From a bacterium (GTDB taxonomy: Archaea; Thermoplasmatota; E2; JACPAO01; JAHFTW01), in NCBI GenBank assembly GCA_040390065.1, contig JAZJZE010000009.1, positions 410,930 to 474,929 on the forward strand: a DNA stretch of 64,000 bases. Direction: 5' to 3'. Below the pieces are notes generated by a model. The model searched no databases, had not been told where the DNA came from, and was given only the letters and a program-made list of their open reading frames with translations. Positions 1-64,000 of this stretch are shown one piece after another. The position numbers were made by a program, and so were the translations under genes. Within the stretch, counting starts at the first letter, position 1; each line of letters starts with the position of its first letter.

Positions 1-1168
1 GCTGCACGTCTGTAGCGGCAATGCCCAGCCCGGAATCGATGACCTCGACGGCCGCGTGGCCTGCCTCGGCGCGGGCAGCGAGGCGGATCTGGCCGCCTCG
101 TGGCGTGAACTTCACGGCGTTGTGCAGCAGGTTTCCGACGACCTGGTGCAGGCGATCGGCATCGCCGCGCACCCACAGGCCCGGTGCAACGTCGACTTCG
201 AGCCGTAACCCGGCCATGCGCACGACTTCGTGGTAGTCCGCCGCAGCGTCGTCCAGGACACGGGAGAAATCGACTCTGTCCATCGCCATGGGGAGGCGGT
301 CCGCCTGGATGCGTGAACTATCCAAGACGTCCTTCAGAAGGTCGCGCAGACGGTGGAGGTTGCGCTCGAGGACGCCCAGCGAATGCAGTTGCTCCTCCGT
401 CATGCCGGCAGACGCCCCGCGAAGCACGCTCAGTTGCAGCAGGATGGGAGTCATAGGCGTCGCAAGTTCGTGGGCGGCGGTGTTGATGAAATGCGTCTTG
501 AGTTCGTTGACGCGCCGCATCGTCTCGACGTCGCGGGCCGCCAGTTGCGCGTGTTCGAGTTCGATGCGCCGCTGATGTTCCGCCAGGCGCAACCCCTCCA
601 GGCGGCTGTAGGTACGGAAACGCACGCCGTGCGCAACGACGGCGATGACCGTGGAGCTGGCCAGGATGTAGCCGTACTGCGCCCAATCCGGCGAGGCCGC
701 GAGGTGGCCCGTGTGCAGACCCCAGGCGACTTCCGCGACCCAGAGGAAGTTGGACAGGACGAGGAGGGCGATGACCCACGGCCAAGACAGAAGGACGAGC
801 GCAATGCCCACTTGGAGAAGCGCCAGGCCGGCGGTCTGGACCGGGGTGGCGACCGTCCAGACGTTGACGAGGACGTACGGCACGACTGCGAGCCCCATGA
901 GGCCGGCGGCAAGGTTGGCGCGCCGGGCGGCGGCATCCGCGCGGCGCACGGCCAGGAAGACGCCCAGGAAGACGGCGGCTAGGGCGAGGTCCATCACGGC
1001 GGAGATGTGGCCGACCGGGGCCGGCTCCGTGTAGAACCAATCGAACGGCGAGAACAGGAGAAAGAGCGGCGCAAGCCACGCCGTGAGCAGGCGCACTCCC
1101 TGCAGGACGACTTGCCGCAGACCGTCGTCGACGGCGGCCGCCAGGTCATCGTCCTGCGGCGAGGCCAC
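1..1168 (-). CDS. Membrane-bound sensor histidine kinase (3' end runs off window)
   Basis: Not in the ORF track; read manually. Several TM helices, then H-box (FINTAAHELATPMT), N-box (LHQVVGNLLHNAVKFT) and G1 box (VIDSGLGI). GTG start at 1168. Confidence 0.88.
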   Translation of the reverse strand, partial: MASPQDDDLAAAVDDGLRQVVLQGVRLLTAWLAPLFLLFSPFDWFYTEPAPVGHISAVMDLALAAVFLGVFLAVRRADAAARRANLAAGLMGLAVVPYVLVNVWTVATPVQTAGLALLQVGIALVLLSWPWVIALLVLSNFLWVAEVAWGLHTGHLAASPDWAQYGYILASSTVIAVVAHGVRFRTYSRLEGLRLAEHQRRIELEHAQLAARDVETMRRVNELKTHFINTAAHELATPMTPILLQLSVLRGASAGMTEEQLHSLGVLERNLHRLRDLLKDVLDSSRIQADRLPMAMDRVDFSRVLDDAAADYHEVVRMAGLRLEVDVAPGLWVRGDADRLHQVVGNLLHNAVKFTPRGGQIRLAARAEAGHAAVEVIDSGLGIAATDVQ

Positions 1169-1224
1169 GACAGTGAAACGGGACGCGTCTATTTCAAGAC
1201 GGAGCCGGCGGACCAAACGGACGG

Positions 1225-2181
1225 CTACGTGTGCGTCGGGCGTTTGGGGGGAGCCGTCAGGCGGTCGAGCGACGACCGGCCCGAGGGTTCGAGGTAAACG
1301 TAGCGCAGGGAGGGCACGGCGTCGATGAGCTGCTCCTCCAGGCGCCGCAGGATCGTGGCCACCTGGCCTCCAGAGACGTCCGCGTGCAGTTCGATCTCGG
1401 CGCCAAGGAGCACGACCTCCGGGGCGAGGTGCATGCTTTGCAGGTTCACAAGACGCGCCACGGCCGGGTCCTCGGCGAAGATGCGCGTCACCTTGGCGAG
1501 TTCGAGCTTTCCAAGGCCCCGGCCGATGAGGAGGCCCTTGACTTGATTGCCGAGGAAGAAGGCGAAGCCCATGAGGAGCAAGCCGATGGCGACGCTGCCG
1601 AGTCCGTCCCAGATCGGGTCCCCCGTCCAGTACGTCAGGAGCACGGCCGCCGCGGCCAGGGGCAGACCGATGAGGGCAAGCGCGTCCTCGACGATGACGG
1701 TGAGGATGGAGGCGTCGCGGTTCTCGCGCAGGAACTCGCGCACGCTGGTCACGCCCCGCTTGAGCGCTGCACGTCTCGCTTCGCGCAGGGCGACGCTGAG
1801 GCTCGCCAGTTCGATCGCAAACGAGATGGCCAAGACGATGAGGGACAACTTGGGATCGCCGACGTCGTTCGGGTGGCGCATCTTGTCCACGCCCTCGAAG
1901 GCGGAGTAGGCACCCGCCACGCCAAACAACAGGATGGCGACCATGAACGGCCAGAAGTAGGCAGCCTTCGACGTGCCGAAGGGATGCTCCGCCGAGGGAG
2001 GCTGCTCGGAGCGGGCCATGCCCAACAGGAGGAGGAGCTGGTTGCCGACGTCGGAGAAGCTGTGCGCCGCTTCGGCGAGCATTGCGGCGGAATTGGCGAG
2101 CACGCCAGCCACGAGCTTGACGACGGCGATGAGCAAATTGCCAAGGAGCGCTGCGACGACGGCGAGACGTGATTCAGCCAA
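1225..2181 (-). CDS. Cation diffusion facilitator (CDF) family transporter
   Basis: SAAMLAEAAHSFSDVGNQ, HPFG and IVEDALAL motifs with about 6 TM helices. Start placed at TTG 2181 because the longer ORF overlaps the E1 alpha gene. Confidence 0.9.
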   Translation of the reverse strand: MAESRLAVVAALLGNLLIAVVKLVAGVLANSAAMLAEAAHSFSDVGNQLLLLLGMARSEQPPSAEHPFGTSKAAYFWPFMVAILLFGVAGAYSAFEGVDKMRHPNDVGDPKLSLIVLAISFAIELASLSVALREARRAALKRGVTSVREFLRENRDASILTVIVEDALALIGLPLAAAAVLLTYWTGDPIWDGLGSVAIGLLLMGFAFFLGNQVKGLLIGRGLGKLELAKVTRIFAEDPAVARLVNLQSMHLAPEVVLLGAEIELHADVSGGQVATILRRLEEQLIDAVPSLRYVYLEPSGRSSLDRLTAPPKRPTHT

Positions 2182-2218
2182 TGGACGGGCGACGACACCG
2201 GAGGGGAAGAAGGATGCG

Positions 2219-3370
2219 CTAGTGCGGCTTCGGCGGCCATTCGTATTGGCCGTTGTCGACCGCAGCCCGCAAGGCTCGCGCCTGGTCCTTGAGGAGGTCG
2301 GGCACGTGTTCGTAGACGTCGTAGAACATGGATTCCGGGGGCGGCAGGTGCGCGGCTTCGGCCTCCTTGATGGCGACGTCGACCTCGCGGTCGAGTTCCA
2401 ACTGCATCTGCTCTTCCCACTTCTCGCTCCAGATGCTGCGCGACCGCAGGTGCCGGCGCAGGATCTCGACGGGGTCGCGCTTGAGCCATTTCTGGTATTC
2501 GCCCTCGTCACGGTACCGCGTCGGGTCGTCGCTCGTCGAGTGGGGCACGAGACGGTACGTCAGGGCTTCGATGAGTGTCGGGCCCTTGCCCGCGCGGGCA
2601 CGCTCGGCCGCCTGCGTGACGGCCGTGTGGACGGCGACGAGGTCGTTGCCGTCGACGAGGATGCCCGGCATGCCGTACGCCTGCGCCTTCTCGGCGTATG
2701 TCTTCGTGGCCGTCTGCTTGTCGTGCTGCACGGAGATGGCGAACTGGTTGTTCTGGCAGACGAAGATGCATGGCGCCTTCGTGACCGCAGCGAAGTTGAG
2801 GGCGCTGTGGAAGTCGTTCTCGCTCGTCGCGCCGTCGCCGAGGAAGCCGACCGCCACCTGCTGCGTGCCCTTGAGCTTCATGCCATAGGCTGCGCCGGCG
2901 GCGTGGGGGAGTTGCGTCGCGATGACGCTGGACCAGGAGACGTGGTTGATGCTGCGGTCCATGTAATGGCACGGCATCTGCCGGCCCTTCTGCAAGTCGT
3001 GCTCGTTGCCGAGGCACTGCGCCGCGTAGTGGCTGATCTTGAGGCCGCGGTACAGCGCCGCGGAGCCTTCACGCAGGGCGGGGAAGAGCCAGTCGTCGTC
3101 GCGCAACGCCATCGCGGTGCCAATCGGCGTTGCCTCTTGGCCTGTGCAGGCGCCGTAGAACCCGATGCGCCCTTGGCGCTGCAGATTGGTGAGCTTGTTG
3201 TCGAGTGTCCGCACCAGCAGCATCGTGCGGAACGCCTTGCGCAACATCTCGGGTGCAATCTTGGGGATCTCGACGCCCGCGACGCCGTCGCCGTCGCCGA
3301 GGAAACGCAGCATCGGCACCTCGGGGCTGGGCGCATTCACCTGGCCGAGCACCCACTTCGCGGCTGCCAC
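2219..3370 (-). CDS. pdhA: 2-oxoacid (pyruvate/branched-chain) dehydrogenase E1 alpha subunit
   Basis: LQRQGRIGFY, TPP motif GDGATSE...NN, and YRLVPHSTSDDPTRYR loop. Confidence 0.92.
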   Translation of the reverse strand: MAAAKWVLGQVNAPSPEVPMLRFLGDGDGVAGVEIPKIAPEMLRKAFRTMLLVRTLDNKLTNLQRQGRIGFYGACTGQEATPIGTAMALRDDDWLFPALREGSAALYRGLKISHYAAQCLGNEHDLQKGRQMPCHYMDRSINHVSWSSVIATQLPHAAGAAYGMKLKGTQQVAVGFLGDGATSENDFHSALNFAAVTKAPCIFVCQNNQFAISVQHDKQTATKTYAEKAQAYGMPGILVDGNDLVAVHTAVTQAAERARAGKGPTLIEALTYRLVPHSTSDDPTRYRDEGEYQKWLKRDPVEILRRHLRSRSIWSEKWEEQMQLELDREVDVAIKEAEAAHLPPPESMFYDVYEHVPDLLKDQARALRAAVDNGQYEWPPKPH

Positions 3371-3434
3371 GCCTCCGAGAGGATGCTGCTGGATGAAAGG
3401 GCTTTGCTGGCGGGGCTGCTGGCTCGTCGCCGCG

Positions 3435-3499
3435 TCAACAGATGGAACAGATGAAACCGATGGGAAAGCGGCATCAGTTCCATCTGTTGCATCTGTTGA
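3435..3499. repeat. Long imperfect hairpin built from 9-bp units (AACAGATG / CATCTGTT)
   Basis: tcaacagatggaacagatgaaaccgatg, 9-nt loop, catcagttccatctgttgcatctgttga; intergenic. Confidence 0.85.
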
Positions 3500-3517
3500 T
3501 GGGCCGAGGGTCCCGCG

Positions 3518-5404
3518 TCACTTGCCCTGAAATCGTGCCGCCCGTTTCTCCACGAACGCCGACAATCCTTCGTCCTTGTCCTTGGTGGCAAACAGCAGCA
3601 CGACCGATTCCTGTTCCGCCTGCAGACCCGTCGCGAGGTCAAGCCCGAGGCCGCGGTCCATGCTGGACTTCGCTCCGGCAACGGCAAGCGGAGCCTTGGC
3701 GGCAATCGTGCGTGCGATGGTGAGGCAGTGGTCGAGGAGTTCGGCGCCGGACTTGACGTCGTTCACGAGCCCGACGGCCTTCGCCTCTGCCGCGCCGACC
3801 GTGCGACCGGTGTACACCATGTCCTTGGCCACGCCGAGGCCGACGCGCCGTGGCAGCCGCTGCGTGCCGCCGAAGCCGGGGTGGATGCCCAAGCCCACCT
3901 CGGGCAGGCCGAGTTGTGCCTTGTCGCTCGCGTACAGGAGATCTCCGGCCAGGGCGAGTTCGAGGCCGCCGCCGAAGGCGAAGCCGTTCACCGCAATGAT
4001 GACGGGACACGGCAATGCGGCAAGGCGGTCGATGACCCGGTTGCCCAACTCCGTGTACGCGCGGGCTGCCGCGGCGTCCATGGCCCGCATGGCCGGGATG
4101 TCTGCGCCGGCGATGAACGCCTTGCCTTCGCCGGTGACGACGACGGCGCGTGGGCGTGCCGCGTCGACTGCGTCCAGGCAGCGCTCGAGGTCATGCAAGA
4201 CGTGCGGCGCCAATGCGTTGAGGGCTTCCGGCCGGTCGAAGGTGATGAGGGAGATCGTCCCCGCGTCGAGGGATTCGTGGACGACCGTCGGCATCGGCCA
4301 CGGCTGCTGGTTGCGGGCCTGCAGCTCCAGCGTCGGCGGTACGGGGAACGCCTGCGACCAGGAGCGCGAGACGGCCTTGACCTCGGCCAGGGCCTGCTGG
4401 ATTCCGAGCTTGTTCATCATGGCAAACGGCCCGGCCGCCCAGCGCAAGCCGATCGTGGCGCCGCGGTCGGTGTCGCGGATTGTCGCGACGTCGCTTTCGA
4501 CGAGGTGGCATGCGATGCCGAAGACGACGCCGCGCAGGCGAGCGGCCACGGCTGGCGTCTTCGCCTCCGCGATGGCGCCGGCCAAGTCCCAGTTCGCCTT
4601 CTTCTCGACTTGGGCCTTGAGGCTCTTGGCGGGTTCGTAGAACGCACCAAGCTCCCGGTGCAGCGTCGTCTGCGCGTGCAGGCTGATGGGCACGCCGGTC
4701 ACGTTCATGAGTTCGAACGGACCCATCGTGATGCCGAAGGCTTCCCTTGCCGCGGCCTCAATCGTCGGAATGTCCGCGACCTTCTCGTCCAGCAGGTGGC
4801 ACGCTTCGTTTACCCACGGCACGAAGAAGCGGTTGACCGCGAAGCCCGGTGCGTCGGACGTCTGGATGGGCGTCTTGCCCGCTCGCTTCACTGCGGCATA
4901 CGCGGCCGCGAATGCTTCGGGGCTGGTGGCGGGGCCCTTCACGACCTCGACGAGCTTGTTGATCGCGGCGGGGAAGAAGAAATGCAGGCCCACGACGCGG
5001 TCGGCGCGCGTCGTCACGGTGGCCAGGTCCTTGACGTAGAAGCTGGACGTGTTCGTCGCCAGGATGGTCTTCGCAGGCGCGGCCTTGTCGAGGCGCGCGA
5101 AAAGATCCTGCTTGACTTTGAGATCCTCGAAGACGGCCTCCACGACGAGGTCGGCGGCGGCGACGGCCGCGGCGAGGTCGGGCTGCGCCTTGAGGTGTGC
5201 GCGGATGCCATCGAGCTCGGTCGCGGGCATCTTCCCGTCGGCGACGCGCTTCTGCAGCGGTGCGGTGATGCGGTCCAAGCCGCGCTGGATGGCGGCCGCA
5301 TCGACGTCGTTCAAGGTCACGTCGAAGCCCGCGGCGGCGAAGCTCTGCGCGATGCCTGAGCCCATGTTGCCGGCGCCGACGACCGTGACGTTCCGGATGT
5401 CCAT
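3518..5404 (-). CDS. 3-hydroxyacyl-CoA dehydrogenase / enoyl-CoA hydratase fusion
   Basis: VVGAGNMGSGIA, ATNTSS, GLHFF and PGFAVNR (HADH), then AFIAGADI, GGGLELA and PEVGLGIHPGFGGTQRL (crotonase). Confidence 0.95.
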   Translation of the reverse strand: MDIRNVTVVGAGNMGSGIAQSFAAAGFDVTLNDVDAAAIQRGLDRITAPLQKRVADGKMPATELDGIRAHLKAQPDLAAAVAAADLVVEAVFEDLKVKQDLFARLDKAAPAKTILATNTSSFYVKDLATVTTRADRVVGLHFFFPAAINKLVEVVKGPATSPEAFAAAYAAVKRAGKTPIQTSDAPGFAVNRFFVPWVNEACHLLDEKVADIPTIEAAAREAFGITMGPFELMNVTGVPISLHAQTTLHRELGAFYEPAKSLKAQVEKKANWDLAGAIAEAKTPAVAARLRGVVFGIACHLVESDVATIRDTDRGATIGLRWAAGPFAMMNKLGIQQALAEVKAVSRSWSQAFPVPPTLELQARNQQPWPMPTVVHESLDAGTISLITFDRPEALNALAPHVLHDLERCLDAVDAARPRAVVVTGEGKAFIAGADIPAMRAMDAAAARAYTELGNRVIDRLAALPCPVIIAVNGFAFGGGLELALAGDLLYASDKAQLGLPEVGLGIHPGFGGTQRLPRRVGLGVAKDMVYTGRTVGAAEAKAVGLVNDVKSGAELLDHCLTIARTIAAKAPLAVAGAKSSMDRGLGLDLATGLQAEQESVVLLFATKDKDEGLSAFVEKRAARFQGK

Positions 5405-5447
5405 CGCGTGCGCCACCGCGGCAACCGTGAAAGCCTTGCGCCGACCG

Positions 5448-6089
5448 CTAGGCCGCGGGGGCGCCAGGCGGCGCCAGTTTCCGGCTCTGCTTCAGTCGGG
5501 TTTCGCAGACGGTCCAGTCGATGGCGGCGTTGAAGGCGTTGATGTAGCTCCACCGGTCGGTGTTGTAGTCGCGCATGTAGGCGTGCTCGAAGAGGTCGAG
5601 GACGAGGATGGGGGTCGTACCCGCAAAGATGCCGGCGTCGTGCTCGTTGATCCAGCAGTTGATGAAGCGGTCCGCTTGCGGGTCGTGGCACAACGCAGCC
5701 CAACCGATCCCCCGCAGGCCGCCGACCGTCTGGAAGCGCGCCCACCAAGTCTCGAGGGAGCCATGCTCGGCCACGAGGGCTTGCCGCAGCGGCGAATCGC
5801 GCGTCATCTCGCGGCCACCGGAGACCATGCCGTCGAAGTAGAGTTCGTGCAGGCGCATGCCGTTGAACTCCCAGACCAGCCGACGCCGCACCTCGCCCGC
5901 CGCGTACGGGTCCACGCCGGTCGCGCGCAGGAGCTCCAGGCATTTGTTGGCGTGCTTGACGTAGCCTGAGTAGAGTTCGAAGTGGGTGCGCAGCAGCGGC
6001 TCGGAGAAGCCTCGCGTGCCGATGAGGCGTTCGTAGTCATGCGGTTGGTACTCGCGCTTGCCGGGAATCTGTTGTGCTTGCGTGACCAT
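5448..6089 (-). CDS. Fe/Mn superoxide dismutase family protein (divergent, ChrC-like)
   Basis: THFELYSGYV, FNGMRLHELYF, GIGWA and LDLFEHAY metal-ligand motifs. Confidence 0.85.
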   Translation of the reverse strand: MVTQAQQIPGKREYQPHDYERLIGTRGFSEPLLRTHFELYSGYVKHANKCLELLRATGVDPYAAGEVRRRLVWEFNGMRLHELYFDGMVSGGREMTRDSPLRQALVAEHGSLETWWARFQTVGGLRGIGWAALCHDPQADRFINCWINEHDAGIFAGTTPILVLDLFEHAYMRDYNTDRWSYINAFNAAIDWTVCETRLKQSRKLAPPGAPAA

Positions 6090-6147
6090 GGCCAGACCAA
6101 CGTGCCGCCCGGTTTACCGTCGAGGTTCGCGGCAAACGCATAAGCCC

Positions 6148-6885
6148 GTGTGCCACTGCACCGTCGTGGCCGGCGTCATCGGGCTTCGCGGCCCCGACAT
6201 CGAGAAGCGCGACGCTCTTCGCGGCTACCAGGTCGTCTGGGCCGACGCGGACCGGCCCATCATTCGGCCGCACACGGGTTCGCCCGTGCTCTACGTCGGC
6301 GAGGACGGCAAGCCCACGGTCGAGCGGCACGTCTTCGGGTTCAGCCGCAGGTTCTCCAGTTTCAACGCCCGCGCCGACAAGTTGGAGGAAGGCAAGATGT
6401 GGGCGCCGATGTTCGGCAAGGCGGGCCACCACGGCGTTGCCCCGGTCTCGTATATCCTGGAATGGTCCGAGGTGGACGGCGAGAAGCGGCCGTACCGCAT
6501 CGAGCGTGCCGACGGCGCCGCCATGGCCGTGCCCGCCCTCGTTGGCGGCTACTGGGAGGCCAAGGACACGCGTGCCTTCGCCCTCGTCACGATCGAGCCC
6601 AACAAGTTCGTGGCGACGTTCCACGACCGCATGATCGGGCAACTCGCCGACGACGCGGTCGACGTCTGGCTGAATCCCGCAAGGCACGGCAAGAAGGCCT
6701 TGTGGGAATGCCTCAAGGCCCCCTCGGACGACGAGCTCGTCGCGTATCCGCTTGCGCCCGACGTGGGCTCGGCGAAGTTCGACAACACGGACGCGATGAA
6801 AGCTGTCGGCAAGGCGCTCGTGTGGGCGGACGTCAAGGCGAAGAAGCCAGCAAAGCGGCCGGCGTCGCGGCAGGCGAAGCTGTAG
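6148..6885 (+). CDS. SRAP / HMCES-YedK family abasic-site-processing protein
   Basis: GTG start at 6148 gives Cys2. FNARADKL, ILEW and FHDRM motifs match the SRAP Cys-Glu-His architecture. Confidence 0.8.
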   Translation: MCHCTVVAGVIGLRGPDIEKRDALRGYQVVWADADRPIIRPHTGSPVLYVGEDGKPTVERHVFGFSRRFSSFNARADKLEEGKMWAPMFGKAGHHGVAPVSYILEWSEVDGEKRPYRIERADGAAMAVPALVGGYWEAKDTRAFALVTIEPNKFVATFHDRMIGQLADDAVDVWLNPARHGKKALWECLKAPSDDELVAYPLAPDVGSAKFDNTDAMKAVGKALVWADVKAKKPAKRPASRQAKL

Positions 6886-6995
6886 AAACCGGTCGCCGCG
6901 CCGGAGGTTGCAAGATCGTCCGCAACCTCCTCGGCATCCAGCGCAGCACGCGCCGGCATCCGGGGCACTCGTTCGGGTTGAGGGCGTGCCCCATC

Positions 6996-7121
6996 CTAGT
7001 CCATCCAGGCGCGGCATTGGGCGCACTTGGCATCCCAGCCGCAATGCGGGCACCAGTCGTTGGCCCAGCTAGGGGCCTTGAAACCCATCATGGCTTCGTG
7101 GTGTTGTGTGTCGTTCATCAT
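6996..7121 (-). CDS. Putative Cys-rich zinc-finger microprotein (41 aa)
   Basis: WCPHCG...KCAQC pattern. Short, so it may be spurious. Confidence 0.35.
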   Translation of the reverse strand: MMNDTQHHEAMMGFKAPSWANDWCPHCGWDAKCAQCRAWMD

Positions 7122-7231
7122 GCCTAGATTGGCGGGCGTGACGGTCAAAGGCGACGCATCGAGGAATTGGAATCTATAGAGATTCGACGGGCCAGTCGGG
7201 CGTGGCCGCGTTCCTGGTTTCTGCTCCGCAC

Positions 7232-7306
7232 GAACCACTGGGTTCACAGCGCTCACTGAGGCCGACGGGGCGGGGCGTTCAGTGGGTTCAGTGAGTTCAG
7301 TGGTTC
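7232..7306. repeat. Imperfect hairpin with 9-bp periodic arms (GAACCACTG...TTCAGTG x3)
   Basis: gaaccactg...cactga pairs with tcagtgggt tcagtgagt tcagtggttc. Confidence 0.7.
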
Positions 7307-7319
7307 ATCCGCGGGCGGA

Positions 7320-7615
7320 GTGTGGGCGGCCTTCGGATTTCGGGGATGCAAACGGCGATTCTTGGGACTGGGTGGTCAACCGCGAAATCCCAATCATCGC
7401 AACGCAATCCCCGCAATCCGAGGCCGCCCTTGCGCGGTCACCCGGGACTTGGCAGGGCCCCCGGCGGCCCTCGCCCGCGCGTTTCGCCGCGGGCTCGCCA
7501 AGCCCTCGCGCGGCGGCTTCGCCTCGCCGGCACTCGCCCCGGCCGGGGGCGGTCCGCTTCGCCATCTTGGATTCCCTTGTGGACGTCGGCGGCGTCGGAG
7601 GTTTGACGAATCCGT
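7320..7615 (-). repeat. Dispersed ~300-bp intergenic element, copy A
   Basis: 7566-7615 reverse-complement matches 17861-17910 at 46/50. Two further shared blocks occur in the same order. Confidence 0.75.
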
Positions 7616-7688
7616 GGATGGCCAAGCCATGCAGGTTGACCCGTCGAAAACAGGGAAGAGGAAGGGGAAAAAGATCGAGCTTGGTGGA

Positions 7689-7850
7689 CTACGCCTTCTT
7701 CTCGGTGTAGCCGCACTTGCCGCAGTGGCTGCGGTTGTCGTGCTGCGCCAGGAAGACGCCGGGGCCGCACTTCGGGCACGCCTTGTGGGTGCGCACGAGC
7801 TTCGTGCCCTCGATGGTGTAGAACTTGGAGGCGTTGCCGGAGCCTGCCAT
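7689..7850 (-). CDS. rps27ae: 30S ribosomal protein S27ae
   Basis: Read manually: [53 protein letters not shown]; directly after rps24e. Confidence 0.97.
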
Positions 7851-7852
7851 GC

Positions 7853-8215
7853 TTAGGCCCCCTTCTTCGCGGGCTTGGCGGCAGCGGGCTTGGCGTCGCC
7901 TTCGGCGGCCTTGCCTTCCTTCTTCGGCTTCTCGATGTAGAGCTGGTTGCGCTTGAGGAGGTGGACGCGCTCGGTGCTGCGGGCAGCGTCGGCGGACTTG
8001 TAGGCGCGGGCCGTGCCCTTCGTGGCGCCGACTCCGTAGGACGAGTGCATCTCGTCGATGACGACGTTCTCGGTCTTGGTGCCGAGTTCGCCGGCCACGA
8101 GCTGGCGCACCTGGGTGCGGCTCGGGGTGGTCTCGCCGTCGTGGCGCAGGCTGAACTGGATTTCCTGCCGGGCCAGGATGGCGTTGTCCTTCTTGTGCGT
8201 GATCTTGAGTTCCAT
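7853..8215 (-). CDS. rps24e: 30S ribosomal protein S24e
   Basis: NAILARQEI...TPSR...GTARAY pattern; canonical rps24e-rps27ae order. Confidence 0.96.
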
Positions 8216-8313
8216 GGGTTCACCTTCGGCAGCGGGGTCACCGATGCGTCATGGCCCTTGCGGGCAAATGGCCGACTTCGACCCCCTATTTGAAGGACAC
8301 CACGGGGGCCGGC

Positions 8314-9672
8314 CTACGCAGCCGCCTTGAGTGTCAGGCTGTCGTCGAGCGTGATGACGCCGGCGGCATCGAGGCGTCGGGCGTGGTAGGCAGCCGTCGA
8401 GTACGCCACGCCGAGTTCGCGGGCGACGTCGGCGAGGCCGATGCCGGGCTGCCGGGCCGCGAGGTCGACGACTTGGCGGGCGACTTCGGGGCGCAAGGCC
8501 ACGGCGCGCGCAGCGCCCGCTCCCGCGGCACCGGCGGCGAAGAAGCACAGGAATTTCCCCGAGCGCTCGCTGCGGACGAGGCCTGCCGTCTGCAGGACGC
8601 CGAGGTGGTGTTCGACGGTGCCCCGGCCCTTTCCGGCAGCGGCGACGAGGTCGACGAAGTTGATGCCCGGCTGCTCCGTGATGGATTGCAGCAGGATGCG
8701 GCGCACTGGGTGCTCCGCGACGTCCTGGCCCGACAAGCGCGTAAAGAGTCCAAAGAGGGCCGGCCAGAGCGTCGGCTTGCGGTGCACGGCCACTCCGACT
8801 GCGCCGGCGCTGAGACCGACGCCGATGGCCACCCATTCCCAGCGAATCGGCGGAGGCGGTGGGAGGGCGGGCGGCGCGGCCACCGCGCCAAAGGGAACGG
8901 AACGTGAGTCGGCAGGCGAGCCGACGTCGGGCGGCGCAAACGGCGTTCCGGCGTCGCACGCCGCGCATGCGGATTCGTGGGGGCTGGTCGCTAGTGCCGC
9001 GCCCATCGTGTGGTCGCACGCGTCGCCGGTGCCGTCGCCGTCGAGGTCGTCTTGGCCCGCGTTGGCGATGTCCGGGCAGTTGTCCGCGGAGTCGACGATG
9101 CCGTCACCGTCGCGGTCAGCATCGCACGCATCGCCGATGCCATCCTCGTCGCCGTCGCTTTGCATGGGGTTCGCGACCATCGGGCAGTTGTCGTCGCCGT
9201 CGCGGATGCCGTCATGGTCGCTGTCGGCGGCCGCCGCAGCCGGATCGGTTCCGTCGCTTGGCTTCCACGGGAAAGCGCCAGGAGAATGCGGGGCTGGGCA
9301 GCCGGCGTCGGCGCCGATGGTGACTAGGAGGACCGTCGTGAAGAGCCGGCCTTGCGTGTCGCGGACGGTGAGGGCCACCTGGTACGTGCCGGCCTGCGCA
9401 AAGACGTGCCGCACAGGAGTCAGGCCGCTCGTGGCGCCGTCGCCGAACTGCCATTCCAGGCCCGCCACGGTGCCGCGCACCGCTTCGTCGAAGAAGACAG
9501 GACGGTCCGTGCAGCCGGAGCCTTCGTCGCTCCACACGAACGAGACACCCGAGGCCGCGGCGGGGACGTTGGCGCCAACGGGTGATGCCGCGACGAGCAG
9601 GAGCAAGGCCGTCGCTGCCACGGCGGCGCGGGCAGCACGCCAATGCGATGCGAAGACGTCGTTCGTTTGCAC
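8314..9672 (-). CDS. Membrane-spanning protein: signal peptide, PKD domain, TSP type-3 repeats, TM helix, tandem winged-helix domains
   Basis: WQFGDG...HVFAQAGTYQVALTV (PKD), DxDxDG..DNCP repeats, TM WVAIGVGLSAGAVGVAV, then HPVRRILL...PGI...HHLGVL and PGIGLADVARELGVAYSTAAYH (wHTH). Confidence 0.85.
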   Translation of the reverse strand: MQTNDVFASHWRAARAAVAATALLLLVAASPVGANVPAAASGVSFVWSDEGSGCTDRPVFFDEAVRGTVAGLEWQFGDGATSGLTPVRHVFAQAGTYQVALTVRDTQGRLFTTVLLVTIGADAGCPAPHSPGAFPWKPSDGTDPAAAAADSDHDGIRDGDDNCPMVANPMQSDGDEDGIGDACDADRDGDGIVDSADNCPDIANAGQDDLDGDGTGDACDHTMGAALATSPHESACAACDAGTPFAPPDVGSPADSRSVPFGAVAAPPALPPPPPIRWEWVAIGVGLSAGAVGVAVHRKPTLWPALFGLFTRLSGQDVAEHPVRRILLQSITEQPGINFVDLVAAAGKGRGTVEHHLGVLQTAGLVRSERSGKFLCFFAAGAAGAGAARAVALRPEVARQVVDLAARQPGIGLADVARELGVAYSTAAYHARRLDAAGVITLDDSLTLKAAA

Positions 9673-9719
9673 GTCGAGCCTGGGCTGGGTCGCCAGCCTA
9701 TGCGACCATCGGAACCGCC

Positions 9720-9742
9720 TTCTAAAAGCGATTGGGTAGGTC
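9720..9742 (-). promoter_or_regulatory. Shared 23-bp upstream motif, copy 1 (GACCTACCCAATCGCTTTTAGAA)
   Basis: 21/23 identical to 12388-12410. Ends in a TATA-like TTTAGAA about 48 nt before the start codon. Confidence 0.65.
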
Positions 9743-9831
9743 GTCGAACTTGCATTCGGGCTGGGGGCCCCTCCTGTCGGGCGGCGCTCCCGCTCCGCGG
9801 TGCCTCGGCAACGGGCGGCCATGCCATCCTC

Positions 9832-12345
9832 CTACTTTCGCCGCAGCATGAGGAGCATGAGGGCGAGCATGCTTGCGATGACGAGGGCTCCGGCGATCAT
9901 GAGGACGGGCATGCTGCTGGTGCTGCCGGCCGTCTTGGCTTCGACGCCATTCATGGGGCGGTGGTCTTCGCCGATGGTCTGCGGAGCGCCCGCGGCATCC
10001 ACGAGGTCGCCGTTCCAACGCGACTGGTCATCAGGGTAGGCGTCGCTGGAGTCGGGGACACCGTCGCCGTCGCGGTCCTTGTCGCAAACATCGCCGATGC
10101 CGTCGCGATCCAAGTCGACTTGATCCGCATTCGGCATGAGCCAACAATCGTCGGCGGCATTCAATTTGCCGTCGCCGTCCGCATCCGCATCGCAGACGTC
10201 ACCGAGTTTGTTGTGGTTGGCATCGAGTTGCTGCGCGTTAGGGACGAATTGGCAATTGTCGGCACCATCGAGGATACCATCGCCATCATCATCCGCATCA
10301 CACGCATCGCCGAAGGAATCCATGTCAGTGTCCTTCTGGTCTGCGTTGGGGACGGTCTTGCAGTCGTCGTTGGCATCGATGACGCCATCGCCATCCTGGT
10401 CATTCGTATCCGTCACTTCCGGCCCATACGGTTGATACTGCACGGGGCCCGCGGAACTGGGCGACGAAGAATCATCCGGCAACGGCGTTGGCGGAGGATC
10501 CGGAATGTCATACGCCTTCAACAGACCACGACCCGTCGTCTGACGAGCCACCGCGGCATCTCCCGAGGTCGACGAGGCTGCGGTGCCCGTCGGGCCCGCG
10601 CACGTTCCCGTGCAGCCGTCCGTGTAGGAGACCATGACGCGCCCCTGCTTGTCGGTGACGATGTCGTTGAAGTCGAGGAGGTTGCGGCACGTCTTGGAGC
10701 CGCCATACGGCCAGATGTCGCCGCGCTGCACGGGGTCGGTCGTGACCTTGTCCACGGTCCAGGTGCGCCCGGCGTCATACGTGAGGGCGACGTACAGGTG
10801 CCAGACGTGCGGTGAGGCGCTGCACGGATTGTCGTAATCCACCGTGGAGGAGGTGCTGCCGAGGAAGGCGAAGGCTGCGCGGTCATCGTCGCCGGCAATC
10901 ATCTCGGAGAGGGTGGCCTGCTGCACTCCGACGAGTGCGCCGACGTTGAAGTATTTCGTACCGGTGCAGGCGCCGTTGCCGACGCCGACGTCTTCCCACG
11001 TCACGCCGTTCGTCTTTGTCATCGCCACGTAGGCGCCGCCGGGCTGACCCGCCGTGCCTGCCGCTTCGCCCTGGCCGAGGTAGACCCAGCCGTTGTCAAG
11101 CGACGGCGCGACCGAGGGATCCATGTGGCCAGGGTTGAGGATGGGACCCGCCGGGAGTGGCGATGTCGTGCACGCGTTGGAGCTCGTGCTCGGCCGCTCG
11201 ACCACGGTCCAGGACAGGCCGTTGTCCTTGCTGTAGACGAAGCCGGTCTTGCACGGCAACATGCCAGGCGCGCCAAGGCAGGGGGGCGCCACGGCCGACG
11301 CGGCAGCCGCAGCCGCCGACCCGAGGCTGCAGGCCTTGCTTGGAAGGTAGACGTAACCCAAGCCGTCCTGCGGGTCGCTGCCGGATTCGCCGACGTCGTC
11401 GCCCTTGTACATGCGGCCGATGCGCAGGTGGCCGTGCAGGCCCGTGCAGTCGCCGTGGCTCGGGTCCTTGTCGCCGTCGAGCGGCGCGAACGTGATGCCG
11501 CCGTCGTAGGATTGCCAACACGCGATGGTGCCGGCCTGGGAGCAGTAGTACGTCGCCCGCGATCCAGGTGTCGCCCATTGCGGCGGCGGGAAGGCCCACG
11601 GGCCGGCGGCGATGGTCTCATGGTCGAATGCCGGGAGCGAACAGGCATCCGTGACGGGCCGCCACGCGGTCGTGTCGGGCGCCGGGGCATTGTGCATGAC
11701 GCCGTCGTTCGTGTCGGTGAACGACAGGTTGCTGCAACCCGTCAGGGGCCCGCACGGCGCGTTGGCCGGCGGAGGCAGGAGCGGGCACACCGTGGTGCTG
11801 ACGGGGGGCGGCGGCAACGGGTTGATGACGAGGCCGCCAGCAAACGTGCGCCCGCCATCGAAGTCGGTGTACATGATCGGGTCGTAGTTGGGCGGGATGC
11901 AGACCGTCGGCGGCGCAGGGCAGGCGCCCACGTTGTTGTTGAAGGGGGAGGTGCAGCGGGTGACCGTCAATGTCGGCGATACTCCAATGGACACCAGGTC
12001 GTCCCAGGCCAGGCAGTACGTGGCCGTGTAGGCCTGGTACATGGCGTCCTTGCCGTTGCCGTGCACCCAGTCGACGCCCATCGTGGGCTCGCAGCCACAT
12101 GCGCCAGTCGGACCGGCTTCGCCGACGGCCGTGTACGTCGCGATGTCGTAGTTGCTCCACATCCGGGCGCCGGACGCCCCGAACTTCGTGGAGGTGGGCG
12201 TCGCCGACGCGTCCGCAGGGCCGACGGCATGGAGTTGGGCCATGGGGATGGCCGGCAGCGCGACCAGGACCAGGACGGCCATGAGGCCGATGGCGCGCAG
12301 GCGGGGTTGCTTCGGTTGGAGGGCTCGACTGTCCACGGTGACCAC
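9832..12345 (-). CDS. Cell-surface Asp-box (sialidase-like beta-propeller) protein with TSP type-3 repeats and C-terminal TM anchor
   Basis: Signal peptide; Asp-boxes SYDGGITF, SKDNGLSW, TYDAGRTW; DxDxDG Ca-binding repeats; C-terminal hydrophobic helix followed by RRK. Confidence 0.82.
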   Translation of the reverse strand: MVTVDSRALQPKQPRLRAIGLMAVLVLVALPAIPMAQLHAVGPADASATPTSTKFGASGARMWSNYDIATYTAVGEAGPTGACGCEPTMGVDWVHGNGKDAMYQAYTATYCLAWDDLVSIGVSPTLTVTRCTSPFNNNVGACPAPPTVCIPPNYDPIMYTDFDGGRTFAGGLVINPLPPPPVSTTVCPLLPPPANAPCGPLTGCSNLSFTDTNDGVMHNAPAPDTTAWRPVTDACSLPAFDHETIAAGPWAFPPPQWATPGSRATYYCSQAGTIACWQSYDGGITFAPLDGDKDPSHGDCTGLHGHLRIGRMYKGDDVGESGSDPQDGLGYVYLPSKACSLGSAAAAAASAVAPPCLGAPGMLPCKTGFVYSKDNGLSWTVVERPSTSSNACTTSPLPAGPILNPGHMDPSVAPSLDNGWVYLGQGEAAGTAGQPGGAYVAMTKTNGVTWEDVGVGNGACTGTKYFNVGALVGVQQATLSEMIAGDDDRAAFAFLGSTSSTVDYDNPCSASPHVWHLYVALTYDAGRTWTVDKVTTDPVQRGDIWPYGGSKTCRNLLDFNDIVTDKQGRVMVSYTDGCTGTCAGPTGTAASSTSGDAAVARQTTGRGLLKAYDIPDPPPTPLPDDSSSPSSAGPVQYQPYGPEVTDTNDQDGDGVIDANDDCKTVPNADQKDTDMDSFGDACDADDDGDGILDGADNCQFVPNAQQLDANHNKLGDVCDADADGDGKLNAADDCWLMPNADQVDLDRDGIGDVCDKDRDGDGVPDSSDAYPDDQSRWNGDLVDAAGAPQTIGEDHRPMNGVEAKTAGSTSSMPVLMIAGALVIASMLALMLLMLRRK

Positions 12346-12387
12346 TGGTTCGGCGGGTGCCGACCGTGGCAGACCAACTGCAGGACA

Positions 12388-12410
12388 TTCTAAAGGAGAT
12401 TGGGTAGGTC
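12388..12410 (-). promoter_or_regulatory. Shared 23-bp upstream motif, copy 2 (GACCTACCCAATCTCCTTTAGAA)
   Basis: 21/23 identical to 9720-9742, at a similar distance upstream of the gene start. Confidence 0.65.
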
Positions 12411-12684
12411 TTGCACGTCCTGCAAAGGATTTCCTCTCCTGGGAGCTTATGAAGCGCTGCCCGCGCCGGCGGCCCAGTCGGGGATGGCGTCGGCAAGGGG
12501 GGCCAGATCGCTGCGGTCGAGGTGGCGCACGATGGCCCAACGACCATCCGGCATGCGCCATTCACCGTCGAATGCGGTCATGCCCGAAGCTCGTCCCAAA
12601 TCCTCCTTAGGCTTTCCGGCGAAGGCATGGAAGGGTCGGATTGCCGCCACAGCGAAGAAATAATGGGTGCGCTGGTCGGCCGGT

Positions 12685-13734
12685 GTGTCCCTGCGCATCG
12701 TCGTGGCCCTCGCCCTGACCCTATCCGCCCTTGCCGGCTGTTCGAGTGGCCCTTCCGCCCCGACGGACGCCCCCAACGACGGCCAGATAGTCGTCACGAA
12801 GCCGGGCGACTATTCCGCCGACCTCAACGCAACGAATGCGAACCTGCCCCACCTTCATGACTACTGGGGCGGCGCCGCGCGGCTCGTGGTGATGGACGGC
12901 TGGCCGACGAATCCCGGCCCCGGCCTTGCCAGCGGCAGGGACGTGCCGATCTACGACTACCGCGCTGACTCCGGGCACGTAATCCCTCAAGGCGCATCCC
13001 AGGTCGAAGTCACCATGACCTGGAGCGCGGCGCAGGACGACCTCTACGAAGACGCGCAACTCTGGTACAAGTCGGCGGCGGATAACCAGCCGGCGCTGGC
13101 GGCGCACATCGCAAGCGGCCAGAAAGTCATCCTGAACACCACGAACGAACGCGACGACCTGCCGCACCAGTTGCTGTCGGCGTGGCTGTTCCAGTTCCGC
13201 GCCTCCGAACGCTCGGACCTGAGCGCGCTGCGCTTCAAGGCCAACGTCACGGTCCACGTCGAGGCGGTGCGCGGCCTGCCTATCCCGCTGTACCCGGGCC
13301 ACCCGGACCGTTGGGGCGGCAACGAGACGGTGAGCCTGGTCGACGTCGACCGCAGCCTCGCCTACCTGCAGGACGTGGGCGACGCGGGCTGCGATGGCCT
13401 GTCGTGCCCGCAAGTCGAGGTGCCGCGCGACGGCACGATCGTGCCGCCAGACACGTTGTACGTCGAGGCCACGCTGACCGTCACGTACGGAAGCCCACAG
13501 ACCGTTGGGCTGAGCTACCACGGTGCCGAGGGCCGCGCGTTCCAGCACCTGCAACCGGGGACCGTGACTGGCAACACGCGCACGTACCGCATCGACGTCG
13601 GCGCCTACGGCGACGGGCCGTACGCCAAGCAGAGCCAGTGGGAGTTCCGGCCGTTCGTCGACGGCGTCGCGCCGGACACCGCAGTGGTCGAGGATTTCCA
13701 CCTCACGATCGTGGCGCACCACCACTTGGCCTAA
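12685..13734 (+). CDS. Hypothetical lipoprotein
   Basis: Lipobox LSALAGC; long ORF with typical codon usage. Confidence 0.8.
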   Translation: MSLRIVVALALTLSALAGCSSGPSAPTDAPNDGQIVVTKPGDYSADLNATNANLPHLHDYWGGAARLVVMDGWPTNPGPGLASGRDVPIYDYRADSGHVIPQGASQVEVTMTWSAAQDDLYEDAQLWYKSAADNQPALAAHIASGQKVILNTTNERDDLPHQLLSAWLFQFRASERSDLSALRFKANVTVHVEAVRGLPIPLYPGHPDRWGGNETVSLVDVDRSLAYLQDVGDAGCDGLSCPQVEVPRDGTIVPPDTLYVEATLTVTYGSPQTVGLSYHGAEGRAFQHLQPGTVTGNTRTYRIDVGAYGDGPYAKQSQWEFRPFVDGVAPDTAVVEDFHLTIVAHHHLA

Positions 13735-13742
13735 GCCCGGCC

Positions 13743-16604
<2,862 letters not shown>

Positions 16605-16738
16605 GGTTGCGCCCAAGCCTGCGTTTCGTAAAAGGCCGATGGCGTTGGCAGGGCCCGCTCCAGGAGGGGGCCGACCTTCTCTCTTTGAGGTTTTGGCGAA
16701 AGAGTATTTATGCGCGGGCTGCACAGGGCGGGACAATC

Positions 16739-17767
16739 ATGTCGTTTTCGCGTCTTGCGGCCACGGGAGTCATCGCGGCCATGGCCTGCGCTGCGGTGCT
16801 GGCTCCGGTGGCCGACGCCGGCTCGCGGCCGGTGTACCTGTTCCTGCGTGACATGAGTTTCCCCTCGAACCCGAACCTGCCCAGGTGCTCGCCGGCCCCG
16901 ACCGGTGCCGCCGTGGGCGACGGGGAATTGACGACCACCGCGCCATGCCCCCTCGACCTCGTGGGGCCGCAGAACAACAGTTCACCGCAGAGTCGCGTCG
17001 TCTTCCCCGCGGTCGAGACGGCCCACCCGACGCAGTTCGTCATGCTCAACCAGAGCCTGAACACGGGCCAGATCTTCGGCCCCGTCCTCGTCCTCCTGTA
17101 CGTGCCTGAGTCGCCCACCGTGCAGAGTGGGAACCTGACCGTGCAACTCGTGGCCTTGCCCAAGACGTACACAGTCAGCGACGTGGGACCGACCGGGGAC
17201 GTGCTGGCTGGCGCCACCATCGACCTTGCGTACCACAACACGACGCTGCCCAACCCGACCAGTCTCATCCCGCCGGATCCGACGAACGTCACGCAGGCCG
17301 AAGCCTACATCGCCGGCCAGCTCTTGGTCTACGGCCTGTCGCAAGTCGGCAAGTCGCAGTACATCCTCGTGCTCGACGACGAAGTGAAGGACCACTACGT
17401 GCAGAAGACCATTGACAAGGACGCCAAGCTGGCCCTGCGCTTCAGCCTCGTACCGAGCCCGCACCCGGCCCCGTTGCCGCTTGGCTTGCCGGTGGCGCAA
17501 GGCGCCGGTCAACCGATCCTCTACAACTTCGCGCTCATGCCGGCCCTCGTGTATGTCCCGTTCTACTCGGCCGACGCGCCGCTGCCGCAGCCGACGCCGC
17601 AGCCCAATCCGCCGCCGCCTCCCCCGCCAGGCCTGCCTCCCTGCCCGGAGTGCCAGCCTCCCGGAAGCTCGACGACGGGCGGCAGCCAGAAGTCAGGCGC
17701 TCCCGAAGCCGTCTTCGTCATGACGGTCCTCGCGGTCGCCGCCCTGAGCCTGCGCCGGCGGACCTGA
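16739..17767 (+). CDS. Secreted surface protein with Pro-rich linker and C-terminal TM/Arg tail
   Basis: Signal peptide; ends KSGAPEAVFVMTVLAVAALSLRRRT, a tripartite sorting-signal-like tail. Confidence 0.8.
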   Translation: MSFSRLAATGVIAAMACAAVLAPVADAGSRPVYLFLRDMSFPSNPNLPRCSPAPTGAAVGDGELTTTAPCPLDLVGPQNNSSPQSRVVFPAVETAHPTQFVMLNQSLNTGQIFGPVLVLLYVPESPTVQSGNLTVQLVALPKTYTVSDVGPTGDVLAGATIDLAYHNTTLPNPTSLIPPDPTNVTQAEAYIAGQLLVYGLSQVGKSQYILVLDDEVKDHYVQKTIDKDAKLALRFSLVPSPHPAPLPLGLPVAQGAGQPILYNFALMPALVYVPFYSADAPLPQPTPQPNPPPPPPPGLPPCPECQPPGSSTTGGSQKSGAPEAVFVMTVLAVAALSLRRRT

Positions 17768-17860
17768 CGCCCGCACGCCGGTAAAAGGGGTCCATGGCGG
17801 GACACGTCCCGAAGACAGGGGCCACGCACGTGCATGCCGGCTGCTTGTCAAAGGCCAGCG

Positions 17861-18191
17861 ACGGATTCGTCAAACCTCCGACGCCGACGCCTTCCACGAG
17901 GGAATCCAAGTTGGGGACTCGGAGGGCCCCGGTCAGGGCGGGCACGCCGTCGGCGCAGCCGCGGCGAAGCGAGGGCATGGCAAGCGCGCGAGGCGACGCC
18001 GTGCGCGAGGGTCGCCGGGGGGCCTGAAAGACCAGAAAGCCCGAGAGAAAAGCGGAAAGGGAACTTTCCAAGATTCGGCGACTTTTCTTTCTTTCAGGCA
18101 AAGGCGGCCGGGGAGAACAGGAGACGAACGGAGAACAGGAACCAAGTCCCCTTCTCTTACCTTGATTCCTGTTCTCACAGGCCTCCCACAC
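17861..18191 (+). repeat. Dispersed ~300-bp intergenic element, copy B
   Basis: Shares the 50-bp core, the GCGAGGGYCGCCGGGGG block and the terminal GGCCKCCCACAC with 7320-7615. Confidence 0.75.
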
Positions 18192-18270
18192 CCAGTCGGC
18201 GCAGCCAACCACACGGGCTGCGTGTCGGCCTTGCTTCGCGCGACCGATGCCGGGGACAAGCCGCCCAAGA

Positions 18271-18876
18271 TTACAGGACGCGCTCTTCGATGTCCGGCAG
18301 GCCCACGTCCAGCTTGACGCGGTGCTCCGCCTCCGCCACGACCGCGGCGTCGCTCATGGTCGCCGGATGCTTTGGCCCGAGAAGGTCGCAGAGTTCGGGG
18401 CCAACGCTCGTGTCGTGCGAACCCCATTCCTTGGCCAAGCGGATGATGTCCGTCTTGTCGAGGCCGAGGACCGGACGCAGAATCGGACGACGGGCGGCGC
18501 CTTCCAGAGTGACGAGGTTCGACATCGTCTGGCTCGAGACTTGCCCGAGGTTTTCGCCCGTCGCGATGGCGCCGGCGCCGACCTTGTCTGCGAGTTGGTC
18601 CGCGAGGCGGTACAGCAGGCGTTTCTGCAGCAGGAAATAGTAGCGGTGGGCTTCCTTGTCGTGTGGCACTCGGCCGAGGCTCTCGCCGATTTTCGCGACC
18701 CAAAGGCGCTTGAGGCCTAGTTGGCGCGCGAGGACTTCGGCCTTGCGAACGGATGCATCGTCCGTCACGGGCTCGAAAGAGCCGTGCAGCGCCTCGAGCT
18801 CGACGCCCTGGTCCACGAGCATCCGGCCCGCGACGGGGGAATCGAAGCCTCCGGATAGGAGGAGGACTGCCTTCAC
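18271..18876 (-). CDS. thiI: ThiI-like tRNA sulfurtransferase PP-loop domain (no THUMP domain)
   Basis: LLSGGFDSPVA, TGENLGQVSSQT and LRPVLGLDK. Only about 200 aa; starts directly at the PP-loop. Confidence 0.82.
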   Translation of the reverse strand: MKAVLLLSGGFDSPVAGRMLVDQGVELEALHGSFEPVTDDASVRKAEVLARQLGLKRLWVAKIGESLGRVPHDKEAHRYYFLLQKRLLYRLADQLADKVGAGAIATGENLGQVSSQTMSNLVTLEGAARRPILRPVLGLDKTDIIRLAKEWGSHDTSVGPELCDLLGPKHPATMSDAAVVAEAEHRVKLDVGLPDIEERVL

Positions 18877-18925
18877 GGTTGCTCCGACGCGATATCCGTT
18901 AAAAGGGGGTTGCCGTGGGCCAGAT

Positions 18926-19195
18926 GTGGCCCTCCTGCGCCCGTGTGCGACCTCTGCCGGTTTCACGGCGACGCCGGAGTCGCGGCGCAAGGTCGACATG
19001 GCTGGCCTGAAGCAGCGCCTCGTGGCCGGTGGCTACGCCGTCGTGGTGGACGCCAAGATCATCCTGATCGTCCGCAAAGGTGTGGAATCGTCCTGCTACG
19101 ACGACGGCAAGGTGCTTCTGAAGACGACGGACCGCGCCGCGGCGGAGAAGGCGTACGCGGAGCTGGAGCCGCACTTGGCGGCGACGTGGACCTGA
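18926..19195 (+). CDS. Small conserved-looking hypothetical protein (89 aa)
   Basis: GTG start 25 nt after TTAAAA; MALLRPC...YDDGKVLLKTTD; typical codon usage. Confidence 0.7.
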   Translation: MALLRPCATSAGFTATPESRRKVDMAGLKQRLVAGGYAVVVDAKIILIVRKGVESSCYDDGKVLLKTTDRAAAEKAYAELEPHLAATWT

Positions 19196-19366
19196 CGCAG
19201 TAGCGATTTCCCGAAAATCGTTATTGGCAGGAGGGGGACGGCCCGGCGGATTCATGTAGTTGCGCGGTGAGTCCCCGCCCGGTTCCGCCTCCTGTTGGCG
19301 GAGTCGACACCAACCAATGTCCGACGCCACCTAAGTAGGACGCCGCATTGGACCCTCCGGGCCGCC

Positions 19367-19894
19367 ATGAACGCAAGCCGACTCGCCGCAACCGCCACCA
19401 TGTTCCTTTTCGTCCTGCCGGGCGCAGTCGCGGACGGTCCGGAGACGATTCAGGACACCATCGTCGGCATCGTCAGCACCGCCGTCAACGCGCTGAACCA
19501 GACGGCGTGCACGCCGCCAGCCTCACCGCCGGGCGACGTCTGCGGCCTGACGGGCGACGCCGCAGCGACGTGGAACTGCCTCGTGGGGGTCGTGACTCAA
19601 TGGCGTGCGCGGCTGCCCGACCCACCGAGCGACCCCGCCGGCGACGTTCAAACCTGCATCCCACTGAGCGGCGTGCTCTGTATCCAATTCCGGGCGGGAG
19701 GGCCGCCGGTCCCGGGGCCTACGGGGGCCTACCCGTTTGGCGTGACGAGCGGTGGGGCCAAAGAGGGTTATCCGTTCCTGATTCACTTGCCTACACGCGG
19801 GCCGCGTGACCAAGACCCAATCATTGCGGGCATCCCCAGCGTGGGGGAATACGTCATCAGCACGACCCAAGATCTCGGGGGGACCAGATGCTAG
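19367..19894 (+). CDS. Secreted Cys-containing hypothetical protein
   Basis: Signal peptide MNASRLAATATMFLFVLPGAVA; stop overlaps the next start. Confidence 0.65.
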   Translation: MNASRLAATATMFLFVLPGAVADGPETIQDTIVGIVSTAVNALNQTACTPPASPPGDVCGLTGDAAATWNCLVGVVTQWRARLPDPPSDPAGDVQTCIPLSGVLCIQFRAGGPPVPGPTGAYPFGVTSGGAKEGYPFLIHLPTRGPRDQDPIIAGIPSVGEYVISTTQDLGGTRC

Positions 19895-20778
19895 CGCAAG
19901 AGTCCCGGTTCCGCCTCCCCACCGTCCTGTTAATGGCCGTTTGTCTCTCGGCTTGTGTTGGACCGTCCGGGCGGCCGTCCGACGAGCACGTGGGCGACAA
20001 TGGCCCAATCGTGGAAGGCACGCAACCGGCCGACAGTCCGCCCGCGCCGCCGACGGAATTCAAACCGATGGATCTTCAGTTTACGACGTGGAACGCCTGC
20101 AAGATGCTCGTAACCTCGGTCGGTTGGGAGGGTTACACGAGTCCGGCCCATCCGATTGCCAGTTGGGGCGGGACTGACGGGACTGGAAGCGAGCTGGGAA
20201 TAAACTTCTTCGAGTGCCAACGCATGAGCTGGGGTCCCCTCGAAAGGCCCGTCCGTTTTATTCTGGAGGGTCATACCAACCAGACCATTCCGCAAGGATG
20301 CCGCCTGGGTGACTGGTTTTGGTTTGCAAGCCTCAACGCCATCTATGTCGACGACCCGCAGGTCGTGGCATTCATGCAGACGAACCTGAGCATGCCCGCC
20401 CATTACGCCGCTATCTCGGCGTCGTACGGCGACACGGTCCACCTGCTTTGGCAGCCCGACGGCGGCGAACAATCAGAGGTCAGCATCAGCCGGTTGCAAG
20501 TGCAGAACACGACACAGGACGTGAAGCACCGTTTTGCCTGGGCCAAGGACGGCCGCGTCACGCTCCTCGACTGGCACGAATCTAGCGCCCTCGCCTGGCC
20601 CCTGCACACGCCTGCAACCGGCCACATGCGTCCCCCCATGTTGAACGCCAAACTCGGCGACCCCTACATTGGAAACCGCGGCGGCTTCGACGGCTTCACC
20701 GACGACACCGAAGTCGAAGGCCACATGTACCGCTTCAACGACGACCAATGCAAGGAACCGCTTGACCCTTATCCCTAG
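19888..20778 (+). CDS. Hypothetical lipoprotein
   Basis: Lipobox VCLSAC; overlaps the upstream stop by 7 nt. Confidence 0.75.
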   Translation: MLAQESRFRLPTVLLMAVCLSACVGPSGRPSDEHVGDNGPIVEGTQPADSPPAPPTEFKPMDLQFTTWNACKMLVTSVGWEGYTSPAHPIASWGGTDGTGSELGINFFECQRMSWGPLERPVRFILEGHTNQTIPQGCRLGDWFWFASLNAIYVDDPQVVAFMQTNLSMPAHYAAISASYGDTVHLLWQPDGGEQSEVSISRLQVQNTTQDVKHRFAWAKDGRVTLLDWHESSALAWPLHTPATGHMRPPMLNAKLGDPYIGNRGGFDGFTDDTEVEGHMYRFNDDQCKEPLDPYP

Positions 20779-20840
20779 GCAGGAGTCCGCGGGACATTCT
20801 TGGCGCTCTGTTCTAATGGGCGGTCGGCGAAGGGTTTGGC

Positions 20841-21128
20841 ATGGCAATCCCTTGGGGCCTGGTGACGTTCCTCATCGGCCTACTCTATGGACTGTTGAAG
20901 CCTGGATGGCAGAACAAAGGTGCGATGTTCCGCGAAGGCCTGTTCATCGGCATCGTGGTCGCCGTCGTCGTGGCGCTCATCGGCGCCGCCACGGGTTACC
21001 CGGCGCTTGGCCTCGTCGACGCCGTAGGCATCATCATCACGGCACTGATCTTGTCGCTTCTGTTCATCGTGGGCGTGTGGCTCGGCGACCTGCTGACCAG
21101 CGGACGGCACCAGACGCGCTATAACTAG
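20841..21128 (+). CDS. Small integral membrane protein (about 3 TM)
   Basis: Strongly hydrophobic 95-aa ORF with an ATG start. Confidence 0.8.
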   Translation: MAIPWGLVTFLIGLLYGLLKPGWQNKGAMFREGLFIGIVVAVVVALIGAATGYPALGLVDAVGIIITALILSLLFIVGVWLGDLLTSGRHQTRYN

Positions 21129-21132
21129 GCCT

Positions 21133-22866
21133 TCAGGCGTGCAACCAGACGCCGCGCTCGGCCGACTCGATGCGCACGAAGCCGAAGCGTTCGAACTGAA
21201 CGACCTTGCCGACGTGCGCCGTCGCCGCGGGCTCGACCATGCCGGAGATTTCCTGCAGCGCCGGGATGGCGTCGTCGGGGGCATCCTCGGCGAGGATCTC
21301 GGGCTTGAGAACGATGAACGGCGCGGCTTGGTCGACCGGTAGCCACTGCACGATGGCAACGCTGCGGTCCATCTCTTCCCCATCGTACACTGCCGTGTCG
21401 TTCGGCTCGGTCTTGATGTTGCCCAAGTCCTTGAGGCGCAGCCGGGGAGCCAAGTCGCGCATGGAGACGTAGACGCCGCGCGATGCCCGCAGTTCGCGTG
21501 ACCCGCGCTCGGGGTGGCTCGGATGGACGAGGGGCTTTGCGACGCGGGCCGGCAGCCCCTCGACGTGCAATTCCTGGGGATCTGGCACGAAGAAGTAGCG
21601 CGACGCAGCGGGGTCGATGACCTTTGCATCCTCGGCGTCGAGGTTCGAAAGCGACACAGCGATGTCCTTCTCGGTCAGGCCAAGCGACACCCAGAAGGCC
21701 TTGATGGCGCCGGGGTCGTAGCCGCGGCGGCGGAGTGCTGCGAGGCAGGGAAGCCGCGGGTCGTCCCAACCCATGAACTTGCCCGCCTCGATGCTGCGGC
21801 GCATGCCGGACGTGGAGAACTTGCCGAACTCGTGCACAGACACGCGACCCCAGTACAGCGTCTCCGGGTAAGTCCAGCCCATGTGGTCGTAGAGGAACTT
21901 CTGCTTGCGCGTCGAATCCATGAGGTCCTTGCCGCGGATGACGTGCGTCACACCTTGAAGGTGGTCCTCGATGGCGGACTCGAAGTCGAGAAGCGGCCAC
22001 GCATGGTGGCGCGGAATCTGGCCCGCCTTCTCGCGCGGGTGGACGGCGTCGTCGGCGATGACACGGAACGCCGTCCAGTCGCGCAGCGCCGGGTCCTTGT
22101 GCGCGATGTCGGTCTTGACGCGCAGCACGGCGCCGCCTTTCTTCGTTTCACCCGCGACCATCGCGCGGAAACCCTCAAGGCTCGCGGCGGGCGCAGCGTC
22201 GCGGTGGACGCAGGCTTCACGCCGTTCCTTCTTGGCGCGCCACTCCTCGGCCTCGCAGTCGCAGACGTATGCCCCACCGACCTTGATGAGGTCCACGGCA
22301 GCAGCCTGGTAGATGCCGATGCGGTCGCTCGCCGTGACTTCGCGGCTCGGCTTGCGCCCGACGAGCCAGAGGAAGTCCTCGCGGATCATGTCGTAGCCGT
22401 TCCAGCCGCGGCGCTCATCCCACAACGGCGGCTTCACTTGCGGGTCCGTGTCGTCGAAGCGGAGAATCAATTCTGCGTCGTACATGCGCTGGTACTCCGC
22501 GAGAATGGACACACCGCGCGAATGCCCCAACGACAGCGGGCCATTCGGGTTTGGCGCGAATCGCATCACGACCCTGCCCTTGACGTTGGGCAATTCCTTC
22601 AGGCCCTTTCGTTGCTCTTTCTTCTGCACGTTGACGAGTTCCGGGGCCTCGGCCGAGAGCGCTGCGACTTGCTCGTCCAGGCTCATCGCATTCACGGCTG
22701 CTCCGGCGGCGTCCAGGGCGGCGGCCACGGCGCGCGGGTCAGTACGGAATTCCGGGTGGCCCCCCATGACGCGGCCGACGAGGCCCTTTGGCTCGCACTT
22801 GCCCGCATGCTGGACGGCGTTCTGCAGGCAGAAGCGACGTGCGACGACCTCCAGCGGCAGGCTCAC
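21133..22866 (-). CDS. gltX: Glutamate--tRNA ligase (archaeal type)
   Basis: RFAPNPNGPLSLGHSRG, LRFDDTDP, THVIRGKD, GWDDPRLP; archaeal N-terminal domain; TATA-like CTTAAA about 27 nt upstream. Confidence 0.96.
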   Translation of the reverse strand: MSLPLEVVARRFCLQNAVQHAGKCEPKGLVGRVMGGHPEFRTDPRAVAAALDAAGAAVNAMSLDEQVAALSAEAPELVNVQKKEQRKGLKELPNVKGRVVMRFAPNPNGPLSLGHSRGVSILAEYQRMYDAELILRFDDTDPQVKPPLWDERRGWNGYDMIREDFLWLVGRKPSREVTASDRIGIYQAAAVDLIKVGGAYVCDCEAEEWRAKKERREACVHRDAAPAASLEGFRAMVAGETKKGGAVLRVKTDIAHKDPALRDWTAFRVIADDAVHPREKAGQIPRHHAWPLLDFESAIEDHLQGVTHVIRGKDLMDSTRKQKFLYDHMGWTYPETLYWGRVSVHEFGKFSTSGMRRSIEAGKFMGWDDPRLPCLAALRRRGYDPGAIKAFWVSLGLTEKDIAVSLSNLDAEDAKVIDPAASRYFFVPDPQELHVEGLPARVAKPLVHPSHPERGSRELRASRGVYVSMRDLAPRLRLKDLGNIKTEPNDTAVYDGEEMDRSVAIVQWLPVDQAAPFIVLKPEILAEDAPDDAIPALQEISGMVEPAATAHVGKVVQFERFGFVRIESAERGVWLHA

Positions 22867-22929
22867 GCGTGCGGCGACTTCGCGATGCGATTTAAGCCGG
22901 AGGGCAAGCCTGAACGGAGGCCAACCCAC

Positions 22930-22980
22930 GGTGTGGGAGGCCTCGGATTCCAGGGATTTTGGCGATTCCGGGGAATTGCA
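22930..22980. repeat. 50-bp inverted repeat, left copy
   Basis: About 45/51 identical to the reverse complement of 25405-25454. Confidence 0.8.
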
Positions 22981-23078
22981 TCCGCGGCCGGTGGGGCACG
23001 AAACCACGGCCTTCTGGAAAATGGGGGGAAGGAGGGGGTGCGGCGCCCGTGCCTTGGGCCAGGTTCGCGTCAAGCCCT

Positions 23079-24347
23079 CTAGCTTTGGTAGTACTCGCCG
23101 TCGGCCTCCACTGTAGGTGCGTCGGTACCCCATGCCCAAAGCTGAGCCCGAGTATAGTGCCCGGCAGGAGGCGGCTGGAGGTAGAAGTCTACGGCAAAGG
23201 CGTTGGCCGCTTGCAGGGTATCCCCCTGAGAATAGACTTGCTTGCTCCACACGCGTGAATTCCCCGCGTCAAAGCCCATCATCATCGTCAGCCCTGTCAC
23301 TGGCGCGCTTCCGACATTCGTAACCTCTGCGTGGAAGTGCCAAGCGCCGTTCTGATAGTCGGGCGCGTCAAAGTGGAGGTTCGACAGCACGGCCTTCGGC
23401 GTCAGCGGCAGTACGTTTGCCGAGTAGCCCTTCGTCATCTTCGGCATTTGCCCAATGCCATAGTATTGGTAGGCGCCGTGCGTCGTCTCCGCGTAGTAGT
23501 AGCGGCCCCCGTGGTAGTCATAGTAAGAACCTTGGGTGGAAGGGTCGGCCAGGACGCCGACCGCCATGTGTGGACTGCCGGGCGAGTTGCTGGAATCTGG
23601 GTCAGGGTTCGTGTGTGGGAATTGCAGCAGAACCGCCCCGTATCCGAGTCCTGCCATGAGACTGGCAAACAGAATCGAGGTGTCCTCACAATCGCCTGTT
23701 TCGTCGTACACGGTTTCGACTGGGAACCGCGGATACTCGTCGTACCCGGAACTCGCGAGGTCCGTGGTGTACGGGATGGCCTGAACGAAATGCAGCGTGA
23801 ACTCAGCCATTTGCCAGGGGGCGTACCCCTCGGATGCCCCAGCGCTCTCGAGGAGACAAACCAGTGCTGAAATGAATGGGGCCTCGTAGGGGTCCGTGGC
23901 GAAAACCGCAAAGTTGTAGGCGTTGTACGTGCGATCCCGCTGTTGGAACACAGCCTTTACCTCAGTCGGAATCAACGGGTCCCAAGTCCAATCCTTTCCA
24001 CCGTAGGTCCAGGCGAAGTGAAGCTGCTTGTACGCGGACGGGTCCGGCGGCGGGGAGGCCGATTGGTCTGATGAGGAATCGGTGGGCGTCGTGCACGAAT
24101 AGTATCGCGACGAGTCCTGCGTTGACGCCGAGGGGCCATGGCCTTCGGGCGAGTTCGTGGCGGGGGCCGACGTAGGAGACGTGGTTGGCGCCGCCTGGCT
24201 GTACGTAGGTCCGCTTACCGGAGGATTGACGGGCGGAGGGGCAACGTAGGGGGGCGGAACCTCGTGCAGGTTAGAAGGGCCGTCGCTGACGCACCCCGAT
24301 AGGCTCGTGGAAAGCACGCCGAGAATCAGGAAGAGCGCGCCTTTCAT
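23079..24347 (-). CDS. Lipoprotein with transglutaminase-like (Cys protease) domain
   Basis: Lipobox SLSGC; FVQAIPY, GDCEDTSIL, HMAVGV and YYYAETT motifs. Confidence 0.82.
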   Translation of the reverse strand: MKGALFLILGVLSTSLSGCVSDGPSNLHEVPPPYVAPPPVNPPVSGPTYSQAAPTTSPTSAPATNSPEGHGPSASTQDSSRYYSCTTPTDSSSDQSASPPPDPSAYKQLHFAWTYGGKDWTWDPLIPTEVKAVFQQRDRTYNAYNFAVFATDPYEAPFISALVCLLESAGASEGYAPWQMAEFTLHFVQAIPYTTDLASSGYDEYPRFPVETVYDETGDCEDTSILFASLMAGLGYGAVLLQFPHTNPDPDSSNSPGSPHMAVGVLADPSTQGSYYDYHGGRYYYAETTHGAYQYYGIGQMPKMTKGYSANVLPLTPKAVLSNLHFDAPDYQNGAWHFHAEVTNVGSAPVTGLTMMMGFDAGNSRVWSKQVYSQGDTLQAANAFAVDFYLQPPPAGHYTRAQLWAWGTDAPTVEADGEYYQS

Positions 24348-24360
24348 AGGGAAAAAACCA

Positions 24361-25260
24361 TCACCGCACCCATGAACTGGACGTGACGGACGCCGACCCA
24401 CCATCGTGTTCCGCCAGGAAGACCGAATAGCTGCCGACAGGGAGCGAGACGCTTCGGCGTCCTTGAACCTTGGAGGATTCGGCGAAAAAGCAGTTGACGG
24501 ACTGGTGGTTTCCGAAAGCCTGCGCGTCAGACGGGTACGCCAAGCACAGGTCGACCGGGTCGTGATTCCCCGACACGTACGCGAAGGTGTAGGTAGCCGC
24601 TTCTGTGAGCACGAAATCGTAATGGGCATACGTGCCGGTCTCGACTTGGTCGGTGCGACTTTGGTGTAGAACCCGCGCACCGGCCGGGGGAGTCAGGAGG
24701 CTGTAGTCCAACGGCGTGTTGTCAACAGGCGCAACGTTGGTGGCGAGTACAAAGACGACCACCGCTGCAACCACCACGATAGGGACAATCAGCACCAGGG
24801 TCTTCCCCAAGAGGCGCCCACGGTCGGCTTTAGAGTAGCCCGTAAGCCCCCCATTGGCCGCACCAATCTGTTTGAGCGCTTTTCGTCCTTCGGTCCACGC
24901 GGCGATGCCGAATCCGAGCCCAATCGTGCCGACAAAACGCAGGGGGTTGTTGCTCGTGGGCGCAAAGAAGGCGACAGCCACGGAGACAAGGAAGAGGGCC
25001 CAGCCAGTAATCCCGTACCCCTGGGCCTTGCCGGCCAAGACCAGCTCTTGCGGGGGCGCAGGAAGGGGCCGGAGCGGAGCCGCGGGAGGCGTCGGGACGG
25101 CTTGGCGCAGCGCGGCCGGTGCCTGCTGAGCCGCTGGGGCCCAAACCTCCTGAACCTGGACACGTCCCGTGTTCAGGCACATGGGGCATTGCAGCCCCCG
25201 AGGTGTTTGACGCGGCGTCGTCGGGTTGTGGCAGTAGGGGCATACCCGCTGCGCGTCCAT
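24361..25260 (-). CDS. Zinc-ribbon membrane protein with C-terminal extracellular beta domain
   Basis: CPYC...CPMC, Pro-rich linker, about 3 TM helices; TTTATA about 25 nt upstream. Confidence 0.75.
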   Translation of the reverse strand: MDAQRVCPYCHNPTTPRQTPRGLQCPMCLNTGRVQVQEVWAPAAQQAPAALRQAVPTPPAAPLRPLPAPPQELVLAGKAQGYGITGWALFLVSVAVAFFAPTSNNPLRFVGTIGLGFGIAAWTEGRKALKQIGAANGGLTGYSKADRGRLLGKTLVLIVPIVVVAAVVVFVLATNVAPVDNTPLDYSLLTPPAGARVLHQSRTDQVETGTYAHYDFVLTEAATYTFAYVSGNHDPVDLCLAYPSDAQAFGNHQSVNCFFAESSKVQGRRSVSLPVGSYSVFLAEHDGGSASVTSSSWVR

Positions 25261-25404
25261 GGCCGGCGACCTCATTCTGTCTATAAAGCACGGGCCGGCT
25301 CCGGAGAAATGGGCGGCACGCCTTAGGGTCCCCATCGTCGCCCTCCCACGGTCTGCCCTGCGCTCCTATCCCAAGAGCTTGTCCCAATCATTCCATTCGT
25401 CCAC

Positions 25405-25454
25405 TGCATTCCCCGAAATCCTCCAAATCCCTGGAATCCGGGGCCTCCCACACC
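25405..25454. repeat. 50-bp inverted repeat, right copy
   Basis: Reverse complement of 22930-22980. Confidence 0.8.
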
Positions 25455-25489
25455 CGCCGTCGCGCTAAAATCCTCCAGCGCATCCCGAC

Positions 25490-26488
25490 GTGAAAATGGA
25501 TGCCATCCTCCTCGCCGGCGGTTATGGGACTCGCCTGCGCCCGCTTACGTACACGCGCCCGAAGCCGCTTCTGCCGGTCGCGGGTCGCCCCATGGTGGAA
25601 TGGGTCCTCGACCGCTTGCCGCCCGAGGTGCACCGCGTCATCGTGGCCGTTAACTGGAAGGCGCAGGCGCTTGGCGCGTATTTCCAGGACCGCGAGCCGA
25701 AGAAGGGCCAGCGCTTGGAGTTCGTCGTCGTGCGCGAGGATGAGCCGCTGGGGACTGCGGGCGCGGTCAAGAATTGCGAGCGCAACCTGACCGGCGACCG
25801 CTTCTTCGTGCTGAACGCCGACATCGTGTCCGACATGGACCTCGGCGCCATGCTGCGGGCGCACAAGGCGCACGGCGGCCCCGGCACGATTGCACTCAAG
25901 GAAGTCCCGGCCGCCGACGTCGTCAACTTCGGCGTCATCGAGCCCGGCGAACAAGTCGAGACGGGCGCAATCCCCATCAAGGGTTTCGTCGAGAAGCCAA
26001 AGGACCCTGCCCTCGCGCCGAGCCGCCTCATCAACGCGGGAGCGTACCTTCTCGAACGCAACGTCCTCGACCTCATCACCCCCGGCAAACTCGTGTCCAT
26101 GGAGAAAGAGATCTTCCCGCACTTGATTCCCCGCGGCTTCTACGGGATGCCCATGGATGGCAAGTGGGTGGACGTCGGCGACCCGGCGCGCCTGCTTGCC
26201 GCAAGTCGGCTCCTCGACCCATCGTTCGTGGCTGGACCGCGCTGCCGCATCGACGCATCCGCCCGCCTCGACGGCTCGCTTGCTGGCAAGGATTGCTGGA
26301 TCGGCCCCGACTGCCTCGTTGAACGGACGGTCCTGGGCGACAACGTGACAGTCAAGGCAGGCGTCAAGCTCGTCGATTGCATCGTCGGCGACGGCGAAGT
26401 CGTCGGCGAGGACGCAACCTCGAAGCGCATCTGGTCGAAGCCGGTTCCCGCAGGGTACCCGGCGCAGCAAGTCGGCAACGCGCTGTAG
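25490..26488 (+). CDS. NDP-sugar pyrophosphorylase (mannose-1-phosphate guanylyltransferase-like)
   Basis: LAGGYGTRLRPLT..PKPLLPV, EPLGTAG, INAGAY; C-terminal hexapeptide repeats. Confidence 0.93.
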   Translation: MKMDAILLAGGYGTRLRPLTYTRPKPLLPVAGRPMVEWVLDRLPPEVHRVIVAVNWKAQALGAYFQDREPKKGQRLEFVVVREDEPLGTAGAVKNCERNLTGDRFFVLNADIVSDMDLGAMLRAHKAHGGPGTIALKEVPAADVVNFGVIEPGEQVETGAIPIKGFVEKPKDPALAPSRLINAGAYLLERNVLDLITPGKLVSMEKEIFPHLIPRGFYGMPMDGKWVDVGDPARLLAASRLLDPSFVAGPRCRIDASARLDGSLAGKDCWIGPDCLVERTVLGDNVTVKAGVKLVDCIVGDGEVVGEDATSKRIWSKPVPAGYPAQQVGNAL

Positions 26489-26491
26489 ACG

Positions 26492-27478
26492 CTACTCGTC
26501 CAACGACCCGGCGAGTTGCGGTTCGACATGGCCTACCTCGAGTCCCGCATGGTTGCGCAACGTCGGCCGGATGTGCGGCGCCAAGGAGGCCTCCTGCGCC
26601 TCCGTCAGCCAGCCGGCCTCCGCCATGACGGCCAGTGCCACGGCCCGCGCTGGCTGCGACGTGCCGGCATCGAGCTTCACGGCGATGGCTTCGCCTGTCC
26701 GGCGGTCCACGGCCCCGACCACTCCCAACGCGCCGTACTTGGACACCAAGTGGCCCTCGGTCAGGCGCGGAAGGTCCGTGTCCGAGTTGCCCGTGCCGCC
26801 GACCATCTCGGGCCGGTTCGCCATGGCCTCGAGCACGCGAAGCGCGGGGGCCTCGCCGGAACGTTGCAGCCATTGGAACGAGCGGGCGAGCGACGCAACT
26901 GGCAGGAAGAACGTCGGCAGGCTGCAGCCGTCGACGCCGAAGGGGACGTCCGCCGCGTCGAGGCCGGCGGCCCGGGCCACCCAGCCGCGGATCTCGACTT
27001 GCAGCGGGTGCGAAGCCTCCAGGTAGCCATCGACGGGCCAGCCGCGGTGCTTGCAGGTGGCCACCATGGCGGCGTGCTTGCCGCTGCAGTTGTTGTGGAT
27101 GGCCGTCCAGCCGCCGGCCGGCATCGGCCCCGCCAGCGCCCCTGGGTCATGCACACCGCACTTGAGGTCGGCCACCTGCAGGCCGGCGGCGGTGAGAGTG
27201 TGCAGGGCCGCCTCCACGTGCATGGGCTCGGCGGCATGCGACCCGCACGCGACGGCCAACTCCGCATCGCCAATGTCAAAGGACGCCATCGCGCCCGACG
27301 CGACGAACGGCAGCGCCTGGAAGGGCTTGGCGGCCGAGCGCCAATAGGTCGGCTGTTCCGGCGTCCCCCACGACCGCACCACATGGCCGTCGCGCCCCAA
27401 CAGGATGGCGTGCCCGGTGTGGACGGCTTGCACGCGGCCGCTTCGCGTTTCGACGGCCAGGACCGGCCCAGGCTGCAC
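26492..27478 (-). CDS. Class 3 (Rhizobium etli-type) L-asparaginase family protein
   Basis: RSAAKPFQA, CGSH, NNCSGKH and DGC motifs. Confidence 0.9.
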   Translation of the reverse strand: MQPGPVLAVETRSGRVQAVHTGHAILLGRDGHVVRSWGTPEQPTYWRSAAKPFQALPFVASGAMASFDIGDAELAVACGSHAAEPMHVEAALHTLTAAGLQVADLKCGVHDPGALAGPMPAGGWTAIHNNCSGKHAAMVATCKHRGWPVDGYLEASHPLQVEIRGWVARAAGLDAADVPFGVDGCSLPTFFLPVASLARSFQWLQRSGEAPALRVLEAMANRPEMVGGTGNSDTDLPRLTEGHLVSKYGALGVVGAVDRRTGEAIAVKLDAGTSQPARAVALAVMAEAGWLTEAQEASLAPHIRPTLRNHAGLEVGHVEPQLAGSLDE

Positions 27479-27584
27479 GCTGCGTCCACGGATGTGGCTG
27501 CCTTAACGCTGGCGCACGGGCCCGACCCAACCGTGGGCGGCACCAACGTTGAAGTGGGCGACGTTGCTTGCGGCTTGGTTCCCC

Positions 27585-27932
27585 ATGCGCTTTGCCCTGC
27601 TCTCGGCCCTCCTTCTGCTCTGTGTCACCGTGATGGCCGGTTGCTCCGGCTCCACGACGACGTCCAACCCGTCCGGCGACCAGAACTCGGCCGTGGCCAT
27701 CCGGGACTTCAACTTCAACCCGACCACGGTCAACATCCACAAGGGCTCCGCCGTGCCGTGGACCAACACTGGCGGCGCGACCCACACGGTCACGGCCAAC
27801 GACGGCTCGTTCGACTCCGGCAACATCGCGGCTGGCGGCAGCTACAGCCACACGTTCGATGCCGTCGGCACCTTCGCGTACCATTGCAAGCTCCATGCGA
27901 GCATGACGGGCACGATCACGGTCACCGCGTAG
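27585..27932 (+). CDS. Cupredoxin (plastocyanin/amicyanin-like) lipoprotein
   Basis: Lipobox MAGC; type-1 Cu ligands HTVT...YHCKLH..M. Confidence 0.9.
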   Translation: MRFALLSALLLLCVTVMAGCSGSTTTSNPSGDQNSAVAIRDFNFNPTTVNIHKGSAVPWTNTGGATHTVTANDGSFDSGNIAAGGSYSHTFDAVGTFAYHCKLHASMTGTITVTA

Positions 27933-27986
27933 CGGCACCCGCCCGGGCAACGTTGAAGAGGCTCCCGCGAGTGCGAACGCGTTCCC

Positions 27987-28328
27987 ATGCGTCTTGCCGT
28001 CGCCATCCCTCTGGTCGTGCTCACGTTCTCCATCCTCGCCGGCTGCTCCGGTTCGAGCGGCCCGACCGTCGCCGTCCAGACCGTCAACGTCAAGATCAAC
28101 GCCGCGGGGTTCTACCCGGTCGAGGTGTTCATCCACGTCGGCTCGAGCGTTGCCTGGAAGAACACGGACACGGTCGTGCACACCGTCACCGCCGACGCCG
28201 GCGCCTTCGACTCAGGCAACCTGGCAAGCGGCGGCTCCTTCACGCAGACGTTCCAGAACGCGGGCACATTTGCCTACCACTGCAAGGTCCACGCGCGGAT
28301 GACGGGCACGGTCACCGTCTCCGCGTAA
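27987..28328 (+). CDS. Cupredoxin lipoprotein (tandem paralog)
   Basis: Lipobox LAGC; HTVT...YHCKVH..M. Confidence 0.9.
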   Translation: MRLAVAIPLVVLTFSILAGCSGSSGPTVAVQTVNVKINAAGFYPVEVFIHVGSSVAWKNTDTVVHTVTADAGAFDSGNLASGGSFTQTFQNAGTFAYHCKVHARMTGTVTVSA

Positions 28329-28332
28329 GGCG

Positions 28333-29280
28333 TCAACCGGCGGTCCCGACCTGCTTGCTCACTACGGCGGGTAGCACGTGAGCTGCACCGCAGATGTCAG
28401 CCATGGACGACACGCCCTCCCGCGTCATCCACGCCTCGAGGTCCGCGGCAATCGTCCGGAAGACGCCCCAACCCTCGTGCATGACGGCCGTGCCGACTTG
28501 GAACGCGCTCGCCCCGGCCATCGCGTACTCGAGGACGTCGCGGGCAGTGTAGATGCCCCCCGAAGCGATGATGGGGACGCCGAGCCTGGCCGCATGACAG
28601 TCCCAGACGGCGCGCAGGGCGACGGGCTTCAGGGCGTGCCCGGACAGGCCGCCCACGCGGTTGCCCAGGACTGGCCGCCGCACGTCCGGCTCGATTGCGA
28701 TGGCCTTCAGGGTGTTCGTGGCGACGAGCGCATCGGCGCCGGCGTCGACTGCCGCCTTGGCAAGCCGGGCGACGTCATCCGTGTTGGGCGTGAGCTTGAC
28801 CCAGACGGGCACCTTGACGGCTGCCTTGACGGCGCGCACGACGCCCTCGAGACGCAGCGGGTCGCAGCCGATCTCCGAGCCGTAGCCCTTGGCGTGCGGG
28901 CAGGAGACGTTTAGTTCGAGGATCGGCGTTCCGAGCGCCGCCATGCGCGTCGCTGCGTGGGCAAACTCCTCTGCGGAGCCGCCGAAGATGCTGCCGACGA
29001 GGACGGCGCCCGCGCGTTGGGCGATGCGCACTTCCTCGGCGAAGTGGTCGAGGCCAGGCCCCGGGAGGCCCATGGCGTTGAGGAGGCCGCCCTCGACCTC
29101 GACGACGTTGGGGCCCGGGTGGCCGTTGCGCGGCTGCAGGCTCATCGACTTCGTCACGACGCCGCCTGCGCCCTCCCGGACGGCGCGGGCCATGCTGGCA
29201 CCCGTCTCGTTCAGGATGCCGCTTGCAAGGAGGAACGGATTGGGGAAGCGCACGCCGTTGACGGTGGTGGCGAGGTCCAC
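28333..29280 (-). CDS. pyrD: Dihydroorotate dehydrogenase (family 1)
   Basis: NPFLLASG, NAMGL, ELNVSCPH, VKLTPN, GGLSG motifs. Confidence 0.95.
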   Translation of the reverse strand: MDLATTVNGVRFPNPFLLASGILNETGASMARAVREGAGGVVTKSMSLQPRNGHPGPNVVEVEGGLLNAMGLPGPGLDHFAEEVRIAQRAGAVLVGSIFGGSAEEFAHAATRMAALGTPILELNVSCPHAKGYGSEIGCDPLRLEGVVRAVKAAVKVPVWVKLTPNTDDVARLAKAAVDAGADALVATNTLKAIAIEPDVRRPVLGNRVGGLSGHALKPVALRAVWDCHAARLGVPIIASGGIYTARDVLEYAMAGASAFQVGTAVMHEGWGVFRTIAADLEAWMTREGVSSMADICGAAHVLPAVVSKQVGTAG

Positions 29281-29364
29281 GGCGGCCGGCAGGCCGGGGC
29301 GCCACTTGAAGGTGGCCGCCGTCGCGACCCCAAGGCTCAAGACCCGCCGGCCAGATTGCGCGGC

Positions 29365-30450
29365 GTGGAGTCCAGACTGCTTGCTGCAACGACGATTGTG
29401 GCTCTCTTCCTCCTCGCGGGTTGCGTGGCGCCGCCACCGTGCCACGTCCCCTTCGAGCCGACCTACGCTGCGGTGGGGACGCCGGCCGAAGGCGGCGTTG
29501 GGGACAGGCTGCTGCAGGTCACGGTCCTGGAGGACGTGGCCCGGCCAGACACGCGCACCATCCACGTCCTCTGGCCGCGTGATGGCGTGTGGCCCGACGT
29601 CAACGCCACGTCGTCGCACATCGTGCTGCGCGTCTTGGCCCTGCAGAGCGCGGCCGGCATCTTCACGGCCCACGTCCCGTCGGACCGTTCCCTGCGCATC
29701 GTAGCAGCAGGCTCCCTAGCGACCATGTCCCAGATGACGGCCCAGGAGATCCCGGCCGGCACGGCGCCCGTGGACCTCACGATGCGCCTGTTACAGCCCC
29801 GCTTGACGGTCATGCTTGACGGGATGTGGTCCGGCCCGCAGGCGACCCTGTATGTGCCCCCGTACACCAACGTACAGTGGGACCCCCACCCCATCGAATT
29901 CAACGCCGACCCCGCCTGGAGCGAAGCCTACACGCGCAGCCTCCGCCACTTCTCCGCCACCCTGTCGTGGACCAACGGCGCGCAGGGTATCGCCAGCTTC
30001 GGCGTCGCGGCCGACCTCAACGGCGGGGACGCGGACAACTGCTCGTTCCAGGACGGCCGGGACGAGACGACCTCGCCCGGGCTGCAGAAGGAGGGGTTCG
30101 ACACGGACGACACGAGCCAGGGCACCTTCTGCTTCACGCCGACTCCACTCGGGCCGGACCGCCCGGTCGTGTACATCGGGCCGGCCACGCCGCAGGCCGC
30201 GGTCGGACTGCTGGCCCTGCCCTACTCCATCGACGTCACCGCCCAGTTCGACTCCTCGGCCGACCTCCTGCAGGGCTGCACGGTCGGCAACGACCAAGGC
30301 GTCACCCTCGAGTTCATGGACGCCAAGACGGGCGAGATCACCTCCACGCAGGCCGGGCCGACGTACAGTGCGCCGCCGGCCGGCCTCCTCATGGTCGCGG
30401 GTGTCATCGCCCTCGCCGCGTTGGCCCGCCGCGGCCGCGACGCCATGTGA
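29365..30450 (+). CDS. Lipoprotein with additional C-terminal TM/Arg tail
   Basis: LLAGC lipobox; ends SAPPAGLLMVAGVIALAALARRGR. Confidence 0.78.
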   Translation: MESRLLAATTIVALFLLAGCVAPPPCHVPFEPTYAAVGTPAEGGVGDRLLQVTVLEDVARPDTRTIHVLWPRDGVWPDVNATSSHIVLRVLALQSAAGIFTAHVPSDRSLRIVAAGSLATMSQMTAQEIPAGTAPVDLTMRLLQPRLTVMLDGMWSGPQATLYVPPYTNVQWDPHPIEFNADPAWSEAYTRSLRHFSATLSWTNGAQGIASFGVAADLNGGDADNCSFQDGRDETTSPGLQKEGFDTDDTSQGTFCFTPTPLGPDRPVVYIGPATPQAAVGLLALPYSIDVTAQFDSSADLLQGCTVGNDQGVTLEFMDAKTGEITSTQAGPTYSAPPAGLLMVAGVIALAALARRGRDAM

Positions 30451-30479
30451 CGGCGGAGATCCGCCGCCCCGCGGCCCTT

Positions 30480-30881
30480 CTACGGGACCGTCATGACCAT
30501 GGCCATGCCCGTGGTCATGGTCCCGTGAAAGCGGCACCAGACGTGGTACGTCCCTTTGGCCACGAAGGTGAAGATCGTGGTCTGGCCCGGCTGCAGGGTC
30601 TGGTTGAGAAGGGTCCCGGACAGCGGGTCGCCGACGTGGTGGATGGTGACGGTGTGGGCGTGGGCGCCGTCGTTGCGGAACGTCGTGGCGGTCCCAATCG
30701 AGACGGAGCGGTTTCCGTTGTCGAAGAAGTTGTCGCGCAGGGTCACCGTGTCCAGGCCACCGTTCGAGGATGACGTCGTGGTCGACGACGACGAGGAGGA
30801 GGACGAGGATGGTTCGCCGCCGAAGCATCCGGCAAGCGGGAACACGACAACAACGCACAACAGGGTAGCCGCGAGGCGCAT
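30480..30881 (-). CDS. Cupredoxin lipoprotein
   Basis: LAGC, Ser/Thr linker, HTVT...WCRFH....GM. Confidence 0.85.
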   Translation of the reverse strand: MRLAATLLCVVVVFPLAGCFGGEPSSSSSSSSSTTTSSSNGGLDTVTLRDNFFDNGNRSVSIGTATTFRNDGAHAHTVTIHHVGDPLSGTLLNQTLQPGQTTIFTFVAKGTYHVWCRFHGTMTTGMAMVMTVP

Positions 30882-30984
30882 GCCCCAGTCCATCCGGCGC
30901 CCAAATTCAAGTCTGTGGCCCCGGCAACGAAGCGTTTGCCTACCCGTCCACCACCGTTAAGGGGAAGGCCCCTGTGGACGCGCC

Positions 30985-33174
30985 GTGCCCCTGGAGGACC
31001 TCGGCATCGATCGGCGCGTCGCCGCCGTCCTGTCGGGGCAAGGCATCACGGCACTCTACCCGCCCCAGGAGCAGGCCTGGCGCGCCATCCAGAAAGGCCG
31101 CAACACGCTCGTCGCGATTCCCACGGCCTCGGGAAAATCCCTCGTGGCCTATCTTGCCATCGCCCACCGCTGGCTGGCCACGGGCAAGAAGGCGCTCTAC
31201 ATCGTGCCGCTGCGCGCCTTGGCCTCGGAGAAGCACGAGGAACTGCAGGCGTTCGAGTCCATGGGCCTCACGGTGGGCATCGCGACCGGCGACCTGGATG
31301 AACGTGACCCGCGTTTGGGCCGCTTCGACGTCATCGTGTGCACGAGCGAAAAGGCCGACGCCCTGCTGCGCCACCGCACGCCTTGGGTGCAGGAGATCGG
31401 CTGCCTCGTCGTCGACGAACTGCATCTGCTGAACGACGCCGGGCGGGGCCCGACCTTGGAAGTCATCCTGGCCCGCTTCCGGGCCATCATCCCAAGTGCC
31501 CAGATTGTGGGCCTGTCCGCCACGGTGCAGAACTCGAAGGCCCTGGCGGCCTGGCTCGACGCCGAATTGGTGACGTCGGAGTGGCGCCCCGTCACGCTGC
31601 ACATCGGGACGTACGGCGGCGACCGCCTGGAATTTCTCGGCCAGAAACCGCGCACGTTGCCCGCTGGCGGTGACCCGGTGGCAAGCCTCGTCGAGGACAC
31701 AATCAAGTCCGGCGGCCAGTGCCTCGTCTTCGTCTCGACGCGCAAGTCGGCGGAGTCGCAGGCCCAGAAGCTCGCAGGCATCGTCCGTGCACTCCTCACT
31801 CCCGCGGATCTCGCGCGACTGGCCGATGCGGTTGGCGACCTCGACGACGCTGGCGAAGGAAGCCCCACGGCCAAGAAGCTGCGACTACTGGCCGCGGCGG
31901 GCGTCTGCTACCACACGGCGGGCCTCGATTCGGGCCAGCGCCGCTTCGTCGAAGGCGCATTCCGAAAAGGCCTGCTGAAAGTCCTGTGCGCTACGCCGAC
32001 ACTCGCCGCAGGCGTCAACACCCCGGCGCGCCGCGTCATCATCCGCGACCTCACGCGCTTCGAGATGGGTGAAGGCAGCCGCCCCCTGCCGGTGATGGAG
32101 GTCAAGCAGATGATGGGCCGCGCCGGCCGGCCGCGGTACGATCCCTTCGGCGAGGCAGTGCTTGTCGTCAAGTCCGAGGACCAACGCGACATGGTCGTCG
32201 ACGCCTACCTGCGCGGCGACCCGGAGCCCGTCACCTCCAAGCTCGGAGCCGAGAGCCCGCTGCGCACGCACGTCCTGGCCAGCATCGCGGGCGGCTACTG
32301 CGAATCCATCGCCGGATTGCAAGTGTTCTTCGGCGGCACGTTCTGGGCCAAGGAGACCGACGAATGGGTCGTGCAGGACAGGTTGGAGGACGTGGTCGGC
32401 TTCCTGCAGGACAACGACTTCATCCAGCCGCAAGGCCAACGCCTCGTCGCAACGCCCTTCGGCCGGCGCACGAGCGACCTGTACATCGACCCGTTCTCGG
32501 CCATGCGCATGCGCGAGGCGCTGGAGCACAAGGATGCCCAGCCCACGCCCTTCGGGTTGTTGCAGACGGTGGCGGGCTGCCCTGACCTCTTCCCACTGTA
32601 CCTCAAGCAGGGCGACGACTGGGTGCAGGAGCGCTTCTGGCGCCACCACGAGGAACTCCTCGTCGCGGCCGACGGGCGCGACCTGGAAGGCGCCATGAGT
32701 TTCGCCAAGACGGCGTTCCTGCTGCTGGACTGGATGGCCGAGATCCATCTGGATACACTGGAGGAGCGCTTCGGCATCGGGCCCGGCGACATCCGGATGC
32801 GCTTGGACAACGGCTCCTGGCTGCTGCACGCGTTCCGCGAACTGGCACGCTCGCTGCGGCCCGATTGGGCGCCGGCCATCACGGAACTGGGACTTCGCCT
32901 GGAGCACGGTATCAAGGAGGAACTGCTGCCGATGATCCGCCTGCGCGGCGTCGGCCGCATCCGGGCCCGTACGCTGTTTGCCGCCGGCTTCCGCACCCCC
33001 CAATCCCTCGCTGGCGCACCGGTCGAGCGCATCGCCGCCTTACCCGGCTTCGGCGTGAAACTCGCCACCGACATCCTGAAGCAGGTCGGCGACAAGCCTG
33101 GACCGATTCCGGAACCGCCCGCGCCCACCCCCGTCGACGCCGTCGGCCAGAGTTCCCTGAAGAGGTTCGAGTGA
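30985..33174 (+). CDS. hel308: Ski2-like DNA helicase Hel308/Hjm
   Basis: PTASGKS, DELH, SAT, TPTLAAGVNTP, QMMGRAGR; C-terminal HhH region. Confidence 0.94.
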   Translation: MPLEDLGIDRRVAAVLSGQGITALYPPQEQAWRAIQKGRNTLVAIPTASGKSLVAYLAIAHRWLATGKKALYIVPLRALASEKHEELQAFESMGLTVGIATGDLDERDPRLGRFDVIVCTSEKADALLRHRTPWVQEIGCLVVDELHLLNDAGRGPTLEVILARFRAIIPSAQIVGLSATVQNSKALAAWLDAELVTSEWRPVTLHIGTYGGDRLEFLGQKPRTLPAGGDPVASLVEDTIKSGGQCLVFVSTRKSAESQAQKLAGIVRALLTPADLARLADAVGDLDDAGEGSPTAKKLRLLAAAGVCYHTAGLDSGQRRFVEGAFRKGLLKVLCATPTLAAGVNTPARRVIIRDLTRFEMGEGSRPLPVMEVKQMMGRAGRPRYDPFGEAVLVVKSEDQRDMVVDAYLRGDPEPVTSKLGAESPLRTHVLASIAGGYCESIAGLQVFFGGTFWAKETDEWVVQDRLEDVVGFLQDNDFIQPQGQRLVATPFGRRTSDLYIDPFSAMRMREALEHKDAQPTPFGLLQTVAGCPDLFPLYLKQGDDWVQERFWRHHEELLVAADGRDLEGAMSFAKTAFLLLDWMAEIHLDTLEERFGIGPGDIRMRLDNGSWLLHAFRELARSLRPDWAPAITELGLRLEHGIKEELLPMIRLRGVGRIRARTLFAAGFRTPQSLAGAPVERIAALPGFGVKLATDILKQVGDKPGPIPEPPAPTPVDAVGQSSLKRFE

Positions 33175-33695
33175 TGCACGACTACCCGGACGAGCAAGTC
33201 GCATTCGCTGCCCTACGCGGCCCCATCCGCCTCGAGGACGCGCTGTTCACGGCGCGCAAGTCCAACCGCATCGCACCACTGCAAGTCGTCCGGCATGACC
33301 GCGTCTTGGGCGCAGCCCACATCCGTAGCGCCGCCTTGCACGCCAACCGCGCGCAAGCCGAGGGGCGAATGCACGCCAAGTCCCTCGAGGTCGAGTTCGT
33401 GCGCTACTTGGCCGGTGAGCGGCAGATCTCGGATGCGCTTGCGAAGATGGGCTTGCCCGACTCGAAGGAAGGAAGCGACGGGGCCGTCGTCGTCGCCCTC
33501 GGCCCCAAGCGCATGGACGCCTTGCAACACTTCGTGCACACCCTTGGCCTCGTCGAGGACGACGGACTTGCGGCCGCGACGCCCACGAAGTTGTCGGCGT
33601 TCGGCGTCACGAAGGAGATGCTCGACGCGACGACGCCTGGAAAGGCCAACGATGTCGTCCTCGAGATGGTCGCCGCCGTGGACCTCATGCGCTAG
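33174..33695 (+). CDS. cgi121: KEOPS complex subunit Cgi121
   Basis: HIRSAALHA...LEVEFVRYLAGERQISDAL; coupled to hel308 by a TGATG overlap. Confidence 0.88.
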   Translation: MHDYPDEQVAFAALRGPIRLEDALFTARKSNRIAPLQVVRHDRVLGAAHIRSAALHANRAQAEGRMHAKSLEVEFVRYLAGERQISDALAKMGLPDSKEGSDGAVVVALGPKRMDALQHFVHTLGLVEDDGLAAATPTKLSAFGVTKEMLDATTPGKANDVVLEMVAAVDLMR

Positions 33696-33711
33696 TTCAC
33701 GCCACGAGGTG

Positions 33712-35130
33712 CTACCGGCCATCCCACATGGCGACGACGCCCGCGTTGGCGTTGCTCTGGCTTGACGTGCCACCCGCCGCGGCGCAGGCTTCGACGCACG
33801 TGTCGACGAATGCGCCCCATGCCCTCATCTCTGGGTCGAAGGCCACGGAGATGAAGTCGAGGACGTTCTGGCAGCGCCCGGGACCGCATGGCCCGCGGAC
33901 GAGCGGGTCGCCGACGGGGCCGACGCGTGCCGTCCTGAACACGACGGGGTCCTGCGTGAAGTCCCCGATCGCCAGGTAGCCGTCCCAGACGGCCGACGCG
34001 TTGCCGAAGCCGCCCCCCGATTCGGTGCCGTAGTAGGCAACCGCGACGAGGCCCGGCGTCCCTGCAGCCATGGCCGGCAGGTTCCCCGCCGTGAGGTTGG
34101 CGGGAAGGATGCCGACGGGCGTCGACCAGGTCTTGCCGTGGTCGGTGCTGCGCGAGACGACGATGCCGCTTGCGTCGTCCATGAACGTCGCGTACAAGGA
34201 GTCGGCTTGATCGACGGCGATGGCCGGATCGATGGCCTCGGCCGCCGTCTTGGCGCCCCCGATGGAGCTGACCGTCCACGTCGTGCCATCGTCGATGGTC
34301 GCGCCGATCTGCACGACACCGCACTCGTTCTTCGGCAGGTACACGGTGCCGTCGCGGCCGGCCGCCAGGTGGCCGACCAAGCCGCTGCAGTCGTCCGGGA
34401 CGGGAAACGGCGCTGCGATGCCGGCGAAGGTGAGGCCGCCATCCGTGCTTTGGTTGCAGGCGACGGAGACGACCGTGCTCTCGCACAGGTACACGTAGTT
34501 CGGATAGAGCCCAGCTGGAAGCGTGAGTGGCGGCGACGCGACGAGGCTCGGGTGGTCCGTGAGCGGCGTCGGGCACGCGGGCACTGGCGGGTTCCACGAT
34601 TTCGCGCCATCCGTGCTGGTGGACAGGAGGTTGCAGCTGACACCCTGCTGGTCCAGCACGAAGAGCCGCCCAGTCAGCGGATCCTGGTAGAAGAAAGGGT
34701 CCGACGTGCTGGGCTGCGGCGAGGTGGAACGATCGGGCAAGCTGGGCGACACGTCGAGCCAGGTCTTGCCGCCGTCGTCGCTGCGCAGCAGGCCGGTGCG
34801 GATATCGCCAAACGCCTGGCCGGGCACGCTGGAGACCTCGAGCGACGTCACGTACACGCTGCCCCCGGACGTCACGGCCAGGGACGGTTCACCCGCGGCG
34901 TGACCGGTCGCAAAGAGCTGACCCTGACCGATTTGCGGCGCCGCGACGTTGACGCGCGGCGGCGCGGGCGGGGCGGGCGCGGACGTCGACGAGGACGAAT
35001 CGGACGATGACGTCTTGCCATGCCCCGCACAGCCGGCGAGCACGACGGCGACGACCATGACCGCGGAAAGTCCCCGAAGGCCCGGCACGGATGGTGCCAG
35101 GTGGAGGATGACGATTGAAGGTTTCGCCAT
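33712..35130 (-). CDS. Asp-box (sialidase-like) lipoprotein
   Basis: VLAGC lipobox; SDDGGKTW, STDGAKSW, STDGGLTF, STDHGKTW. Start is uncertain. Confidence 0.82.
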   Translation of the reverse strand: MAKPSIVILHLAPSVPGLRGLSAVMVVAVVLAGCAGHGKTSSSDSSSSTSAPAPPAPPRVNVAAPQIGQGQLFATGHAAGEPSLAVTSGGSVYVTSLEVSSVPGQAFGDIRTGLLRSDDGGKTWLDVSPSLPDRSTSPQPSTSDPFFYQDPLTGRLFVLDQQGVSCNLLSTSTDGAKSWNPPVPACPTPLTDHPSLVASPPLTLPAGLYPNYVYLCESTVVSVACNQSTDGGLTFAGIAAPFPVPDDCSGLVGHLAAGRDGTVYLPKNECGVVQIGATIDDGTTWTVSSIGGAKTAAEAIDPAIAVDQADSLYATFMDDASGIVVSRSTDHGKTWSTPVGILPANLTAGNLPAMAAGTPGLVAVAYYGTESGGGFGNASAVWDGYLAIGDFTQDPVVFRTARVGPVGDPLVRGPCGPGRCQNVLDFISVAFDPEMRAWGAFVDTCVEACAAAGGTSSQSNANAGVVAMWDGR

Positions 35131-35253
35131 GGCACCCCCTCGCGCACGGCAATGGCCGACATGGGTCGCCTCTCGGGCCCGACGTAGCCAACGCGTTTTC
35201 AATGCCCCATCCCATCGAGCCGGATTGGCCGCAGGGTGGCCGCTGGTGGTTGT

Positions 35254-36762
35254 GTGAAGCTGCAAACGATTGTTGGAACATGCGTGATCTTAGCTGCATT
35301 CGTGCCGGCCGTGCCTGCCGCGTCGGCGGCTCCTTGGGCCCAGCTCAGCGAGGGCTGCCAGGCAGGAGTCAATGGCACGGGCGGGCCCGTCATCCTTGGG
35401 CCGGCGACCGTCGACGGATCGGACCAAAAGGTCTGCATCGACCCGGACGACCCGGGGGCCTGCGTCGACGGCACTGCCAGTGTCCTAGCCGCCGTTCCCG
35501 GCGCCGATGCATCCCTCACGTACGCCGGAGCCTGCCACGGCGACGGGGCCGCCTGCGACGACATGATCGTGGTGGGACATGCCGACGTCGCGAGCGTCCC
35601 AGCCACAGGCTACGTCCACGACTTCCTCGAGTACAAGCAGTGCGGCCACGCCCCCGGCGTCGGCACCCAATGCGCCCCGATGGTGCATTTCGACACGCCG
35701 GTCGGGACCATCGACGACTCTGCCCTCGTCTACGGGTGTTCGACGCCGGCCTGCGCGGGGCAGCTCCTTGCCTACTTCACGTACGTCGTCCTGTGCTGGC
35801 CGAACGGCTTCGGGTACTGCCCCGAAGGCCTTGGTATCGTGACTCCGGTCGGGCCGTTTTGCGCCGACGTCGACTTCTGTCCCGCGCCGACGCAAGGCGT
35901 CGTCGTCATGGGCACGCCCGTCTGCGAGACGGCCCCCGTGGCGTGCGCCTTGCCGGCCATCGGCATCGAACCGGATTGCCACGCGCCATGCACCGCTCCT
36001 GACGTGGGATACGAACCGGCCTGCGTGACGCCGCCGGTGCCATGCACGCTCCCCGAAATCGGCGTCGAGCCTGACTGCCTCGTGCCGTGCACGCCGCCCG
36101 ATGTCGGCGTCGAGCCTGACTGCACGACGCCACCCACGCCATGCACACCGCCGCAAGTCGGACTTGAGCCCGACTGCACGGTGCCCTGCACGCCGCCGGA
36201 TGTCGGCGTGGAGCCTGACTGCACGACGCCCCCGACTCCTTGCACACCGCCGCAAGTCGGACTCGAGCCCGACTGCCAGACTCCCTGCACACCCCCCGAT
36301 GTCGGCTTCGAGCCCGACTGCTCGGGGCCGCCGACGCCCTGCACGTTCCCGGAGATTGGCATTGAGCCGGATTGCATGGTGCCTTGTGCGGCGCCGGACG
36401 TCGGCTACGAGCCGAATTGTGTGACGCCGCCGGTTCCGTGCACGCCGCCTGCCGTCGGCCTCGAACCTGACTGCCTGGTTCCGTGCACGCCGCCGGACGT
36501 TGGCTTCCAGCCGGACTGCCAGCCAGCGGACGACGATGCGGACGATGACGGCGTCTCCGATGCTGTGGACAATTGTCCGGGCGTCCCGAACGGTGACCAA
36601 GCCGACCAAGACGGCGACGGCGTCGGCGATGCCTGCGACCCTGACGATGACGGCGACGGCATCCCGGACGACTTGGAGCCTACGCTATGCGCCAACGAGA
36701 ACCCCCTGACGCCCCTTGACGGGACGTGTGTCGGCGACGACTATACGCCGCCGCACCCGTGA
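35254..36762 (+). CDS. Secreted Cys/Pro-rich repeat protein with TSP type-3 repeat
   Basis: Signal peptide, 12 PCTPPxVGxEPDC units, then [15 protein letters not shown]...[10 protein letters not shown]. Confidence 0.82.
35941..36519 (+). repeat. Coding tandem repeat, 12 units alternating 15 and 18 aa (99-bp higher-order period)
   Basis: Direct reading of the translation. Confidence 0.9.
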
Positions 36763-36913
36763 GGTGGTCCGGACACATGCAGACGGGCAACGACAGGCGC
36801 GCAACGGACCCACAGCCCTCGGCCGCAGGCCGTGGACAGGGCCGAAGCCGTCAGGCCGACAGGTCCGAAGGCGGGAGCCTCGCTTTCGACTGAGCCGAGC
36901 GAAGGAGAAAGAG

Positions 36914-36987
36914 CGGGCCCAGAGGGATTTGAACCCTCGTCGCAGGCTCCGCAAGCCTAAAGGATATCCAAGCTACCCCATGGGCCC
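36914..36987 (-). tRNA. tRNA-Arg(GCG)
   Basis: GGGCCCA/TGGGCCC acceptor stem, anticodon loop TT-GCG-GA, T-arm GAGGG-TTCAAAT-CCCTC; no encoded CCA. Confidence 0.95.
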
Positions 36988-37047
36988 GTATTGCGGATGA
37001 TGCGGCGACTTAGGGTTTCTACTTAAGCGTGTCCGAAGGGCAGTCGC

Positions 37048-37197
37048 CTAGCGCGGGTGGCTTGGATCGAGTGGCGCGGCCAGTTGCTCGACGTGGCCGC
37101 AGACCCGGCACTTGCACGAGCCTGGGCCCGTGATGTCGTGCCGGCGGACCTCTTGGCAGCGTGGGCACCATGCGTCGAGTGCCTCCTCCCCGGCCAT
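37048..37197 (-). CDS. Zinc-ribbon microprotein (49 aa)
   Basis: Not in the ORF track: MAGEEALDAWCPRCQEVRRHDITGPGSCKCRVCGHVEQLAAPLDPSHPR; CTTAAG box about 27 nt upstream. Confidence 0.65.
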   Translation of the reverse strand: MAGEEALDAWCPRCQEVRRHDITGPGSCKCRVCGHVEQLAAPLDPSHPR

Positions 37198-37284
37198 ACC
37201 ATTGTTTGGTCTGGTCGCGGCTTAAGGCTTCGTGTGGTGCGGCGGCGCCGCCGCCATTATGATGCCGCCCCCGCTCGCCGCGGC

Positions 37285-38340
37285 GTGGCCCTCCGGACCG
37301 CCTTGTACGACACGCACGCCGCAGCCGGCGCCACCTTCGTGGAGTTCGCGGGCTACGACATGCCCGTGCATTACGGCTCCATCAAGGAGGAGCACTTCGC
37401 GGTGCGGCAGGGCGTCGGGTTGTTCGACGTCAGCCACATGTCGAACCTATGGGTGACGGGGCCGGCGGCTGCCGCGGCGCTCGCCAAGGTGACGCCGTCG
37501 GATCCGGCAGGCGGGCCGGTTGGCAAGGGCAAGTACACCGTTTTCCTCAATCCGGACGGCACCATCCTCGATGACACGTTCTGGTTCAAGATGGATGCGG
37601 AGCGTTTCTTCGTCATCCCGAATGCCGGCCGCAACGTCGCCGCGTGCGACTTGCTGCGCGCGCACGGCAAGGCGACCGTCCACGATGTGACGCGCGACTG
37701 GTCCATCCTCGCCCTGCAAGGCCCCAAGGCCAAGGAAGTCCTGGCGGCGGCATCCGCGTCCGCCCCGCCCAAGTTCCACCACATCACCGAGATGGAGGTC
37801 GGCGGCGCCGGCTGCCTCGTCTCCGGGACGGGCTACACGGGCGAGAAGGGCGTCGAACTCTACGTCCCCGTCAAGGAGTCCAAGCGTGTCTGGGACCATC
37901 TCATGGCCGCGGGCAAGGCGCACGGCATCCGGCCAATCGGGCTTGGTGCCCGCGATACCCTGCGGTTGGAGAAGGGCTACTGCCTCGCCGGCAACGAGTT
38001 CGCGGGCGGACGCACACCCATCGAGGCGGGGCTCGAGTGGACGATGGACTGGAACGGCGACTTCCTCGCAAAGGCCCGTCTCCTTGCGCAGAAACAGTCC
38101 GGCGACTACGCTCGGCTCGTGGGCCTGCGGCAGGAGAAGGGCATCCCGCGCCACGGCTACAAGGTGCAACGCGGCGACGGCGCGACCATCGGCGAGGTCA
38201 CGTCCGGGACGCTGAGCCCGACGCTGAACGTGGGCATCGCCCTCGGCTACGTCAAGGGGGCCGGCCTGGGCGACGAGGTCGCCGTGGACGTCCGCGGCAA
38301 GCCCCAATCCGCGACGATCGTGAAGACGCCGTTTGTCTGA
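37285..38340 (+). CDS. gcvT: Glycine cleavage system aminomethyltransferase T
   Basis: FAGYDMPVHY, GLFDVSHM, GYTGEKGVE, GLGARDTLRLE. Confidence 0.96.
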   Translation: MALRTALYDTHAAAGATFVEFAGYDMPVHYGSIKEEHFAVRQGVGLFDVSHMSNLWVTGPAAAAALAKVTPSDPAGGPVGKGKYTVFLNPDGTILDDTFWFKMDAERFFVIPNAGRNVAACDLLRAHGKATVHDVTRDWSILALQGPKAKEVLAAASASAPPKFHHITEMEVGGAGCLVSGTGYTGEKGVELYVPVKESKRVWDHLMAAGKAHGIRPIGLGARDTLRLEKGYCLAGNEFAGGRTPIEAGLEWTMDWNGDFLAKARLLAQKQSGDYARLVGLRQEKGIPRHGYKVQRGDGATIGEVTSGTLSPTLNVGIALGYVKGAGLGDEVAVDVRGKPQSATIVKTPFV

Positions 38341-38348
38341 GGATCGCG

Positions 38349-39089
38349 TCACGGGCGACGTGGGGGAGCCGGTGGACGAGGCGGGGCGCGGACGCCCGCA
38401 GCCGTCGTCGCATCTCCCTGCAGCCGTCCATCGGCCATCGTGTAGGAACGGTCCGCCTGCTGGGCCATGGCCGTATCGTGGGTCACGGCGATGACGGTCA
38501 TGTCCTCGCTGCGGGCGAGGCGCTTCATCAGGTCGATGATGCGTTTGCCGGTCTCGCTGTCGAGGTTGCCCGTGGGTTCGTCGGCAAGGATCAGTTTCGG
38601 TTTGTTGGCCAAGGCACGCGCGATGGCGACGCGTTGCTGCTCGCCGCCCGACAGCTTCCCGGGGCGCTTGTCGTGCTTGTCCGCATCGAGGCCGACGAGG
38701 TCGAGCATGATCTTCGCGCGCTTGACGCGGCGGCCTGGGGCAAGACCCGCGAACTCCATGGGCAGCATGACGTTCTGGATGGCCGTCATGTTGGGGACAA
38801 GGTTGTAGGCCTGGAAGACGAACCCCACCTTCTCGCAGCGTACCTTGCGCAAACCGCCTGCCCCGAGCTTCGTGATGTCCACGCCGTCAATCGTGACCGT
38901 ACCCGATGTCGGGCTGTCCAGCGCGCCGAGCAGAGACAGGAGCGTGCTCTTGCCCGAGCCGGACTTGCCGACAATGGCGACGAAGGACTTCTCGGGAATC
39001 TCCAGGCTGATACCGGCGACGGCGTCCACGGGTCCCGCTGGGGTCTCGAAGCGCTTGCGCACGTCGCGGACGGAGATCACGTCACTCAC
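38349..39089 (-). CDS. ABC transporter ATP-binding protein (LolD/MacB-like)
   Basis: [33 protein letters not shown]. Confidence 0.95.
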
Positions 39090-40497
39090 CTCGCAGGACT
39101 TCGGACGGACGGATGCGTGAGATTGCCCATGAAGGGATGGCGCTGCCGAGGACGGCGATGCCGACCACGACGGCCAGGCCGACGAGCAACAGGACCGGGT
39201 CGATATGCGTCTGCACTGTCGGGGCCGGAAGTTGCACGGCGGGGCCGCCCGCGAAGCCGCCGAATCGGCCACCCGGACCGCCTGCCATGACCGGGCTGGG
39301 CGTCGCCTGGGCGTTGGCCTTCACGAGGATGTTGGCGACGCCGTTGCCGCTCAGCAGCCCGACGACGCCACCGACGAGGGCGGCCAGAATGGCGAATGTC
39401 AGGGCTTCTGCGACGAACTGGCTTACCACACGCGCACCCGAGGCACCGATGGCCTTGAGGACGCCAATCTCGCGGCGGCGTTCGCGCACGATCATGAACA
39501 TCGTCAGAAGGATGATGACGCCGCTTGCCGCTACGGCGCCGACCATGCTCGACGCGGCGATGCCGCTGATGGTGGAGAGCGAAGCCTCCTGCGCCTGGTC
39601 AGCGGTCTGGATGGCCTGCGTCACGGCCTGCGCGCTGTCGGCTTGGCTGGTCACGTCGATGTCGCTGCCCACGACGACGCGAACGGCCGCGAGCGTGGCG
39701 TTCAGGTTCTGCGGCGAGTCCACGACGGCGACCGCCTGGGACACGACGCCGACGTTGTTGGTGAGCGCCTGAAGGGTTCCGAGACCCGTGACGGCGCCCC
39801 GGTTGTTGAACTGGGTGCCCGTGTCGAAGATGCCGGTCACCGTGAGGCTCACGCCGTACAAACTGACGGACGAGCCGGGCACAAGGTTGTTGGACTTGGC
39901 AAGCACGCAGCCGAGCAGGATCGAGGAGGAATCCGTCTTGGGGTTGAACGCGCTGCCTTGCGTGATGGCGACCGTGCCGCCGCCGCTGCCGGCGATGACG
40001 TTGAGGTCATCCGCGCCGAGGACGGAGACGCCGGGAGCAAAACCGCGGCCGCCGTCGCCGCCGGTTTGGGGCGGTGGCACGTCGCACGGGCCAAGCGAGG
40101 CCTGAGCCCGGCCGCCAAACCCGCCGGAAACGGGGACGAGGCTGGTGTTGGTCGCCGGGACCTGGCGGATGAGGAGTTGCGCGAGTTCGGTCACGTGGGG
40201 AACGAATGCCGCATCCGTGATGTTCGCCTGCAGCATCGTTGCTTGACCGCCAAAGCCGCCAAAGGCACCGCCTCCGCTTGCCGGGCGCAGTTGCAACGAA
40301 TTGGCAAACGCCCCATTGACGTTGGCGATGCGCGCGTCCGCGGCCGACCGCGCGTCCCCGATGCTGTGGTCGACGGCGGCACGCGACATGGCCATGGTGA
40401 GCGCCAGGCCTAGGCTCAGGCCGAGGATCATCGTGACCGCGAGTGCACGGCCGGGGTTGCGCAGCGCGTTCTTGGCGCCGCGGGCGATGGCGCTCAT
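39082..40497 (-). CDS. ABC transporter permease (FtsX/MacB-like)
   Basis: N-terminal TM, large extracellular domain, VRERRREIGVLKAIGAS, C-terminal RPSEVLRGE. Confidence 0.92.
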   Translation of the reverse strand: MSAIARGAKNALRNPGRALAVTMILGLSLGLALTMAMSRAAVDHSIGDARSAADARIANVNGAFANSLQLRPASGGGAFGGFGGQATMLQANITDAAFVPHVTELAQLLIRQVPATNTSLVPVSGGFGGRAQASLGPCDVPPPQTGGDGGRGFAPGVSVLGADDLNVIAGSGGGTVAITQGSAFNPKTDSSSILLGCVLAKSNNLVPGSSVSLYGVSLTVTGIFDTGTQFNNRGAVTGLGTLQALTNNVGVVSQAVAVVDSPQNLNATLAAVRVVVGSDIDVTSQADSAQAVTQAIQTADQAQEASLSTISGIAASSMVGAVAASGVIILLTMFMIVRERRREIGVLKAIGASGARVVSQFVAEALTFAILAALVGGVVGLLSGNGVANILVKANAQATPSPVMAGGPGGRFGGFAGGPAVQLPAPTVQTHIDPVLLLVGLAVVVGIAVLGSAIPSWAISRIRPSEVLRGE

Positions 40498-40604
40498 GGC
40501 ATGCCTCGGGGATTTCGCATGAGGCTGCCAGAGCCGCGCCGGGAGGAGCCTTCCGAACAATTCCTCCAGCACCGGTAAATACACCGCCTCCTGCATGGCC
40601 CGGC

Positions 40605-41297
40605 GTGGACTTGGACGCCTTTCTGCGCGCCCTGCCGGGCGCCTCCGTGCAACTTGCCTCCGCCGTCGTGGCGGGCTACGGCGCCGTCCGATGCCTTCGA
40701 CTGCAACGTTTTGCCAAGGACCGCCGCCTCACCGCCTTGGCGTGGTTCTTTGCGCTCTTTGCCGGCGCCGTGTTCCTGCAGGCCGCGTGGCAGATGCAAT
40801 TGGGAACACCCCCGACGGATTTCGGGCCAAGCCGGCATGACCCCGCCTTCAACGTGACCGACCGCGAGCATTTCGGACCCGGACTCTTTCGGCCCGAAGG
40901 CCCGGAGAACGTCAACATCCTCGTGGTCGGAGCGCATGCCCTGATGCTTGCCAGCCTCGTGGTGGGAGTCTGGGCCTTCGGGCATCGTCGGCCGCCTGCC
41001 GCGCTCACGATGGCCGCGTTCATTCCCTTCGCTGCCGTGGGCGAGTGGCTTCCCGCCATGCTCGCACTCGAAGCGGGCCTGGCACTCTACCTCGCCGCAC
41101 GCGCCTTCGTCAACCACGTCGAACGCCGCAGCGCCGGCGCCGTCCAGGTCGCGATTGGCTTCTTCCTGTTCTTTGCTGGCCACTTGCTGTTTACCCTGCT
41201 GCACCAGCCCGGCATGGGCCGGACCGGGATGGGCGACGTGCTCGGCCTTGTCGGCATCGTGCTCCTCGTGCAAGTCCTGCCGGGGCCCAGGGAATGA
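40605..41297 (+). CDS. Multi-pass membrane protein (putative sensor)
   Basis: About 6-7 hydrophobic helices; ATGA overlap with the downstream wHTH gene. Confidence 0.78.
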   Translation: MDLDAFLRALPGASVQLASAVVAGYGAVRCLRLQRFAKDRRLTALAWFFALFAGAVFLQAAWQMQLGTPPTDFGPSRHDPAFNVTDREHFGPGLFRPEGPENVNILVVGAHALMLASLVVGVWAFGHRRPPAALTMAAFIPFAAVGEWLPAMLALEAGLALYLAARAFVNHVERRSAGAVQVAIGFFLFFAGHLLFTLLHQPGMGRTGMGDVLGLVGIVLLVQVLPGPRE

Positions 41298-41572
41298 CGA
41301 AGCCGTACAGGTCGCGCGGTCGCGTCGTCGCCGAGATCCTGGCGACAATCCAGGGCGAGGGCCCCGTCGGGGTGACGCGCCTTACAACGGTCGTGAACCT
41401 CACGCACGCGCGGGTCCAGGAGCATCTGGCCGACTTCGAAGCGCACGGCCTGATTGAGAGCCAAGCCGATGGCGAACGAATCACATGGACCATGACGGCG
41501 CGCGGCAACCAGGCGCTCGAGGAACTGCGCCGCATCGACCGCGCCATGCAGGACTTCGGGATCAACCTCTAG
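41294..41572 (+). CDS. Archaeal winged-helix transcriptional regulator
   Basis: YRSRGRVVAEIL...TRLTTVVNL...HL...GLI...T.RG pattern of small archaeal wHTH proteins. Confidence 0.87.
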   Translation: MTKPYRSRGRVVAEILATIQGEGPVGVTRLTTVVNLTHARVQEHLADFEAHGLIESQADGERITWTMTARGNQALEELRRIDRAMQDFGINL

Positions 41573-41643
41573 ACGGTTGTCCTAGACGAGTTGTTCGGAG
41601 GCGACATGGCCGACGGCCGCCGTGGCGGTGTTGAGTGATCCTC

Positions 41644-42366
41644 ATGGACCCACCGCCACCCAAGAACAGAAAACGCATGCTCGCAGGACTTGGCATCGTC
41701 GCCATCCTCGCCACCGGACTCGTCGCCGCCGTCGCGGCCCATGGCTTCGGCGGCGCACCTGGCGGCCCCTTCGCCGCAGCCGCAAACGACGCCACCCGAT
41801 GCCCGCCCGGCGAACTCAGCGAGAGCTCCGGCGCCGTGAACGGCGACTGCATCGCCTTCAACGTGGACGCCGCGACCGGCATGGTCTCGGCCTTCACCCT
41901 CACCGTGAACGGCACGTCCACCCGGCTCGTCGATTCGATCGCCATCCCCGCCCTCGCCGGCGGCTCCGAGACCGTGCGCCGCGACTATGCGTTGGCCACG
42001 GACGACGTGCGCTTCATGGCTCGCGACGGACCCGGCCTCCTCCTTGCAAGCCGCAATGGGACGGCCGCGACCATTACCTTCCCGGCCGACGCCCTGGTCG
42101 TCATCCACGACGCCGTTGCCGACTGGAGCCCCGCCGGCGCGACCGTCACCATCGGTGCCATCAAGTTGAATCTCGTGCTGCCCCCCGGCTCGTCCATGTC
42201 GGCCAACGGCAACACGCTCAGCCTGCAACTGGGCCCAGGCATCGCCTCACTGGAGCCCGCGGGTGCACCGCCCGTGCCGCCCCTCGGTGAAGGCCGTGAC
42301 GGCATGCATGAACGCGGCCAGATGGGCGAAGGCGTGGGTCGGCCCGGCCACCACGGCCCTCGCTGA
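41644..42366 (+). CDS. Secreted or membrane-anchored hypothetical protein with Gly/His-rich ends
   Basis: Basic N-terminus plus hydrophobic helix; C-terminal GRPGHHGPR. Confidence 0.75.
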   Translation: MDPPPPKNRKRMLAGLGIVAILATGLVAAVAAHGFGGAPGGPFAAAANDATRCPPGELSESSGAVNGDCIAFNVDAATGMVSAFTLTVNGTSTRLVDSIAIPALAGGSETVRRDYALATDDVRFMARDGPGLLLASRNGTAATITFPADALVVIHDAVADWSPAGATVTIGAIKLNLVLPPGSSMSANGNTLSLQLGPGIASLEPAGAPPVPPLGEGRDGMHERGQMGEGVGRPGHHGPR

Positions 42367-42531
42367 GCCAATGACCACGCGCTGACAGCCGCTGCAGCAC
42401 CCCGCGACCACCACCCACCGCGCCGGCTGAATGACGCGCACCTCCCCTGTGTATGCCGAATCGGTTTCGCGGGGGCCTCCTGGAACGGCACCGCTTGCCT
42501 TATCCCGATGAGGCCCCGTCGGCAGCCAGCC

Positions 42532-43881
42532 ATGTATGTCATCGTGGGCGGCGCCGGCGAGGTCGGCTCCAACGTGGCGCGCGCCCTTCGCGACGAGGGG
42601 CACGACGTGTGCGTCGTCGACGAGCGGGCGGACCGTCTCGAGCGGCTGCAGGACCTCGACGTCCTCACGGTGCAGGGCAACGTGGCATCGAAGGCCCTGC
42701 TTGAGGCCGAGTGCCGCATCGGCGAAGCCCAACTGCTCGTCGCGTGCACCGGTCACGACGAGGTCAACATGGTCGCAGCCGCGCTGGCAAAAACGTACGG
42801 CGCCCGCACCATCGCACGCATCAACAACACGGATTACCTCAACGTCCCCGACTCGGACGAGTACGCCAAGATGGGCATCGACGCCGCCGTCTGCCCCGAG
42901 ATGGTGGCCGCAATCCGCATCAAGCGTATGCTCAACCAGCCGCGCCTCATGGACGCCGACGTCTTTGCGCAAGGCAAGGTCTTCGTCGCCGAGGGCCGCG
43001 TCACCGAGGACGCCTTCGTCGTGGGCAAGCGCCTAGACGAGGTCGAACCGCCGCCGGGCTTCCACCTGTTCTGCATCTACCGGGGCGACGACGCCATCAT
43101 CCCCAAACCCGCAGTCCGTCTCCAGGCGCACGACCGGCTCCTCATGGCTCTGACCAGCCCGGACGTCCTGCGCGACGTGCAGACCTATATCGGCAAGGCC
43201 CGCCAAGCGCGTGAGGCGAAGGAAGTGAAGCGCGTCATGATCGCCGGCGCCACGCGCGTCGGGATCCAACTCGCCCGTCTGCTCGAACAGTCGAAGCGCG
43301 ACGTGGTCCTGATCGAGAAGGACCCGAAGCTCGCGGAAGCGGCCGGCCAGAAGCTGCAGAAGGCCCTCGTCGTGCACGGCGACGTCACGGACCGCCGCGT
43401 CCTCATCCAGGAGAACGTCGACACCTTCGACGCCTTCGTCGGCGCCACGAAGGTCGAGGAGTACAACGTCCTTGGCGCCCTAATGGCCAAGCAGCTCGGC
43501 GTCGGTCTCACGGTGGCCCTCATCAACCAGCCGGAGTTGAAGGGCTTCCTTGAGGAGATGGACATCGACCTCGCCGTCGCGCCGCGGCTGTCGACGGTGG
43601 GCGCCATCTTACGGCAAGTCCACGGCGGCGCAGACGAGGTGGCTCTGCAGAATGTCGGCCGCGAACGCCTCATCGTCATCCGTGTACGCGAAGGCGCCGC
43701 TGCCATCGGCCAGAAGCTCAAGAAACTCGCCCTGCCCGAGTCGGCCATCATCGCCGCCGTGGTGCGGGGCGACCAGGTCATCCTGCCGCGCGGCGAGGAC
43801 TCCGTCGAGGCGGACGACACCGTCATCGCCTTCTCGTTGCACGAAGGGGCCGAGGAACTGGAGCGCCTGCTCACCCCATGA
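42532..43881 (+). CDS. trkA: Trk system potassium uptake protein TrkA
   Basis: Two RCK_N/RCK_C pairs; GGAGEVG and AGATRVG nucleotide-binding motifs. Confidence 0.94.
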   Translation: MYVIVGGAGEVGSNVARALRDEGHDVCVVDERADRLERLQDLDVLTVQGNVASKALLEAECRIGEAQLLVACTGHDEVNMVAAALAKTYGARTIARINNTDYLNVPDSDEYAKMGIDAAVCPEMVAAIRIKRMLNQPRLMDADVFAQGKVFVAEGRVTEDAFVVGKRLDEVEPPPGFHLFCIYRGDDAIIPKPAVRLQAHDRLLMALTSPDVLRDVQTYIGKARQAREAKEVKRVMIAGATRVGIQLARLLEQSKRDVVLIEKDPKLAEAAGQKLQKALVVHGDVTDRRVLIQENVDTFDAFVGATKVEEYNVLGALMAKQLGVGLTVALINQPELKGFLEEMDIDLAVAPRLSTVGAILRQVHGGADEVALQNVGRERLIVIRVREGAAAIGQKLKKLALPESAIIAAVVRGDQVILPRGEDSVEADDTVIAFSLHEGAEELERLLTP

Positions 43882-45386
43882 TCCGCGTCGCCCGCATCCT
43901 CTCGGCCGTGGCGGCCATCACGCGCCTCTTCAGCGTGGCGCTCCTGCTGCCCATCCTCATCGCGTTCGCCTACGAGCCATGGGACGCCAGCATCTTCGGC
44001 GTCCCTGCCCCGGGCACCGCGCTGGACTTCCTGGCCGCATTCGCCGCGTGCTGCGCATTCTGGGTTCCGGCAAGCATCGCGACGCGACGCGTCAAGGATG
44101 ACGACCTGCTCGACCGCGAGGCGTACCTCACCATGGCCGTCGGTTGGCTCGTCGTCACGGCCTTCGCCATGCTGCCGTTCCTGCTGTCCGGCACCATTGC
44201 CCGTCCGATCGACGCGTTCTTCGAGGCGATGAGCGGGCTGACCGGGACGGGGTCGAGCGCCCTGTCGCCGGATGCAAACCCCGCCGCGAGCGTCATCTGG
44301 TGGCGCGCCTTCACGCAGTGGTTGGGCGGCCTCGGCATCATCATCCTCACGGTCGCGCTGCTGTCGAAACTGACGCACGGCGGCCTGCAGCTGTTTCGCG
44401 GCGAGGCTGGGGCAAGCACGGCCAGCCGCATCAAGCCCAAGGTCGCGGAAGTAGCGCGCGGCCTTTGGCGCATGTATGGCATCATCACGATCCTGTTCGT
44501 CGCCGCCCTCGCGCTGCTCATCCACTTTCGCCTCGGCGTCGCCGGAAAGGAATCGCTGTTCCAAGGCATGGTCGGGTCGTTCGCGGCGTACGGCAACGGT
44601 GCCTTTGCCAGCCCTGGCATGCTTGCGTCGCTGCAGGACGGATGGGTACAGGCCCTCGTCGCCCTCATGATGGTGGCCGGAGCCACGAACTTCACGTTGG
44701 CATTCCTGCTCGTGCGCCGGGCCCAGGCGCGGCCGATCCTCAGCAATCCCGAGTGGCGCTTCTTCGCCGTCTGGACCCTCGTGGCCATCTCCGTGACATC
44801 GCTCGTCCTGGCGTGGCACGGCTGGCGGCCTGGCGAAGCGCTTCACCAGGGAGCATTCACGACCATCTCGCTGTCGACGGGAGCCGGTCTTGGGGCAGGA
44901 CACGCGGGGTGGCCCGCGGCCGGCGTCCTCGTCCTTCTCGTGCTCGTCCTCGTTGGCGGCACGGCGGGCTCCGCGGCCGGCGGCATCAAGGCGTTTCGTG
45001 CCTTCGTCCTTCTTCGCCTGGTCGGCCGCGAGATGCGCCAGATGCTGCATCCCCGCGCCATCCTGCCCCTGCGCGTCGGCGCCCGCGTCGTGCCGGAAGG
45101 GGCCGTGAGCGCGGTCATCGCCTTCTTCTTCACCTACCTCGGCCTCTGGCTGCTCGGCGCCTTCCTCCTCCTGCTGTTCCAACCTGGCCTCGACCTGATC
45201 GGTGCCACCGGCACGGCCCTTGCGGCGCTCGGCAACGTCGGCGGATGGTTCGGGGACCCGGCATCGCTTGGCACGGCGGCGTTCTCACCCGCAAGCAAGC
45301 TCGTCCTCGTGCTGCTCATGTGGATGGGGCGCCTCGAAATCTTCGCCGCCCTGCTGGTCTTCACGCCGCGCAGTTGGCGCAACTGA
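43878..45386 (+). CDS. trkH: Trk system potassium uptake protein TrkH
   Basis: FFEAMSGLTGTG, QWLGGLGII, GSAAGGIK, MWMGRLE. Confidence 0.93.
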   Translation: MIRVARILSAVAAITRLFSVALLLPILIAFAYEPWDASIFGVPAPGTALDFLAAFAACCAFWVPASIATRRVKDDDLLDREAYLTMAVGWLVVTAFAMLPFLLSGTIARPIDAFFEAMSGLTGTGSSALSPDANPAASVIWWRAFTQWLGGLGIIILTVALLSKLTHGGLQLFRGEAGASTASRIKPKVAEVARGLWRMYGIITILFVAALALLIHFRLGVAGKESLFQGMVGSFAAYGNGAFASPGMLASLQDGWVQALVALMMVAGATNFTLAFLLVRRAQARPILSNPEWRFFAVWTLVAISVTSLVLAWHGWRPGEALHQGAFTTISLSTGAGLGAGHAGWPAAGVLVLLVLVLVGGTAGSAAGGIKAFRAFVLLRLVGREMRQMLHPRAILPLRVGARVVPEGAVSAVIAFFFTYLGLWLLGAFLLLLFQPGLDLIGATGTALAALGNVGGWFGDPASLGTAAFSPASKLVLVLLMWMGRLEIFAALLVFTPRSWRN

Positions 45387-45389
45387 CAA

Positions 45390-47345
45390 GTGGACCGTCG
45401 CCGTCGTCGACGCGTGCAGGCACCAGGGCCGGCCGACGGCGCCATCGCGGCCAAGCTGGCCGAAGGCCTGCGCAGCGGCTCCATCCGTGACCGCGAGGCC
45501 CTGCAGAAAACGAAGCTTGGCGAATCGCGTCGCCTCGGCGTTGCCGCCCCCACGGATGCCGACGTCGCGCATCGCCTTCCTGCCGACCTGCGCACGCGGT
45601 TTGCCGCGCTGCTTCGCACCAAGCCGACGCGCTCGCGCTCCGGTGTCGCCGTCGTGGCCGTCATGTCGAGCCCGGCCGCTTGCCCGCACGGCAAGTGCAC
45701 CTTCTGCCCCGGCGGCCCCGAAGTCGGCGTGCCCCAGAGCTACACCGGCTTCGAGCCGTCGACGATGCGCGCCATCCGCCACGCCTACGACCCGTACCGC
45801 ATCGTGCGTGGACGCCTGGCCCAGCTGCAACGCAACGGGCACGCCATCGACAAGGTCGAGATTGTCGTCCAGGGCGGGACATTCCCTGCCCGCGAGCAGG
45901 CCTACCAGGACTGGTTTGCGGCGGGCACCTACGCGGGCCTGAACGATGGGCCAAGCGACGAGGACTTGCCCTGGCAAAGCGAGGCGGAGTGGTCACTGCA
46001 AGGCGACGCCGAACGCCTGCGGCGCCTGGCCATGGTCATGCACGCCAACGAGAGTGCGCCATCGCGCTGCGTCGGACTCACGATCGAAACAAAGCCGGAC
46101 TGGTGCCTCGAGCCGCATGTCGACGGGATGCTGCGACTGGGGGCGACACGCGTCGAAGTCGGCATCCAGACCCTCGACGAAGGCGTCCTATTGGCCACGC
46201 ATCGGGGCCATACGTTGGACGATTCGCGCAATGCCATGCGGATTGCGCGCGATGCCGGATTCAAAGTGTGTGCACACATGATGCCGGGGCTTCCCCGTCA
46301 GGGGAAGACACGGCTTTCCGAGGTCGCCTCCAGCGACCTTGGGATGCCGGGACTTCCCCGTCAGGGGAAGGCACGGCTTGACGGGGTTGCCGCAGGCGAC
46401 CTTCAGATGCCGGGGCTTCCCCGTCAGGGGAAGGCACGGCTTGACGAGGTTGCCGCAGGCGACCTTGGGATGCCTGGATTGCGGCGCGCCCGCCACCCGT
46501 CAACCGATGCCACGGACGCAACCGACACAACGCACGGACGTCTCGACCCGGACCCGGAGGCTGACGTCGAGGACATGCGGCGCCTGTTTGCGGAGGCCGA
46601 TTGGCGGCCGGACATGCTCAAGATCTACCCGACGCTGGTCGTGATGGAGGGCGAGACGCTTCTCAAGCGGCAATGGGAGCGCGGCGAATACCACCCGTAC
46701 GACTCGTCGCAGGCCGCCGAGGTCATTGCCCGCGGCAAGGCGTTCGTTCCCGAGTATTGCCGCATCCAACGCGTGGACCGGGACATCCCGACCACGCACG
46801 TGGAAGCCGGCGTCATGAACTCCAACCTGCGGCAGATCGTGCACGAACGCATGGCCGCCGCGGGCACCTCATGCCGTTGCATCCGCTGCCGCGAGGCCGG
46901 CCATCGGGCCGATGAGGGCCGGCCCGTCGACGCCGAGAATCTCATGCTCGTCCGTCGCGACTACGACGCGAGCGGCGCCATGGAGACGTTCCTGAGTCTC
47001 GAGGATGCGCAGGCGGATGCGGTCGCGGCGTTCCTGCGTCTGCGCCGCGTCGGCCCCGACGCGCACCGGGCCGAAACGCAAGGCGTCGCGGGCGGTGTGG
47101 CGTTCATCCGCGAGCTCAAGGTGTACGGCACGGCCCTGGCACTCGGCGAATCCGATGATCCCGACGAGGGCACGTGGCAGCACCGCGGCTTTGGTGCCCG
47201 ACTGCTGGCGGAGGCCGAGCGCGTCGCGTTCTCCGAGTGGGGCGTCGGACGTCTCCTCGTCATCGCGGGCGTCGGCGTGAAGGAATACTACCGCCAGCGC
47301 GGGTACTCCGACTGCGGGGCGTACGTGGCCAAGGACAAGGCTTGA
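45390..47345 (+). CDS. elp3: Elp3 tRNA uridine(34) acetyltransferase (radical SAM + GNAT), with internal insertion
   Basis: KPTRSRSGVAVVAVM, CPHGKCTFCPGG, PQSYTGFEP, LKIYPTLV, CRCIRCRE, WQHRGFG. Confidence 0.95.
   Translation: MDRRRRRRVQAPGPADGAIAAKLAEGLRSGSIRDREALQKTKLGESRRLGVAAPTDADVAHRLPADLRTRFAALLRTKPTRSRSGVAVVAVMSSPAACPHGKCTFCPGGPEVGVPQSYTGFEPSTMRAIRHAYDPYRIVRGRLAQLQRNGHAIDKVEIVVQGGTFPAREQAYQDWFAAGTYAGLNDGPSDEDLPWQSEAEWSLQGDAERLRRLAMVMHANESAPSRCVGLTIETKPDWCLEPHVDGMLRLGATRVEVGIQTLDEGVLLATHRGHTLDDSRNAMRIARDAGFKVCAHMMPGLPRQGKTRLSEVASSDLGMPGLPRQGKARLDGVAAGDLQMPGLPRQGKARLDEVAAGDLGMPGLRRARHPSTDATDATDTTHGRLDPDPEADVEDMRRLFAEADWRPDMLKIYPTLVVMEGETLLKRQWERGEYHPYDSSQAAEVIARGKAFVPEYCRIQRVDRDIPTTHVEAGVMNSNLRQIVHERMAAAGTSCRCIRCREAGHRADEGRPVDAENLMLVRRDYDASGAMETFLSLEDAQADAVAAFLRLRRVGPDAHRAETQGVAGGVAFIRELKVYGTALALGESDDPDEGTWQHRGFGARLLAEAERVAFSEWGVGRLLVIAGVGVKEYYRQRGYSDCGAYVAKDKA
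46281..46481 (+). repeat. 63-bp tandem repeat (3 copies plus partial) inside elp3
   Basis: Units start at 46281, 46344, 46407 and 46470; each full unit holds the hairpin CTTCCCC-GTCA-GGGGAAG. Confidence 0.92.
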
Positions 47346-47415
47346 AAGGGGCCCCCTGACCGCCTTCTAGGGCCTTGTGGCCAGGTACTTCATTGTCGAA
47401 CCCTGGCACTCGTGT

Positions 47416-47700
47416 CTAGCCAAGTTCGAGGTCCGGCCTTGCCGGCCGGCGGGGCCGAAAACGCCAGAGAGCAAACACACCGGCGGCGATGCCAGCCGTG
47501 GCGAGCGCGCACGCATAGAAGCGATCGAAAATCGACGTTTCGCGCCCGAGCCACAGGCCGGCGAGGAACGACCCGAGATAGGCCCCCGACACGCCGAGAA
47601 GTACCATCCCCGAGAAGAACGTTGCAACGCGTTGTAGGTGCTTTTCTTGCGCAACAATCGCGGGGGCGACGCGTGATTGTACCCGGGCCACCGGCTTCAC
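47416..47700 (-). CDS. Small 2-TM membrane protein
   Basis: Starts 3 nt after the upstream stop; two hydrophobic segments and a basic tail. Confidence 0.5.
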   Translation of the reverse strand: MKPVARVQSRVAPAIVAQEKHLQRVATFFSGMVLLGVSGAYLGSFLAGLWLGRETSIFDRFYACALATAGIAAGVFALWRFRPRRPARPDLELG

Positions 47701-47703
47701 GGG

Positions 47704-48795
47704 TCACCCCCTCGAGAGGGAATAAGGTGGACGGGGCTCCGAAAGGAATCCGTTGTGACGAAAGTCGTAGACTTTCACGTCCATGCGGGGCCAAAATGAG
47801 TCCGCAAGAAGAAGAATTGGGCCGTTCTCAGCGGGGTACGCAAGCCAGTCGCCGTATTCAATCCCGACAAGTCCGACCTCCCGGGACGATTGCTGGAAAA
47901 CCACGGTTGCCGACTCGACGTGCATCGTCGAATTGAAGAACCGCAGTTCCGCGTCCTGCGGATTTGTTGCCTGATCGTCGATGAACAGCATTGCGCTACC
48001 AAAGGACGTTTGCAGTTCCGCCGTGCCGCCATGAGTGACTTCGGCGTAAGAGCCGCGGGCCCAGGCGGCCGGGCCGTCAAGCCGATCAAGCCCGACGCCG
48101 CATCGGATCGCGGTCGGCGGTAGGTACGTCACTTGCACTGCTGCGCTGGAGCGGATGGTCAAGGAAAGCTGATTACTGTGACCCTGGAAATCCGTTCCGT
48201 GGACGCCGTACGAAGGGCTCCGGCCCCCCAGTTGTACGTTAATCGTATCCCCACCATCGACCGTCCAGTTCCGCCCTTGCATGATACGGATTGGCGTCCC
48301 TGTAAACGTACGTGCTGGCGAGCCGGGATTTGCAGACGGGCCGGCTGGCCCCGATTGCGCGGCTACCGATGTCTCGTAGTCTCCATGGGCAAAGGCCGCC
48401 ACTACTAGTGAATCAGCGCGGGACGACGCAACTAGACCCGAGTTGTTACCCGCCGGAGCCATGGCGGGGCCGGGGTTTAGTGCCGCTGTGGCGACGGCGC
48501 AATCGCTGGATGGCCCAACGCTGCCTACGGCCCCTGAAATGGTGACGTTGGCAACCCCGGACGTAGCAAACCGGACTGCATAGTTGACGGTGGAGTTTGA
48601 ATAATCCTGGTCGCTAAGACGGAAGAGAATCTCGCTTTCGCTCCCCGTCTCGTCTAGCCGGAAGCTGCGGCCAGGGGCCCGATCGGGGGGGTGACTTGTC
48701 ACGTGCGGGCCGGCCAAGCTCTCATCCTGAACACAACCCGTAGCGCCAAGGAGAATCGCCACCGCAATGGCCACCAGCGTTCTACGGATATGCAT
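47704..48795 (-). CDS. Hypothetical lipoprotein (atypical codon usage)
   Basis: MHIRRTLVAIAVAILLGATGC lipobox; overlaps the upstream gene by 14 nt. Confidence 0.72.
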   Translation of the reverse strand: MHIRRTLVAIAVAILLGATGCVQDESLAGPHVTSHPPDRAPGRSFRLDETGSESEILFRLSDQDYSNSTVNYAVRFATSGVANVTISGAVGSVGPSSDCAVATAALNPGPAMAPAGNNSGLVASSRADSLVVAAFAHGDYETSVAAQSGPAGPSANPGSPARTFTGTPIRIMQGRNWTVDGGDTINVQLGGRSPSYGVHGTDFQGHSNQLSLTIRSSAAVQVTYLPPTAIRCGVGLDRLDGPAAWARGSYAEVTHGGTAELQTSFGSAMLFIDDQATNPQDAELRFFNSTMHVESATVVFQQSSREVGLVGIEYGDWLAYPAENGPILLLADSFWPRMDVKVYDFRHNGFLSEPRPPYSLSRG

Positions 48796-50602
48796 GATCA
48801 GCGCCCAGGTCGCCCGAAAAGTCGCCGTCGATTGAAACCAGCGGAATGGGGAAACTAGTGCCCAAGCCCTCGATGTAAGCCGATCCAGTCGCACACTTTT
48901 CTCCACCAGTAAACCGATACTCAACGGCGGCCTGGGCCACCGTCAGGACTTGGGCCCCACAGTCGGTAAGCTGCACGACGAGCCGGAGATTCTTGCAGTC
49001 AGCCACACCAGTGCAGTCAATGAGGACTGTGCCGGAACTGCCCGCCGTCCAATAGACCCCGTGAGCGAGGGGAATGGCCGTAACCGGAATGGGCGGGTTG
49101 TTTGAAAACACCGTCACCGCAAGGGACGCGTTCAGCCAGGCCATGGCCCCGCCCCCGGGCACGTAGGCGGCCGGCACGGGACTGCCCGAAACCGACACAT
49201 TTGTTCCTGATGCATCGTCAGAATGTGTGTTCTGCCACAATGCAAACTGGGCCCGAGCGGCGATTCGAGATTGGTCCCAGGCGTCAATGCACACCTGTTT
49301 CCCTTTCACGTAGCCATGATCATGGTAGACCGGATAAGGGTTAAGGCCCTGTGCGGCCGTGTCGCTGTACCCGTTTCCGGAACTGGCGCCGGCAACCATC
49401 AGCGGACCGATGGCCACTGGGACATTTGTGAAGGTGTTGTTGTTCGCCCCGCCCCAGTAGGTTTTTACACCTTCGACGCCGCAGTCAAGGTAGCCGCCAT
49501 TCGCAATTTCCCAAGCCTCCCTATCGCAGGCCTTCTGCGCATTATCCCCGAACCAATCGGCCATGAAGCCCAAAGCAACGCCGCCTGCCAAGATTATCAG
49601 CCCTTCCGGGAACGTCGCTCCAATGGCCTCCGATGCCCCCCAGAGAAAGACGTCGGCGCCCTTTGCTACGTTCCGATAGAAATCCTTCCCGGCGCAGGTC
49701 GCATGATCACGTCGCATTTGGTCCCAGTTGGGATAGACGCGCGTGGCTGGGTTTTCGTAGATTTGGCCCTCCTCGTAGCAAGCCACTTGGCCAATGGTCC
49801 CCTTTGTTAGGATTGGGAGTGCTAGGGACACGATGGCGAATGAATTGGCGGACACGACCTTGGAGGCAAGAGCGGGCGCATTCACTCGAAGGTACCATTG
49901 ACCAGCCGCCTGCGTCGTCTCCTTGCGGTGGCATCGACCATCGGAACCCGGCAGCGGGTCGGTCGGCTGGGGGAAATTGTTGTAGAGCAGATTTGCGGTT
50001 GCATTGGCTGCCGCATCAAGCTGCGGCTCGACTAGTACGCCTACGGCTTCAACCGTTGCGTTCACGAAGGCGCGTGCCGTGAGGACTTGGTCACAAACAG
50101 CCGCCACAACTAGGCAGGGGGACGATCGGGCGGACTGGCACAACGCCTCAAGGTGGGGAAGGCTGGGGTCAAACCGCGACAACCCGCCCAGCGGTGCACA
50201 CACGTACTCTGCAACAGATTCCGAAAGGGCACCAGCGTATTGCAAAATCGGGAGCACGATTTCCTGGGCGAGGTATGAGGCGTAGTGGAGCGCCAGGCAT
50301 TCGCGCTCATCCGGAGAGCCCGTCTGGTAGCCGGAACAATTCGCAGGTGGTGGCGGTGGCGGCGAGCCTGGGACTGGAGGGCATTGCACCGAGGGGTCAG
50401 AGCATGGAGGCATTCCCCAGCAGGGATCGCCATGTGTTGCGAGTGGGGGCACCTTGCTGATGAGCAGCGCCCAGGCCGCCTCGCACGGGTGGGCAGCCGC
50501 AACCGGCTTTGGTGAAATCCCAGGCATTCCGACGAGCGCAATTGCGACGAACGTTGCAACCATTCGAGACGCCACACGAACCTTCGACGAAGTCGCCTTC
50601 AA
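48782..50602 (-). CDS. Large secreted Cys-rich hypothetical protein (atypical codon usage)
   Basis: 606-aa ORF with signal peptide, many Cys, an internal hydrophobic segment, and a GGTGA/GGAG SD-like sequence before the TTG. Confidence 0.75.
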   Translation of the reverse strand: MKATSSKVRVASRMVATFVAIALVGMPGISPKPVAAAHPCEAAWALLISKVPPLATHGDPCWGMPPCSDPSVQCPPVPGSPPPPPPANCSGYQTGSPDERECLALHYASYLAQEIVLPILQYAGALSESVAEYVCAPLGGLSRFDPSLPHLEALCQSARSSPCLVVAAVCDQVLTARAFVNATVEAVGVLVEPQLDAAANATANLLYNNFPQPTDPLPGSDGRCHRKETTQAAGQWYLRVNAPALASKVVSANSFAIVSLALPILTKGTIGQVACYEEGQIYENPATRVYPNWDQMRRDHATCAGKDFYRNVAKGADVFLWGASEAIGATFPEGLIILAGGVALGFMADWFGDNAQKACDREAWEIANGGYLDCGVEGVKTYWGGANNNTFTNVPVAIGPLMVAGASSGNGYSDTAAQGLNPYPVYHDHGYVKGKQVCIDAWDQSRIAARAQFALWQNTHSDDASGTNVSVSGSPVPAAYVPGGGAMAWLNASLAVTVFSNNPPIPVTAIPLAHGVYWTAGSSGTVLIDCTGVADCKNLRLVVQLTDCGAQVLTVAQAAVEYRFTGGEKCATGSAYIEGLGTSFPIPLVSIDGDFSGDLGADHAYP

Positions 50603-50681
50603 TCTCCACTCACCAAGCCCTGTAGACGGGGGGGGGGTAATCAGTTTTCGCCCCCACCGGGCACCATCATCGATTGTCTCG

Positions 50682-52193
50682 TCAGATGAGCTTCAGAACG
50701 TCCATTCCACGGCTCAAGTCGCCGGTGAAAAGGTAGCCGTTGTCGTACGCGGTCTCCCACGTGTTCGAGTGGTCCTGGTACTGGCTGATCATCTTCGGCA
50801 CGACGCCGGGGCCGACGTTCGTGAAGTCGAGCAGGATGACGCCGTCACCGTAGTAGCTCATGGCCAAAAGGTCGCGGCCTTCCATGTCCGGGACCATGCG
50901 GCCGTGGTGGGTCGTGCAACTGGCCGAGTGGATCTGGCCGTCGGTGCCCGCGTACGTGGTTGGCTGCACGGGTGGCTCGAAGTAGCCAAGAACCTGCGGG
51001 CTCGCCTCGTTTGAGACGTCGTAGAACCACGTTGCGCCGATTGGAGTGCCGGCCGAGGAGCCGTCCAGGGGCACGGCGGCGCTGGCTGCGCAACCGGGGG
51101 GCAAGCCGCCGCCGCCGGACTCGTCGCCGACGTACAGGACGTCACCCTTGATGTTCATGCCAGCGGAGTGGCTGAACATCTCGACCGAGGCGGAGTTGCT
51201 CGGGCCGTTGGCAACACCAGAGTGCACCGGGATCGACACGATGACCTTCGGGTGCTCCGGGTCGGTCGTGTCCCACAGCTGCGTGTACTGGATGCCGGCG
51301 CAGATGGCGCGGAACTTGTTCTGCGTCGCGTTGTTCCAGAAGAAGATGTGGTGGCAGGACAAGCCGTTCTTGAATTCCTGCACCAATTTCGGGTGTTCCG
51401 GGTCGGTGAGGTTGTAGATGGAGGTGTAGCCGACGCAGTTCGTGATGGAGGCGCTGCACGTTCCGGGGCCGAGGCCGAGCGGGTTGATCGGGCTCGAGGC
51501 TTCGCCACCGTTCGAGCCGGCGTTGTACACGATAGGCGTGCCGGGGACGACGCCCAGCTTGTGGCCGCCCTCGCTGGGGGAGACGTCTGCCAGTTGCACC
51601 GGGTGGACTGGGTCCGTGAAGTCGATGACGTCGAAGCCCGGGCTCGTCGAGATGACGGTGACGAGCCTGCCGTTCGGGTAGGCGATGATGGCGGCGCCGC
51701 GGCCGCCGGTGTCGATGGCCGAGAGCGGGACGGGGTGCGTCGGGTCGGAGATGTCGACGAAGTGGGCCTGCGAGCCGTCCTCCGGAACGACGGCGATGCG
51801 GCCGAAGAGTGCGATTCCTGCGCCCTGCGTCACGTTGCCGCCGACCTGCAGGAGGTGCTGCATGCCCGTGACGTGAGCCGGAAGAGCCGTGCCGTTGATC
51901 GGGTTCCACCAAGCGAGGCAGCCCGTCGTGTACGGCGTCGTGGCGTTGCGTGCCGTGCGGGCCATGCAGCCGTCAGGCGTCGACGGCAGGGGGCCGATGG
52001 CGGGGTTCGAGAGGGTCGGCCAGCCCCACTTGGCGTGCGGGGCGTTCTGCGGGTCTGCCCAGAGAGCGGGTCCGGCGAGGAGGTTGACGGCTGCCGCATG
52101 GTCGTCCGTCGTCGTGGTCGTGGTCTCGGTCTGGGCGCAGCCGGCAAACAGCGCAAAAAACAGCGCCGCGGCCGACAGGAGTCGCAGGGACAT
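50682..52193 (-). CDS. LVIVD-repeat lipoprotein
   Basis: FAGC lipobox; repeated (V/I)D(I/F)(S/T)DP.HP units; CHHI, HS, GDE.GGG, CTTH motifs. Confidence 0.85.
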   Translation of the reverse strand: MSLRLLSAAALFFALFAGCAQTETTTTTTDDHAAAVNLLAGPALWADPQNAPHAKWGWPTLSNPAIGPLPSTPDGCMARTARNATTPYTTGCLAWWNPINGTALPAHVTGMQHLLQVGGNVTQGAGIALFGRIAVVPEDGSQAHFVDISDPTHPVPLSAIDTGGRGAAIIAYPNGRLVTVISTSPGFDVIDFTDPVHPVQLADVSPSEGGHKLGVVPGTPIVYNAGSNGGEASSPINPLGLGPGTCSASITNCVGYTSIYNLTDPEHPKLVQEFKNGLSCHHIFFWNNATQNKFRAICAGIQYTQLWDTTDPEHPKVIVSIPVHSGVANGPSNSASVEMFSHSAGMNIKGDVLYVGDESGGGGLPPGCAASAAVPLDGSSAGTPIGATWFYDVSNEASPQVLGYFEPPVQPTTYAGTDGQIHSASCTTHHGRMVPDMEGRDLLAMSYYGDGVILLDFTNVGPGVVPKMISQYQDHSNTWETAYDNGYLFTGDLSRGMDVLKLI

Positions 52194-52242
52194 GGCTCCG
52201 GCGACGCCAGGTACGCTTCAAGAGGCTTGTGTCGTCCACGTC

Positions 52243-53577
52243 TCAGGCTAGTTTCAGGACGTCCATGCCGCGGCCGATGTCCCCGGTGAAGACGTAGCCG
52301 TTCCAGACGCGCGCGTTCCACGTGTTGATTCCAGGGGCCCGGTACTGGCTCAGGATGGCCGGATGCGACGGTTCCGTGAAGTCGATCAGCAGGACGCCGG
52401 CGTTGTACCAGGCGATGACGAATTTCTCCTCGCCGGGAACGAGGGTCCCGAAGTGCGCCGTGCAGCCAGCGCCCGGCGTCTCGTCAGGCTCCGTCGGCAC
52501 TTGCGGGACCGGTTCGTCCTGGGGCCGCATGGTGGGGGGGCTGATCCAGCCCTTGAGCACGGGCGACGCCTCGTTCGCGACGTCGTAGAACCACAACGCA
52601 CCAAGGGGCGTGGCAAGTCCCGTCGTTGGCTCGTACGCGAAGCACGCGCCCGGCTGGCCGCCGCCCGAGTATTCGTCGCCGATGATGAGCACCGTGCCCG
52701 CGGCGTTGGAGCCAGCGTAGTGGTGCAAGCCGCGTGTGCCGATGAGGGGATTCGCCGTCTTGTCGACGGTCGCAAGGACCGTGATGCCGAAGTTGGGCTT
52801 GGCGGGGTCGAAGCCGTCGAGGCTCCAGATCTCCGTCGCCTGGACGCCGGCGCAGTAGGCGCGGAACTTAGGTTGGCCCAGCGTTCCGTGGAATGTGATG
52901 CCATGACAGCCGTAGATGCCGAACTTCCCAACGACGACGGGGTGGCAAGGGTCGCGGGCGTCGATGAGTTCGTTGCCGTTGCCCATTCCCGACGACGGTG
53001 CGTTGAAGACGTACTCGGTGCCCGGCACGACCGCCAGGTTGTGGTTGTTGACCCCTTCGAGCTCGACGTTCGACAGCCACACCGGCTGGCGCGGGTCCGT
53101 CACGTTCCAGAACTGCATGCCGAAGTGGTTGCGGCCGGTGGCCAGGATAAGGGTCCGGGTGCCGTCGGGGTGCGGCATGAGGTCGGCCTTGCGGGCGTAT
53201 TCGGTCTTGCCTTCCCGGCCAGTCGAGTTGAACACGAGGACAGGGTGCATCGGGTCGTGCACGTCGGCGATGAAGAAGACGTGGTTGAGGGCCGAGCCGA
53301 AGACGTAGTCGCCGGCGACTTGGTTGCCGGAGCCAGTCGGCCAGGGCACGCCCGCCGAGTCGTTGAGGCGCGCCACGAACTCAAGGCGCGTGACGGACTT
53401 CGGCTGCGGGTTGGCGGCAGTTGGCGCCGTATCCCAGGATGACAACGCAGCGGTCCCGTCGCCGACACGGGCGCTGGAGCACACGACGGGGCTTGACGTG
53501 GTTTCCGGGACCGACGACGACGTGCATCCGGCCAAGGCCGCGAAGGCGAACAGAATGACGGCGAGGATGGCGCGCAC
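52243..53577 (-). CDS. LVIVD-repeat lipoprotein (paralog)
   Basis: LAGC lipobox; DVHDPMHP and NVTDPRQP units; shares WFYDV.NEASP and TGD..RGMDVLKL with its neighbour. Confidence 0.85.
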   Translation of the reverse strand: MRAILAVILFAFAALAGCTSSSVPETTSSPVVCSSARVGDGTAALSSWDTAPTAANPQPKSVTRLEFVARLNDSAGVPWPTGSGNQVAGDYVFGSALNHVFFIADVHDPMHPVLVFNSTGREGKTEYARKADLMPHPDGTRTLILATGRNHFGMQFWNVTDPRQPVWLSNVELEGVNNHNLAVVPGTEYVFNAPSSGMGNGNELIDARDPCHPVVVGKFGIYGCHGITFHGTLGQPKFRAYCAGVQATEIWSLDGFDPAKPNFGITVLATVDKTANPLIGTRGLHHYAGSNAAGTVLIIGDEYSGGGQPGACFAYEPTTGLATPLGALWFYDVANEASPVLKGWISPPTMRPQDEPVPQVPTEPDETPGAGCTAHFGTLVPGEEKFVIAWYNAGVLLIDFTEPSHPAILSQYRAPGINTWNARVWNGYVFTGDIGRGMDVLKLA

Positions 53578-53621
53578 GATGCGCCGACGCGGGCGCCCCC
53601 TTGAAAGCGTTGCGTCGGGCG

Positions 53622-54782
53622 CTAGTACACTTCGAACAGGATGGCGTAGCCCTGCCCGCCGCCGACGCACATCGTCTCGATCGCCAGCCCGCCGCCCTTG
53701 CGGCCGAGGTTGTTGAGGATGTGGCTGGCGATGCGCGTACCGGTTGCGCCCAACGGGTGGCCGAGGGCGATGGCGCCGCCGTTCGGGTTCACGATGTCCT
53801 CGGGGATGCCGAGCTCACGGATGGAGGCAAGGACCTGGCTGCCGAAGGCCTCGTTGATCTCGAACTGCGCCAGGTCCGCGACCTTGACCCCCGTCTGCTT
53901 GAGAAGGCGGCGCACCGCGGGGATGGGGCCGATGCCCATGACTTCGGGCTCGACGCCAGCGACGGAAGCGCCGAGGATTGCGGCCTTCGGCTCCAGGCTG
54001 TGCTCCTGGGCGAACTTGGCGCTCGTGACGAGGCTCATGGCGGCGCCGTCGGACATCTGGCTCGCGTTGCCGGCGGTGACGACGCCGTCGGCCTTGAAGA
54101 CGGGTTTGAGGGCGGCGGTGGCTTCGTACGTGGACCCGTAGCGAATGCCCTCGTCCTTGGAGACGACGACCGGCTTGCCGTCGGGACCGGGTACGGTCAC
54201 GGGGACGATCTCGGCATCGAAGAGCCCGGATTTCTGGGCGGCTTCGGCGCGGTTGTGGCTGCGGACACCCCAGCGGTCCATGTCCTCGCGCGGCACCTTG
54301 TAGCGCTTGGCGACCTCTTCTGCCGTGATGCCCATGGCGTTGTAGTACGTCTTGCGGCGGTCCCACATGCGGGGATTGACGTAGAGTTCCGGGGTCATGC
54401 CGACCATGGGGATCATGCTCATGGTCTCGACGCCGCCTGCCACGAGGCAATCGTTCCAGCCCGACTGGATGGTGCTGTGTGCCAAGGCCATGGCGTAGGC
54501 GGAGCTCGAGCAGAAGCGGTTGATGGTCGCGGCACCGGACGCGTCTGGAAGGCCTGCGAGAAGGCCGACTTGGCGCGCGACGTTGTAGCCCTGCGGTCCC
54601 TCCGTCATGGCGCAGCCGACAAGCAGGTCTTCGACGTGCTTGGCGTCGAGTTTGGTTCGAGACAGCAGACCCTCCAGGCACCAGGCGCCCAGGTCGTCGC
54701 TGCGGGTCTTCGCAAACGAACCCTTGAACGCGCGGCCGATGGGCGTCCGGCAGGCGTCGATGATGACTGCTTCCTGCTGCAC
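53622..54782 (-). CDS. Acetyl-CoA C-acyltransferase (thiolase)
   Basis: NRFCSS, NEAF, GHPLGATG, MCVGGGQG. Confidence 0.96.
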   Translation of the reverse strand: MQQEAVIIDACRTPIGRAFKGSFAKTRSDDLGAWCLEGLLSRTKLDAKHVEDLLVGCAMTEGPQGYNVARQVGLLAGLPDASGAATINRFCSSSAYAMALAHSTIQSGWNDCLVAGGVETMSMIPMVGMTPELYVNPRMWDRRKTYYNAMGITAEEVAKRYKVPREDMDRWGVRSHNRAEAAQKSGLFDAEIVPVTVPGPDGKPVVVSKDEGIRYGSTYEATAALKPVFKADGVVTAGNASQMSDGAAMSLVTSAKFAQEHSLEPKAAILGASVAGVEPEVMGIGPIPAVRRLLKQTGVKVADLAQFEINEAFGSQVLASIRELGIPEDIVNPNGGAIALGHPLGATGTRIASHILNNLGRKGGGLAIETMCVGGGQGYAILFEVY

Positions 54783-54914
54783 GGAACGCCCCACGCGGTC
54801 GCGCAGGTTATAGGCTTCCGGGTGCGGGCAGGTACCTGCCACCAGCAATGCCCCTGCCATGCCGACCGTTGTCCCTGACAGCCTTTACGCGAAGGCGCCC
54901 AGAATGGGAATGCC

Positions 54915-55424
54915 ATGACGCAAACGCATCGCACGAAACGAACGCTCTGGCTCGCCGCCGCCCTGGCCCTCGCGGGCCTCGCCGCTTGGGCCCCTCCCGT
55001 CGTCGCGGATGGCAACGCCGGCACCGTGAAGGTGCAGGACGACAGCGACACCGGGAACATGTCGAACGACCCGCACGTCGGCTGCAGCTTCTCCGTCGAG
55101 GGATTCAACATGGCCGCCGCCTCCGGCACGCTCTCGATCCAGGCATGGCCGCCAACCGGCGACCGCAGCGAGGTCCTCGCCGCGAACTGGACAGCGGACG
55201 CCGACTCGGATGCGACGGGCAACCACTTCGTCGCAGGCGAGTTCTCACTGCCGTCCGGTCACTACAAGGTGTCCGCGAGCAACGAGCAGCACGCCAAGAC
55301 CAAGGTCTTCTGGGTCGACTGCCCCAACGCCAGTGTGCCGGTCTTCCCGACCACGACCGCACTGACCATCGGCACGACGGCCGCCCTCGGCGGAGCGTTC
55401 CTCATCCTGCGCCGCCGGCCTTGA
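54915..55424 (+). CDS. Small secreted protein with PEF-CTERM-like sorting signal (VPVFPT, TM, RRRP)
   Basis: Signal peptide; C-terminus SVPVFPTTTALTIGTTAALGGAFLILRRRP. Confidence 0.82.
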   Translation: MTQTHRTKRTLWLAAALALAGLAAWAPPVVADGNAGTVKVQDDSDTGNMSNDPHVGCSFSVEGFNMAAASGTLSIQAWPPTGDRSEVLAANWTADADSDATGNHFVAGEFSLPSGHYKVSASNEQHAKTKVFWVDCPNASVPVFPTTTALTIGTTAALGGAFLILRRRP

Positions 55425-55428
55425 TGGG

Positions 55429-56415
55429 ATGACCCCGCCCCTCCTCCTCTCTTCCACCCTTTCTCCGCCCATACCGGCGGACCCGCAGCCGCAGCCAAGC
55501 CCAGCGCCGAGCGCGCGAGCCTACATCGGTTTGGCAATCCTCGGGTGGGGCCTTTCCATGGTTCTTGGCGCATCCCCGCACGAAGACCCGTTGGTCGGCG
55601 CCGCGTTGGCCTTCTTCGGCGCCGCACTCCTCGTCTCGTCACCGCGGCTTCCGCACGTCGAGCACCTGCCCTCCACCCTCGTCGCTTGCGTTGGGATGGC
55701 ACTATGCGTTGCCATCGCCGCAGGGACCGCCCTCGCGCACACCGGGCTGAACGTGACGAAGGCCGCCGTCCTTGCCGCGGGGCTCGCGTTGGTCGCGTGC
55801 GCTCCCCTCATTGCGACCCACAGGACCATTCCATGGCGCGGCGACCAGGTCCCGCTGGCCACCGTCGCGGCCGCAATCCTCGTCGCGCTGGCCGCTCCCC
55901 TTGCCGTCTGGGGCGCGCAGGCCACCTTCAAGGACGCCTTCGGGGCGACGCCGGTCGAAACCTTCGTCGCCTTCGGCCTCCTCGTGCCGCTCGCGTTCCT
56001 GGCCAACCTCGCAGGACTGCACGCCGTCGCGCGGGGCCAGGATCTCATCTATGCAACGCCGCGAGGCCAGCTGGACGTCCAGGTCGGCGCGGCCTGCTCC
56101 GGCGTCGAGGCCATGGCCGTCTTCACGGCCGTCCTGGCCTTGTACTGCCTCATCGAACGCCCCGGTGGGAGGGCCCTGGGCATGTGGAGTCTTGTCGGCC
56201 TAATCGGCGTCTACGTGGCCAACATTCTGCGCCTCACGCTGCTCGTCGCCGTTGGCTACTGGTGGGGAACGGACGCACTGCTTCGCGCGCACGCGGAGGC
56301 CGGCTGGATCGTCTTCGTGGCCTGGGCACTCGTGTTTTCGTGGCTCGTCCGTTCGCAGGTGTCGCGTTCGCGCAAACGCGGGGCAGCCCCGCTGCCGCAG
56401 GATGGCCCTCCGTAG
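55429..56415 (+). CDS. Exosortase/archaeosortase family protein
   Basis: Multi-TM protein with VGAACSG (Cys), ANILRL (Arg) and AHAEAG (His) catalytic triad. Confidence 0.88.
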   Translation: MTPPLLLSSTLSPPIPADPQPQPSPAPSARAYIGLAILGWGLSMVLGASPHEDPLVGAALAFFGAALLVSSPRLPHVEHLPSTLVACVGMALCVAIAAGTALAHTGLNVTKAAVLAAGLALVACAPLIATHRTIPWRGDQVPLATVAAAILVALAAPLAVWGAQATFKDAFGATPVETFVAFGLLVPLAFLANLAGLHAVARGQDLIYATPRGQLDVQVGAACSGVEAMAVFTAVLALYCLIERPGGRALGMWSLVGLIGVYVANILRLTLLVAVGYWWGTDALLRAHAEAGWIVFVAWALVFSWLVRSQVSRSRKRGAAPLPQDGPP

Positions 56416-56422
56416 TGGCCCG

Positions 56423-57073
56423 TCAGGTACGACGGAACACGAAGGGCAAGATCTGGTCGAGCGGGCCCCCCTCGATCGTCCACGTCGCATGCTCGCGCGT
56501 GTAGTCGTCCTCCGGATGGAACGCCACGGACCGCCCGGCGACCTCGAACATCGAGACATCGGGCAGCGAATTGCCGACGCACAGCACGCGTTCGAGGGGG
56601 ATGCCGAGTTCCTTGGCGAAGCGCACGACGGGTGCCGCCTTGTCGTTCAACGGAGTGCGCACGACGCCTTCGCCCGTGATGTGGCCGTCGTCATCGTAGA
56701 CGAAGCCGTTCGCGGCAACACGTTCGATGCCGAGCCGCTTCGCGAGGTTCTCCGCCATGACGTCGACCCCGCCCGACACGATTGCGACCTCGACACCGTG
56801 GGCGCCCAGCGCCGCGATGGTGTGCTCGACTCCGGGCATGAGCGGCGGGACGCGGAAGATGTCCTCGAAGTCGCTGCGCCGGATCTTCGGCTTCAGCCGC
56901 AGCCACAAGGCGGCGTCGCGCCGAATGAATTCCCGGTCGTCGAACTCGCCGTTGAGGTAGCCGCGCAGGCTCGCCTCGTTCTGCACGCCGAAATGCTTGT
57001 GGACCATCACCCAAGACGAGCCCACGTCGATGAGGACACCATCCATGTCGAAGCAGACGAGTTCGACGGGCAC
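56423..57073 (-). CDS. HAD-IB phosphatase (phosphoserine phosphatase-like)
   Basis: FDMDG, IVSGG, K, and VGNSLPD (GD replaced by GN). Start may be 57106. Confidence 0.87.
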   Translation of the reverse strand: MPVELVCFDMDGVLIDVGSSWVMVHKHFGVQNEASLRGYLNGEFDDREFIRRDAALWLRLKPKIRRSDFEDIFRVPPLMPGVEHTIAALGAHGVEVAIVSGGVDVMAENLAKRLGIERVAANGFVYDDDGHITGEGVVRTPLNDKAAPVVRFAKELGIPLERVLCVGNSLPDVSMFEVAGRSVAFHPEDDYTREHATWTIEGGPLDQILPFVFRRT

Positions 57074-57251
57074 CTCCGGCCCCGGCTGCCGCGTCGGCGC
57101 GCGCACGACGCGGTGGCGATGATAGAAGGCGGCGAGGGCGTCCTTCAAGTGGGGCCGCCGACGGCGAACGGCGCTTAGCGTTTGGCGTGGGGTCCGTGGC
57201 CACATCAGGCCCGTCGCCAACCTAGAAGAATCCGGCGCCGTTGGACCCGCC

Positions 57252-57929
57252 ATGGCCGACGCGCCGGGACGACCCCGGCTGAAGGACATCCTCGATGGCA
57301 AGGTGCCGCGCCTGCAGGAAGCGCGCCCACTGCCCCGCCTGTCGGAGGACGACGTCGTCAACTTGGCGGCGCCGGCCTCGCAGCAGATCGGCGACAAAGC
57401 CTCGCCGGCGTTCATCAAGAGCCTCCTGCATGGCAAGGACGCCATGATGCGCCGCGCCGGGACGAAGCAGGCGGAAACGAGCGAGCGCACGTACGCAGTC
57501 CCGTACCCAAGCGCCGTGCTTGCCTACGGCTTGTCACTGCAGCGCAACCGGCTCCCCGTGGTGACCATGTTCGACACGGCGGCCGGCGGCATCCTCGAGG
57601 CGGACATCGCGACGGACATCATGGGCAATCCCGGCATCCTGACCATCGCATTCTTCGACGAACCCGCTAGCATCCGCGTCGACGCATCGTCGGAATTCGC
57701 GGGCCAACTCAAGCAGGGCAGCAACGCTCGTCGCTTGCTCCTGGAATTCGTGGCCGACGCCGAGTCGTACCTGCGCAAACTCGAACCCGCATGGCGGCCC
57801 CCCGCAGCCCCGGAGCGGCAGGAAGCCCCGCACGCCGCGCCCGCCCCCCCGCCGCCCACCGACCCGCACCCGGGCTGGTTGGCCGTCGACGAACCCGCCG
57901 GCTGGCTCCCTCTGGACGACGAGCCGTAG
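57252..57929 (+). CDS. Hypothetical protein
   Basis: 225-aa ORF with typical codon usage and a Pro-rich tail. Confidence 0.7.
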   Translation: MADAPGRPRLKDILDGKVPRLQEARPLPRLSEDDVVNLAAPASQQIGDKASPAFIKSLLHGKDAMMRRAGTKQAETSERTYAVPYPSAVLAYGLSLQRNRLPVVTMFDTAAGGILEADIATDIMGNPGILTIAFFDEPASIRVDASSEFAGQLKQGSNARRLLLEFVADAESYLRKLEPAWRPPAAPERQEAPHAAPAPPPPTDPHPGWLAVDEPAGWLPLDDEP

Positions 57930-58649
57930 CCGCCGAAACAGTCAACCGCCCGCCGGCCCCAATCCATGTGGCACCCGCCGGGAACGTCGGCACGTTGATG
58001 GAAGGCGACTCCCCAGCCTCGAATAGACCCCATTCTGTTTCCCAGCCACTCTCGCGAATGTCTGGCAAGCGGCATCCGACTACGCGTCGCATGGACTTGC
58101 ACCCCGAGGGACGATGACCGTTTCAACAAATCCGCAAGAGACGTCAGGACCAAGTCCATCATCCCATTCCCGCGACTGTGTCGTTTCTGCGTCTCATCCA
58201 GCCCGTCTCCAGGCTCCAGCTTCTGCCGACCCGTTCTGCGCCTTGCGGCGCTGGTGTGGGGATCTTCCTCAGCCACCCTTGCGGGCTACCGTCAGCCGCT
58301 CTGAGGCGAGGGAGTCAATTCAGCGGCACGCCCGCCTGCCCTTTACGGTTTCGGCGCTATTCAACTTCGTTCAGGTTCCGAACCAGACCGGCTTGGGCAT
58401 CGAAGTCGTCCAGGAAGACGCGCTCCCAGTCACCGCACTCCGCACACGAACATTCCTCATCGTGCGCCAGGGGTACGCAGCCCATGGCTTTGCGCGGCAA
58501 AGGGAGGGGCGGTAGCGTGAATTCCCTACTCCAGCCACCCAACATGCAAGAGATCCCGCCATGACGCCCATGAGAACGGCCCGAACCGGCGCAGGCTTCC
58601 GCTTCAGCCGACGCCGCATGGAGGCGCGGCCGCCCCTTTCGAAAAGGCC

Positions 58650-59102
58650 CTAGGCTCGCGACCCATTTTCTACGCCTGCCGGCAGACGCGCACGAATGTG
58701 GCCCAGCAGCGCGTCCGCCTGCGCAGCCGAAATCCGTCGAATCCGGATGACCAGGGCTCGGCCCGAGGAGGACCGTAGTCTCAGGCCGACAACTAGAGCC
58801 AAGGAAGTCGACGCGCCGGCGCCCACGATCGCAAACTCATCGATTTCCTCCCACCTGAGCACCTTTTTCCTGAAAGCATAAGTCATGGAAACGGTCCGTT
58901 CCGTAAGGCGGATTTCCATTGTAAGCACGGACCACAGGAACCATGCATAGAAGCCACCGAACAGCAACGCGAACAGGACCGGGCCAACGTGCTCGCTTGA
59001 AACAATCCCGTCCCAGACAGATATCATTGCCAAAGGGAGAAAGATGATGCTGGGCCCAAGAATGTTGGGGCGGGGATGAATCACCAGGTCGCCCACGAAC
59101 AT
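58650..59102 (-). CDS. Membrane protein with bacterial PH-like domain
   Basis: Two TM helices followed by IRLTERTV...LRWEEI; atypical codon usage. Confidence 0.6.
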   Translation of the reverse strand: MFVGDLVIHPRPNILGPSIIFLPLAMISVWDGIVSSEHVGPVLFALLFGGFYAWFLWSVLTMEIRLTERTVSMTYAFRKKVLRWEEIDEFAIVGAGASTSLALVVGLRLRSSSGRALVIRIRRISAAQADALLGHIRARLPAGVENGSRA

Positions 59103-59292
59103 TTTCCCCCAGAATTCGCATGCCCAAAGCACCCCGAAGCGAAAATCGCGGCGAGGGAACACGCGGCGACAAACAAGGATGAGTGGTTTGCCATTTCCCG
59201 CCTTCGCGTGAAAGAGGAGCGCATGTAACAATAACCTTTGCCGGCCAGCCGTCCGCCCCAATCTTCATCCCGCCTCCGTCCTCGCCGCCAGC

Positions 59293-59706
59293 GTGGACGA
59301 CGCGCCGCGCCAGGGGCCCCCGGGTGCGGCCCGCTTCGTCGGCTTCGGCGTGCTGTTGTTCCTGCTCGCCATCTTGATGGCGCGCCTCATCATCTACGGG
59401 TCGTGGGGTTGGGCGGTCGCCGCCTTTGCCGCTCCCGCGGTCCTCCTGGTCCTGCGCTTCCTCATGGGTTGGGGGGCCGCCTTCGTCCTGTCCGGCTTCT
59501 TCGTCGCGGCCGTCCTGGGCTTGCGCGCCATCCTCGACGAACCCCGCGTCAGTTGGGCCCTGCTCCTCGTGCTGACCCTGTTCCTGTTCTCCGCCATGCT
59601 GGCCGGCCGCGTGGCCGTGACACTGTGGGAGTTGCGCAAGCCTGGGCCCGAGGCCGAGCCGAAACCGGATACCGACGGCGACCTATTGCAAGGAAAACCC
59701 GAGTAG
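59293..59706 (+). CDS. Small 4-TM membrane protein
   Basis: Hydrophobic 137-aa ORF. Confidence 0.72.
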   Translation: MDDAPRQGPPGAARFVGFGVLLFLLAILMARLIIYGSWGWAVAAFAAPAVLLVLRFLMGWGAAFVLSGFFVAAVLGLRAILDEPRVSWALLLVLTLFLFSAMLAGRVAVTLWELRKPGPEAEPKPDTDGDLLQGKPE

Positions 59707-59795
59707 CCGAAAAGAGATTGGAGAGAGAAGGAAAAGGGAACTTGGGCGGGCCCATACGGGCCACGCCACGCACTTGGACCTGATGGTCCAAATGC

Positions 59796-60002
59796 TTACT
59801 TGTTGGCCAGGAACGGGAGGCCCGTGCGCTGGTTGATGCCGACCTTCTTGCCGGCCGGCATCTCGGACCACTTGCAGCCCGGCTTCAGCTTCGCGCCGGT
59901 CTTGCAGAAGAAGTAGATCTGCTGCTTGCGGCCGCCCTTCAGTTCGACGTTGCGGGTCGCGAGGACGTAGGTTCCCTTCTTGGTCTTGTGTTCGTACGGC
60001 AT
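59796..60002 (-). CDS. Small basic hypothetical protein (68 aa)
   Basis: MPYEHKTKKGTYVL...LKGGRKQQIYFF...NQRTGLPFL; strongly biased codons; TTATA box upstream. Confidence 0.85.
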   Translation of the reverse strand: MPYEHKTKKGTYVLATRNVELKGGRKQQIYFFCKTGAKLKPGCKWSEMPAGKKVGINQRTGLPFLANK

Positions 60003-60061
60003 AGGTGGGATTCCCCCAGTGTCCAACAGAAGGGCGACCCCTATAACCTTGCCGAAACACA

Positions 60062-60310
60062 ACAGGAGGGCAACAGGAGGGCATTTTCGTCTCCGCCCAG
60101 AAGGGCATTTTCCTCCTGTTGGCGGCCCTCCCAGGAAGGGGCGAAATCCCCCCCAGGAGAGGCCCAGAAGGTGCCCTTCCGGTGGGACCGGTGGATTCCA
60201 TCCAGGAGGCCGATGATCGGCAGGGCGGAGCAGGGGCCGTTGCCCAGAGTCGCCGGTTGCATCCTGGAGGCGCCTGAAGGAACATGTAGGCACCTGAAGG
60301 CACCTGAACT
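60062..60310 (+). repeat. Array of about 12 MCWGRAGG-like octamers, partly 10/11-bp phased
   Basis: Copies at 60062, 60073, 60097, 60131, 60153, 60164, 60202, 60263, 60273, 60283, 60293, 60303 (some degenerate), plus one inverted copy at 60112. Confidence 0.6.
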
Positions 60311-60464
60311 CCACTGTAGTATAGTAGAGGCTACCAGATTGGGAGGCAGACGCCCGGCAGGCGGTAAGGCGAACGCGCTGGGGCCGGGTTCCGGCGGGCG
60401 CTTGCGGAAGGCCGCCTGCGTGTAGCCCCGCAAGGCTCCCGAGTATATGGTGGGAAAAGGTGGA

Positions 60465-60535
60465 GAAAGTCGGGACTGCCGGATTTGAACCGGCGTAATC
60501 CAGATCTACAGTCTGGCGCCCAACCGAGCTAGACG
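60465..60535 (-). repeat. 71-bp direct duplication of tRNA-Tyr (all but the 5'-most 8 nt)
   Basis: Identical to 60642-60712; 177-bp period. Confidence 0.9.
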
Positions 60536-60646
60536 CAGAGCCCCGCGAAGGGGCTGCGCCCCTTTCGAAACCGGCGCGTCGTGGGGCGCTCGCTTCGCTC
60601 GGCCCCACATAGCCAACGATGAAACGGAAGGGAAAAGGGGGGAAAG

Positions 60647-60720
60647 TCGGGACTGCCGGATTTGAACCGGCGTAATCCAGATCTACAGTCTGGCGCCCAA
60701 CCGAGCTAGACGAAGTCCCG
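60647..60720 (-). tRNA. tRNA-Tyr(GTA), intronless
   Basis: CGGGACT/AGTCCCG acceptor stem with C1:G72 and A73; CCAGA-CT-GTA-GA-TCTGG; GCCGG-TTCAAAT-CCGGC. Confidence 0.92.
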
Positions 60721-60879
60721 AGAAACCCATTGAGTCCCGGCTCGGTGAAAGAGGGCGCTGGCGGGATTGGGCCCGCAAGGCGCGCGACACTGGCCTCCTT
60801 CTTGGGCTTTCCGCCCCAACCCGACGACGGGCGTCCGTCGGAGCAACGGGCTAAATGCCGTCCCCCCGTGCCGCGGCTT

Positions 60880-61263
60880 GTGTCCGAGACGCCGGCGAAC
60901 CTCCTGTACACCAAGTCCCACGAATGGGTGCGCATCGAAGGCGGCGAGGCCACCGTCGGCATCACGGACCACGCGCAGGAGGCCCTGAACGACATCGTCT
61001 TCGTCGAATTGCCGAAGGTCGGCGACGAGTTCGGCCAGGAGGACGAGTTCGGCGTCGTCGAGTCGGTCAAGTCCGTGTCGGACCTTTACCTGCCCGTGGC
61101 CGGCAAGGTCATCGCCGTCAACGCCAGCCTCGAAGAGAAGCCCGAGACCCTCAACGAGGACCCGTACGGAAAGGGCTGGCTCGTGCGCATCCAGATGACG
61201 GACCCGGCCGAGGCCAAGGAGCTCCTCACGGCCGAGGCGTACCAGAAGGCGATTGGGCACTGA
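60880..61263 (+). CDS. gcvH: Glycine cleavage system H protein
   Basis: YTKSHEWV, GITDHAQ, VESVKSVSD (lipoyl-Lys), NEDPYGKGW. Confidence 0.97.
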   Translation: MSETPANLLYTKSHEWVRIEGGEATVGITDHAQEALNDIVFVELPKVGDEFGQEDEFGVVESVKSVSDLYLPVAGKVIAVNASLEEKPETLNEDPYGKGWLVRIQMTDPAEAKELLTAEAYQKAIGH

Positions 61264-61273
61264 CCCGGCGCGT

Positions 61274-61810
61274 CTACACGAACCGCATCGACGCTGCCGC
61301 CGCCTCTGCATCTGGGCGCGCACTGTCGCGGTGGCCTTCCTCCGCGCTGAACGTCATGACGTACCCCAGGTCGGCATGGACGAAAACCGTCGCGTCGTTG
61401 TGGAGAAACCGCCCGCCCCTGGACCCAGTGTACTCAATTCGCCAGCCGGGCTGGAGGGCGCCGTTGAAGGGGCCTTGCGCGGCAGGCGTCAAACCCAAGC
61501 CAGGCAACTGGGCAAGGGTTGCATTGACGTATTGGGCCAGCGTGGTCCCTGCGGGCAGGAATTCCGTGACCACGTTGATATTCTCGGGAAATCCGTCCGC
61601 GGAGTCTTCCATCGGGGCCTCGAAGCCGACGACGCCACCGTGCACGTAGCGCATCCAGGTCGTCGGGTGGCAGTAGCCAAACCCGTATTGCGAATCGGTG
61701 TAGGAGATCCGATCACCGCAAGCCATCGCCGGCGCGCCGCGGGCAATGGGCCCGGACGAACATCCGGGCCCAAACACGGCTATGAGGGCCAGGAAAACGA
61801 CCCAGCGCAT
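61274..61810 (-). CDS. PsbP/DcrB-like lipoprotein
   Basis: Lipobox-like FGPGC; YGFGYCHPTTW...F.ENINVV...YVMTFS pattern. Confidence 0.68.
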   Translation of the reverse strand: MRWVVFLALIAVFGPGCSSGPIARGAPAMACGDRISYTDSQYGFGYCHPTTWMRYVHGGVVGFEAPMEDSADGFPENINVVTEFLPAGTTLAQYVNATLAQLPGLGLTPAAQGPFNGALQPGWRIEYTGSRGGRFLHNDATVFVHADLGYVMTFSAEEGHRDSARPDAEAAAASMRFV

Positions 61811-61886
61811 GCGGATGGTACCGGGCTGCGAGAAGAAAAGGCCGCCGCCTGCCAGGCTTTTTCTCCTGTTCTCGACTGGGCGGCTT

Positions 61887-63239
61887 GTGCACCTCATCCC
61901 CAACGATGAGCTGGAAGCCGAACTCGCCCGCGCCGCTGGCGTCCGCTCGGCCCAGGACCTGTTCTCCGACATCCCCGCGGCCCTGCGCGCCAAGCCGCTT
62001 CGCCTGCCCCCCGCGGAGCCGGAACGCCTTCTGGTGCGCCGCCTGCGAACCCTGCTCAACAAGAACCACTCGTACGAGCGCATGGCGAATTTCCTCGGCG
62101 GCGGCTTCAAGCCGCAACTCGTCCCCGCCGCAGTGAAGGCCGTCGCGCATCGGCAGGAATTCATCACGGCCTACACGCCTTACCAGCCGGAGGTCTCGCA
62201 GGGCCTCCTGCAGACGATCTTCGAGTACCAGTCGCTCATCTGCGACGTCACCCGCATGGAGGTCACGAACGCGGGCCTGTACGACGGACCCACGGCGCTC
62301 GGCGAAGCGGCCCTCATGGCGACGCGCGTCAACGGCCGCATGCGTTTCCTCGTCCCCGGGCACTTGTCGTGGGAGAAGCGCAGCATCCTGCGCAACTACA
62401 CCGTCGGCCCCGGCATCACGCTCGACACCTACGGCTTCGACGCCAAGACGGGCCGCGCCGACATGGCAAGCCTACGGTCCAAACTCGGGCCCGACGTCTC
62501 CGGCGTGCTGCTGGAAAACCCGAACCACTTCGGCATCTTCGAGGAAGACGCGAAGAAGGTCGGCGAGGCCGCTCATGCGGCTGGTGCCCTCTTCGTGATG
62601 TACGTCGATCCCACGGCCCTTGGCGTTTCCGCCCCGCCGGGCCTGCTTGGCGCTGACATCGTGGTCGCGGAGGGCTCCTGCTTCGGCGGCGCGCCCGCCC
62701 TCGGCGGCCCTCTGCTCGGCATGTTCTCCTGCACGGAGGCCATCGTGCGCAAGGCGCCCGGCCGCATCATCGGCGCGACCAAGGACGAGACTGGCAAGCG
62801 CGGCTTCGTCATGACGCTGCAGGCGCGTGAGCAGCATATCCGCCGCGCCAAGGCGACGTCCAACATCTGCTCCAACGAGGCACTCTTGTCCATCCAGGCC
62901 GCCATCCACCTCACCATGCTCGGGCGCCGTGGGCTGCGCGACATGGGGCTGCAGAACCTCGCCGCCGGAGCGCGCCTCGAATCGACGCTCGCCTCCGCCG
63001 GCTTCAACCGCCGATTCAGTGGCGCCACCTACAACGAGCTCGTCACGCCTGCATCGAACTTCCGCGATGTGCATGAACGCGCCCTCAAGGACGGCGTGCA
63101 CATCGGCTGGAACCTTGGCGCCGACCTGCCGGCCATGAAGGACTGCCTGCTATGGGGCTCGACGCCCGTGCACATGGAGGAGGACTACCAGCGCCTCGCC
63201 AAGGCTCTCCTGCCGCAAGTCAAGGCGGTGACCCGATGA
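61887..63239 (+). CDS. gcvPA: Glycine dehydrogenase (decarboxylating) subunit 1
   Basis: FITAYTPYQPEVSQG, YDG, REQHIRRAKATSNICSN. Confidence 0.96.
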   Translation: MHLIPNDELEAELARAAGVRSAQDLFSDIPAALRAKPLRLPPAEPERLLVRRLRTLLNKNHSYERMANFLGGGFKPQLVPAAVKAVAHRQEFITAYTPYQPEVSQGLLQTIFEYQSLICDVTRMEVTNAGLYDGPTALGEAALMATRVNGRMRFLVPGHLSWEKRSILRNYTVGPGITLDTYGFDAKTGRADMASLRSKLGPDVSGVLLENPNHFGIFEEDAKKVGEAAHAAGALFVMYVDPTALGVSAPPGLLGADIVVAEGSCFGGAPALGGPLLGMFSCTEAIVRKAPGRIIGATKDETGKRGFVMTLQAREQHIRRAKATSNICSNEALLSIQAAIHLTMLGRRGLRDMGLQNLAAGARLESTLASAGFNRRFSGATYNELVTPASNFRDVHERALKDGVHIGWNLGADLPAMKDCLLWGSTPVHMEEDYQRLAKALLPQVKAVTR

Positions 63240-64000
63240 CGGGACTGGCCACGCCAAAAGCGGGCATCAGCCTGATGGTGATTCCACACGACGTCCCGCT
63301 CGTCGTCGAGGAGGCGCGCCCCGGCCAGACGGGCACGAACCAAGGGCCCGCGGACGAGGCGTTCTCCAAGCGCGTGCCCGCATCCCTGCAGTACGACGCG
63401 ACGAAGCAGACGGGCGGCGACTACGGCCTCAGTGAACCGCAAGCCGTCGCCCACTTCACGAAGCTGTCGCAGAAGAACTTCGGCAACGACACGGCGCTCT
63501 ACCCTCTGGGCTCGTGCACGATGAAGCACAACCCGAAGGCCTGCGACGAGGTGGCGGGATGGAGCATGGTGAACCTCCTGCACCCGAACCAGGACCCGCG
63601 CACGGTCCAGGGAAGCCTGGAGATCTTCTACGAGTTGGAGCGCTGGCTCGCGGAAGTGACGGGCATGGACGCCGTCTCGCTGCAACCCGCCGCCGGGGCG
63701 CAAGGCGAATTCCTCGGTCTGCTCGTGGCGCGGGCCTACCACGAATCGCGCGGCGAAGGCCACCGCGACGAAGTGATCCTCCCTGACACGGCGCACGGCA
63801 CGAACCCGGCAACGGCGTCGATGGCGGGTTACAAGGTCGTGGAGATTCCCAGCGGCCCCGACGGCCTCGTCGACCTCGCAGCACTGAAGGCTGCCGTCGG
63901 GCCGAAGACGGCGGCGTTCATGCTGACCAATCCCAACACCCTGGGCATCTTCGAGAAGAACATCCAGCAAGTGCAGAAGCTCGTCCACGACGCGGGCGGA
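63236..64000 (+). CDS. gcvPB: Glycine dehydrogenase (decarboxylating) subunit 2 (runs off window)
   Basis: Read manually: YPLGSCTMKHNPK, QPAAGAQGE, AHGTNPA, MLTNPNTLG; ATGA overlap with gcvPA. Confidence 0.95.
   Translation, partial: MTGLATPKAGISLMVIPHDVPLVVEEARPGQTGTNQGPADEAFSKRVPASLQYDATKQTGGDYGLSEPQAVAHFTKLSQKNFGNDTALYPLGSCTMKHNPKACDEVAGWSMVNLLHPNQDPRTVQGSLEIFYELERWLAEVTGMDAVSLQPAAGAQGEFLGLLVARAYHESRGEGHRDEVILPDTAHGTNPATASMAGYKVVEIPSGPDGLVDLAALKAAVGPKTAAFMLTNPNTLGIFEKNIQQVQKLVHDAGG

Follow-up and report, generated by a model that had tools for sequence, protein, structure and literature searches.

Two genes on the plus strand, separated by 4 nt, were found at positions 54915-56415 of the stretch of DNA analysed here (the window, 64 kb of a contig of 608,712 bp). 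The upstream gene encodes a small protein with the characteristics of an exported surface protein, the downstream gene a member of the archaeosortase family. The initial annotation had described a 169-aa secreted protein ending in VPVFP, a helix and RRRP, followed 4 nt downstream by a multi-TM protein with ACSG, NILRL and a His; both descriptions were confirmed for the open reading frames at 54915-55424 and 55429-56415. The following features were assigned:

54915-55424, plus strand: gene of the putative secreted substrate, 169 aa (open reading frame; signal peptide, Ig-like beta-sandwich, tripartite C-terminal tail)
54915-55007, plus strand: predicted Sec-type signal peptide, residues 1-31 (sequence reading; basic n-region, Ala/Leu h-region, cleavage between VVA and DG)
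55011-55325, plus strand: passenger domain, residues ~33-137 (seven-strand beta-sandwich; conserved motifs, conserved Cys57 and Cys136)
55335-55349, plus strand: signature motif VPVFP, residues 141-145 (no spacer between motif and helix)
55350-55409, plus strand: transmembrane segment of the tail, residues 146-165 (20 uncharged hydrophobic residues; AF2 helix 148-166)
55410-55424, plus strand: basic cluster RRRP (55410-55421) and stop codon TGA (55422-55424); RRR is kept across tails
55429-56415, plus strand: gene of the predicted polytopic archaeosortase-family enzyme, 328 aa (open reading frame; TIGR04178, PF09721)
56095-56097, plus strand: codon of Cys223 (ACSG), proposed nucleophile, invariant in 55/55
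56230-56232, plus strand: codon of Arg268 (ANILRL), invariant in 55/55
56290-56292, plus strand: codon of His288 (HAEAGW), invariant in 55/55

The N-terminus of the substrate protein reads MTQTHRTKRTLWLAAALALAGLAAWAPPVVA followed by DG, which is signal-peptide-like. Residues 10-25 form a helix in the AF2 model and a simple rule-based check also calls a signal peptide; cleavage would take place between VVA and DG. In the AF2 model of the protein (pLDDT 84.7) the beta-strands lie within residues 37-134. A database search yielded 47 homologues, and no Pfam or NCBIfam family matched the protein. Conserved in the passenger are the motifs NDPHV.C, W.PTG, GHYK and K.KVFWV.C together with the two Cys residues (57 and 136), between which a disulfide is predicted. 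Foldseek comparison of the passenger with the PDB gave nothing at E<=0.001; the rows returned were generic Ig-like folds and weak CopC/PcoC matches. The conserved His54 and His116 were weighed as possible metal ligands, a reading that was not adopted.

The enzyme passed the family signature TIGR04178 with 59.2 bits (cut-off 23) and matched PF09721 with 38.7 bits (cut-off 25.7); TIGR04178 was also matched by all 55 members of the clade to which the enzyme belongs. Its AF2 model (pLDDT 87.2) is mostly helical, with long helices across residues 28-318, as expected of a polytopic integral membrane protein. The database-predicted version of the enzyme begins at Met44 (285 aa, 87% coverage). The longer form, and with it the 4-nt spacing between the substrate stop and the ATG at 55429, is favoured because residues ~28-45 are conserved in homologues and form a confident helix in the AF2 model, and because this ATG is the earliest start codon of the open frame. 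Cys223, Arg268 and His288 are unchanged in all 55 aligned homologues and are proposed to form the catalytic triad, a role taken from the family literature. His288 is the triad residue with the least certain role; for ArtA of Haloferax, a review names Cys173, Arg214 and Arg253 as critical and no His. Foldseek and PDB sequence searches returned no solved relatives of the enzyme. A scan of 35 further proteins of the window with NCBIfam models gave no other member of the exosortase family; PssA/PssD-like matches were likewise absent at E<=1e-12.

The C-terminal signal, the neighbouring gene and the range of clients

The locus was compared with 16 related loci from Thermoplasmatota-type MAGs, 15 of which could be assessed for the gene upstream of the enzyme (L010 is cut by a contig end). 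In this set the tails have a common build: the motif with the consensus [IV]-P-[VF]-F-[P/T/G] comes first, a transmembrane helix rich in Gly adjoins it, and RRR comes last. Alignment of 15 tails showed [IVL], Pro and Phe at their respective motif positions in 15/15 and the final Pro in 13/15, with Glu at the third motif position in none. Two recurring variants, VPFFT and IPVFG, do not have the last Pro, so that the boundary of the motif is provisional. The unit of motif, helix and basic cluster ends 0-4 residues from the stop in all 15 tails, and the basic ends are RRR or RGR. No catalogued CTERM model reached its cut-off on the window tail, in line with the suggestion of the initial annotation that the signal is an unlisted one.

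In the window and in 11 of the 15 assessable loci, the enzyme gene is immediately preceded by a tail gene, which supports the initial annotation on the point of adjacency. Four loci have no tail gene at this position (L001, L009, L016 and L012), and in L012 a tail gene lies 2.4 kb from the enzyme. The distance from the tail-gene stop to the conserved enzyme core was 10-349 nt in the 12 adjacent cases. A six-frame screen of the window and the 16 related loci covered 1685 ORFs of 80 aa or more; 15 of them carried the complete tail, from the motif [IVL]P.F[PTG] through the uncharged helix to the basic cluster. The enzyme gene lies directly downstream of 12 of these, and the combination of tail and enzyme is thus no chance pattern. 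A database search with a tail profile yielded at least 23 matches, a large share of which came from the loci used as input. Within the window a single VPxFP tail was found; the tails at 9832-12561, 16397-17767 and 28957-30450 had been considered as well and do not represent this signal, as they have no P-x-F and gave generic model matches only.

A preprint (Haft 2023, section 5) lists attributes of sorting signals, and among these the tail shows the C-terminal position, the motif, the helix, the basic cluster, signal peptides on its bearers, unrelated bearers and differently sorted homologues. Signal-peptide-like N-termini were called by rule in 14 of the 15 tail proteins and by eye in the 15th (L012, P0256). 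As to repeated occurrence in one genome, L011 and L014 each have two tails on the same contig, with the tail genes in tandem, and the MAGs of L003 plus L004 and of L008 plus L012 have two; for the genome of the window, the 64 kb covered hold one.

BLASTP comparison of the passengers minus their tails resolved three unrelated families and four proteins without a match in the set. The NDPHV family, to which the window substrate belongs, provides the adjacent gene in the window and in L004, L006, L014 and L015. A repeat family (F2) carries the tail in L002, L005, L011 and L013, and a third family (F3) in L003 and L007. The tail protein of L012, one of the four without a match in the set, has an Ice_binding domain.

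The initial annotation had spoken of a dedicated enzyme-substrate pair, and in its strict form this would make the NDPHV-domain protein the sole client in the genome of the window, which is unlikely. The 4-nt spacing and the single VPxFP tail within the 64-kb window agree with such an arrangement, and Haft defines dedicated systems by consecutive genes. In genomes with two enzyme paralogues (L003/L004 and L008/L012) a separate tail gene was found beside or near each enzyme, and the NDPHV gene adjoins the enzyme at five loci, among them those whose enzymes form the first two lineages to branch off in the tree. However, unrelated passengers (F2, F3, Ice_binding) bear the same tail at the loci of orthologous enzymes, tandem tail genes occur in L011 and L014, and further tail proteins outside the NDPHV family are present in the database (P0253, P0261, P0262 and P0267). 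A weak additional argument against exclusivity is provided by NDPHV-family proteins on long contigs (for example 264,642, 416,043 and 123,816 bp) whose lengths match no listed enzyme contig. Of the features of dedicated systems, consecutive enzyme and target genes were observed across the loci; the targets do not form one family with homology from end to end. The system of JDVT-CTERM proteins and a myxosortase-like protease likewise has consecutive genes, in 16 of 17 cases according to the literature, compared to 11 of 15 here. The JDVT targets differ in being homologous over their full length and in occurring once per genome, while the clients described here come from families without common ancestry in sequence, with two clients at some loci. 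Across the enzyme clade the pattern is one-to-many and not strictly dedicated. As worded, the claim of a dedicated pair is not supported, given at least three unrelated passenger families and tandem genes; what stands of it is the adjacency of NDPHV genes to the earliest-branching enzymes. Since the NDPHV passenger is the neighbour in the basal enzyme lineages, the cassette of NDPHV gene and enzyme gene looks ancestral.

Placement among the archaeosortases

Among the subfamily models of NCBIfam 20.0, the release from which the CTERM models were also taken, ArtC (TIGR03762) gave the best match to the enzyme, with 65.5 bits against a cut-off of 100. The match spans the catalytic part only (residues 177-306). 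ArtC was the top named subfamily for all 55 clade members as well, weakly (best E 3.8e-18), and the 100-bit cut-off was reached by none of them. The ArtA model matched 10/55 members, also weakly (best E 6.2e-9). None of the other subfamily models (ArtA/B/F/H, thaumarchaeosortase, Xrt) scored above its cut-off on the enzyme; scores far below cut-off were obtained for, among others, XrtG (45.1 vs 102.75), XrtV (34.4 vs 313) and ArtH (12.1 vs 200), and the ArtB model was absent among the matches at E<=10. When 1.84 billion proteins were searched with a profile, 86 full-length representatives were obtained, only one of which is a verified ArtC (P0219, 194 bits). In a tree of 81 rows the clade of the window enzyme comprises 26 rows (SH-aLRT 98) and shares a stem of 0.85 (support 99) with a sister group of 12 rows. 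P0219 falls outside this 38-row group; as it is the single verified ArtC in the tree and has a long branch (1.91), the separation from ArtC rests mainly on the HMM scores.

The initial annotation had likened the motif to PEF-CTERM, as PEFP with Val in place of Glu. ArtC, the PEF-CTERM enzyme, is the nearest named subfamily. For the resemblance of the motifs the scans provided no backing: run without a true PEF-CTERM protein as control, the PEF-CTERM model matched neither the full protein nor 8 isolated tails (E<=10) nor the 47 family members (E<=0.01). It is quite improbable that the pair is merely a divergent member of the known ArtC/PEF-CTERM system, with nothing new required. Besides the rank of ArtC as best named subfamily for the window enzyme and its whole clade, this is favoured by the homologue P0033, which is named 'archaeosortase C (PEF-CTERM variant)' in its source. 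The PEF-CTERM motif, P-E-F-P, moreover lines up residue by residue with P-[VF]-F-P. What speaks against this reading is the failure of all 55 members to reach the curated cut-off and the restriction of the match to the catalytic part, together with the missing PEF-CTERM matches and the absence of Glu from the 15 tails. Furthermore, the clade profile gives the verified ArtC no more than 74.6 bits, and in the tree this protein is placed elsewhere. The two systems have in common the Cys, Arg and His of the catalytic core and, as the literature states for ArtC, the pairing with a tripartite signal. They differ in the Val or Phe that is found here at the position of the Glu of PEF, in the separate clade and in the occurrence of the present system in Thermoplasmatota-type MAGs.

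The ArtB/VPXXXP-CTERM pairing, taken from the literature, resembles the present signal in its Val-Pro start and second Pro downstream. However, the motif found here, VPxxP, is one residue shorter, and the VPXXXP model matched one of the 47 substrate family members (E 0.0059). ArtA of Haloferax volcanii with its PGF-CTERM signal is the only archaeosortase known to have been studied experimentally. The literature on it reports recognition of the tripartite signal, removal of the C-terminal helix and attachment of a lipid, for which the conserved Cys and Arg are needed. The motif is PGF in that system, in contrast to P-x-F-P here. To our knowledge, ArtA has not been reported beside a substrate gene.

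The scores below every named-subfamily cut-off, the lack of a CTERM match above cut-off and the conserved tail gene upstream set the enzyme clade apart, by sequence comparison, as a distinct archaeosortase subfamily that is so far uncatalogued and has a signal of its own. This outcome of the HMM scoring is what the initial annotation had suspected when it spoke of an undescribed sortase subfamily. In the main texts of openly available papers, no Thermoplasmatota archaeosortase subfamily or VPxFP-type signal was found to be described.

A possible anchoring route and relatives of the passenger in bacteria

Distant homologues of the passenger were found to end differently: P0094 and P0095 have LPTTG and LPVTG, respectively, with a helix and RRR in place of the VPxFP tail. 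The cut-off of the LPXTG model was reached by one of the seven distant homologues scanned (P0088, 16.3 vs 15.9). Sortase A and its LPXTG signal resemble the present system in surface display via a C-terminal tripartite signal. The folds of the two enzymes are unrelated, however, and the one described here is predicted to be polytopic. LPXTG proteins are described as anchored to the cell wall and as having a spacer between motif and helix, whereas here the helix follows the motif at once. It is very improbable that the VPxFP-type tail is a permanent, uncleaved C-terminal membrane anchor and that the neighbouring archaeosortase has another target. In favour of this reading, some surface proteins are held by a C-terminal helix and a basic end without being processed, and the three other window tails mentioned above show no shared motif or archaeosortase-signal match. 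A plain anchor, however, would not require Pro-x-Phe to be kept without exception immediately in front of the helix in unrelated proteins, and it leaves unexplained why 12 of 15 tails stop directly upstream of an enzyme gene. The bacterial relatives of the passenger have cleavable sortase-type signals at the same place.

The best explanation, which we regard as probable, is a co-transcribed cassette of an Ig-like surface protein and its archaeosortase, the latter belonging to a new subfamily that serves several unrelated clients. The host would be a high-GC Thermoplasmatota-type archaeon and the substrate a small, Sec-exported Ig-like surface protein, whose C-terminal tripartite signal would be recognised by the archaeosortase. 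Members of the subfamily may act on several unrelated tail-bearing surface proteins, one of which is usually encoded immediately upstream. After export the helix of the tail would keep the protein in the membrane, where the polytopic enzyme would dock helix and motif. Cys223, with assistance of Arg268 and His288, would then cut at or near the motif, and the new C-terminus would be joined to a membrane lipid, through which the passenger would stay attached at the cell surface. Cleavage, its position and the attachment of a lipid are put forward by analogy with ArtA of Haloferax. In the cell, the pair probably serves to tether surface proteins to the membrane.

Predictions of which archaeal proteins are lipid-anchored at the surface are based on the archaeosortase subfamilies and on the signals that belong to them. 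Because this clade and its tail lie outside the NCBIfam 20.0 models, the enzymes carry generic names and their clients are 'hypothetical' in Thermoplasmatota MAGs. Definition of the pair would make the surface proteome of uncultured soil and groundwater archaea predictable, and the short cassette (a client of 169 aa, a 4-nt spacer and the enzyme) could provide a compact test system for archaeosortase specificity.

A wider reading is held tentatively, with slightly more doubt than belief. The clade would represent the main surface-anchoring system of uncultured high-GC Thermoplasmatota-type archaea, using a wholly hydrophobic motif ([IV]P[VF]F[P]) in which neither an acidic residue nor a glycine acts as signature. 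The system would have originated as a two-gene NDPHV cassette that recruited other clients later, and the passenger would be a cross-domain module combined with non-homologous means of anchoring. The LPXTG-type anchors on the same passenger domain in bacteria suggest that surface modules move between anchoring systems. If true, a passenger common to Gram-positive bacteria (LPXTG/sortase) and these archaea would amount to a cross-domain refit. An Atlas search, limited to named clusters, gave no usable feature match. Structural look-alikes of the passenger were found in bacterial proteins, and one Atlas cluster (TM 0.80) is named for LPXTG-anchored proteins of Actinomycetota.

The two-gene cassette and its enzyme

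The cassette consists of two adjacent genes on the same strand of the window:
54915-55424, + strand: substrate gene, ORF of 169 aa, stop codon at 55422-55424
55429-56415, + strand: enzyme gene, ORF of 328 aa from the next ATG (55429)

These stop and start positions leave a spacer of 4 nt, as given in the initial annotation. The surrounding window (G+C 66.8%) harbours archaeal housekeeping genes, identified by NCBIfam scan (archaeal-type GltX, a Hel308-like helicase, Elp3, pyruvate phosphate dikinase, GcvT/H/PA and TrkAH). The 169-aa protein begins with a basic and hydrophobic stretch resembling a Sec signal peptide and, after a middle part, ends in VPVFP-TTTALTIGTTAALGGAFLIL-RRRP; it matched no Pfam or NCBIfam family. 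The enzyme contains the motifs ACSG (Cys223), ANILRL (Arg268) and HAEAGW (His288). Its protein-database prediction is shorter, starting at Met44 (285 aa). The 328-aa form is favoured because residues 28-45 are conserved in the alignment of homologues and form a confident first helix in the AF2 model, and because no start codon precedes ATG 55429 in the open frame. An NCBIfam scan of 35 other window proteins (E<=1e-12) revealed neither a PssA/PssD-like gene nor another gene of the exosortase family.

Exosortase and archaeosortase subfamilies with signals of their own are a known and growing kind. The enzyme matches TIGR04178, the signature of this family, with 59.2 bits (cut-off 23; NCBIfam 20.0) and PF09721 with 38.7 bits (cut-off 25.7; Pfam). 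The top subfamily model is archaeosortase C (ArtC), which scores 65.5 bits (cut-off 100) and spans residues 177-306 only; XrtG, XrtV, EpsH, XrtX, XrtE, XrtA, thaumarchaeosortase, ArtH and others remained far under their cut-offs (NCBIfam 20.0). A word-indexed search yielded 55 proteins at E<=0.001, one being the window's own entry and the others sharing 41-65% identity; organism names, where sources give one, are all Thermoplasmata, Thermoplasmatota or 'Euryarchaeota archaeon'. Cys223, Arg268 and His288 are invariant in the alignment of these homologues. All 55 match both TIGR04178 and ArtC; the best ArtC E-value was only 3.8e-18, and therefore none reached the ArtC cut-off. A profile search over 1.84 billion representatives gave 1061 matches at E<=0.001, including 26 at E<=1e-30. 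From the 150 representatives listed out of these matches, 86 of about 260 aa or more were scanned with NCBIfam: one is a true ArtC (P0219, 194 bits), ten have ArtC matches below cut-off (69-88 bits), one has the family signature alone, and 74 showed no match at E<=1e-18.

A quick IQ-TREE of 81 rows was built from 18 clade members and 63 representatives, excluding fragments and the remaining matches and with SH-aLRT support only. The window enzyme falls within a group of 26 rows (support 98); the stem common to this group and its 12-row sister measures 0.85 changes per column (support 99). The ArtC protein P0219 is placed elsewhere, on a long branch (1.91). Because P0219 is the only verified ArtC in it, the tree carries less weight than the HMM scores. 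The two agree, and indicate that the enzyme clade is a separate, uncatalogued subfamily with ArtC as its nearest named relative. The proposal of an undescribed sortase subfamily, made in the initial annotation, was supported when the enzyme was scored against the subfamily HMMs. No description of an archaeosortase subfamily of Thermoplasmatota, or of this VPxFP-type motif, was found in the searched literature, and neither the enzyme nor the tail protein is captured by a model of the June 2026 NCBIfam release. No solved structure related to the enzyme was found by sequence (PDB sequence search) or by fold (Foldseek).

Tail-bearing genes in related loci

One genome-contig scan, using the enzyme alignment as query, gave 16 loci (L001-L016) from 13 MAG assemblies, the window's own genome not among these. 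They are labelled Thermoplasmata/Thermoplasmatota archaeon (11), 'Uncultured Halobacteriales archaeon' (4) or 'Methanobacteriota archaeon' (1). A tail survey with the substrate-family HMM and a motif rule covered every six-frame ORF of the window and these loci. Of 1685 ORFs with a length of 80 aa or more, 15 have the full tail, and none of the 15 lies in a spurious frame. Since L010 ends at a contig edge, 15 loci are assessable. In 11 of these (L002, L003, L004, L005, L006, L007, L008, L011, L013, L014 and L015) a tail gene on the enzyme's strand immediately precedes it, with the stop codon 10-349 nt before the enzyme's conserved core; adjacency is conserved in most homologous loci. A second tail gene stands in tandem at L011 and at L014. 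The tail gene of L012 (VPSFP) lies 2.4 kb downstream of the enzyme on the opposite strand. At L001, L009 and L016, members of one enzyme subclade, a histidine kinase and an HTH_10 protein are found upstream instead.

A database search with the 169-aa protein yielded 47 matches at E<=0.001, one of them its own entry. The closer homologues, from sources naming Thermoplasmatota, all terminate in [IV]P[VF]FP[ST], a Gly-rich helix and RRR. The alignment of the 15 tails shows no variation at the motif's Pro and Phe, the residue before this Pro is always Ile, Val or Leu, and the closing Pro is present in 13; the exceptions, VPFFT and IPVFG, recur among further database proteins. Fourteen of the tail bearers have a signal-peptide-like N-terminus by a simple rule, and the fifteenth (L012) by eye. 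In 8 of the 15 the Thr/Ser/Pro content of the 30 residues preceding the motif is at least 0.57. The motif abuts the helix directly. The same lack of a spacer is described in the Haft preprint for signals cut by membrane-embedded enzymes.

Neither the full window protein nor any of 8 isolated tails (E<=10) reached the cut-off of a catalogued CTERM model, and the models listed for these align with the helix and basic part only. Among the 47 family members (E<=0.01) only single weak matches were obtained, including VPXXXP-CTERM at E 0.0059. PEF-CTERM, PGF-CTERM and PEFG-CTERM were never among the matches to protein, tails or family members, in scans run without a verified PEF-CTERM positive control.

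Other secreted proteins in related loci end in differing helix-plus-RRR tails, e.g. …VPGF…RRR in L009, suggesting that these genomes have additional C-terminal anchoring signals:
L001 599-1417, - strand
L009 265-1083, - strand
L003 8626-9801, + strand
L008 3672-4982, - strand

Directly 3' of the archaeosortase, 8 of the 16 loci encode a conserved protein of ~200 aa without Pfam family, which may be a partner of the system:
L001 6952-7569
L002 7041-7625
L005 2625-3188
L006 6908-7450
L009 6886-7506
L011 7016-7534
L013 6992-7513
L016 6928-7519
L002, L005 and L013 encode a second copy. The window lacks this protein; its enzyme gene is followed by an opposite-strand HAD/phosphoserine-phosphatase-like gene. 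Three MAG assemblies harbour two archaeosortase-clade paralogues on different contigs (L003/L004, L008/L012, L010/L016). In two of these each paralogue has its own nearby tail gene, which hints at client specialisation.

Passengers and the proposed role of the tail

Passenger families among the 15 tail proteins (BLASTP after removal of the last 36 residues)
F1, NDPHV domain of the window: window, L004, L006, L014b, L015
F2, ~65-aa repeat family: L002, L005, L011b, L013
F3, weak PKD-like match: L003, L007
No relative in the set: L008, L011a, L014a, L012

L006 has a further domain in common with L011b and L013, and the L012 protein carries an Ice_binding domain (193.8 bits). By these comparisons the tail is a conserved signal common to unrelated proteins. 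In a careful IQ-TREE of 17 enzymes, rooted on three sister-clade sequences, the first two branches are L014+L015 (95/95) and then L004, all with the NDPHV gene upstream. This gene is also upstream in the window and L006, both in the unresolved crown. The F2-adjacent enzymes L011, L013 and L005 form their own subclade (97/98), as do the F3-adjacent L003 and L007 (95/96) and L001, L009 and L016 (99/96), which have no adjacent target. The simplest reading is that the ancestral cassette comprised the NDPHV protein and the enzyme, and that some lineages subsequently exchanged or lost the client next to the enzyme as other proteins acquired the signal. Across the clade the system is one-to-many. A dedicated pair, as initially proposed, does not hold clade-wide, given the unrelated passenger families adjoining the enzymes and the tandem tail genes. 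Within its 64 kb (of a 608,712-bp contig) the window has one VPxFP-type tail.

The AF2 model of the 169-aa protein (pLDDT 84.7) has seven strands in residues 37-134 and a C-terminal helix at 148-166. Foldseek against the PDB gave nothing at E<=0.001, only generic Ig-like sandwiches, and a PDB sequence search gave no match. Structural look-alikes in the Atlas (TM up to 0.80) are bacterial, mostly Actinomycetota, and include hypothetical proteins and one cluster named LPXTG-anchored. Distant sequence homologues retain the NxPHV.C, GHYK and K.KVFWV.C blocks. In two of them, P0094 and P0095, the C-terminus has LPTTG or LPVTG followed by a helix and a basic end, RRRR or RRRK; of seven homologues scanned with the LPXTG_anchor model, P0088 scored 16.3 bits (cut-off 15.9) and the other six fell below. 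Homologues bearing a different sorting signal are attribute 8 of sorting signals in the Haft preprint, and the LPTTG/LPVTG-tailed proteins show this attribute in the passenger family. This argues that the archaeal tail serves the same purpose as LPXTG-type anchors, fixing the cleaved protein at the surface, by means of another enzyme. The conserved Cys57 and Cys136 of the passenger suggest a disulfide, and the conserved His54 and His116 could bind something.

In published accounts of Haloferax volcanii, ArtA is required both to remove the C-terminal helix and to attach a prenyl-type lipid, its activity depends critically on Cys173, Arg214 and Arg253, and PssA and PssD homologues participate in maturation. 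A Cys-Arg-His triad has been proposed for the entire family (Haft preprint). By analogy, the tail helix would retain the 169-aa protein in the membrane after its export, the enzyme would recognise it via [IV]P[VF]F[P], and Cys223 would cleave it to yield a lipid-anchored product.

Other features of the window

Several further secreted or repeat proteins are encoded in the window:
50682-52193, - strand, and 52243-53670, - strand: a pair of secreted paralogues (503 and 475 aa)
27549-27932, + strand; 27987-28328, + strand; 30480-30893, - strand: three small secreted proteins
9832-12561, - strand; 8314-9822, - strand; 35236-36762, + strand: large thrombospondin type 3 repeat proteins

The two paralogues have lipobox-like N-termini (…FAGC, …LAGC) and a common ending MDVLKL[IA], and matched neither Pfam (E<=0.001) nor NCBIfam (E<=1e-12). 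The small proteins, without NCBIfam match at E<=1e-12, end in the Cys/His/Met pattern …YHCK.HA.MTGT.TV, which by eye looks like a blue-copper (cupredoxin) site. PF02412 scored 91 bits on the repeat protein at 9832-12561 and 36 bits on that at 35236-36762; MtsC-like NCBIfam matches under cut-off were found for those at 9832-12561 and 8314-9822. The C-terminus of the 909-aa protein (9832-12561) is a helix followed by RRK, with no P-x-F motif. Within 58000-60720, two tRNA-Tyr(GTA) genes are located at 60469-60537 and 60646-60720. Beside them lies a 2.5-kb stretch of lower G+C (0.62-0.63 versus 0.66-0.70 around) with few convincing genes, which could be an integrated element or its remnant.
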